A DNA stretch of 63,974 nt, counting the filler, from Folioceros fuciformis (taxonomy: Eukaryota): the NCBI GenBank assembly GCA_049999805.1. It is 6 parts of 4 records of this genome, joined end to end, with 100 filler letters (N's around TTAATTAATTAA, not from the genome) between each part and the next. Parts side by side here need not be neighbours in the genome. Positions count along the whole stretch, not along the records: positions 1 to 22,264 come from JBNGIO010006316.1; 5 more parts are not named here. One strand, given 5' to 3'. Below, piece by piece: positions 1 to 63,974 of the stretch. A program made the translations under genes and the position numbers. Every line of letters starts with the position of its first letter. Position 1 is the first letter of the stretch. The notes beneath the pieces were generated by a model, which saw only the letters and a program-made list of their open reading frames with translations, was not told where the DNA came from and made no database searches.

Positions 1-1437
1 ATGCTGTAGCATGCTCGAAGCTGATGTCTCCAGGTCAGCATTTTTGTGTTCTGCTACTCCATTCTGCTATGGGGTGTGTGCATTTGTGAGCTGTTTAACA
101 ATGCCATGTTGTGTGTAGTAAGCATTGAACTCCTCGGATGTATACTCGCTACCATTATCTGTGCGGAGTTGCTTCAGCTTGTATCCGGTTTGTAGCTCTG
201 CCTAAGCTTTGTACTCCAGGAAGCAGGAATAAGTTTCAGATTTGAGGCGGAGGAAGTAGACTACGCAAAATCTTGTATAGTCATCTATAAAAGTAAGGAA
301 ATATTCCTTCCCGCCAAGTGACTTGGGCATAGGCCCACATACATCGCTATGTACTAACTGTAGAACCTCTGTGGCCCTTGTGGAGGCATCTGTAGGAAAA
401 GGAGTCCTTTTATGCTTGCCGAGGACACATGATTTGCACACACCAACATTATCAAGCTTGTCTAAGGTGAGCCCGTCCACCATCTTGTGCTTGTACATGT
501 GTACCAGTTTTCGATAATGTGTATGGCCTAGGCAGAGATGCCATAAATATGTTTGAGATGGCTTAGCAAAGCTGGATGACGATTGAACAGCATGAGCTTG
601 TGCAGTCTGCAGATCTGGATGATACAAATCATCATTTTGCAAATGGCCAATTCCAAGGAGAGTCCCTTCGCTCGACTCTATCACACAATTGCCTCCTTCA
701 AAGCATATAAGGCAGCCGGACTGATCGATCTTTCTCACCGAGACTAAATTCTTCGTAAGTCTTGGAACATAAAGCACATCTGGAATTTCAACATGCTGAG
801 ATGGCATGAGATCCAGTCTTAAGGTCCCCTGACCTTCAATGGGGTGCTTGGTATCATCCCCTAAGCACACATACTCTGCTGGTGTGTTGCTCCTTAAGTT
901 AGGTCATATAGGTCAGGTGAGGAGTCATGTGTTGTGAGGCGCCACTATCTATATACCAGGCATGTGCTGGCTGATTGACATAGCATGATACCACGTTACA
1001 GGAGTGATGTAACCTGATGGCATCAGGAGACGATGTGGGAGGCTTCACTACTTGGGTAAGGAACACTCTCCTATACTTAGGGTCCTTGCATTTTTGTGTT
1101 CGTCCCTGGCCTTAAGCCATTCTTGTAGGCTTTGTTGACGTTGAGCCCTCCTTGCTAGTCTTTCTCTTTTCCTAAGTTCAGGCATATCTGTTGCTAACAG
1201 GCATGATTGAGTGCATTCTTGCAGGCGGAGTACCTGAGGGCATTTGCACACAAAGATGTCGGCGCAGCAGATTACGCCCGTCCAGAATATTTAGAAGAAG
1301 AGCGCTAGATTAGATAGAGGGTTGTAAAGCCAGGAGGCATAAGAAAAATTTGCGCAGAATTCCAGAAAGCCGGAATAATCGCATTGGCGTGCAAGTCAGG
1401 TTTGCGCACGTCACGGATTACCACAGCTCTGATACCA
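1..1437 (-). mobile_element. Ty1/Copia LTR retrotransposon internal region (protease, GAG-pre-integrase, integrase core); gag mostly deleted; runs off window start
   Basis: Minus-strand WYIDSGASQHMT protease motif (~920-960). ORF 202..870 has LWHLCLGH, CKSC, VHSDVCGP and YFLTFIDDYTRF, and integrase continues past an in-frame stop. Only ~470 bp separate the PBS from the protease, too short for a full gag. Confidence 0.93.
1426..1437 (-). promoter_or_regulatory. Primer-binding site (tRNA-iMet) of the Copia element
   Basis: Minus strand reads ...TCA|TGGTATCAGAGC, the canonical iMet PBS directly after an LTR-terminal CA. Confidence 0.9.
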
Positions 1438-1599
1438 TGATCAGGATTAGACATTAAAGGCGCGCCATTGTATTAGCATAAAGAAAAGGTGAATACAGCG
1501 CCACGGTCTCGTGACCTTGACGCGGTGACGGTTAGGGTTTCCTAATCGTCTAGCCCTAAGCCTGTCTCTCTAGGTTAGTAGACATAACCTACCCTAACA
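1438..1599 (-). repeat. Putative short 5' LTR of the Copia element
   Basis: Minus strand starts TGTTAGGG at 1599 and ends CA at the PBS. Sequence beyond 1600 switches to an unrelated plus-strand RT frame. The partner LTR is not in the window. Confidence 0.55.
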
Positions 1600-1618
1600 T
1601 GGCCCTGAGGCTGTTTTT

Positions 1619-2457
1619 TGGCAGGCAGCCATAGACTCAGAGTATAAGTCTCTTCTTCAGAACAAAACATGGAAGCTAGTAGATCTCCCAACTGGTTGAA
1701 AGCCTGCTCAGTGCAAGTGGGTCTTCAAGAAAAAGCTGAACACTGATGGATCTGTCGGAAGGTACAAAGCTCGTTTAGTGGCCAAGGGCTATAGTCAAAT
1801 CCCAGGTCTAGACTATAATGAAACATTCATTCCTGTTCTCAAGTCTACCTCTGTCCGCATTTTACAAGCCCTTGCAGTTCATTACAGTCTTCTTGTGCAC
1901 CAACTGGACATCAAAACAGCCTTTCTCAATGGCTTGCTGGAGGAAGACATATACATGACTCAGCCTAAGGGTTTCATCATCGACAAGGACAAAGTTTGCA
2001 AGCTTCTCAAAACTCTGTATGGGTTCAAGCAGGCTTCACGAGCCTGGTATGAAGTTTTTCATAAGCTTGGTTTCACTTGCCTAGATGCCGACACCAGTGC
2101 CTACATTCTTTGGGATGGAGAAGACTTTTTTATTTTTATTGTTTATGTCAATGACAACTTCCTCTTCAGTAACTTTGCCACTCTTATGGCTAGAATCAAG
2201 TCGATCCAACCCTCTAAGTTCAATATGACTGACCTTGGTGAACTTACCTTCTCCCTTGGTGTCCAGTTTCATCTCCATCCGATTGCAGGCACCATCAACA
2301 TCCACCAGGAACACTTTGTGCGACAGCTTCTCCAGCGTTTCAACATGCTTGATGCTAAACCAGTGGCAACGCTAATGGCTTTGGGTGAAAAGCTGTCTGT
2401 CGAACAGTGTCCTACCACTGATGAGGAGAAGAAGCTTATGGCCAACATTCCCTACCG
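1619..2457 (+). mobile_element. Ty1/Copia reverse transcriptase fragment (degenerate, truncated at both ends)
   Basis: WQAAIDSEYKSLLQNKTWKLVDLP, YKARLVAKGYSQ, HQLDIKTAFLNG, LYGFKQASRAWY and YVND (a YVDD variant). Homology breaks after NIPYR at ~2457. Confidence 0.92.
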
Positions 2458-2459
2458 AA

Positions 2460-3780
2460 ATGAAACTCAAGAGGGTGGATGCCTCAAGAAACTCGGATTG
2501 GTCCCAGACATGCGTTGCAATCCGCCCTTTCATGCACATATGCTGCAAAATTGTTGTTCAACCATGGACAAGCGTCCGGACGTAAGTGCTATAATAGGGG
2601 TAAGTGTATCTCAGTAATGGTGTGACACTCGGGTATCAAGCCCACAATGTGCAATTCTATACCCATAACATACACCGCCCGTGCCGGTGTCTTCTTAATT
2701 GTTTTACAATATTAAGCGAATCCTTGTTGGACAACCAAAGTCTAGGTCTGATAGAGGGGACACATGCTCCTTGTTCAAATTTGCTAGACCACTTTTGTAT
2801 GGACCCATGATCTTCCCAGCTTGAAATATAGACACCCATCTTGCACATGGAAGTGGAGTGTTGGAAGGTGCCAGCCGGCCAGCGCCTTCCAACGCCCCAC
2901 TTGCATGATGAAGCCACGTCTACAAATTCAGATGTGGGCAATGTTAGGATCATGTGCTACAACCCACTACTACTTGAACTTCGTACACAACAGTACATAA
3001 TGCGGACAAAATTCTGTCATTGTAACCACTCAAAGGTCTGCTGCATCTTGGACTCCAATGCATTGCTGCATCACAGGTTCACATTCCTCGGCGTTCGTGG
3101 AACAGGCGCTAGCATTTGGGGTGAAAGCATTTGGCGACTACTTCGGCCTCGTCCTCCTCCCCTTCCAACTATGAGAGGCGGTGGCAACGATCAGCAATGC
3201 AGCGATGCCCTGTAAGTGACAGACAAGCCAGTGATGCTTGTAGGTAGTGGTGCCCGCATACCTTCCATCTCTAAGGAAATGCAGTCAGCCCTATCAGCAT
3301 TTCCATGTGCTCCCGATGTGTGTCTGTTCAATCTGAGGCGCTTATGGTTCAATCTGCTAGTTGGGTTGTGCAAAATGAAAGTAGATGCATCGTCTTGTAC
3401 ATAGCCACCACAACGATTACAGAGTTGAAGAGCACAACAGGGTGGAAGAATGTCTACAGCAAAGCAGGTATAGTGGAAAGCAATGCTAACATCATTGCCC
3501 TCTACGTTGTGGAGCGGGCTCAACATTGTGGGTACGCTGTCGTTTTGGTGCCTGATCTCTAGTAATCTAAGGCAGGTGAAGGATCTGCAAGCAGTCGATT
3601 GGAAGTCTTGTGGCAATAGCTCGCTAATCATTGGCGAGCACAAAGCAACGTCAGAACGACATCATTTCCTCGGGTACGTATTAAGCAGTGCTGGCGTCAT
3701 GAATAACGCTGGCACCCGTACCTACTGTGGAGATTCGTGGTGTAGCAGAACGCCGTCATTTGTTGGGTTCCAAACCCATC
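2460..3780 (-). pseudogene. Possible decayed ORF of unknown function, divergent from the ParB-MTase ORF
   Basis: ORFs 3191..3643 and 2657..2953 share one minus-strand frame that stays mostly open with a few TGA/TAG stops. No recognisable domain. Confidence 0.3.
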
Positions 3781-4091
3781 AATCAACTATTCATGATTTT
3801 CTGTTCTTTTCAATAACCAGGTGTACAGTAAAATATATATCAATATATATATAGCCTGTAGACACTGCTATTTCGTTTTAGGGTTGCTGCACACGAAGCA
3901 CATTTGAGACGGGAGGCTAGAAGGCTGGAAATGTGCAAATAGAGGGCTTTAAGTAGTTGTTGTATACGAAACACCAGTGTTCGTATTCGGGCGCAACTAC
4001 GCACAGCTTGCAACGGAGCAGTGGAGTGTGGCAGCAATCGGAAGGGGATTGGAGGGGCAGCCTGAATCTATTCCCCTTGGCATTCAAGGAT

Positions 4092-7000
4092 ATGGTGCCC
4101 AGAAGTAGGGCAAAGGCGAGGGCAGGTGGGGAAGCTGGGGAATAGGAAGGGGAGCGCGCTCTTGTGAAGAAACAACATGTGGGGAAGAAGAAGCCTGCAC
4201 CTAAAGGTCACCAGCGAGATGTGGACACGGGCGGAAGCCAGCGAGGGGCACAATCCGGTGGAAGTCAGGCACGAGCAGTGGATGTTGTGCCCGTTGCTAT
4301 GGCATGTGTAGGAGGCGGAGCATCCCGCTTTCATAGCCTGCAATCTGGGAGGGTGAGCACTACAAGAGGTGGAGGGGAGAACATGGAAGGAATTGTGCCT
4401 TCCCAACGCCAATGCCAGCCACCTCTCGTGCAATCGCCCTTCAATTATGAGGAGACAATGAAGATTAAGCGATTGTTGGCGAAGGTTGAAGTGAAGGATG
4501 TCATAGAGAAGGATTGGATCCTCGTGCCAGAGGAGGAGCCGGAGGAGGATAGCGGGATTTGGACTCCTCTCTTCAAACTTTTCATAACGGGATACGGGGG
4601 TGCCTATCCGAATCATAGGAGAAGAGCAAGGTAGGCGATATGGGCAACATTATAAATGGGGAATACAAGAGTGGAGGCATTGCTTCTTTGCGTTACACAA
4701 CAACAAGAGTTTGACGAGATTTTGAACTGTATTCACGCTTACAGACTGTATCACCTATCTTTCAACGGCATGACAATCAAGAAGTGTGAGCCTCAGCAAC
4801 CTGTGCAAATGTTACTAGAATGTCAACAAGAACGACCAGTAAGAACTTCTTGCTTCATGCTCTACTGGCATTTGAGCACAATTGTTTCTTGACTGCTAAG
4901 TTGGTGGATGCTGTAGGAGGAGGCATAAGGGAAATCTTTTATACAATGCCTTTGTATGGAGATCACCCACTCAATGCAGGCTCATCGCCGAGCTATGGCA
5001 ATTCCTAGAACCCATCAGGGAGTAGAGGCTGAGGTGATGCCGGATGGTAGTGGCGAGGACAGTGAGCTTGGACCATCTAATGAGGAGGACGCGCCGATCC
5101 CTAATCTCTTATGGCAATCAGATTCGGAAGATGGGGGCACGGATGCAAACAGAGATGTGTCTAATAAGGAGATAATATTCCCGAACTACCTCGGGCATGG
5201 GGTGTCTCTAGAGGTCCCAACAATCCGATACGAGCCAGAGGCCACACAAGCGCATCGGCCGGCTAGTGCCCATGTTGATGGGCGGGCCATGGCCGCCGTA
5301 CCTTCACCAAACCCGGAATGGTTTATTAATTTCCGGGCTGAAGGTGAAGGTGGAGGGCGCCGGCCGGCCAGGGTTTAGGAGCAGTAGAGCAGCCTGAGCC
5401 ACTAGTATCACAAGAACAGGAGAGGGTAGGATCCCAACCTGAGAGAACAATGGACAGTGGTGGAAGCCCTGACGATGAACCACAGGCCCCGGAAGACCAT
5501 GGAAGAAAACGAAAAGGCAAGAAGGTGACCACAGATGTGGGTGGCAGCGGGTCAGGGAGTTTCACTTAATCATCCGGCCACAAAAGAAAGAGGAGAAGGG
5601 CCGCTGAAGTTGGCAATGGCGGAATAACCCATATTCCCACTGTGCATGTGGCAACTAATGAGGAGCGGTTGACGAAGGCCGCTATGGATGAAGACCCGTT
5701 AACCAAGATCTGGGAAGCCGCATACTGCAAGAAGGTAGTGAAGGAGACTATTATGGTGAAACTTGAGAACCTACAGCCAGCCTCATTCTTAACACTAGAT
5801 GCACAGATTCGGAAAGTGGATGAAGCGTGGACTAACTACTTGGCTAGGGTTATCTCAAAGGGGAGGATCGAGGAGGGGGTCCTCCCGCTTTGTGCATGAT
5901 AGATCCCGAGGAGTGCTCAGACATGGTGGAGATGGACTGGGACAAGTTCAGGGCGAAGAAGTACACGATGGGCGTTTTGGGTGGGAACCATACATATGCC
6001 GCGATGAAGCATCTTGCTCATATGTCACCCAGTAAACAATGCTTTCAGTACGTTGAAGCGCATGTGTAATGTGGCTTAACCTTATAGGAGATGAGGGTTC
6101 TGGCAACAGATCACAACATGATGTCGGACAAAAAGTGGAAAATGTCATTCATTGAGCAAGTTCGGTATCTTTGGGATGAACTTATTCCAGCAAAGCGGGA
6201 TGCTGTGCAAATGACAATGTCTTGGAAGTTCAACCTTTACAAGGTACTGGGCTTGATAGAGGATGGTGAGGCTCGGCAGGATGATGTTTACAAATAGAAC
6301 AAGATGGATAATCGGACACACATCCTTTGCATAGCAAAGCAGGAAGGCAACACCTGGGAGAACATTGACAAAATATTTAGCAGGTGGGATGCCAAAGAGT
6401 TGCTAGAGCAAAAGAAGCATACCATAGTTGGCCCTAGCAAGAAAGGGAAAGGAAAGCAAAAGCCTATGGATGACTCAAAGCTGGTTGACTCAGGATATGT
6501 AAAGCCCAAGGATATGCTAGCCAAGCCTTGGAAGTCTTTCCAAGGCATACCTCCAGGACAATGTGAAAAACATTTATTAATCACTGCAAAGGACAAGGAG
6601 TTGGCAGACATTATTGACTTGAAGGGTATGGACGACAACATCACGTTGCGGAAGAAATTTCACATCATTCAAGTTGCGATGGCGAAGCATCTAGGTCGCA
6701 AGTCATTTAAGGAAGTACGGGCAGAGTATTCAAAGCACTCAATGGACGACATGCTGGCGAGGTTTCAAACCCAATTCGTTGGAAAGGTGAGCACTTTATT
6801 TTTGGTGCCGTGACAGATTTCTTGGGTAGAGACAAGGCTGGGCTAAGGGCGCCAGCCAGCTGGCGCCCTTAGCTTGACCTTTAGAATTTCTAACCGGGCA
6901 ATGACGCAAGGGGTTTATATTCATGTTCTCGTTTGTTGATGATGTGCAGCAACGTAAAGATGTGGACAACTCGTCACGCTTGCCGGAAGCTTTCAACAAT

Positions 7001-8154
7001 TTATTTTCAAAGTTAACAATTGGAAGGGTTTGGAGGAAGAGCAATGGGTTCTCGCGGACAAGGACTTGTAGGAAGGGATGTTCACCTTCGCAATCCTCGA
7101 AGCTGATACTCAAGTATAGTATCACGTGGTGAGCAGGAGTGTTATGGAGATGAAAGGATTTCTCTGACCAAGGAAATACTCCCTCCTCGTTATGGATGTG
7201 CCAAGAGGCTATGACATGGGCCCTATGGACAAGCATTTCGAAGAGCCGATGATAAGCACAATGTTAGAAAGTTTTGTTGAGAAGACGACATGTAAAGAAT
7301 ATCGGTTGGTAGTTATGCATGGAGTGGATGACGCCCATACAGTAAGACATGCCCTTCAGAAATGGTGTCGGGTTGGAGGCGTGACATTGTTTGTTTGGGA
7401 CAAGGTGAATGTGTGCAATGACAAGGGCGGATATGAGACCGTGGAGTACATCACAATGGCTTGGGGTGCTAAGGAGGGCAGTGGAAAAGATAGAGTATTC
7501 ATGCTTCCCAACGTATCCCATCCACCATTCAACAGAGGGAGGTCTGTCATAGTCCATGACTCAGTTGTGAAGAAGCATATCTATTTGTCGCACGACAAAC
7601 GTGTGGTATGCCCGTATCAGCTCCTGCTGGGTCTTATGATGAAATTTGTGCTCGCTCTCTCCGAGGGAGGAGATTGGGTGGTGGATGCTTGCTCCAACAA
7701 CGGGACCACAACACTGGCAGGGCTATGGTCAGGGAGGAATTGCATCGCAGTTGAGGCGGACTTGCGATGCGCGGCTTACATACCTTAATGAATCAATGGC
7801 CACCAGGTTCTACCTGATGCTGAAGAGGAACTAATGTTCGATGTGCATCGTAGGGGCCCATCACAATTTTGGGCAAGGAAAATTTGTATCAACGATACGA
7901 ATAGCTTGAAAGTCCAAGTTGTGCCTTTCAATCGGCGGAGCGCCTAACACCCTATCAATACGGCTGGTGAAGGAGGTCAGATGACGAAGGAGGCGGTTTG
8001 GCTAGCACTGCAAGCACTCGATGAGGCAAAGTTAGATGGAGATTTTGTGGATAAGGAGTTGGAAGAGATTGACAACTTCGACACAGAAGAACAACAAAGG
8101 CTTGTAGGAGTTGTTGTAGTGTATGACTTTGTGTCTGCGAATGAGGGGTCTTAG
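4092..8154 (+). pseudogene. Degenerate ParB-like domain + beta-class amino (N6-adenine/N4-cytosine) DNA methyltransferase fusion, probably TE-borne
   Basis: ParB-like VLGGNHTYAA (GGNH at 5980-5991) and LATDHN. In the same frame, a C-terminal MTase has LLVMDVPRG (motif IV-like, [DS]PPY), VWDK, PYQLLLGL and GDWVVDACSNNGTTTLAGLWSGRNCIAVEAD (motif I-II). Multiple in-frame stops and at least two frameshifts. Confidence 0.75.
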
Positions 8155-8859
8155 ACTTTATGAGTAAAAGTGCTTTTGTGTCGATTGGGCCTAGCGTTGA
8201 TGCTACAATAAAACAAGTAATGAGTAAATAGCGCCGGTCAGGCGGACGCCTTGACCATCACTCGGTGTGTAGGCATCATGTCAAAGTGAAAATATGGGAA
8301 ATGGTTGGTGTGCACAAGGTGGTGGTTGTTTTCACATAAGTCTATATAGCTCATTCTAGAAGGGTTAAGAAATAGGACATCAAACTTCACTTCATGTACT
8401 AGTGTCCTTCATTATTCAGCCCCTTGCAACCTTGTCGTGTTTGTGGACACACCATCAAGCTACAATTGGGATGTGCTAAGGAGAAGAGTAAACAACATGA
8501 CATATGCCATGAACCCAAGTATACAAGGCATTGGTTCATTCCTCTCGTATTGGCCATTAGCAAAGCAAACTTGTACAAATACAGAGGATGTTCAAGACAT
8601 TTTTACTCCCATAATATGAGCTATAATAACACCCTAATGAATTCTATATATTCACATTTCACTATATCTAGTCTATACATCCATGGATAGATGGATGGAT
8701 ATCCACTCTTCATAGTCACCACATTCATATTATACTTTCACTTAGTACAACTGTTAAAAGTGCTTCCCTTATTAGGAGTATACAAAATAATATAACAGAC
8801 TCCCAATTACACTGTTGTGCCCATTAGGAGTAGAGAAAATAACATAAGAGACTCCCAAT

Positions 8860-10290
8860 TATACTGTTGTGCTTTCTCCAACTTTCTTATCAAGTCTCAA
8901 GGAAGTTCGACAATCAAGTTATACATGCTCTTGGGAACATCATAAGTTCCACCATCTTTGAGTGTGTCGTCAATGATTTGGCATGGAAGCAAGATTCCTT
9001 GCTAGTTGCCTTTGTGGGTGTTGGTCTTTTGGTCATAGAGGCCTTTGCCTCAGCTGCCTTTCTCAGTGGCTGGGTTCTCGGCTCCAATTTTGGCCTCTCG
9101 TTTTTTGTTGCAAGATTCTCCTCTTCTTGAAGGTTTTATCTCAAGCATTGAGGAGGGTGTTTTCTCTTTACAAGTATCTCTTTGGCAAGTGAGGGCCTCT
9201 TTACCTTTGGAGGCTCATGCGGCTCTACTTCCTTTCACCTTCTTTTCTAAGAAAGGGTTGAAGGGTCTTTAGGCCTCCCTCCTGGAAAAGCAATATGGCT
9301 AAGCACTAAGAGCTCTTCTTTTAGACTCATCTATCCCTAAGTCTTCTCAGGCTCGTATTTGCTCTCGGAGCGAGCTCTTGGCTCTTGGCTCTTGGCTCTT
9401 TGCTCTTGGCTCAAGCTTGCATCTAAGGATTTTGAATCACACCATGAACTTTCGCCACTATGATGAGATTTCGCTTAGGTTTGGCCCACCCCTTGGCTTT
9501 TTCTCTCTCTACATGCAATTGTGGGGTTGCCATTGTTAACATGGGGTCCCATCTAGCATCTTGTCTCGTCGGGAAGCATTGCATTACCACCCATGATGTA
9601 GTTCGGGTTGTCATGTTCTTAATAGTTATGGAATGTGAGTTTCTTCTGAATAAGGAGTGTCTATATACTTTGTGTAACTAGGTTTCACTTAGATACAAAC
9701 TTTTTTTTACTAGGGGTGAAGAGATTTGAGTTGTGGATGTGGTTATTACGGATCCCACTAGGAATTTGATTTGCGAGCACATCGTCATCAACCCTCGTGA
9801 ATGGGTGGTGGAGGGTTGTGCAAGCACCTAAGTCCTGAAGTATTCTCCAAGCAAGATGAGCTTATTTTCATCCCCTTTGTTCTTGAGACTCATGTGGCCA
9901 TGGGCAAGGACGTTTCAAAGTTCATCAAGGAGTGTGAAAAGATTTATTAGAGTAGTAGGAATGATGTTCTTCCTCTTTTGGCCTTCTTTCGACAACGCTT
10001 ATCCATTGCTTTGCAAAGAGCATTGGCTAATGCAGTTTTGAAAATAGCAGTAAGCACACTACCATTGGCTTCTTCGACACCGGTGGTAGGTAGGCCTTTT
10101 AATCTTCAGAGATCCATTGCTTTGTAAAGAGCATTGGCCAAGGTAGTTTTAGAACAGCAATAAGCACACTACCATTGGCTTCTTTGGCACAGTTGGTAGG
10201 TAGGCCTTTTATTATTTCATATCATGACATTTGAGGAGCAATATCATGACATTTTAGGAGCAATAGGTAGTTTTTGAGAATGATGCTCGA
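8860..10290 (+). mobile_element. CRE-like (RLE-type) non-LTR retrotransposon 3' remnant: RT thumb, CCHC finger, restriction-like endonuclease and downstream repeat
   Basis: AWKQDSLLVAFVGVGL (QASLP..GGLG-like), MRFRLGL...CNCG...GSHLASC...THDVVR (CCHC + RHD-like) and DVVITDP. Homologous to 22365-23300 and 58200-58550. Confidence 0.7.
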
Positions 10291-10740
10291 AAAGGCTAGT
10301 TCCTTGTTTGGCCTTTGGTCCCATTCGGGTTGTTCCTCCAATCTTTGGAGTAGATGAGGCTGTCTGTCCATCTCTTTTTCAATTATAGAAACCCTTTGCT
10401 CATTCTCACGTTGTGCCTCAAATCTTTGCAATCTTTGGAGTGAATGAGATTTTTCACCTTTTTTTTTTAATAAGAGAAACCCTTTTGGCCTTGCTCGGGT
10501 TGTTCCCCAATCTTTGCAGTAAATAAAACTTTCTATCTCTTTTTCAATAAAAATAATAATTTTATTATAAAAGCTTATCATAATCACATTATCAATTGAA
10601 TCAAAAAAGTTTAATATTTCGTATCATATAAATTTTTTTTCTATATATATAAATTATATGACAATATTCAATATTATGTTATTATGAGAGTAAGGGATAT
10701 GACTATTGACATGACCTAGGAGCGCAGCAGGGCCTTTGAG

Positions 10741-13700
10741 CTACAAAATACATGAAGGAACTATACATGTGATGAAGGCGAGTTCAAGCGGGACACCCAC
10801 AGGTATGGTTGCCATGGGCNNNNNNNNNNNNNNNNNNNNNNNNNNNNNNNNNNNNNNNNNNNNNNNNNNNNNNNNNNNNNNNNNNNNNNNNNNNNNNNNN
10901 NNNNNNNNNNNNNNNNNNNTATCCCTACGACCCTTGAGCCTAATGTCATTTGTCAACGAGAGCGAGACTCCTACGACCTTGTTGACAAGAGAAATGCCAT
11001 GCAAACTCCAGTCACTTCTGGAGCACTTGACATGCTCCCCTCCACCTGGCATTCGTGCAGTGTAACCACCAGTGTCACCCCCATCGAGCTTAAAAGCACC
11101 CGCTGTTTGCATGTTAACTTCAGACTTCCTTTCTGCACGTAAAGTGCTCTCCACGTTCAAAGGGCTACCACCACCGGAGCCCGTTAAAACCTGACCCATA
11201 ACAGACCATCGTCCGCCAGAAACAATTCGCGCCTCGCAGCTGCACCCAAGTCGAGCTTCCCCATTCGGTAGCAGCACTTGCATGTACGATTTAGTGTGGG
11301 CAACCTGGACGTGGTCAAGCCAAAGTCAGCCCAGTCGCTTGCAAACCCATCTCTGCAATTCACCAAATACACACTACAAAGAAGGACACGCACGAGGTGA
11401 GATCCGTCTGCAGCTTGGTCGGACACCCATACTTTCTCAACCTTCCCTTCCAATCCGGCATACGGAGTGAATGACTCCACAAGCCTGGTCAGCTCTCGAC
11501 TTCTTCTTTTCACTTCCGCAGTAGGCACACGTTTCATGCGCGCAGCTGGAGTACCTGTAGAAGAAACCCACGCACTAGATCCATTACGCCACAAGCCCAT
11601 TACTCTACTTCTGCATATCCTTGGTAACCTACCACATGCTTGGACTTGCCCCAAGCAGTTTTCACATTCACTAATGATACCTGGTCTAGGGTAGAACTGA
11701 GAGATATGTACTGAAGAGAATTTATAGTGCTCCACAAGATCCAGTGTTTGTTGGAAGTCATCAGCAGTTTCGCCTGCGAGCCATGGCCAGCGAGAAAAGG
11801 AACCCTTTAGATCACGTCAAGGCCGACCGGGCGACACGTACTCAAGTAGACACGAGCTTTTACAAATTCACGCCTCTGATAACAACCTGGGAATCCGCAG
11901 ATGATATCCGTTGCTATTTGTAAGCCTGGAACCAGGTGGGTCAATTTGTCAACCACATACTTAAAGTCCGCAACCGTGTACTCCCGATTCATTGCCTGAA
12001 TACTCAAGTGACAAGAGCAGCAAAAGGTCAGGCCATCACTGAAAGATTCCCCACACTTGGAGAACTAGCGACAGTTTCTTGCTGCTTACCTAGATCCCAG
12101 AAGCAAAACACAGCAGCGGACATGAAATGCAGATGATTCAATTTGTCAGACTTGGAGACTCTAGACTTCACATTCCAGCAGCACATTTGCATGGCGCCCT
12201 TGGGAAAGCAAACTCATAATGCTTCCAGCATGACACTAACTTACATGGAGCACAGCATCACTGCCAGACTGCACGGGGATGTGTAGGAACGAATAGACGT
12301 GCTGCCGGCGTAAAACATCTGCAATAGCTTCCAGGTGGTCCAGAATAAACGGAGGATTCGTCATTCCTATGCGCAGCATTGTGTGGCCTCCTTCTTCTAG
12401 CTCATCCGCAATGCCTCTCAGGAGAGAAGGCAAATCTGTGCCAATGTCACGCCCTGCACGAGAGTTGCGAGTTTGAGCGGGTACATGACTACTTGGGAGG
12501 GGACGAGCTCTCAGATAGGAGGCCTACGACCAACTATGTGAGAACAATTTCACTCTGCAAAACATCGCTGACCAGTCTTATCACCTCCACCTTATTGGGT
12601 TCTGTCCATCAGCAGAACTTTTGTCAAACGACAAAAACCAACACAAATAACGATGGAAATAAGCAACATTGACAAGAAGGTAATTTCTGACTTCACGGCA
12701 CATATAAGCTCACGAGCGGTCCACAGGGCTCTTGTTAAGACAAGAAACTTGTGGAAATCCTTAACAACATACCATATGCGCCAGTGTCCTCACTACTGAG
12801 CCAAATCTCTGTGACACCTTCAGCTTTGACGGCTTTCACCCTGTCAATCTGCAGAACAGGAGTGTTATTGGGACTACAGGATTGTCACCCCTTTGAGATT
12901 CTATACAGAAGGCAAAACCAGTAGAGGATGACACATTCAAGCAGTCTAGCATGTGTTGCACCGCATCAGGGGATGTTGTCTAAGCCTCAAAGAAGAAAGC
13001 AGTGGTCACTTGAGAAAAAAAACGGTCAATATCAATCAGGTACTTTACCAGAAAAAGGCGCTTGAAGGAGAGCAAAACTTACAATGGCGGACAAGGCGTA
13101 ACTGCCAAGATGCCCACGCGCATGTTTTGTTTTGCAGTACGTACAAGCTCCCAGACAGCCAACACTGATGGGGATAATCTCCACATGTTGGTTCTTCCTT
13201 ACCTGCACCATTGCTAGTATCAGCACCCCACAAACATGGCCTCATGGCAAGAAGTGAAAAGTGAGCCGCGGTGGGGAGCCAATGTGAAACAGCGATGCAG
13301 CTTCAGAGTGGGGTTCCCGGCACTAGCATAAAGCCAGCACATCAGAAGACAACATATTCAAGAGAAAACCTTGGGCAAGTCAAGTGAAGGAAGAGTCCCT
13401 CGCTTGAGAAACCGCACTTCATGACCTTTCAATGTCTCCTCCACCACCTCCACAACTCGATTGATTTGTTGCACTCCCACAATGCTCACACCCTTGAGCA
13501 CATCCATCCCACTGCTAGCTTGCGACACACATCCTGCAATAACTAGTGGCTTGGATGCATCCTTCCCCCGGCGTATAAGAGTCTCCATAGCTGACTGACT
13601 CGGAGCTTTCACAGTGCAACTGTTTTTCAAAGGCAGCTCGGTTCAAAGTGATGCTCCCCACACCGGACATCAACATTAAGCCCATCAGACCATGCACCAC

Positions 13701-14163
13701 TCACGTATTTATAATCCACAGATCTGCTGCATCAGCATCATCGGTCAGGTTGTAGCCGTAGTCAGAGAGCTGGCCGGCCATGTACTCGCTGTCGCTCTGC
13801 CCAAAACACGTCAGTGAAACACACGACAAGATGCAAGGAGAGGAGCAAATACAGAGCAGTAGATGGCAATTGAGCTGCACCTGATTATGCGCACACCCGA
13901 ACGTCTTCATGAAGATACTCTGAATGGACAAGAACCGTGTCAAGAGTCCTTGCAACACGCAACAGAGCCTCACACAGCACATCGTTGCTTTGTTATGGAT
14001 GAAAGGGCTGGCTTGCCTGAGTGCCGGGTGTGCCGGAAGGCCACATCTTGGGAGCGTGCCGTAGGACCGATACCCTGGCCTGCCCTACCTTGGACTTCGC
14101 CTGGTGTCTGGAATGCAAGCCCGCCGAGCTCGGGAATGGCACAAAGTCCTCGATGTCGGCCAT
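10741..14163 (-). CDS. CDKAL1: Threonylcarbamoyladenosine tRNA methylthiotransferase (CDKAL1/MtaB, radical SAM), multi-exon; 3' end spans a 100-N gap
   Basis: Exons give [56 protein letters not shown] (CxxxCxxC), [46 protein letters not shown] and a TRAM region. Stop position is uncertain because of the gap. Confidence 0.93.
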
Positions 14164-14267
14164 GGAGGAGTCCGCAGCCCACCGCTCCACCGACCGACCT
14201 AAAATGATGAAGCTCTTCGCACCACAATGCACTCGTATTTCTCAGAGCAGAATACTTTCGACAACAC

Positions 14268-16121
14268 ATGGACTGGTGGTGGAGGACCGTTGTTCCTGCC
14301 AGTGCGGGACTCGCCCTGTCGTTTGCTCTGTGGTATGTGGTCAAGGTCTGGATATGGACTCCCCGAGCGATCATCGAAAGCTGTCGCAAGCAGGGCATGT
14401 CGGCCCTACCCTTCGTGCCCTTCCTGGGCCAGCTTCCGGAGATCGTTGCAGTAGGTCACAAGCCAAAATTTAAGCAGTCTCTGGAGTACTTCTCTACGTC
14501 GCGTTGTTGTCGTGCTGTTGGTCTTGCCGTGGTGTACGGCTCTGACATGGTTTGCAATCCCGCAGCAAGGTGACGGGCTTGCTGGATTTCTCAACGCCAA
14601 CTGCAGCAGAGGGGGGCCAGGAGGGCGGGAGCCGGTACTGTTCTGCTTGGGCCGGAGCGTGAAGCTCGTGGTGCGGGAGCCCTCCCTGGTGCGCGACGTG
14701 CTGCAGCGCAAGGCGGACCTGTATGTGAAGCCATCCTTCATCCGGGCTCTTGGAGACTTACTGGGAGACGGGCTGCTCACGAGCAGCGGTCAGTCGTGGG
14801 CACGCCAGCGGGGGATCGTGAGCCCGGCGTTCTACAACAAGGAGCTCAAGGTGTGTTGCGGTGCGTGCGTCCCATGACACCCGTGACTCTCTGATGATGG
14901 GAGGCCGTGCTGAGCGGGTGATGGTGATGTGTCCTGATTTTGTTGCCGCAGCCGAAAGTAGATGTAGTGGCGGGATGCAGCGCCGCGGCCATGGAGCGGT
15001 GGGGCTCGGGGGAATTGGATGTTTTCCCCACCTTCCTGGAGCTGACATTTCGCATCCTGTTGAGGGCCACATTCCAGCTGGAAGAGAGGAAGATTCCGCC
15101 CGATGTCCCCGTCCTGGTACGAGGCTTTGATGCCTATATTCGCTGCACCCGAGAGAGGGTCTTGGGATACGCCGCTGCAGTTCCGGGATACCGGTGAGGT
15201 GTATTTCCCTGTCGCCGCCCCTCCTCCCTGCACCAGCAGCTGGACCAGGGAAGGAGAGAGTGGAGGAAAAACGCAAGCAAGCGACTAATTGGACGGTGGC
15301 GATGCAGGTACCTGCCGACCAACCTCAATCGGAAGCGGCTCCGGCACGCAGCCATGCTCCGGAGGCGGGTGGGCGAGATCGTGCAAGGGGTCTCATCAGG
15401 GGGGCTGCTGCTGGAGAGGATGCGGGAGCAGCACATGGGAGAGCAGGAGATAGTGGATAATTGCGTCACAATCCTCATGGCCGGACACGAAACCACCGCC
15501 AGCCTGCTCACCTGGAGCGTCTACCTGCTGGCTGGGGACCCGGAGTGGCAAGAGCGGGGTCGGTTGGAAGCGCTGGCAGCAGGGCTGGGGCCGGGCTGGG
15601 AGTTCGCCTCCTTCGACAAGGTGGCACAGCTGAAGAGCGTGGGCATGATAGTGTGGGAGTCGCTGCGCCTTTTCCCTCCCCAGCCTGTCGTCGGCAGGCG
15701 CATCTGCACCAGCAACAAGCTCGGGAAGTACGCTATACCGGCGGACATGGAGGTGCTCATTCCCGTGCAAGCCCTCCATCGGGACGAGGAACTGTGGGGC
15801 CCTGACAGCCAGGAGTTCAAGCCGCAGAGGTTCGCGAACGGGATCCACGGCGCATGCAAGGATCCCATGGCGTATCTCCCCTTCGGAGCGGGGCCCCGGA
15901 CATGCGTGGGCCAAACACTAGCTTTGCTGGAGGCCAAGGTCGTCTTGGCCGTGCTTCTGTGCAAGTACCGTTGGAAGCTCAGCCCTGGATACCTCCACAG
16001 CCCCGAGGTGACGCTCACGCTGCAGCCGAGGTATGGCATGCCTGTCATCTTGGAGCCGGTACACGCCATGCCTGCTACGCCTACAGTCTTGATGGCTTGC
16101 GACAAGCAAGCAAGCAATTAG
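14268..16121 (+). CDS. Cytochrome P450, CYP72 clan-like, about 4 exons
   Basis: N-terminal TM anchor, GDGLLTSSGQSWARQR, AGHETT (I-helix), ESLR (ExxR), PQRF and heme motif FGAGPRTCVG. Confidence 0.95.
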
Positions 16122-16271
16122 AAAATCAAATGTACGAAATTCAAGACAGATTTGTGAATGTGACGGATGAAAGAACGAATCAAGCTCTTTCACCCTTGCA
16201 CGCTCCTTACTACCGATCTGCATGAACCAGCTTTGACAATCCCTGTAATGTCGTAGCTCGATAGCTGGGCC

Positions 16272-17087
16272 CTAGACCTCCTTCCTCCTTCTACTGAGGC
16301 CATACTGGCGGCGGTGGAAGTTGCGGAACAAGATGAGCAGAGCCAGGTTGAAGAAGGCATTGAAGAGCCAGGCATACATGCCTTCGCAGCCGCCGGCAGC
16401 AGAGAAGTGCAGCCAAAGAAGTCCCACGGATGACACGAAGCTGAAGACGAATTGGACGATCTGGATGTCGGTGACCAGGCGCTTCCACGGCGGGCGGACG
16501 CCCATACTGCACAGCAGGTAGTACGAGTACATAACGACGTGCACCGCCGTATTGGTGAGCAGCGCAATCACCTGTAGCGACTGCGAATACTGCAGCCAGA
16601 AGTAGCACATGAAGATAACGGTGGAATGGTGGAAGACGTGCAGGAAGGTGAGCGGCTTGCCCCGCAACACCACAATGGCGGTGTCCAGCAATTCATAAAT
16701 CTTGCTCAGATAATAAACGTAAGACCAGAAAAAGAGGCTGCCTCTGGCCGGCGTCCCCCGCGGATAGCACAGCAGCCAGCTCCATCTCCCCTCCTCCTCC
16801 AGCAGCGCCACCACCGCAGCTCCGAGGCATCCCGCGAACATACCGAAGGACGCAACCAGGAGCACCACATTGTGCAGCACCGGAACGGGGCCTAACGCTA
16901 CCGGCCTCTTCACCACCAGTCGCAGCAAGGCAACTGCGAGCAGATACACCAGCACAGCCAGCAGCGGGAAGCGCGGCGACGAGCCGATCGGCTGGGTTCC
17001 CCATTCGAATGCGGAGATGGCGGGATGCCTCGCCGTCCAATGCGCCGCTCCAACCGCTGCCGCTTCAGCTGCTGCCTGTGCTGCCAT
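16272..17087 (-). CDS. GNS1/SUR4 (ELO) fatty-acid elongase, HOS3-like, intronless
   Basis: YYLSKIYELLDT, LTFLHVFHH (HxxHH box), NTAVHVVMYSYY and TDIQIVQF, with several hydrophobic helices. Confidence 0.95.
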   Translation of the reverse strand: MAAQAAAEAAAVGAAHWTARHPAISAFEWGTQPIGSSPRFPLLAVLVYLLAVALLRLVVKRPVALGPVPVLHNVVLLVASFGMFAGCLGAAVVALLEEEGRWSWLLCYPRGTPARGSLFFWSYVYYLSKIYELLDTAIVVLRGKPLTFLHVFHHSTVIFMCYFWLQYSQSLQVIALLTNTAVHVVMYSYYLLCSMGVRPPWKRLVTDIQIVQFVFSFVSSVGLLWLHFSAAGGCEGMYAWLFNAFFNLALLILFRNFHRRQYGLSRRRKEV

Positions 17088-17671
17088 CACCGACGTCTGC
17101 CTCTCCTGCCGGTGCCGCGCAAAAACATTACCGCCCTGTGGTACGTAGGTAAGCGTTTTTTATTCCATATCCCTCTCGGTCTCGCCGTGTTGCAAGTATT
17201 TTATGCAGGTTTGTTGGACAGTCTGGATAGATAAAACCTCGTACTTACCCGCACTTGGGTTTCATTTCACTAGATGGTTGTCTAGACTACTTGCTCTCGC
17301 CGCTCTCCACTGCTTTGATACAGGTGTTTGCTGGCTCCTCCTCCTGCGGCTCCTCTATGCTTCTCCTTCTTCCTTGTGCTGTCGTGTTCCCCTTCTTTCC
17401 TTTCACCCTGCGTGCTTCTTCCCTCCTTCTTTTCCTTTCTTCGCTTCCTGCCGTCTTTCCCTTCCTCTGCCTCTTCCCCGCGTGAGGAGAAACGCTGCGG
17501 CTGTATTTCCGCTGGATCCGTGCTCTCTCCAATTCTGTCCGGGTCTTGACGGGTGAAGGCGGCCAGCGCTGGCGGCTGCCATGAGGCGCGTAGGGAGGGT
17601 GCCTCAATTCTGGCGTGGCATGCGGCCTGGTGAATGAGGAGCATCTGGTTAGGGACAGGGAAACGAAAACG

Positions 17672-20600
17672 ATGAGTGCTGGAGCAGCGTCATGCTCCAC
17701 CTCGCAAGGGCTGGATCCGCCCTGGCTGCACGTGCGCCGCGAGCCCTTCACGTATGGCCTGCTCCCGCTGCCCAGCCTCATGCACGCGGAGGGCGTGCCC
17801 GCATTCAGGAACCTGCGAGCCAAGCTTCTTGAACACGCCGTCGCCTACACGCACTGGCCGCCGCTCAGCAATGCATCCATTCTGTCCCCTAATTTGAGAT
17901 CTTCTGCTTCTCCTGCCGCTGCTGCTGCCGCCGTTGCCCCTTCTCAAGCCGGCTCCGCCCATGCCCCTCCTCTCCGCAGAAGGGTCTCCACCTCTGGCAT
18001 TGCCGCTACATTAGGTCTTCCCCCGGTCCATGCCCACCTGGTGCTTGACACTTTGGCATCCGTCTTGCCAGATGATGGCGGCCCGGAACTGGATCCTCTG
18101 GCTCGGGCCGCTGCCACCGAAGTTGACTCCGTGGGCGCGGATGTCGATTACCTCCTCCTTTTCCTCTTCATTCAGGCTTACAGGAGACTGCCACCCCGCC
18201 CGCACCGGGACGCTTCCACCGTTGCCGATGTGTGGCCCTCCAATTCCGTGTTCGATGCACTGGTCCCCTCGCTTTCGCCCATCCAGGTACGTGTCTTGAC
18301 ACTCCCACCACCATCTTCATCTCTCATTTGGATTCTCACTAGGAGCTTCCGCTACATTCTATGTTGCAGACGAGACCAGGCCCGCACTCGCGGAGATGGA
18401 TGCCCGGTCAGGCCGAGGAAGAGGCACACCAGTTATCTTTTCTGCAAAAGCATCTGCCCTCTCTGCTTGCCTTGTTGGCGGAGGCCACGGACGAAGGCGA
18501 GGTTGATGCCAAGGTGTGATTTGCACTGCTCTCGCCTTTTGCATAGGTAGTCTTGGTTTTCGGCAACCCCATTGCCCACTAACTGCTGTACGATGCTGCA
18601 AACTAGGGGACCCTTGCAACCTTGCTAATGCTCTTGCACCTCAACCTCCACGTGCCTGCCTTTCCTATGTAGGTAATATCTGTGGAGAAATTTAAGCATC
18701 TCGGTTTCCTTCTTCAAGCTAGAGATGCTACTCTGGATGTCCTGCCTCTCAGTCAGGCTGCCCCATTCTTTGCAAACTCAGACCCAGATATGCCTGCAGC
18801 TCCCGTACCTCTTGCCCAAGCCTTGGAATGGATACTGCAACATATATGTTCTCCGTCACTCCATGTACGGGACAAATTGCTCACTAGAGAAAGAGAAAAT
18901 GGTCCTACAGATGCTGCTTCCACAGAAGCAGATGTTGCTATGGTGGATGCATGTTCTGTGTCCTCCACTTCCTCGCCTGCAACGCCTACTGGTGGTGCAA
19001 CCATGAACGGCCCGTTTCAGCTGCGCAAGGAACCCCGTCTTGGTGGATTCACTGTTGTAGAAGGTGTGACAAGGGCCTCTTTTCTGAGGGAGGAAGCCGA
19101 CTTCAGAGGACACGCTGCGATCGTAAGAGAAAAAAAAGACCTGCGTATTACCTACGTTTTGATGATGGTGGTTGTCTGGGAGGTCAGCAGAAGTTTCTTG
19201 AATGTTTGTTTCTTTTGCTGATGGTGGTTCTGATGTGTACATATGCTGGCATCACTCAGGTTTCCCACTGCCACGACTCTGTGGTCTATTTATTGGCACC
19301 CTTGAAATATGCATCCGTGTTCGGCTGCTCGGACTCCATTGTTGTGCTGGGCCCTATTGGAAAAGTGAGCGAAGCATCGACCTGTTATGATGCCATGCTG
19401 GTGCTTTGTGCCAGTTACTGAACGTGCTGGCTGCTGGCTGAGTGTGGGCAGGTGGTGAGAATTGAGCATTGTGAAAGGGTGCAGCTCATAGTGCCAAGTG
19501 CGCGTGTTTGCATCGCTAATTGTCGAGAATGCCTATTCTACCTGGGGGTTAATCAAAGGCCTTTGGTTATTGGTGACAACCATAATCTCCAGGTATTGAA
19601 AGCCTAAACTTGCAACAGGTACATAGTTAGGCGTGGAGGGGGAGGGTGTTAATTTGTNNNNNNNNNNNNNNNNNNNNNNNNNNNNNNNNNNNNNNNNNNN
19701 NNNNNNNNNNNNNNNNNNNNNNNNNNNNNNNNNNNNNNNNNNNNNNNNNNNNNNNNNGTTTTCTTCCCCAATGTCTGGCATAAGCTGTTTTTATTGGTGA
19801 AAGGCCAAAAAAAAAAAACCGCGTTGAAGTAGAGTGTTTGATTGAGTCTGCGTGCTGGCGTTTATGAGCCATATGAGTTTGTTGTTGCTGAATTTGTACG
19901 CTTGTCTTGTGCGTGTGCGTGTGTTTGGAAACAGGTGGCACCGTACAACACATTTTATCCCAGGTTAGAAGCTCATTTGGCACAAGTGGGTGTGGATCCC
20001 ACGGTTAACAGATGGGACAGATTGTTGACTCTGGGAGTAGTGGATCCCCATGACTCGGTTTCTCATCCTGCTGGGGTTGCGGATGCACAAGCGGAGGGCG
20101 CCACTCTCCTTCAACCAGAGAAATTTTTGAACTTCATGGTGCGGCACTTTGTGGTACTTTGATCTGAATTGATGAAGTGTGGCTTGGCGGGTGTAGGCTG
20201 ATATTACTGTTGCAGGCCTGCCATGTAGGTTGAGATGGATTGGGTTTGTTGTGCTGACAGGTTCCCAGATGGTGCGAAGTTGATCCTCAGCAACAACTTC
20301 TGACGAGAGCTAACCCTTTTCTTTTGCCCAAGCCTTACCTGCTCGCGCAGCAGTATAGGGTAAGCGAGGTGGCGTTGCGGATTGCTGATGCTGCAGGGTA
20401 TGACTTGTGGTTGTGAGTGGAATCTGACTGACTTAATGCGAACGGGCATTGCAGGCGAAGTCCGTGGAGAGTTTGAGGCAGGCCCTGAGGAGCGTACCGT
20501 TGGAAGACAGCAAGAAGCGGGACCTTTCCAACGTCCTGCACAGTTACTTCAGGGACTGGCTATATGGTAAGGCGAAAGCCATTGAATGGCGTACTGAGTG

Positions 20601-20749
20601 TTCCGGGAGCAAGTAGGAGGTGGAAGGACAGCATGTAGGAGGTTTGCGCTGACTGACGGTGAGGGTTTTGTGTGTTGCTGAGTTTTGCAGCGTCGGGCAG
20701 CATTCGGCAGATCTACGACTTGCAGTGTGTGGATAAGGAATTGTCGTAG
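17672..20749 (+). CDS. TBCCD1: TBCC domain-containing protein 1 (C-CAP/cofactor C-like), multi-exon
   Basis: RREPFTYGLLPLP, ADVWPS, FFANSDPDMPAAPVP, CHDSVVYLLAPLKYASVFGCSDS, IANCRECLFYLGVNQRPL, VAPYNTFYPRLE, and final exon SGSIRQIYDLQCVDKELS*. Confidence 0.88.
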
Positions 20750-21989
20750 GGGATGGACGATGCGAGCTGAGCTGAGCTGGGCTGAGCTGAGTGGAGCGGA
20801 GCGGAGCTGAGAAGAGCGGAGAAGAACATCCTTAATTGTATCGCATCGCATCGCAGGGCATCGCATCGGTGGACATGGGAGGCCAGTGTTGCCGTGTTTT
20901 GCAGCAGCAGGTGGTTGGTGTCGTGGACAAGCTAAGGTAGCGTTAGGTTTTAGGTGGTTAGGTGGCAGTGACGTAGCTGTGGCAACGTCTGGCGCATTTG
21001 CGGAGTTGCAGGCTGTATGATGAGGAAATTGAAAATTATGCTCTGCTCTGCTGTAAACGTAGGGCTGCATGTATAAGTAAGGTACCCAGGTTTCTAGGTG
21101 AGTACAGACCTAACGTAGCCCAGCCCAGCTCAGCGGTCCCCGGGTGTGTTAGTTTGTCGAAGTCCCAAGAACAAGGCAAAGGGGGAGGAGAGGTAGCGGG
21201 TGAGGGTGAAGGGAAAGGCACAGTCAAAGGAGAGAGTGCAAACGGCAAGGTGTGTTGTTAGCTAGGTACATGGCTAGCAAGCTAGCTAGCTAGCTGGGTA
21301 ACGTAGCAGCAGGTCCCGCCTGGCCCCGGGCTTTGTGAAACGACCGTTCATTTTTCAAATATCTGGAATATATACATACTGTATGTAGGCATTGATCCCC
21401 ATGTCTTGAACGTGTGCGTGTACATAGAAGATAGACCGTATGGTATGTGCAGACGAGTACGTATGAGATAGGATAGCCCACACAGGAATTACCGATATGC
21501 ATACATACATACATACATGGGTACTTTACATAGATAACATACGTAAGGCATAGAGTCATTTTTGGGCAGGCACAGAGGCAAAAGAAAAACGAAATGAGAT
21601 AGGCCAAATGCAGGGCGAGGGCAAGGGCAAGGGTAAGGGCAAGGGCAAGGGCAAGGGCAGGGCAAGGACAATGGCAATGGCAGTGGGGGGGGGCCAGGAG
21701 CCAGAGGCCAGGGGCTGGGGTCCAGGCACCAAGGCCTCGCCAGGCTGCAGCGCTCTGCTACTCTAGTTTTGCTCTCTTCAAAAACGCACACGAGCTACCT
21801 GGATACATATCTCTGTAGGAGAGCGCACGCGCGCGAAGACTAGAGGCGGGCAGGACAGGCAGCGAAGGGGGGGGTTCGCTCTTGTTGAGCCGCGCAACAG
21901 GCACGCCCAGTCCCAGGCACCTAGGCTCCAGGATCCAGCCTCCAGCTCAGGCGAAGGCACAGGCAAGGCGGTCGCGCAGTCTGGGCGAC

Positions 21990-22264
21990 ATGCCGACGCG
22001 CTCCTCCTCTTCCAGGAGCATCGGCCGGCGGACTCACACCCGCACCGCCACCAACAGCGGGAGCGGCAGCACCAGCAACTTCAACGGCAGCATCAGCAGC
22101 TCCTCCATCTACCATGCCGCGCTGCTGGCATCCTCCTCCGCCTCTCGCCCTGCTTCCACCACCACCTCCTCCTCCTCCTCCTCTTCTAGCCTGCCGCCAT
22201 CGCCTGCTCTCCCCAACCCCAATCTGCCATCTTCCAGCCCCAGGGCCGGGGAAAAGGAAAATCC
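21990..22264 (+). CDS. 5' end of a gene with a Ser/Pro-rich low-complexity N-terminus, truncated at scaffold end
   Basis: GC-rich open frame MPTRSSSS...GEKEN running into the linker. Product cannot be identified. Confidence 0.4.
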
Positions 22265-22364
22265 NNNNNNNNNNNNNNNNNNNNNNNNNNNNNNNNNNNN
22301 NNNNNNNNTTAATTAATTAANNNNNNNNNNNNNNNNNNNNNNNNNNNNNNNNNNNNNNNNNNNN
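22265..22364. other. Artificial scaffold-joining linker
   Basis: 44 N + TTAATTAATTAA + 44 N. Confidence 0.97.
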
Positions 22365-23070
22365 CTCGTGAGGCTCTACCTCCTTTGCTATTCTTCTCTA
22401 GAGAAGGGTTGAGGTGTCTTTAGGCCTCCCTCCTTGAAAAGCAATATGACCAGGCACTTAGAGCTTTGCTTTCAAACTCATCCATCCTTAGGTCTTCTCG
22501 AGCTCGTATTCGTTTTTGTTCAGGTAAAAAGAGTGGGCTCTTGCTTTTGGCTTGACCTTGCATCCAAGCGTTTCGAATCACACCAACAACTTTTGCTACC
22601 ACGATGAGATTTCGCTTAGGTTTGGCCCACCCCTTGGCTTTTTCTTTCTCTACATGTTGTTGTGGGGTTGCCATTGTTAATACAGGGTCCTATCTAGCAC
22701 GTTGTCATGTTGGGGAGCACCGCATTGCCACTCGTGATGTAGTTTGAGATATCATGTTCTTTATGGCTAGGGAGTGTGGGTTTCTTTCGTATAGGGAGCG
22801 GTCATATACTTTGCGCAACGAGGTTTCACTTAGAGCTAATCGTTTTTTCACTATGAGGGAACATGGTTGTCTTGGTGATGTGGTTATTACAAATCCCACT
22901 AGGAATTTGATCTGCAAGCACGTCATTATCAAACCCCCTGGTTGAGCGAAGGGGTTTTCTACAAGACCCAAAGTCCATAAGTATTCTCCCTTGCAAAATA
23001 GGTGTACTTTCATCCCCCTTGCTCTTAAGATTCATGGGGCTATGGACAGGGACTTCTCAAGGTTTATCAA
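22365..23070 (+). mobile_element. Second CRE-like RLE non-LTR remnant (CCHC + endonuclease)
   Basis: Aligns by eye with ~9215-9930: MRFRLGLAHPLAFS..CCCG..., TRDVVRD-like and DVVITNPTR. Confidence 0.7.
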
Positions 23071-23900
23071 GGAGTGTGCCAAGGTTTATCATAGTCATAG
23101 GAATGGTGTTCTCCCTCTTTCCTTTGTGGTGGTCTTCTTTCGATAACACGTATCCATTGCTTTGCAAAGAGCATTGGCCAACACAGTTTTTAGAACAACA
23201 ACAAGCAAAAGGTAAGCAGCTTCTTGGGCACCAATGGTAAGTAGGTCTTTTGTTATTCTACATCATCAAATTTTGGGAGCAGTTGGTAGTTTTTTAGAAT
23301 AATATTCGAAGTGGGGTTTAGGGTTTATTGAGGAGTGCGCAAAGGTTTATTGCAGTCATAGGAATGGTGTTCTCCTTTCTTCCTATGTGGTGGCTTTCTT
23401 TCGACAACATTTATCCATTGTTTTGCAAAGATCATTGAGCAATGTAGTTTTTAAAACAGCAACAAACGTAGGTCAAGTGGCGTCTTCGACACCGGTGGTA
23501 GGTAGGTCTTTTGTTATTCTAGATCATCAAATTTTGGGAGTAGTAGGTAGGTTTTGAGAATGATATTTGAAGTTAGGATTTAGGGGCAAAGAGCATTGGG
23601 CAATGCAATTTTTAGAACAGCAACAAATGTAGGCCAAGCGGCATCTTCGTCACCGGTGGTAAGTAGGTCTTTCATTATTCCACATCATCACATTTTGGAA
23701 GCAGTAGCTTTTGAGAATGATATTCAAAGTTAGGGTTTAGGGTTTATTAAGGAGTGCATCAAGGTTTACCGGAGTCATATGAATCGTGTTCACCTTCTGT
23801 TGTATATGGTGGCTTCTTTCGACAACGCGATTTTGGAGCAGCAACAAGCATAGGTCCAGTAACATCTTCGGGAATAGTCGGTAGTTTTTTTAAGAATGAT
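23070..23900. repeat. Tandem array of ~170-260-bp units downstream of the CRE-like remnant, with telomere-type TTTAGGG at junctions
   Basis: Unit motifs AGGAGTG..AAGGTTTAT..GTCATAGGAATGGTGTTCTCC and CAAAGAGCATTGG..TTTTAGAACAGCAAC recur at ~23070, 23330, 23585 and 23750. Confidence 0.8.
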
Positions 23901-23913
23901 ATTCAACAAGCAA

Positions 23914-24070
23914 TGACAAGCAATGATATCATCACTTGGACAACCCTTGGATGGACAAGTAATGATATCATAACTTGGACAAGTAATGATATCATAACTT
24001 GGACAAGCAATGATATCATCACTTGCACAAGCACTACAAGATATCATCACTTGCACAAGCACTACAAGAT
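23914..24070. repeat. 24-bp minisatellite with palindromic units
   Basis: GACAAG(C/T)AATGATATCAT(C/A)ACTTG repeated about 4-5 times, plus partial copies. Confidence 0.85.
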
Positions 24071-24239
24071 ATTGGTAACACCGTACACTTTGTGCCCCAA
24101 GCTTGCTTGCAATTGGTCCGCCTTGGGTGAATCGGAGTTTGGTTGTTTTCTAGCCATCGCGTCTGATGCCCCCGCACTCTTCTTGTTTGACATAGTAAGT
24201 CCCGCACATACGTCTTGGACTCTTCGGACTGATGAAGCT

Positions 24240-25040
24240 TTCTCCAGGCTCTAATGCTGGTGCCTGCACTTGCACGAGCCCGCAGGAGGCACACAGCTGT
24301 CACTGAATTTGGCACAGCGATGCCTTCTCCCACCATCACGCTGTAGAGCTGAAGGGTTTCCGGGTCCCTGCCCTGTTGGGAATCCCTGCAATTAAAGCAG
24401 TCCACGTCACCACATCTTTCTGGACAGGGAGTGCGGACTCCCCCTCTCCAAAGCAGGGGTGTCCGCACCTGTACTTGCCTGCAGGAGTCACACATGAGTC
24501 ACACGGCCTGGGTACAGCCATTCATCCTTCCGGCACATCACAACACTGTAGACACAGCAGGGAGTGCTTCCTGCCGCACTCCCTGCTGGGGGTACCTAAC
24601 TGTTACGGTAGTCCACGACTCCACATCTTTCTCAACGACTCCGTCAAACTCTCGGTGATCTCCCAGGCTGCCACACTTCTCGTGCACGTCCACCCGCTCA
24701 AACCCACTAGCCAACACCTCAGCATGTAGCTCCTAGTTAGTACCTTGTGGCCATTCATCACAAATACCATACCCAGATATGAGGGGGCGTGCTCAGGCCA
24801 CCACATTCTCTTTGTTCATGCTGTCAAAAATCTATTTTGCAAACATGTCCATGTTGCTGGTGCGCGACCAGTGCTACATCAACCAGCAGTCCTCCTTGAA
24901 CAACCTGCAAGTGCAGCTGTCTGCCCTTCTGCGCGGCACCAATGAAGGCACGGACCTTCAGAAGGCAAGCAAAGGTGACATGGCTACCCACAACGATTCC
25001 CTCGTGCTCCATTATTTCCCCATACCCACACGACAAGTCC
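24240..25040 (-). pseudogene. Degenerate PLS-class PPR gene fragment
   Basis: Frame-shifted motifs HVTFACLLKVRAFIGAAQKGRQLHLQV, KDVVTWTALIAG and PNSVTAVCLLRA. Confidence 0.7.
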
Positions 25041-25076
25041 TACTTTTTCCCAGGTGGTTTCGTATTTGAAGTGCAC

Positions 25077-27808
25077 ATGCGACAGGAAAAAGTGTTAAAA
25101 AGCTCAACGGTCATACATAGACGCTCCACATGTGTCCTCGATGATTTGGGGCGTGTGTTCGGAACAGCTCCGCAAGAGCTCAGGAAGATGGGTCCTCCGC
25201 TTGACGCATCCCGCGTTCGCAATGGAAGCGTGCGCGTCTTGAGTATCCAGTCCCACACTGTGCAGGTAGCTCTTCTCATATCCCTCGAGCTCTCCTCTGT
25301 ATGGGTGCACTTGGGTGGGTACATGTCCTCTCCAGACGCGAGACTCCAGTAGTGCAGTAACTTTCTCTGTCTCAAAGTAAAATTTAAATGGAGGTCTTTG
25401 TGGCAGGGTTACGTGGGTAACAAATCAGCCGTTTTCCCTCTTCAGTTACTGGGCTTTGAAGTTGATCCTATCAATTCTGTGCAGTTCTCCAATCATACGG
25501 GCAAGTTTGTTCCAAATTCCGGTTGCAGCTGGATTTTCCTGGTTGCCTCGCTAGTTACTGATTGAGCAATAGGGAACATGGGAGTGAGAGGGTGCAGGGT
25601 ATCCTGTCTGGCGGGGTCAGGTGCTTGACGGGGAGCAGCTTTGGAGCCTAATAGAGGGTCTGGAGGCAAATGGGCTGCTCTTTTACACGCATTTGCTGAC
25701 AGGTATGACCATGTGTTCACCTGGTTACACAGTTGCAGCTGGTTCTGCCCGATGATCTCTGTTCTTGTGGGAATGGTTGTACCTTGCTCAGACTGATGCG
25801 TTTGGCTAGTCGTGTAAGAGTGGGTCATGTACTGACAAGCATGACTGAAAAAGGCTCTCTTGTGCCCAAGCAGGTTACATTGGGTCTCTCTCATTTTTGG
25901 AAACAGTTCTACGGTTAGTGGAAAAACTGCGATCAGTGAATCCACAGCTTGTTTATGGTGAGAGTCAGTTAACTACTTACGATTTTCCATAGAAGTGTGT
26001 ACAACATAGGATTAGTGTTTGAAATCATCTTTCCTTGTAGATCTGGTGGTGGTGGTAAGGACGGCCTGGACATGGCTTGTTTCCTTTTGTTAAAAATGTC
26101 TGCTTCTTTGGTTTGGTTTTACTTATAACAAGATGAGTGAGAGTGACATGTCCTCCGTCTGTTCGTGGCGATACATTGTCACTTTTACCAGTGTGTGATC
26201 CGGTGATGGGGGATGAAGGACGTCTCTATGTGAAGCCGGAACTTGTGCCTTTGTATCGGGAGAAGGTATGTGGCTCTACTCAGTCCCCTGTTTAAGCTTC
26301 TCTGTTCTGGTTGGTTTGTTTACGCTGGGTTATCTTGGTCCTTGCCCCATGTCGTTCACACAGTCCTGCACCTTTGGGAGCTTAGTTTTATCGGCTGTTG
26401 GGGTGGCTTGGAGAAATAGGTGATACGTGTGGCTTCAATGCTCACGCCAAATCAGTTTGAAGCAGAACAGCTGACAGGTAGCAGGTGTGTCTCTCTTGGA
26501 ATCAGATTTGCTGCTGTCAGACAGTAGAAAGCATTCGATGTGTCAGGAGTCGATTCGATGTTTGACTTTTTGTATGAACTTCCGTTTGCAGAGTTGAAAC
26601 GGAGGCAGATGCGTTAAGAGCTTGTGCTCGTCTCCATGCTTGTGGACCACAGAAAGTACTTTCACCAGCAAGCTCTTTCAGGAAAGGTCGTGCTGCGATT
26701 TGAGGCTCACCAGTTCGCCTAATTGTTCTTTTGTGATTACAGGTTATAATCACAAGTATGGAGAGTGATGGCAGGTTTTTGTTAGTCGGAAGTCACCAGC
26801 TACAGGAGGCAAGTCCTTGTCCGGTCTTGACATGTCCAAATTTTAAGCCTCGAATCTTAATCCTGTCCATTACGCAAGCTCACGGGTCCAATTACCTGTT
26901 TTGAACTGAACAGGAGGGTTCGCCCAAACAATTCCGAATTGCCATGCCAAAGTTGCCAGTGTTGTTCACGGTACACTTGTGTTTCTTTTCCCATGTTTGA
27001 CGATTGCTGAGAAGCCGAACTTGATCAGGCTTAACAGCCAGAGACACCTGGTTCCTGCAGGGAGTCGGAGACTTAATGGCTGCTCTTCTGCTGGGCTGGA
27101 CCCATGTATGTATCGCTTTCTGGAATCCTGAATTACAAACTTCAGTTCACGGGAACAACAATGGATGTAGCCTGTTGATCCAAAGAAACAACTGTGTTGC
27201 TGTTTACCCTGCTATCAGAAGAGNNNNNNNNNNNNNNNNNNNNNNNNNNNNNNNNNNNNNNNNNNNNNNNNNNNNNNNNNNNNNNNNNNNNNNNNNNNNN
27301 NNNNNNNNNNNNNNNNNNNNNNNGATGTAGCCTCATGTTTTTGCCGACCAAAAAAAAAAAAAAACGTTTTTTGTTTATCAAGTCCTTGGGCTTGCTTGCT
27401 CTTTCTACTGACAACAACTAAAGTCCCGGCCGGCTCTGAGGCAGTGTCGGCAAGGAGAGTTGTTTCGAGCCTTCTGTAGTGCTACTCATTCTCTTACACC
27501 CGTGTCTCTGCAGAAGTATCCGGAAGACTTGGACAAGGCAGCTGAGTTAGCTGTTTCAAGTTTACAGGTATTTTCGAGTTGTTAGGCCGCTGTGCTGGGG
27601 AGAGCATTCTGCAGATCACTTCCTATACAAAATTGTAATTCTGATCACTGGTAACCCATTGCTTGTTCATAAGGCCGTCCTACAACGAACATTAGCTGAC
27701 TACAAGGCCGACTCCCAGCCACTACCTCCTGTACTGGAATTGAGCATCGTTCAGAGCAGAGACGACATAATTCATCCACCCATCACTTGCCGAGCTGAAA
27801 AATGCTGA
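25077..27808 (+). CDS. SOS4: Pyridoxal kinase (vitamin B6 salvage), multi-exon; alternative start at 25188
   Basis: [81 protein letters not shown] and C-terminus [12 protein letters not shown]...C*. Confidence 0.95.
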
Positions 27809-27998
27809 TACCCTCGGGGGATAAATTTGTCCAATGTAACATTTTATTATTTGCTGGGCGTACCACAATGGTCTATTTTGTTCAAGGCTGAGTCGATTAG
27901 TCGGAGAATGATACTTGCCTGAAAAGGGAGGTAATAAATCTCTCGTGATATCGTTCGCACTGTGCAGGGTTCCAGTGAGTGATCGAAAGGTGAGCTTA

Positions 27999-29319
27999 TC
28001 ACCAGTAATTATTTAACAAAAAATGCTCTTTGACTTTCTCAAGGGCCTTCCGACGATGCGATATAAGGTTCTTCTCGTCTTTCGGCATCTCAGCAAACCT
28101 GCAAGGTCGCACACATACAAAACCTTCACGACCAGTCTGAGAATGCCTACAAACAACCAGTTTTCCCGGAGTCGAAATGCTCACGTGGATTCAAAGCCGT
28201 CTGGTTGAAAGACAGGATCCCACCCAAAATAAGCAGGGCCCCTTGGTGGAACAATCTTACCCTGCAACACACAGGAACGGCGCCTTGTATGCTGCTACAA
28301 AGATGCTACCAGCGGGATCAAGTGGAAGCACAGAACCTTGGAGCCTCGCATACCTTAACTTGACCAACGAAAGAAATTGGTTCCGAATCAGGACTTAGAG
28401 CCAGTGAGAAGACGCAAAGGGCATATGCTGATTTGTCCTCATATGCTGCCAGCAGATTGTTGAGACCTGACAACCAAGCGAAACAAGGTTTGTCAGAAGC
28501 TAACTCTTGAGCGACCATGCGCGCAACGAGATGATAGGGAGTGCTTGGAATTAAACGCTGCCAAGGGGCGGGAAATTGACCTTCAGCACCCGTTTTAAGC
28601 ACGAACCACTTTCTGCATAAAAGAGCCGAGGTAAGATGGAGAAAGTGGAGACTAATCAGTCATACTTTGAATGACTGGCTGTAGGGAACACAAATTGTGA
28701 AAGATCTCTGACTACAGTAGCCATCAGAGTGGCAATTTCACCAGCCTTTCATTGCCAATAGAGAACAGAGTTTGAGAGCTTACACGTAGGGACCTGCAGG
28801 AATTGTAGTAAGTCACGTCAAGCAGCAAAGGAAGCGGATCTGCAGAAGCTAGGCAACAGACAGCATGCCATACCTGGAAGGCCGTTGAGAGCATTGAAGC
28901 AGAGACATGTGTCTTCGACAAGCACAGGCCCAGAAACCTTGCAGGCACACCAATGTCACGTTGGGAGTTCAATCCCAGTGCGTCTGGAGGGCACCATGTG
29001 TAGCCGCAATCTCGTTGTTGGGAATCAACCCTACCTCTCTTGCTGCCATCAATGCCTTCGCCCGGGATATTTCTTCAGGCTCTCCTTGCAGTTCCGGCAC
29101 TGCAGATAAAAGCCAAGTGAGCTCCTCGGCGGAATGGACGCGGCAGTCACCTCTCCAGCCATCGCATCAAAGGAATGTGTGCTGGGTTAAGGCCAACTTA
29201 CGATCCAGACTTCGAGACTGAAAGGGGATGCTGTTACCCAGGATCATCTGAACTTCCTCCAGCTTTTTGGCATTTCCTGTGACAAAGGTCAGAGGCTTTG
29301 AAAGCGCCATGGGGACCAT
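27999..29319 (-). CDS. ITPA: Inosine triphosphate pyrophosphatase (HAM1 family), multi-exon
   Basis: [48 protein letters not shown] and [15 protein letters not shown]. Confidence 0.96.
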
Positions 29320-30879
29320 GGAGATTGGCAGCTCAAAGCGCTACTGATATCAACCACGGGCGGCCGGAGGGAGTCCCTTTCGTTTCCCTCCACTGCCGGC
29401 TCGTTCTCTCAGGGGCCTCTGTGCCACTTCAACGAGTTGTGAATTTCACAACCCGTTCGTTTCCCACGTAGTAGACAACGTTTGGTGTACCTAGCTTGCC
29501 GACGACAACGAATTTCGTCCACCTCAATTGTTTTCTCTAGAATGCTCGAACTGAAATTAAAATCGAGACTTATATGCATTTTCCCGGAAATGTGTTTGTG
29601 GTGGATGGCCAAATCGCGGAAAGGATGCAGGGAAATGGACGGTGCAGATTGCTAGATGTGCGCATTTGGTGAACTGTAAAATGCACGGCAGGTTTTGCAC
29701 AGTATGAACAGACGGAATGACTGTGGTCATGGTCTGCCTTGACTGCTGGGTATTCATTAGCAAGGAATCAGCTAAGAGGCTCCTGTTCTGCGTGGACACC
29801 CGGAGCAAGAAAGCCTCAACTGGGTCAATTTTGCAAAGTCCGAAGTCCTGTGCAAGCACATTTGCCTTCCAGTGGAGCAGGTAGCAGAACTGACAGACTG
29901 GGAAACGAGAACTGCAGCTGGGGAACTTACTGGTCGGGAACTCTCTGGTGGATGCGTATGCAATTGTGGTGGAATAGAAGGTGCGGGCCAGGATTTTGAC
30001 ATCCTGAACACTAAGGGAAGTGAGTACGAACAGAAGCTGGACTATCTTCCCATGTACAGGAGCAGAGAGGAGGGACAAAGCTATTTCCCAGTCTTCTAGA
30101 CTACGTTTCTTGCCATCGCTCATGGAAGCTGGCTGGTGTTGAGCATCAGATCTGATGTTCTGAGGGGCTGGGCCTATCTACCTCTTTTTCTCCGTTAACC
30201 CAGCTGTTTGCAGCAGGTTTTTGGCACATCCAACTAAGTTTCTGGGTGGGATAGGTCATGGAACGGTGCTTCATCATGTCCGGCGGTACTAGGCGACGGC
30301 CCAAGCACTTCCCTTCCAATCCCCATTTCGAGTTGATGGGGCCTTCTTGTTACGATGCCTTCCCAGTGCGCGCGCTGATTGAGCATGGATTGGAAGGTTT
30401 CTTCTTTCCGAGGTTGACGTATCTCGCCTGAGTATGATACTCGGGGTTGGCTTTCGTGGAGATGGAAGAGGACACTCGGAAGGCAAAAATCGTTATCTGC
30501 CCACAACAACTTCACCGGCTATATCAAGCGGCACCAACGACATGACCTTGAGCTCTTCTCTAACAGAGAAATAATAAGGTGCCAACTGCAAGGATCCTAT
30601 GTCCCGGAAGGCGTGAAGGAATGCAGCATCTTTCAAACTACTGTCATACATCTCCCTCCGATAACTGTTTCACTGCATACCAGTCCAGTGAAGCTGTTTA
30701 ACCTGATGCAACTTGCAAGGCACCCGCGGCGAGCGCGCTTTGAGGAGGAGGCAGAAAAATGTGATACTGATCACGTCGACATGCTCCTCCTTTCCATGTT
30801 CAGCGCAACATTTTCAAACACAGCCGCATGTCTACTCGCCCGGACAAGCCCTCGCTGATGATGCAGAGGAGGTAGATAT

Positions 30880-31223
30880 CTAACTGTGACCCTGAATTCC
30901 CAGCATAGTCTTCAACTGGTTCAGTCGCTGTAATCCGTCGCTGATCAGAAACCTGATGGCCTGAGGCTCCTTAGCCAGCCGGTTCCGCTCCATTTCATTC
31001 CGCATGGAACGTAGCAAATCCTCTGCACAAGACACCGCCAGAGGCCAAGGTGAGTTTAGCCCACCCGGTTGCAGGCACAGGGACGAATGCGTGGCCACTG
31101 ACCGCGGGTGTTCAGAGGGACACGCCGAGCCAGCCTCAGAGCCGATCGATACAGATGCAGCGCGTGAGAGCGCAGAATGAAAGATCGCAGGTCCCCTGGA
31201 GGAGGAGGCAAGCGCAGCGGCAT
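30880..31223 (-). CDS. LYR-motif protein (LYRM2-like), 2 exons
   Basis: Exon 1 is MPLRLPPPGDLRSFILRSHALHLYRSALRLARR; exon 2 is EDLLRSMRNEMERNR...AIRFLISDGLQRLNQLKTMLG. GT-AG intron ~31024-31102. Confidence 0.85.
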
Positions 31224-31325
31224 GCCGGCTGGCGGAGGGAAGGAGAGGAGGTTCCGTTAGGGTTAGGGGGCGGTTTCATACAAGAAAAAGGAGAAGAGGA
31301 AGTCGGAGAGCAGGGCAGCGGTTGA

Positions 31326-32360
31326 ATGCGACACACAGCGGCGGCGATGGCGGCAGGTCCTGTGGCAGGGGCGCTGCAGGCAGCAGACGCAGCCACTTTT
31401 CTGCGCTCTAAGGGTCTGGACGATGTTGCCATAGACAGGATGCAGAGCAAGTGCCTCCGGCTGCGGGGAGCGAGCGTGACGGATCGGGTGCGTCCGAACT
31501 GGGAGTTCCTGGAGGAGCTGGGCTTGGCCAAGAGGAAGCTGCCGGTGGTCCTGGCTCGGTTCCCGCAGCTGCTAGTGCTGGGGCGGTACGAGAAGCTGGA
31601 GCCGATGGTGGCCTGCCTGCTAGCCCTGGGAGCGCAGCCGAAGCAGCTGGCGCATGTCATTTCCCAATTCCCGCAGATCATGGGGCACAGCGTAGAGGAG
31701 AAGCTGTGCCCGGTGCTGGCGTTCCTGGAAGCATCGGGCGTGCCGCCCCCGTGCCTGCTCAAGGTCATCCTCCGCTGCCCTAGGCTCACCAGCTACAGCA
31801 TTGATCGCAAGATGATGCCCATGGTAAGCTACTTGCGCAGCCTAGGGGTGCCTGCCGCCGACATGGGGAAGGTGATCATCAACTGTCCAGCGCTGCTGGG
31901 ATGCAACCTGGACACCAAGATACGCCCCACGGTGGCGTGGCTCCGAGACCAGGTCGGGCTGCAACCTCAGAGCTTGGCGAGGCTCGTAACGCACTACCCG
32001 CAGCTACTGCTCAGGAGCTCCCACAGAGTACTGCAGCCGGCTGTGGACCTGCTGAGAGCTGTGGGATTCAATGCGCAACAGGTTGCCGCCATCGTCGGGG
32101 GATTCCCTCCGGTGCTGGTGAAAAGTACCAGGAATTCGCTGCGGCCCAAACTCGAATTTCTGGTGGATACCATGAGCCGACCGCTGGCTGAAGTGGTGGA
32201 CTACCCTGCTTATTTCGGCTGCAGTCTGCACAGAACCATCGCTCCTAGATTCAGGAGGCTTCAGCAGTTGTCACGGCACTGTAGTCTCATGACGATGCTA
32301 AGCTGCAATCAAAAGAAATTTGCAGACAAATTTAATCTCCTCCCGAGCTCTGGGATCTGA
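31326..32360 (+). CDS. mTERF6: Organellar transcription termination factor family protein, mTERF6-like, intronless
   Basis: Tandem mTERF repeats, including HSVEEKLCPVLAF and RLTSYSIDRK, which are characteristic of mTERF6/PDE191, and YPAYFGCSLHRTIAPR. Confidence 0.85.
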   Translation: MRHTAAAMAAGPVAGALQAADAATFLRSKGLDDVAIDRMQSKCLRLRGASVTDRVRPNWEFLEELGLAKRKLPVVLARFPQLLVLGRYEKLEPMVACLLALGAQPKQLAHVISQFPQIMGHSVEEKLCPVLAFLEASGVPPPCLLKVILRCPRLTSYSIDRKMMPMVSYLRSLGVPAADMGKVIINCPALLGCNLDTKIRPTVAWLRDQVGLQPQSLARLVTHYPQLLLRSSHRVLQPAVDLLRAVGFNAQQVAAIVGGFPPVLVKSTRNSLRPKLEFLVDTMSRPLAEVVDYPAYFGCSLHRTIAPRFRRLQQLSRHCSLMTMLSCNQKKFADKFNLLPSSGI

Positions 32361-32677
32361 ACACCTACTCTTGTCTCAAAGCCTGGTCCCTGCCAATCCC
32401 ATCTCTTTTATTCTGCTGATCGCTGGCGTGACCAGCTGGCCGATATTGCGTACACTGGTCGCTCTACCTGAGCATCACAGCATTTGACCGTTTCCTGAAG
32501 CATGTCAGGGCTCCTAAGACAAATCCTGTGCTTGTATCGACAGGAACACCAGTAACACTTGACAGGTACACAAAGTTCTAGGACACCAATCGTAAGACGG
32601 CGGTGAGAGGCGCAAAACGATAACACGTCAGCAGCAAAGGTTTGTACATAAAGAATGTCACCATCGATTCTTCTCGG

Positions 32678-34495
32678 TTACCCTTGGGCTTGACGAAACC
32701 TTTTCTTCCTACCCTTGCCACCTGTTCTACTGTAAGCTTTGAAAGATGCATTTGCGTCGGCCAGTGACGGCGGGGATGAAGGTTGTGCCCTTTCGTCACC
32801 TTGTTCATCATCGCTGGGAGCGGCAACCATTGTAAGCAGCCGAGAATTGGATAGCAAATAGTCGTTGAAGTCAAGAGCCCTAACCTCCTCCTTTCCGCTC
32901 ACATGACTTGGAATCGTCCCTGATAACGCTGTGTTCCCTTCGCTCGCATTATTCCTTAGCGCCAACGCATATGTGGCTACATATGTAGCCACATGTACGA
33001 GAAATGCTGTGGCTTGCCGGAGCTGGTGTGACGCTGTATCATTGAACTGCCTGGACAGCTGCGACCAATGTCCAGTTAACCTTGAAAATACAGGTTCAGG
33101 AAAGGCTCCCTCTTGCTCTAGAACTTCAACCAGTTGCTCCTGTGCTCTACGATGCCCGTAATCCAGCCCTTGACGCAACAATTGCACACCGTCACGAACG
33201 TGATGGCTTAATTCATTGACGGCAACCCTTCCTGCACTCGTAAGATCGGTCGAAATCTGGTGTGATTGAACCTTATCATTGAACTGCCTGGACAGCTGCA
33301 GGCAATGTCCCGGTACCCTATGAATATGAAACACAGGAGGAGGAAAAGTCCCGTCTTGCCCTAAAACTTCAGTCAGACGGTCCTGTGCTCTCCTATGCCC
33401 CTCCTCCAGCGCCTGACGCCAAAAATGCACACCGTCGAGAAAGCGATGGCTTGATTCACTGCCCACAGCCATTCCTGCAATCTTAAGGTCTGCCAAAAGC
33501 TGGAGTGCCGCCGTATCATTTAACTGCCCGGACAGCTGCAACCAATGCCCTGTCAACCTATGAAACACAGGAGGAGGAAAAGCCCCTTCTTGCCCTAGAG
33601 CTTCAGCCAGAAGCTCCTGTGCTCTACGATGCCCCACCTCCATCCCTTGACGCAACAAATGGACACCGTCACGAAAGTGACGGCCTAATTCACTGCCCGC
33701 AGCCCTTCCTGCACTCGTAAGGTCCGTCGAAATCCTTGACGCAGACTGCAGCACAGGCTCCCATCGCTGTTGCCCTAAACTAGCCTCCAAGCTGGCAGAC
33801 AGAGCAATTCGGCCCTTGCTGAGGAAGGGAACAGTGTCCACGCATCTCACGAACTGCCGGCTTGCTTGCAATCCAGCACTTCTCCATCTTTCCCTGGCTT
33901 CTGACACCATGTGATCCCGATTCTCAATGGACAGCGCCGCAAAATCCGCAGCGACATCCACCTGCACAGCAACCCGTCAGCACCGTCTCATCGTCAAAAA
34001 CTCCCCAAAGGCACACTGAAATGACAAAAAAGAGACACAGAATCTGTATCTGCAGCTCTCACCCCCCGGCAAGCCATCCTGAACGATGCCAGCGTCAAGG
34101 GCACAATGCTGAACCTGCAGCCGAAGGTTACGAAGTGAGACAGGCCCGCAGAGCAGCCTGGTTGCACACAGAGTCAGGTTGCGGCATCCAGTGAGTGAAT
34201 TGGGACTCACATGCCCCGACCGCCAATGTTGGCATGCTCGGATGGCTCCACCCATTCCTCATATCTGCGAGCCAGGAAAAGTACAAATCATGAACCATCA
34301 GCCCCGAGACCAGCCCCAATTGTAGCACCGGTGGTAGTGGATGACATACACCCAGCCGTAGCGCCGGTCGAAAATTAGCTGCTTGTGCCGAGGCTGACGA
34401 GAGAAGGACGACGTCGAGGCCTCAGACGAGACAGCGGCAGGAGGAGGGTTGGCGATCCTGCATCCCACCGAATCCCCAGCTTCCGGCCCTTCCAT
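32678..34495 (-). CDS. Uncharacterised protein with a conserved plant N-terminal motif and three ~80-aa tandem repeats
   Basis: Short exons QLIFDRRYGWV / EEWVEPSEHANIGGRGM / FCIVPL with GT-AG boundaries, followed by a 429-codon open terminal exon. Confidence 0.7.
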
Positions 34496-35310
34496 CGCCT
34501 CCGTCAAGACAGCGCTCCACGCTACCTACTCGACAGCGAGCTAACACATCTCTACAAAAGCCGCGCCACACACCCGACCACCAAACGGTGCCCAGGCTTT
34601 ACCTGCTAAACTGCTGTAGGAACGCGATTCTGCAGCACGAAGTCATTTATTTTGGAAAAAGTCATCAGGTACAGCGTACCGTGTGTGGTCCACGAACTTC
34701 AAAAGAAAAAAACAATCTGAAGTACAAAACTCATTTAAACCAAGTCCCATACGTGCTGCCCATTTTCACCCTAGTGATATCCATGGGAGAGATAAACTCC
34801 TTCCGATCTATTCGGGGGAGAGAAAATAAAAATACATTCCATGTAACTTAGACAGTAGGGAATTTTAAAAAAATGATTGAGAAAAATAAATTCCGTATGT
34901 TGCTCTAGGAAGCATATGAAGCTTCTAGACAATTGTGCATTTGTATGGAATACAAAATATGGGCATCCTTGTTATGATCTTCCAGCCATCATAAAATTAT
35001 ATCAACTTAATGCCCGACTTGGAATTTCTTCAGGTAAAACAACTATGGGGAAGGCCATGGAAGTAGCCTTTAGATAGTGCGTATACTGCAATCGAGCTGC
35101 AATGCTATAGTTGGCTCCTTCAACGGCTAGCCTTCCTATACTAAACACTACACCACCAACTTATGCTATAGCTAGCTCCTTCAACACCTAGCCTTCCTAT
35201 ACTATGTGCTACACCACCAACTTGTATAAGGATTATGTTGTTAGCCCCACCCTTTATGAGACCTCACTACCTCCCTCAAGATCCCGCTCTTCCCAATCTC
35301 CACCCCATGG

Positions 35311-35410
35311 NNNNNNNNNNNNNNNNNNNNNNNNNNNNNNNNNNNNNNNNNNNNTTAATTAATTAANNNNNNNNNNNNNNNNNNNNNNNNNNNNNNNNNN
35401 NNNNNNNNNN
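35311..35410. other. Artificial scaffold-joining linker
   Basis: 44 N + TTAATTAATTAA + 44 N. Confidence 0.97.
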
Positions 35411-35699
35411 TAGCATATATAGAGACCTAAGGGGCCCCGGACCACCAAAGGCCAAGGACATACCCCACTCACCTACCTACAGACCTGGTCCTTAATGTTC
35501 TCAATGACCCGAGGGCCAAGAAGGCACTCGCTCATTCCCCCTCCTTGTCCCAGTCTCCAGTACACCCCAAACCCCGAAGCCCAAGAGGGACTTTGGGCAT
35601 AAACACCCTAGACTTATTTACCTACTAAGCCAATTCGCTTGTCCCTTTACAGAAAAAATCACAACCTGCTCATTCTGTCGCTCTAAATGGGGGTTCCGA

Positions 35700-37888
35700 A
35701 AGTTTTTTTTTCGTTCACAGCTGCCAAACACTCTAAGGTGAGACAGGTCTGGTTTGCTACCCATTCAGACTTCAAAGGGTGTATTGCCACAAAAAGAAGA
35801 AACAGCTGAACGATTTTGAAGGTATGTTGCAACTTGCACTGCTTTCTGCCCAGAATTTAACTGAAAGTCTCCCCTGGTAGAGGAGAGCTCTGGCAGCGTC
35901 CTGAATTGTTCTATGTCTTCTATCAGCTCGACCATTCATATCAGAGTGATAAGGAATGGTGAGTTGTCTGGCTATTCCCCTCTCTTGGAATACTCCTGAA
36001 AAGCTGTAGATAGATACTCTTTTCCATTGTCTGAACGAATGCACTTTAACTTATAGCAGGTTTGTCTCTTTGCATATGCGAGGTACCGCTTGACGCCCCC
36101 AAACACCTCACTCTTATGGCGAAGCAGCTTTGTCACTATGAAGTGTGACTTGTCGTCGTCAAACACAACAAAATATCGAGCTCCTCCCCAAGAGTTCACA
36201 GACATCGGCCCACAGGTATTAGTGTGAACCAGGTCCAGCAGTACTGTGGCTTTCTTAGGCTTCCCATTGCCAAAGTGTGATTTAAATTGCTTACCATGTA
36301 CACAGGCCACACACAAATCAAGATTAGGGAGCTCCTACACACTGAAACCAGTGACCATCTTCTCTTTAAGAAGTCGCCTCATAGCCTGTATGTTGGGATG
36401 TTCTAGGCGGCAACACCACGTAAATGCATTGCTTGTGCTGCCAGGGTTCGGACTAACATCAATGACGTTGGCTGATTCATGTGGGAGATCAAAAGCAAAG
36501 TCCAGCAAATAAAGATCAAACAGAGGAGTCCCTTGAGCAATTATGATTGATGGTGCATACAGTCTGTAAACATGGCATTCAGTGCCCTCTAGAGTAATTT
36601 TGTACAGGCCAGTTTTTCCCAGAGCCATAGTGCTGACCAAATTCTTTGCAAGAGCTGGTACATGCAAGACATTGTTCAAGAGTAAGCAGCTTCCATCCTT
36701 CAGTGTGATTTGAATTGTTCTAGTTCCTTTGATAGGAATAGTTGAATTGTCTCCTAACACCACAGATGTTTGATGGCAAGTGGAAGACGGCATATACGTG
36801 ATAAAGGACGTTCTCTTCGAACACATGTGATTAGAAGCTCTGCTGTCTAGAAACCACTTCTGATAGGCTTTCGTACAAGAAGTGAGACATGCCACCAGTA
36901 GACCAGGGGTAGAAGCCCTAACTGTGTATGAGCTTCTGTTTGCCTGCCTCTCGCACTCTCATCTTTAACTTTCTTCCTACAGTCCTTTATCCAATGTCTT
37001 GGCTTCCCACAGTAGTTGCAGTTTCCAGGTTTAGAAGTAGAGTTGGAGGGTAACTAGCCAGAGGGTGACGAGGATGACATAGCTTGTCCTCTACCCTTGC
37101 CAAGACCACCTCTACCTCTCCCCCTACCTCTACCACGTCCTCTGCCCCTCCTAGAAAACAAGGTGTATCACTCTGTTTATGTGGAGCATGAGACAAGGAA
37201 GAACTACCCTTCATCTGTTTTCTATTGGCTTCAAACTGCAGTAAGGCTCCTACAACCTTCTGTACAGTAAGGTTAGACGTTGCTGGGGTAGTTGTTGTGG
37301 CAGGTGTGACTGTTGCTGCTGTTTGCAAGCTTGAACTGAAGTATTCATAGCTGGAAGGAAGAGAAAGCAACAGCTAAACTACTGCTCTTGATTCTGAGAT
37401 GATCACTCCACAAGAAGCAAGTCTGGCTCTCAAAGCCCTGAACTTGGAAACGTGACTCTCAACAGAGTCACTCTCTCTCATGCGGAGTGTCTGATACTGC
37501 AGTGTGGCTGCAGCCTCTGCTACCATATCCTTAGTGTCATAAGTCTCTGATAGCAATGACTAGATCTCGTTTGAAGTCTGCATCATTCTTATATGAGGTA
37601 TCATCTCTTGAGACATGAAAGCCACAAGTATATTTCTTGCCTTCCTGTCCTTGGAATTCCATTCTAACTCGTCATTTTGTGTACACTTGTGTACCGTGCC
37701 GCCAGGTGTAGGGGGTCCAGAGGGCTGGCCAGCAACTTTCTTAGGTATGGACCCATCAACAACGTCCATTGGAAGCTTGTAATCAAGGATGCAACGCACC
37801 CTAAATTCCAGGCATCAAAATTATGTGAGGTCAATCGATCCTTTTCCTGCAATCTTTCTGATCCAGAGTAAGGATTAGATGACCCCAT
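35700..37888 (-). mobile_element. Degenerate Ty1/Copia gag-protease-integrase; RT/RNaseH absent
   Basis: Gag (LLSLPSSYEYF), zinc knuckle CNYCGKPRHWIKDC, protease WFLDSRASNHM and integrase LDLVHTNTCGPM..IRSDNGKEY..NGRADRRHRTI..FWAE, with stops and frameshifts. Confidence 0.92.
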
Positions 37889-38677
37889 GATGCTTGTAAG
37901 TCACAACTTCTGACTTAGAGAGGAACAGCCGACAGGTGAGCCAACTACTCCCTTAGACTGTCTATGTCCTGTTCTTGCTTAGTCATCGTCATGAGATCAA
38001 TCGACCTCTGACTCTCAAGTTGATCTTGTCTTGATTGCAGATTGTCAGCGCGAGTAGTGTACTCCAGCAAAGTACTTCTCACATTCAAAATGGAATTCAG
38101 AATAGCATCACGCTCTGAAAATTTCTCTAGAGATGACTGAGCAATACTAGAATGTAGAAGACTTGATGACGATAAGCAGTAGTGCTGATCTTTGTTGGCA
38201 AATTTTCTCCTTTGAAATTGCTCAAATTTCTGAGTCTGAATCGACGTCTTCTGATGCAGTTACTTGCGAATTGACAAGAACTCTGAGGAATTGAGCCCGC
38301 TCTACTCGCTTTGCTGGGGACGCTCCCTTCTTGAAGAATTTCCTTTCAAATTCAGCCTACGCGAATTGTCTAGATTTTCCCTTCTCAAATTCTGGCCAGG
38401 ATTGCCTAAGGGAATTCCTCCGAGGCATCCTCGTTTTTGAGACTAGGGTTTCATCAACCTAGATGTGGGCCACCGCTCTTAGCCCGGCCTACCCTCTACC
38501 CAGGCTATTGTATTGGTTGCGGCGAGTGGGAGAGGGCACCGACCGAGTGTCCACACTCTTGGGCTAAGAGCAACATTCGGCCATGCCTCACTTCTGGCAA
38601 GGAGGTATAGTTGACTTGTACTTGCATGTGTGTAGCGAACATGCAATGAGAATGCTTTCCAGAATGCTAGCACAAGC

Positions 38678-38862
38678 TTTTTGCCAAGTTATGCAAAAAT
38701 ACTAAAAGTCAGCACAGGCTTTTTGCCGAAATATGCAAGAATACTAAAAGTGAGACCCTGCATGTTCCTTTTGCCAAGTTATGCAAAAATACTAAAAGTC
38801 AGCACAAGCTTTTTGCCGAAATATGCAAGAATACTAAAAGTGAGACCCAACATGTTCCTTTG
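38678..38862. repeat. Tandem repeat, ~90-bp dimeric unit
   Basis: TTTTGCC(A/G)A..TATGCAA.AATACTAAAAGT occurs four times in an alternating pattern. Confidence 0.85.
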
Positions 38863-39018
38863 CCGATTCACGAAGTAAATTAGCACTATCCTCATGAATC
38901 GCATAGCATAGTAGAACACTTCCACTCCTTTTTAGGATCATACATTCCCAACAATGGAGTAACTCAACTTCGTTTTCAAGTATTCAACTATTCCTTAGCA
39001 CTCACTAGATCCAATTCT

Positions 39019-39750
39019 AAGCTTGTGACATCTTCAAGAGGTTAGTTATGAGGCTGTTATCTTAACCAATATACAAACCTTTTACATATAAAATCCAAAT
39101 TCATAAAGTTATGAATATCATCATGCATGCTCTTAAGGGGTTGCTAATCTTGAATGGCTTTGAATCTTGATGCTCTTAGGAGGTTGTTAATCGGGAATGA
39201 CTTTGGATCTAGATGCCCTTGGCAAAGGCGATAAAATGTTCATAAAATCAACCATATTAATGCACTTTCAACCTCCATATTAATGCACTCTCAACCTTTA
39301 GGCTAATACTAAATCTAGCTAATACTAGCACAAACTACCTTGTCCTTCTTGAATATCTCATTAGTATATAACGTTATATCTGCAAGCTTGTGACATCTTC
39401 AAGAGGTTAGTTATGGGGCTGCTATCTTAATCGATATACAAACCTTTTACATACAAAATCCAAATCCATAAAGTTATGAATGTCATCATGCACGCTCTTA
39501 AGGGGTTGCCAATCTTGAATGGCTTTGGATCTTGATGCTCTTAGGAGGTTGTTAATCTTGAATGACTTTGGATCTAGATGCCCTTGGCAAAGGCAATAAA
39601 ATGTTCATAAAATCAACCATATTAATGCACTCTCAACCTCCATATTAATGCACTCTCAACCTCCATATTAATGCACTCTCAACCTTTAGGCTAATACTAA
39701 ATCTAGCTAATACTAGCACAAACTGCCTTGTCTTTCTTGAATATCTCATT
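39019..39750. repeat. ~365-bp tandem duplication with an internal 22-bp repeat
   Basis: AAGCTTGTGACATCTTCAAGAGGTTAG starts at ~39019 and ~39384. CCATATTAATGCACTCTCAACCT occurs x2 in the first copy and x3 in the second. Confidence 0.85.
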
Positions 39751-41828
39751 GGAATATGACATTGCATCTACACACACTTTATTGGATCTCATTCATTGTA
39801 GACTTAAGATGATATCATAATTATCTATATCTATGTTCCCTTAAATTAGTGTCATCCTTGATACTAGGCGACTTCTACATGTTTTCACAACATGTGGCCC
39901 TTGATGTCATTTGGTTGTTCATGAAGAGCTGAAATGACTCGGGATGTAAGAAGCTCTACATGTTTTCACAACATGTGGCCCTTGATGTCATTTGGGTGTT
40001 CATGAAGAGCCGAAATGACTCGGGATCCAAGAAGCTCTTGGTTATGAGTTTCTCGAATCCAGAGTCTTAAAACAGATGGATTCTTAGCTATCAAATTCAA
40101 CTTGGAATTTCTAGCATGTAGGCAATTTTTAGCAAAGCGTCTTTGCTCTCCAAGGATGTAGCATGCACCAAAGCTAGGTATTTCTCGTTGGCTCTCACGT
40201 CTATGACCTATGTTCACTCCTCTAGCTCTTTCTTTGCTTGTAGTTTCATTTGTTTCACTAGTCCCATAAGCAATAGCTTTTCCTTTACCTTTGCATCTAC
40301 CATGAGGTCTTGGATGCCTTCTTCTTGACATTGGTGCTTTCTTAGCAAGCATGTCTAGTATCACAATTGATGGTACCATAACTTTTCGTAGCATCTAGGA
40401 TTTGTCAAGGCAAATCTATATTGAGCCTACTTCTTAAGTCTAGTAGCAAACTTATGGAATTTATCCTTGTAATGTATTTCAAGACATTGCAAAACAATGG
40501 AGTTGAAGATATGTGGTGAGTCATCTACTATGAAAAATAACACTAATTTGAGGAAAGGTGGATATATCATCTTAGGTCTAGAGTGGATGAGATCTAATGA
40601 GGTGTGTATAGATGTGATGTTACGTACTATTGAGATATCCAAAAAGCACAAGAGGGTTGTGCTAGTATTAGTTTGAAGCTTGAAAGTATATTAATATTGT
40701 TGATTTCAAAAGAACAGCTCAAGAAGAAGGACATCTAACACAAGAAGGAGTTGTACTTAGTTGTGTTCCAAGGATTGGAAGAAGGTCTAGAAGAAGATTC
40801 CTCAAACAAAAAAGATATCCCGAAGCAAGGACTAGTTAGACGAGTTTAAGGATTTCCAGCTGAATGAATTGCCAATTGGCACCTTTACCATGAGTAGTAC
40901 ATCATGAGATTGAGTTAAGGCTAGAAAGTATGCCTTCGTTGAGAGCACTACCTTTATCATCAATAGTAGATTATGAGATTGAGTTAAGCCCAAGAAGGAC
41001 GCTTTCATTGAGAGCACCATATAGAAGTAGATTAGAAGGACGCCTGCATTGAGAGCACCATATAGATTGGCATAGGATGAGGTGTGGTAACTGTTAGTAT
41101 AGGCGTGTCTAACCCTAACATAGGTTAGACATACAGGTNNNNNNNNNNTTCTTGCCTACGCCTATCGGCCTTCCGCGCGTACTCGACACTTGTCAGTAAC
41201 CCAAATGTCAACAATCAAACATGTTGGCCAAAGAATACATTGATATCAAAGTCTCTAAGTCTCCTTTGGGATATATCAAACTCTTAAAGTTTCCTTTGGG
41301 ATATATCAAACTCTCTAAGTTTCCTTTAGGTGTGCCTATGTTGTTCACATGGAACAATGGAGGATTAAGACTTTGTCTACATTACAAAGCTCTAATATCA
41401 CCAATAAAACCGTATTCATATGAGGTGCGGCAAACCATGCATTTAGAAGCAAAAGCAAGGAAACACCAACCCTAGGCCTGCAAGTAACCCTCCTCTACCA
41501 ACGAGCACCAAATACTAGCCCTTGGCCTGTAAGTAGCCCTCCTCTACTAGGAGTACTTCGAACCAGCACTTGTGCTTCTCCTTTTAGTCAGTACTTTGTG
41601 TTACTGCTTTTTGTTTCATAATCACAAATCAACAATAATACACAACATGAGAGGGTTAAAAAGATCTGCCCATCTTTGCTGAAGCTAAGAGCTTAGCTCT
41701 CTCTGTACTTGGCCTCCTCTACAAGAGCTCTCTCAAAGCACATATCTTGGATATTCATAGTCTAAATTCTCCAAATAGTGAATACTTTCAAAAGATGAGA
41801 AAATTCCCTTAACCCAAGGCTCAGGCTT

Positions 41829-42021
41829 AGGCCCCTTTTACACTAAGGACTCTTATACTCTTTTAGTGAAGACCCATAGGCCCCTTTTACTCTAAGGACT
41901 CTTATACTCTTCTAGTGAAGACCCATAGGCCCCTTGTACACTAAGACTCTTACACTCTTTTAGTAAAGATCTGTAGGCCCCTTTCACACTAAGACTCTTA
42001 TACTCTGTTAGTAAAGACCCA
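41829..42021. repeat. ~49-bp minisatellite, 4 copies
   Basis: AGGCCCCTTTTACACTAAG(G)ACTCTTATACTCTTTTAGTGAAGACCCAT repeated. Confidence 0.85.
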
Positions 42022-42313
42022 TTCCAGCGCTCCCTGTTTCATGGAGGCTCACGCACGCAAGCTTTGTTACTATTTACTGCTTATCGGAGACTACCCAATG
42101 TGTATTGCGTACACTGGACGCTTCGGTTGCGGCCTTCTTTCAGTGCTCTATCTCAGGTCAGGCCGAGGGAATTTCACTTTCAAGAATTGGCACGAGTGGC
42201 GGGATCATACATGCCTACATGCTATGGAAACATTTTGGGTTCTAGGTACATACTTGACAATCCATCGTGAGTGCAGACAAACTACGTGACCAGAAATTTG
42301 TTCCAGCACGGGA

Positions 42314-44611
42314 CTAGTCGTCGTTTGCTCCAAACTGTGTGGAGTTTCCGTTCCAATACGCATTGCCACCCCGTCGAGGTCCCTCCACCCCATCATTCTG
42401 CAGCGTATGAATATTGCTCCCCGGCCCCCTTCCAACTCCAGCGACCCTGTTTGCGCCCTGTGGAGGGGAAGTTGATTCTGTGGATAGGTACAACAAGACA
42501 CACTTGTTAGTGTATATAGAACATATTTGTACCTTCCTCTCGAGAGCCGGTGAGTTACTGTCACGATACACATTGATACCTTCAACAGAAGTGTGACCAG
42601 ATCCTTCACGGTTAAGAGCTCGCAGGTATGCAAGAGGATTGACATATGAGAGAAGCCTCCACAGGATTGATGGCTGGTTCGTGTCAGGAGCTTGGCTTCT
42701 TTCAGTTGCTGCTGGAGTGCTTGGGGAAGTTTTCCGAAACCTTGGAATAACCATCAAACCATCACGAGATCCAAGTTTCAACTCCACGAGGGTCTTATAA
42801 AGATCTGGTCAGCGAACAACAAATTGATCACAAAGAAGTTAGTAGGCCTGTCAGTCGATAACCGCTGGAGGAATGGAGCACTACCCTAACTAGACAAATG
42901 CTAGAGAGTATGATTACCATGATCCGTGAAGACTTTCACTGGGAAACGAATAGCCAGATCATAAGGTGTCTCTGTCCATTCCCCATCCACTCTTTCCTTC
43001 ACCTTCAGCAGTAAGTCGGTGTTCTCAAACTCTTCCTGCATTGTTTTCCCATCTGGTAGCCGTATTGCAAGCCAGATCTTGTTGCTTGCTTTAACACCTG
43101 CCATTGTTCTCGAGTCAACGACTCCAAGTCCAGAGGTACTCGCTGCTTCTTCATGAGAAGAAGCCCTCACTAGGATCTCTCCGCAATCCTCGCCAGGGTG
43201 TACTGTCAAGCTACTTAGAAGTGTAGTCTGGTCACTCCCTAACGCAGGTACTCTTGCCTCATAGTTGCCTTCAGGTAGATAAGGGACCGCTACAGTTGCT
43301 GCTTCTGCAGCGCGTGTCATTTCTAATGTTTCGGAAGGAGAACCATCACCGAGGCTGGAGGGCTTGAGGACAGCGGCTGAGACTGCTCCATGGACACTGG
43401 ATGACGGAAGTCGGTCTTCAATTTCCACATCAGGTGATGGAGACAAGAGTGTGGTACGCCGTGTCAAATTCACAGAGGAGAGCATTGCCATCATGGCACT
43501 TGCAGCAGCAGCACTCCGGAACTGTGGAATTTGCAACCAAAGACATACATTTAAACGTCTTCATGGGGTTGCTCAGAAACTACAAGCAACCACAGGGAGG
43601 AAATGACCACCTGCAAGGTGCTTTTCGCATCCTGAACAAGCTTCAGGAACTCCTCTGCTGTCACATGTCCCTCTGCAGCAGGCCACAGGCACACATCACG
43701 TCAGAGTCGCATGCAGTTCACTCGCATTTTAGACCCAACCTCGCCATGCTGTCATGAGACTTGGATGCACCTGTGTATGCTCATCAGTAATCATGCTAAG
43801 AACAAACTATTTCAAACCTTTCTGTCCAATGCATGAACCATCGTGCCCGACCAAAGTAATACTTGGAACACCGCGGATGGGATCTTGTATGGAGTCAAGG
43901 CCACTTCTCGATGAAATACATTAAGTTGAGCTGGAAGATGCAAAGAAAACATCCAAAGAGCAAGAAGGAATGTCATGGGGACGGACATCCGCCCATGACC
44001 AGAGGAGCAGGAAAGCAAGAAGGATACACAGGGACGAAAAGCTGTTAGCATCACGGCTGCGCTCCTCTAATCGGAGGGCGATGCAATCCTCCCTGACGCA
44101 TTTAACAACCTGCCAGCAAATAATGTCAAGTGCGAGCTCACAAGGACGTAACTCCCAGGACCTGAGACAATTCACTGCACCATACTGACCGCGCTGTCTA
44201 TCCAAGTTTGCTCCATCCATGTGGACACCTCGTCTGATCCTGCAACCAGCATGCATCACAAGCCCGCAACAGTTCAGCACGACTTTCCAAATAGTCAAAT
44301 GTCAGAACCTTCGCAAGACATAACAGTACCTGAAACGTACACCACAAGGATCTTCTGTCCATCCTTTGCAGCGTCAACAGCATGGGGAATGAGTCCCTTG
44401 AAAAACACAGAGTGCACAGCCTCGGATGGATTGCTGCTAGGTCCATCCTGCCAAATCAAGTTGCTTAAGTAGGCCACAGAAAGCATTCCTGTTGCAGACG
44501 CTGCAGGAAGAAGGCACATCCATACCTCCACCGATTGTCAAGTTGCAGAGAAAATAAAAAGTGAAAATTTACCCCGGTGATCCCATTTGCTCCGACCGAT
44601 TCCTCCACCAT
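42314..44611 (-). CDS. Plant UBX-domain protein (PUX11/UBXN4-like), multi-exon; start approximate
   Basis: N-terminal thioredoxin-like region (FKGLIPHAVDAAK..ILVVYVS), UBX domain LAIRLPDGKTM..F..YDLAIRFPVKVF, membrane segment WRLLSYVNPLAY, and C-terminal SNIHTL..YWNGNSTQF. Confidence 0.85.
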
Positions 44612-45236
44612 CTCAGCCGCGAACGAGTTTGAAACCTTCAGCCCGAGTGCGGAAGACAACGAGGGCAAGCACCCGAGGTGTAGATAAGGCGCACTAACGT
44701 GCAGGTGTAACGATGCCGAGCTTCTAAATGTAAAGGATGTCGAATTTACCGCCTAATTGCAGCCACAGTGTCGAGCCTTGAGGAATAGCGATTGCCGAGA
44801 ACACTTTTTTAGGGTAGAGGTGAGGTGAAGGATTGTCAACTATATCGCTGGCGAAGTAGCGGCTGGTCGTGGCAGCAGGCATGGCAATGTCCATTCAAGG
44901 TGGTTCTCCATCTGCACCTGCTGTTTGAGACTATGACATGTGGATCCTGTGGCTGGTCTCTTGCTGGCCTGAGATTTTGGAGTTGAGAGCAGCCCTGGGA
45001 GTGATGATGGCAGATTATACGTACCTCGCGACTACGTTAGGGGCATGTTTCTGTTAGAAATTGTGATGACCTGAACATGCCAGAGCTGTGGTGGACGCTA
45101 ATGTTTGTTCATGTGCACGTACTTGGTGTGGCGGATTGGTGGCTGCGATTTCAACATCTGAATTGACAGTGTGAGTTACTCCCCCTAGGTTGAAGGTCGT
45201 CCATCCGTCGCTGCTGCCTGTAGGGCTTGTGGAAAC

Positions 45237-45921
45237 ATGGAGGACTGGAGAGCTTACGCTCGTGCTTGCTTCGGCCCATGCAGGCTCGCGGGTTTGGCGT
45301 TCATGTTTTCTGTGGGCATCCTTATGCAGATTTTGGTAAGAGGCGCAATTTGATATCCATTTTCTGCCTCTGTCACACTCTAAACCCTAACTAGACATGC
45401 TTGATCACAGGGTTGCGCTTTGTACAACAATTGGTGGCCCATGCTGACAGGTGCACCTGCATCCTACATCTGATGAATATGCTCAGTTGTTGCAGGTGGC
45501 CTTCTTGTTTGCGTTCGGATTCCCTCACTTTCTGTCCGTTTGCAGCTTTGATGTATGTGATGGTTCCCATGCCCTGTTTATTCTTCGGGGGAGCCTCGGA
45601 TACGGACTTCATCAGCGTGGCTGATGGCGGAGAGTAAGGGTCGTTTTGGTTGTTAAACATTTATCTTCTTGTCGTTGTCGGGGAGAGCAGGAATGCATTC
45701 CAAGTGAGTGACGATACTCGATGATTGTTGATAACAGTTGGGCAGACGCCGCCAAATTCCTGACAGGTTTCTCTGCCGTGGGAAGCATAGCCATCCCTGT
45801 CATCCTACGCCATGCTGATCTTATTAAAACTGGGGCCATGGTCATTGAGTTATCTTCGTTTGCCGTGCTTCTGGCCACAATTTTTCTCTATCAGCGAGTC
45901 AGTAGAGAAGAAGAATGGTGA
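45237..45921 (+). CDS. VPS55: Vacuolar protein sorting 55 (OB-RGRP/Vps55 family), multi-exon
   Basis: LAGLAFMFSVGILMQIL/GCALYNNWWPMLT/ALMYVMVPMPCLFFGG/WADAAKFLTGFSAVGSIAIPVILRHA. An upstream ATG exon (44881) is possible. Confidence 0.9.
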
Positions 45922-46289
45922 TGAGCCGTGCACTTATGTATTTTATCACATCACAGTAATGGCAAAGTGAACACGTACATATGGTTTCCGGCTCAAAAAA
46001 TTCCCGTCATACTGACACCTGAACCTTTGTCCAATTCTGCGGTGTCTCCTACGAAAACAAATTCTCTGGGGATCGTCCGTGTGCAGGTGTTTCATCCCGT
46101 TCGCACCAATCTTATCTGTAAAACTTGCGGAGTGCTTGAGCTCGGATTTGCAGAGCGATACTCTCACTACTTGGCTACAGTCAGGCACAGGACAACAATA
46201 CGTAGCTGAGGACATTTGGATCCGTAACACTTGAGCTGAGTGACAGTTTGGAAAGGAAGAGCAGGCAGCAATGTGGCAAGCATACCTAA

Positions 46290-46631
46290 CTACGAAGCAG
46301 GAGCAGGAGCATCTGTGGAAGCCTCGGCTTTGTCTTGGACCTGGACGTCGAGGTCGGAAGTATCGAGGCCCCAGATAGGAGGGGGCTTGCGCATCTTGGG
46401 GTAGACGGTCGGACCCATGCGATTCTTATCGTAGGGGTTGTGCTTCTTGGGACGCGTCTTCACATGGTGCGCCGTCGCCTTCTTCTGTGGCCGAGACGAG
46501 CATTCTACCCGCAGAGGGCACGCTGGCCTGGAACTGTAGCTGCTGGTGCCGGAGCTTGCGCCCGTGCTGGCTACACTAGGCAAGCGGGTCAGAGAGAGTG
46601 AGGATAGCGAAGAAGCGAGCGCAGTCGCCAT
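46290..46631 (-). CDS. PSRP6: Plastid-specific 50S ribosomal protein 6 (cL38)
   Basis: Ser/Ala-rich transit peptide followed by VECSSRPQKKATAHHVKTRPKK...PTVYP. Confidence 0.92.
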   Translation of the reverse strand: MATALASSLSSLSLTRLPSVASTGASSGTSSYSSRPACPLRVECSSRPQKKATAHHVKTRPKKHNPYDKNRMGPTVYPKMRKPPPIWGLDTSDLDVQVQDKAEASTDAPAPAS

Positions 46632-47124
46632 GCTTGCCTAACGGGAGAAATCTGTAATCCACGAGCGTGGCTGTCAATCGCCCTGTCGAGACGGATATGA
46701 TACAGTGCCCTGCACTTTATAGAGGCGTAACTGATGGACGTATGTGCCACAGAACTCCACAAATTTTGTTACTTAATAAACGATTTCGACTTTGTTCAGC
46801 ACGAGATTGGTTCAGTGTTGCATCCTTGCGATGTCTGCAGGCTCCCTGTTTGAAAGCAGACCGCGCAGATTCATGTCCATGGCTGGTCGCGGAAGTTTGA
46901 AATTGCGCACGAGTCCAGCCAGCTTTGAGAGCCCATTTGGTTTTCACTATGCCTCCTCCCCCAGCCACGGGGCTCGCAAAGCTGGCTGGCTGGGCTTGTG
47001 TGCCACCAAGAAATTCTCGCCGCCTTATTCCGAATTTGTATTCCTTTGCCTTTGATTTTGTACACCAGTCTGGATTGAACAAAAGTCTCGCCTGGAAGCA
47101 CGGAATCGGGATAAATTGGAGGTG

Positions 47125-50100
47125 ATGCCCATGCTATTGCAGCAGCAGCTGCAGTTCCAGCAGCTGCAGCTACAGGCATTTCCGAATTCTGGCAGCGTGG
47201 TTCTCAAGCAGCAGCAAGCGTTGCCAGTGCAGCCAAGGTGCAGCTTGATTACGGGACATGGGTTGTCACGTTCTGCTGGAGGTGCAGGGTCCTGTGCCAC
47301 TGCCATGGAAGAGACCGTTCCACAGGAGCTCGTGTGTCAGCGCTTAGGGATGATGAGGCCAGGACGAGATATGGGATTTAGCAGGGAGGAAATGTGTGAA
47401 GGGGTTGAAAGCTTGAGGCAACGGTGTGAAGAGGGCGCGCTGAGGGAGGCTGTGGAAGCCTTGGACCTCCTTGTGCAGCGACGATGTGGTGTGGACACCT
47501 CCCTGCTTTATCGTGTTCTGAAAAAATGCATGGCAGATCAGGACCTTGTTCTGGGAAGGCATGTTCACGCTCTTGCTGTTGAGAACGGGTACGAATCAGA
47601 TGCTTTCTTGGCTAATCACGTCATTGGAATGTATGCTTCTCATAGTAGGTTGGATGAAGCGAGGCAGGTGTTCAGGAAGGTAGCCGTGCCAAATGCCTAC
47701 ATGTGGTCCTCCATCATAATGGCGCATGCCCGGCACGGACAGCCCTCAGAGGCTATCAACCTCTATCGGCAGATGCGAGAAGCAGCCTTCGAACCAGACA
47801 ATCATATTTATGTGGCAGTTCTAAAAGCATGTGCTGCTGCTGAAGATCTGGTTGCTGGCCAGGAGGTCCATGGCCACGTGCTGGGGGGCGGCATTCAGGC
47901 TGATGTCTTTGTCGGTAACAGTCTGGTGATCATGTATGCCAAATGTGGAAGCTTGGATGCTGCTCGCAGAGTCTTTGATGGCTTGTCCACAAGAACCGTG
48001 GTGACATGGAATGCCATGCTTGGTGGATATGTTCAGCATGGATGCTGTGAAGAAGCTTTGAGTCTTTATTCAGGCATGCCACGGGTTGAAGCCAATCATG
48101 TGACATTCATGCACCTTCTCCAGGCATGTGTCAGTCTCAAAGCTTTGCACCAGGGAAAGCACCTTCATGCAGAAATTCGGCAAAATGGACTGACGGCTGA
48201 TGTTCTCGTGGGGAATTGCCTGGTGGACATGTATGCCAAGTGTGGGAGTTTGGAGGATGCTCGTAGTGTATTCGACAGCTTGCCGTTAAAGGACATCGTG
48301 ACATGGAATGCCATGATTGTGGGTTATGCACAGCAGGGTCTTGGTGGAGATGCTCTGGCTCTGTATGCACGCATGCAACAGGATGGCATGCCTGCGGCCG
48401 ATCATGTCACATTCTCATGCCTGTTGAAGGCATGTGCCAGCATGAGAACGCTTCATGGAGGAAAGCAACTTCATGCACATATTTGTGAACGAGCTCAGGA
48501 AGCAACCATGTCTGTCGGCAGCAGCCTGGTAGACATGTACTGCAAATGTGAGAGCTTAGAAGATGCTCGTAGAGTATTTGACAGATTGCCCACCACCGAT
48601 GTGGTTACATGGAATGCTATGATGGCGGGGTACAACCAACAGGGCCTCACTCAAGAGGTGTTTGCTTTATTTGATAAAATGCGAGAAGACGTCACAATGC
48701 TACCAGATTGTGTTACGTTTGTGTGCCTTTTGCAAGCATGTGCTAGCATTGGGGCCCTTCATGAGGGAACACAGCTTCATGCACACATTCAGCAACGAGG
48801 ATTGGAAGGTGATGCAGTTGTTGCCAACTCCTTGGTGAACATGTACGCTAAGTGTGGGAGCTTAGAGGGTGCTCGCATTGTATTTGACAGAATGCGCACG
48901 AGAGATGTTATTGCATGGAACACCATGATTGCAGGGTATGCTCAGGAGGGGCTTTGTCAAGAAGCTTTGGCTCTTTACACGAGGATACAGCAGGAGGGTA
49001 CAACTCCAGCAAATCATGTGACATTTGTGTCCGTCTTGAACGCGTGTTCAAGCTTGCAATATTTGCATCAGGGGAAGCAAATCCATGCACAGATTCGAAA
49101 ACGGGGTCTGGAAACTGATGTGTCTGTGGGTACCAGCTTGGTGGTTATGTACGCAAAATGTGGGAGTTTAGACGATGCTCGCGAGGCGTTTGACCGATTG
49201 CCCAGCAAAACTGCGGTGACTTGGAATGCCATGATTACCGGATATGCTCAGCATGGGCATGGCGGCGAAGCTCTTGAGCTTTATGCAACTATGCATGTGG
49301 ATGGTATAACTCCAGCTGATGAGGTTACATTTATCTGCCTTCTGCAAGCCTGTGCTAGCGCAGGAGCTTTGGAGCACGGGAAGCGGCTTCACGCACAGAT
49401 TCGGGAACAGGGACTAGAAGCCGAGCTGGAGATTGGAAACTGCCTGGTGGGCATGTATTCAAAGTGCGGTAGCCTAGAGGATGCTCGGCGAGTGTTTGAT
49501 GAATTGCCAGCAAGAGACGTGGTGACATGGACAAGCATGCTCACAGGATATGGTCAGCATGGTCTCGGTCAAAGAGCTCTTGCGTTGTATGCGGAAATGC
49601 AAAAGGAAAGGGTAGTTGCTGCCAACCATCTGACATTTGTGTGCCTCCTTAAAGCTTGTGCAAGTGTGGGAGCACTGCGCCAGGGAATGGAGCTTCATTC
49701 GCAGATTCATACAGCAGGACTGGAAGATGATGCACTCGTTGGCAACAGCTTGGTGGACATGTACTCAAAATGCGGGAGCCTAGGGGAAGCCCGTAGAGTG
49801 TTTGACAGACTGCCCGAACGAGACGTGGTGACTTGGACAACCATGATCAATGCTTACGCTGAACACGGTGAGGGTGAAATGGCAGTGCAATGCTTCGAAG
49901 AAATGCGTGAGGAAGGTGTGACACCCGATGGAACTACTTTCAACTGTCTTCTCGTGGCATGCAGTCATGCAGGCCTTGTGCACCAGGGCCAGCGATATAT
50001 GAGGATAATGGTGGATGAGTATGGCATCGAGCCCACCGACCATCACTACAGCTGCATGGTTGATCTCCTGGGTCGCTCAGGCTGCCTGGACGAGGCAGAA

Positions 50101-63974: not shown

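Follow-up and report, generated by a model that had tools for sequence, protein, structure and literature searches.

A decayed ParB-methyltransferase fusion gene in Folioceros fuciformis and its eukaryotic relatives

Does a decayed reading frame in repeat-rich DNA of Folioceros fuciformis derive from a ParB-methyltransferase fusion, and was that gene carried by a mobile element? The locus lies at about 4146-8154 on the plus strand of the window, by which we mean the whole stretch of 63,974 nt that was analysed, filler included. A preliminary description of the same DNA had read it as a dead copy of a mobile-element family with its own 6mA/4mC writer. To our knowledge, only a few bacterial-type amino-methyltransferases are established in eukaryotes, such as bdelloid N4CMT and Marchantia DN4MT1, and claims of 6mA or 4mC in eukaryotic DNA often come without a candidate enzyme. 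The present analysis indicates, with a probability of about 0.85, that the locus derives from an intronless gene of ~1,300 codons in a eukaryotic ParB-methyltransferase family, as a copy that is now dead. A description of such a family was not found in the literature, and the window copy is apparently a pseudogene of an undescribed one.

Layout and decay of the locus

The proposal of one frame from about 5900 to 8154, broken only by stops, agrees with frame 1 at 5884-8154, which holds 14 internal stops and a terminal stop and no frameshift within. A lone frameshift at ~5843-5884 joins frame 2 (5570-5899) to frame 1, and all motifs quoted earlier are present, including IRKVDEAWTNYL across this frameshift. 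The latter is read in frame 2 inside the ORF 5570-5899 and corresponds to the block 'REP..V..LM.SM' of the relatives; residues 141-223 of P0057 align weakly to 5606-5842 (E 0.037). Downstream, P0010 residues 155-777 span 5884-7848 (tblastn, E 1e-24), P0044 residues 9-399 align in a single frame to 6223-7518 (E 6e-35), and the alignment of P0002 reaches 7833. The window copy is collinear with full-length relatives, with a ParB-like domain, a middle region of ~230 aa, a beta-class N6_N4 methyltransferase and an acidic tail (Table 1).

Table 1. Features of the decayed locus, in window coordinates
Feature	Position	Strand	Basis or remarks
Charged, low-complexity degenerate frame	4146-5378	+	Frame 0; pieces 4146-4634, 4656-4892, 4929-5378
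Frame-2 segment, basic KRKRRR stretch and start of ParB-like domain	5348-5899	+	One stop, 5567-5569
ParB/Srx-fold domain remnant (predicted)	5884-6297	+	tblastn with relatives; fold from a relative's model
Conserved middle region ('PW..FQGI...', 'AMAKHLG..SFKEV...')	6298-7165	+	P0044 alignment
Beta-class N6_N4 amino-methyltransferase domain	7168-7788	+	Uninterrupted 206 codons, decayed conserved residues
C-terminal tail	7789-8154	+	Conserved 'LP(D/T)EEQE', stop 7945, acidic stretch, terminal stop 8152
3' flank under paralogous contigs	8155-8860	.	Summed contig depth

The charged, low-complexity region reported upstream is present and may represent an N-terminal extension of the ancestral protein. 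It shares the purine-rich skew of the rest of the element, and a paralogous contig of ~85% identity covers 4317-5461. Its tblastn matches to the N-terminal parts of Chara relatives are weak (E 0.07-5), and no Pfam family was found at E<=1 in the charged quasi-ORF (4146-5378 in frame 0, 5348-5569 in frame 2). Within frame 1, stops 6067 and 6085 fall inside the conserved block 'VY.GLT..EA', and a further stop lies at 6295. The middle region, which has no Pfam or Atlas assignment, contains eight in-frame stops (6811, 6844, 6937, 6940, 6955, 7069, 7117 and 7165), and the double stops 7786 and 7789 occupy the position of 'L(E/K)LR' in the relatives. Because of the 14 in-frame stops, at least one frameshift and the loss of family-invariant cofactor and catalytic-loop residues, this copy is unable to make the protein, and it is without function. 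Since paralogous contigs still cover the 3' flank, the repeated unit extends past the coding part; an unrelated high-copy repeat starts at ~8863-8900.

Two domains and their altered motifs

In the methyltransferase ORF the motifs follow the order DVPRG (7195-7209), VWDK, PYQLL (7612-7626), DACSNNGTT (7684-7710) and GRNCIAVEAD. Motif IV (DVPRG) is thus N-terminal to motif I (DACSNNGTT), which is the permuted beta-class order and is the same in all relatives. The preliminary description had expected a match to the N6_N4_Mtase profile, and this stood only for the family: the ORF itself scored 19.4 bits against PF01555 (E 0.0011), below the cut-off of 26.7, whereas 19 of 25 tested family members reached it (10/10, 5/10 and 4/5 in the three sets). 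When the 206-aa ORF was searched with phmmer against 1.84 billion representatives, 38 proteins matched at E<=1e-3, far more than chance would allow, and since relatives that pass the cut-off are matched at E values down to 7e-26, the best of the search, homology stands despite the failure of the decayed copy. Moreover, a PDB profile search returned beta-class enzymes, namely DpnA-type 5hek (3e-8), M.RsrI, CcrM, M.MboIIA and an N4C methyltransferase. In hhalign, the family profile aligned with a phage ParB_N-methyltransferase fusion over 210 columns (94% probability, E 1.1e-7), with DFPYG over DPPYN, QKP over MKP and SGSGT over LGSGS.

Motif IV was compared with the form (D/N/S)PP(Y/F/W), in which the last residue is aromatic. 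The window, with DVPRG, lacks this aromatic residue. DLPRG is found in all six members of its clade that cover the motif (P0001, P0002, P0003, P0015, P0044 and P0026), hence D[LV]PRG, with Arg for the aromatic residue, is common to all seven covering subclade members, window included. Elsewhere motif IV is mostly D[IFAP]PYG, Ginkgo has DIPHG, and the variants across the family are Y, H, R, S, or K/Q/E followed by W, while Asp is the first residue in every member covering the motif. The window also departs from the family forms at two other places, with SNNGT for SGSGT and PYQLL for PYQKP; among the rows covering each motif, it alone has LL for KP after PYQ and NN within motif I, although one residue of KP is altered in a few Chara, fern and liverwort copies. 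Judged from sequence, catalysis in the subclade of the window may be altered or lost. For this subclade, the case for a functional 6mA/4mC writer is weakened by the replacement of the aromatic residue by Arg, and the earlier claim can be kept only in this reduced form. On the other hand, the retention of D[LV]PRG at 30-40% identity in all seven covering members suggests selection on some of them.

For the N-terminal domain, 5884-6297 is matched in tblastn by P0005 (E 4e-18), P0054 (1e-17) and P0009 (1.5e-15), and the window carries VLGGNHTYAA at 5974-6003 (family consensus GGGHSREA) and LATDHN at 6100-6117 (family form H.HN). The fold was tested on a model of the N-domain of P0010 (pLDDT 77), a relative that is 22-24% identical to the window translation. 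Its top Foldseek match was Caulobacter ParB 7bm8 (E 2.1e-4, probability 1.0), and 28 of the 30 rows listed were ParB, KorB, Noc, Spo0J, PadC or Srx. An independent VIA search gave the same fold for all eight chains at Z>=5 (Z 8.4-5.7, the next at Z 3.9), including PadC (8.4), KorB (7.6) and Arabidopsis Srx (7.3). Based on this model of a relative, the N-domain of the family is predicted to have the ParB/Srx fold.

Profiles see less of this domain. A PDB profile search with the N-domain gave no ParB chain, and none of eight N-domain sequences matched ParB_N (PF02195) in Pfam; the ParB assignment of the preliminary description thus found no clear match among profiles, and the case for the fold stems from the model of the relative. 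ParB was also absent from the structural matches of an earlier, shallower model (pLDDT 66). One of the eight sequences (Ginkgo) matched DUF6551 (E 0.0034). In hhalign, profile A4 reached 78% probability against a phage DUF6551 protein (E 1.9e-5) and the longer profile A5 only 8%, and the ParB part of the phage fusion was matched at E 0.26. The position of 'GG.H..(E/A)A' is that of ParB box II and of the Srx GGCHR motif. The box-II Arg is kept in most Chara copies and in two JGI relatives (GGGHSREA), the position is Val, Phe, Tyr or Leu in Ginkgo and sea cucumbers, and the window has Tyr (GGNHTYAA). Nucleotide binding is thus uncertain, because this Arg is absent from many members, including the window copy. 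Taken together, the permuted motif order, the hhalign result and the fold matches of the relative uphold the reading of the locus as a decayed fusion of a ParB/Srx-like domain with a beta-class enzyme.

Relatives, copies and genomic setting

Among 30 relatives looked up, 10 could be named, so the pattern of host lineages rests on few names. The named members come from Chara braunii (13 proteins), the liverwort Riccia, the fern Adiantum, Ginkgo and two sea cucumbers; no angiosperm or conifer was among the 10 named matches of the 30, from libraries that included NCBI and UniRef, and no Marchantia protein was among the named family matches. The four streptophyte hosts that could be named all produce flagellated sperm. 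In the tree, the family forms a eukaryote-only clade with two prokaryote-type outgroups well apart (branch 1.1-1.2, support 100). Chara and two close JGI sequences make up one clade (SH-aLRT 100), and Ginkgo, Riccia, Adiantum and the clade of the window make up a second (SH-aLRT 92). The terminal branch of the window is long (1.08-1.12 against a median of 0.25-0.29). Terminal branches are very short (0.03-0.17) for the 13 distinct Chara braunii proteins, and many of the Chara motifs are degraded, for example to FPCGY, FLYGF and SDFGTG. The member from Apostichopus is a RefSeq model with isoforms. The clustering of the named relatives by host lineage is as compatible with a multi-copy host gene family that descended vertically as it is with a transposable element.

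In Folioceros, summed contig depth is 48-84 over 5337-8671 compared with ~11 in single-copy bins at 10.7-20 kb (run X1, with X2 alike), and the bin 8005-8671 still has 48; over 4003-8671 the summed depth is 2-8 times the single-copy level, which is not to be equated with copy number. Diverged contigs of 83-85% identity overlie 4317-6011, a variant at 8358 is carried by three contigs, and loose ends occur at 8863. With these diverged contigs from the same organism lying over it, the locus is not single-copy, in line with the earlier expectation.

The TE-rich surroundings described before were also seen: the flanking DNA is repeat-rich, with Copia fragments upstream, on mixed strands and unrelated to the unit, and the high-copy repeat downstream. 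The GC of the element is 0.47-0.52, that of a Copia fragment 0.45, and that of the P450, ELO and mTERF neighbours 0.60-0.63, with a PPR gene (0.52) similar to the element. Membership in a mobile-element family was not borne out. A search for terminal repeats, inverted or direct, gave no pair bracketing 2600-9300, which is a weak test with one decayed copy, tblastn gave no second copy within the window, no target-site duplications or recombinase were found around the unit, and neither the unit nor the 25 family proteins scanned contained a transposase, integrase or reverse transcriptase domain. Hence, with termini, target-site duplications and transposase not found, the term 'TE-borne' is unproven.

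Origin of the family and comparison with known systems

The nearest known arrangement is that of phages and prophages, where the occurrence of ParB-methyltransferase fusions, as claimed earlier, is exemplified by QBX22681.1 of Streptococcus phage Javan93 (418 aa), a ParB_N plus N6_N4_Mtase protein beside terminase. Fusions with N6N4-methyltransferases are described as typical of phages in a survey preprint of ParB-CTPases (10.1101/2025.10.10.680097). Fusions at such ParB-terminase loci have ParB N-terminal and the beta-class PF01555 enzyme C-terminal, as in the present family, and in the 94% alignment above motifs IV, QKP and I are in register. In contrast, the present family is eukaryotic, nuclear and multi-copy, carries an extra middle of ~230 aa together with an acidic tail and a long N-terminus of low complexity, varies in motif IV, has no terminase neighbour, and has a ParB part too diverged for detection by sequence. 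Its N-domain would share the fold of ParB, KorB, Noc, PadC, SerK and Srx; unlike ParB-CTPases, the family lacks a ParA partner, has no recognised C-terminal dimerisation domain, and has often lost the box-II Arg. As the architecture copies that of the phage and prophage fusions, the family was likely acquired long ago from a phage-like source.

Among eukaryotic enzymes, bdelloid N4CMT is likewise a permuted (beta) PF01555 enzyme of bacterial or phage ancestry, but it is fused to a chromodomain instead of ParB, has five conserved introns, occurs as only one allelic pair, has been proven to write 4mC, and is said to have no eukaryotic homologues (PMC8885841). Marchantia MpDN4MT1a/b is a beta-class amino-methyltransferase from a land plant with motile sperm; the part of its report consulted gives a TSPPY motif and 4mC activity and mentions no ParB domain, whereas the present family has Asp there, as D[IFVL]P[YHR]G (10.1101/2021.02.12.428880). 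In its motif IV the family differs from the S-P-P-Y/F of DN4MT1/N4CMT-type writers. Eukaryotic acquisitions from phage ParB-associated methyltransferase loci were also described by Iyer et al. 2016, with haptophyte clade 6 derived from ParB-terminase loci and a chlorophyte-type Dam with a ParB-type HTH (PMC4738411). Those clades differ in their hosts (haptophytes, chlorophytes, chytrids) and in being fused to FHA or HTH domains, and the chlorophyte enzyme is from another methyltransferase group (M.EcoKI/TaqI-like); that survey reports few N6A methyltransferases in land plants, and the part of it consulted describes no streptophyte or holothurian ParB-fold fusion (PMC4738411).

The proteins of the family would be built of a low-complexity N-terminus, a ParB/Srx fold, a helical HTH-like part, the ~230-aa middle, the PF01555 enzyme and the acidic tail. 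Where relatives are intact, DNA is probably bound or clamped by the ParB-like module, perhaps under nucleotide control, and the module would thereby deliver the methyltransferase, which would methylate an exocyclic amino group; for members with D[IF]PYG, N6-adenine is the more likely target. Within the Folioceros genome, the gene appears to have duplicated several times.

As the preliminary description proposed, the family may be encoded by, or be cargo of, a mobile element that has so far escaped recognition, for instance a large DNA transposon, and the window would then hold one decayed insertion of it. The duplications, the repeat-rich DNA and the TE-like base composition make this plausible, at somewhat less than even odds, and the several diverged copies in one genome, the 13 short-branched and often degraded Chara proteins, the patchy hosts (streptophytes and holothurians), the intronless coding region and the position between Copia fragments and a high-copy repeat point the same way. 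As a lead only, a language-model look-up of the N-domain placed fungal DUF3723 clusters best (0.95, 176 shared features), although Pfam did not see DUF3723 at E<=10. DUF3723 is an accessory gene family of the giant fungal Starship transposons. Against such cargo stand the missing TIRs, LTRs and target-site duplications, the 25 scanned proteins free of transposase, integrase or RT domains, the grouping of the named land-plant sequences apart from Chara, as under vertical descent, and the Apostichopus model, which with its isoforms has the look of an ordinary gene. The same clades, which track host lineage, would be expected if the locus were a pseudogene of a dispensable, vertically inherited multi-copy streptophyte family without an element of its own, a reading that we hold as plausible as the first, at similar odds. 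It gains from the retention of D[LV]PRG and from the flagellated sperm of the named streptophyte hosts, which recalls the sperm-specific Marchantia DN4MT1 (10.1101/2021.02.12.428880); it has to accommodate a GC and a repeat-rich setting unlike those of three neighbouring host genes, holothurian members that descent alone hardly explains, many truncated or degraded copies within single genomes, and the small number of named hosts behind the lineage pattern.

A relic of an integrated giant-virus or phage-like virus, or a lone horizontal transfer from bacteria, is very unlikely. In its favour, phages and prophages typically have the fused architecture, tblastn matched the methyltransferase domain to 301 phage records (best E 3e-9), and distant PF01555 methyltransferases lie on giant-virus contigs. 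However, identity to phage and viral methyltransferases is 22-36% and confined to that domain, three IMG/VR scans gave no close relative or ParB-fused form, the window lacks viral hallmark genes and has ordinary plant genes and fragments of retrotransposons as neighbours of the locus, and the eukaryote-only clade is far from the two prokaryote-type outgroups. A bolder scheme, which we consider improbable, would see in the family a functional nuclear system of DNA amino-methylation (6mA or 4mC) derived from phage ParB-methyltransferase packaging loci, in which a ParB-type nucleotide-gated clamp spreads the enzyme along chromatin. It would have been kept in streptophytes with flagellated sperm (Chara, liverworts, ferns, Ginkgo and the plant of the window) and in sea cucumbers, with a role in sperm chromatin reprogramming like that of DN4MT1, or in the self-marking of a giant mobile element.

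The preferred reading, a dead copy of a eukaryotic ParB-methyltransferase gene, leaves the locus itself dead, but it points to a whole family with the architecture of phage ParB-methyltransferases, multi-copy in Chara and present in a liverwort, a fern, Ginkgo and sea cucumbers, and this family may merit study. If the family is cargo of a mobile element, it would add a new case of a TE equipped with a DNA-modification enzyme of its own. Should some members be active, they would offer ready candidates for the writers of DNA 6mA/4mC in these lineages, and theirs would be the first ParB-fold module coupled to chromatin modification in eukaryotes.

Reading frame and decay of the locus

The locus occupies positions ~4146-8154 on the plus strand, and the motifs quoted in the preliminary description, which had proposed a decayed ParB-methyltransferase fusion, were all found in the window sequence. 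In frame 1, 14 stops and no frameshifts were counted between 5884 and 8154. This stretch could be aligned, reading through the stops in one frame each time, to three relatives from the ParB-methyltransferase family: residues 9-399 of P0044 correspond to 6223-7518 (E 6e-35), residues 12-317 of P0002 to 6943-7833 (4e-38), and residues 155-777 of P0010 to 5884-7848 (1e-24). Stops fall within conserved blocks, the window reading 'V*CGLTL*EMR' and 'FL*PRKYSL' where relatives have 'VYAGLTAKEAR' and 'FLEPRAYTL', and are therefore nonsense mutations. Introns were ruled out as their source, since the conserved blocks with stops match the relatives residue for residue; frameshifts in 6813-7168 were also ruled out, as this stretch aligns in frame 1.

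Frame 1 is joined by one frameshift near 5843-5884 to the segment in frame 2. No family was detectable for the quasi-ORF in frame 0, and an Atlas look-up of the middle region of the locus gave no assignment. CpG observed/expected is 0.61 in the locus vs 0.63 on average in the window, i.e. no methylation-decay signal by CpG depletion is specific to the locus. The locus is an ordinary pseudogene.

Coordinates of the locus features and of other features in the window
Feature	Position	Strand	Remarks
Quasi-ORF, frame 0	4146-5378		Upstream; charged, low-complexity
Frame-2 segment	5348-5899	+	Basic KRKRRR stretch and first ParB-like block (weak, E 0.037)
In-frame stops, frame 1	6067, 6085, 6295, 6811, 6844, 6937, 6940, 6955, 7069, 7117, 7165, 7786, 7789, 7945	+	
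Terminal stop, frame 1	8152	+	
Copia fragment	202-903	-	GAG-pre-integrase and integrase
Copia fragment	1700-2617	+	RVT_2
P450 gene	15198-16121		
ELO gene	16272-17159	-	
mTERF gene	31326-32360		
Tandem units, 90 nt	38679-38858		
Repeats, 279 nt	39019-39662		
Tandem units, 81 nt	39874-40035		
Tandem units, 68 nt	40881-41017		
PPR-DYW ORF, 1227 aa	47056-50739	+	PPR-E-DYW; DYW deaminase 7.6e-36

Methyltransferase and ParB-like domains

The ORF at 7168-7788 contains 206 codons without interruption. Checked against PF01555 (N6_N4_Mtase), the class proposed for it earlier, this ORF itself stays below the cut-off (19.4 vs 26.7 bits), but the assignment is upheld by its relatives, which match the ORF at E values down to 7e-26. 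With the ORF as query, phmmer run exhaustively over 1.84 billion representatives gave 38 relatives at E<=1e-3, 11 of them at <=1e-10 (best 7e-26), and the PF01555 cut-off was reached in 10/10, 5/10 and 4/5 relatives in three scanned sets, those failing being degraded or truncated proteins. A word-index protein search with the same ORF, too coarse a method for sequences that share 30-40% identity, returned no relatives, longer or of similar length, and the broad alignment A2 was too diverse to serve in searching the locus. Matches of the family profile in the PDB are beta-class enzymes, namely DpnA-type 5hek/5hfj at 3e-8, M.RsrI, CcrM, M.MboIIA and an N4C methyltransferase. Moreover, comparison of this profile with a phage ParB_N-methyltransferase fusion gave an hhalign probability of 94%, with motif IV, QKP loop and motif I in register.

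Most family members read D[IFAP]PYG at motif IV; Ginkgo reads DIPHG, the sea cucumbers D[MK]P.[ED]W, and the window copy, together with P0001, P0002, P0003, P0015, P0044 and P0026, D[LV]PRG. Two changes, PYQKP to PYQLL and SGSGT to SNNGT, are borne by the window copy alone in the family motif table. Separately, a 31-kb metagenome contig (L002) carries at ~6481-15809 a prokaryote-type mobile cassette with a serine recombinase and a 238-aa stand-alone PF01555 methyltransferase, and also encodes a Rep-like protein (Viral_Rep and helicase), DUF488, a DuOB protein and an Eco57I-type methylase.

For the N-terminal domain, sequence profile searching found no ParB chains in the PDB, and none of eight N-domain sequences matched ParB_N in Pfam; one of the eight (Ginkgo) matched DUF6551 (E 0.0034), and one matched 'ParB-like partition protein' weakly in PHROGs (E 0.18). 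With hhalign, a phage DUF6551 protein (5e-99 to PF20188) was matched at 78% probability, E 1.9e-5, over the GG.H..EA...C.VY.GLT block and at 8% probability with a longer profile, and the phage fusion was matched in its ParB_N part at E 0.26. All tblastn matches of the Ginkgo N-domain to phages had E>=1; one is a full DUF6551 protein, and another, a Vibrio phage YC protein, belongs to no Pfam family. Similarity of the N-domain to fungal DUF3723 clusters in a language-model look-up (0.95) is a lead only because it was not confirmed by Pfam.

A first AlphaFold model, from an 8-row alignment (pLDDT 66), matched no fold meaningfully, either with Foldseek or with VIA. A second model, of the P0010 N-domain, was built from 18 rows after Chara and sea-cucumber members were added (pLDDT 77), and Caulobacter ParB ranked first in its Foldseek search (E 2.1e-4, prob 1.0), with ParB, KorB, Noc, Spo0J, PadC or sulfiredoxin making up 28/30 among the matches listed. 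The VIA search, which is independent of Foldseek, found the ParB/Srx fold in all eight chains with Z>=5 (PadC 8.4, KorB 7.6, Arabidopsis Srx 7.3, pNOB8 ParB-N 6.8, SerK 6.7, human Srx 6.4, Atu1540 5.7, SbnI 5.7), the next chain having Z 3.9. Thus a predicted ParB/Srx fold of the N-domain is supported at the family level, the model being that of a relative; pieces of the window align to this domain of the family (tblastn E down to 4e-18). The helical part behind the ParB core has a weak likeness to winged-helix or HTH domains (VIA, Z 3-4). The box-II arginine of ParB is kept (GGGHSREA) in most Chara copies and two JGI relatives, and is absent in the window copy (GGNHTYAA), Ginkgo and sea cucumbers.

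Copies, relatives and genomic neighbours

Two DNA runs from the organism, X1 and X2, contain 0.90 and 0.84 of the sampled words of the stretch, and their contigs were aligned to window 1-20000 at >=80% identity. Over single-copy genes at 10.7-20 kb the baseline summed contig depth is ~11 (X1) and 5-11 (X2); it is 24-26 and 14-18 in bins 4003-5336 and 48-84 and 22-59 in bins 5337-8671, summed depth not being a copy number. Diverged contigs cover 4317-5461 (~85% identity) and 5409-6011 (~83%), and variants at 6696-6730 and 8358 are borne by 2-3 extra contigs. Hence the locus is not single-copy; a single copy with no element boundaries had been named as telling against a mobile-element family. 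Diverged contigs overlie the locus, and it is safe to say that the genome has a few diverged paralogous copies reaching past the stop codon to at least ~8358. There is no second copy within the window. No RNA run was listed as containing the locus. No contigs of X5, a presumed RNA run, lie over 2669-9338, with neighbouring genes covered, which is not evidence on expression.

Ten of the 30 relatives looked up carry an organism name (Chara braunii 4, Adiantum nelumboides 3, Riccia sorocarpa 2, Ginkgo biloba 1), the other 20 being Logan, ENA or JGI records. An N-domain profile search gave 18 longer proteins (Chara 10, Holothuria leucospilota 3, JGI 2, Logan 2, Apostichopus japonicus 1); from the four named Chara relatives and these ten matches, 13 distinct proteins are therefore present in Chara braunii. 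Two of the Chara proteins are P0005, with 1825 aa, and P0045, with 1609 aa; in each, a complete ParB-methyltransferase unit is followed by a second in head-to-tail order, which suggests tandem copies fused by annotation. In the 720-aa gene model P0060 (Adiantum nelumboides MCO5614432.1), an N-terminal part and a ParB block that is truncated are joined to a methyltransferase that looks intact (PF01555 47.6 bits). Its N-terminal part may resemble the C terminus of a Ty3/Gypsy integrase; no integrase domain was found in Pfam at E<=0.01.

Two methyltransferase-domain trees were built, one of 34 rows, from which four nearly identical members of clusters and domains spanning <150 profile positions were dropped, and one of 45 rows, where the cut was set at 120 positions. 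The window copy joins the clade with motif IV D[LV]PRG (SH-aLRT 95 and 91). This clade groups with Ginkgo, Riccia and Adiantum (support 92), Chara and two JGI sequences form the other clade (support 100), and a long branch of 1.1-1.2 (support 100) separates the prokaryote-type outgroups. For the sea cucumbers the branch is so long (~2) that its placement is unsafe. The terminal branch of the window copy (1.08-1.12, ~4x median) is as expected of a pseudogene.

The window is plant nuclear DNA. A very high-copy repeat unrelated to the locus lies at 8672-10672 (start ~8863), 22365-23815 and 58216-58566, with a summed contig depth of 830-1270 vs ~11 for single-copy sequence and 261-nt tandem units at 23061-23582. 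X5 contigs skip five CT..AC stretches in a gene at 10920-12454 (-) and five GT..AG stretches in one at 17204-19932 (+); both therefore appear spliced and expressed. The ORF at 17594-18550 matches no Pfam family. Several short tandem duplications occur in an AT-rich stretch (38679-41017). The DNA of the PPR-DYW ORF is repetitive at 47898-49609, with a period of 297-306 nt that by our own arithmetic equals three PPR motifs per unit. A 650-aa ORF at 52135-54087 (+) has weak STAND/AAA NTPase matches only (nSTAND3, E 2e-4) and has on its flanks repeats of 300 nt (51702, 56357, 57430) as well as inverted repeats (55951-56253 and 57122-57423).

Origin of the family

The preliminary suggestion of a mobile-element family is not borne out as regards termini and a transposase: no terminal repeats bracket the locus, and no transposase-type domain was found in it or in 25 family proteins scanned. 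We put the probability that the family is borne by transposable elements at about 0.4. Multiple copies, many of them degraded, in several genomes, a coding region without introns and a patchy taxon range speak for such carriage, as does the GC content of the locus (0.47-0.52), which is near that of the Copia fragment (0.45) and unlike that of the neighbouring P450, ELO and mTERF genes (0.60-0.63). However, the neighbouring PPR gene (0.52) resembles the locus in GC, the clades track host lineage, and isoforms are annotated for the gene in Apostichopus. A multi-copy gene family of the host is rated about equally probable. A viral relic is improbable; scans of IMG/VR and one metagenome scan gave distant methyltransferases only, none with a ParB fusion.

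Phage fusions of ParB and N6N4-methyltransferase are documented (10.1101/2025.10.10.680097), and the one in Streptococcus phage Javan93 (ParB_N 24 bits, PF01555 97.6 bits) adjoins the terminase. The commonest eukaryotic representative of the ParB fold is given as sulfiredoxin in the same source (10.1101/2025.10.10.680097). ParB-linked methyltransferase clades are described from haptophytes, chlorophytes and chytrids, and N6A methyltransferases as few in land plants, in the account of Iyer et al. (2016, PMC4738411). For the bdelloid N6_N4 methyltransferase, eukaryotic homologues are stated to be absent by Rodriguez et al. (2022, PMC8885841), and the Marchantia DN4MT1 enzymes are reported as TSPPY-type (10.1101/2021.02.12.428880). 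No description of the ParB-methyltransferase family was found in full-text searches; supplements, among them those of PMC4738411 and 10.1101/2025.10.10.680097, may list eukaryotic fusions of this kind. The family is a variant, in eukaryotes, of the architecture of phage ParB-methyltransferases, and is apparently undescribed.
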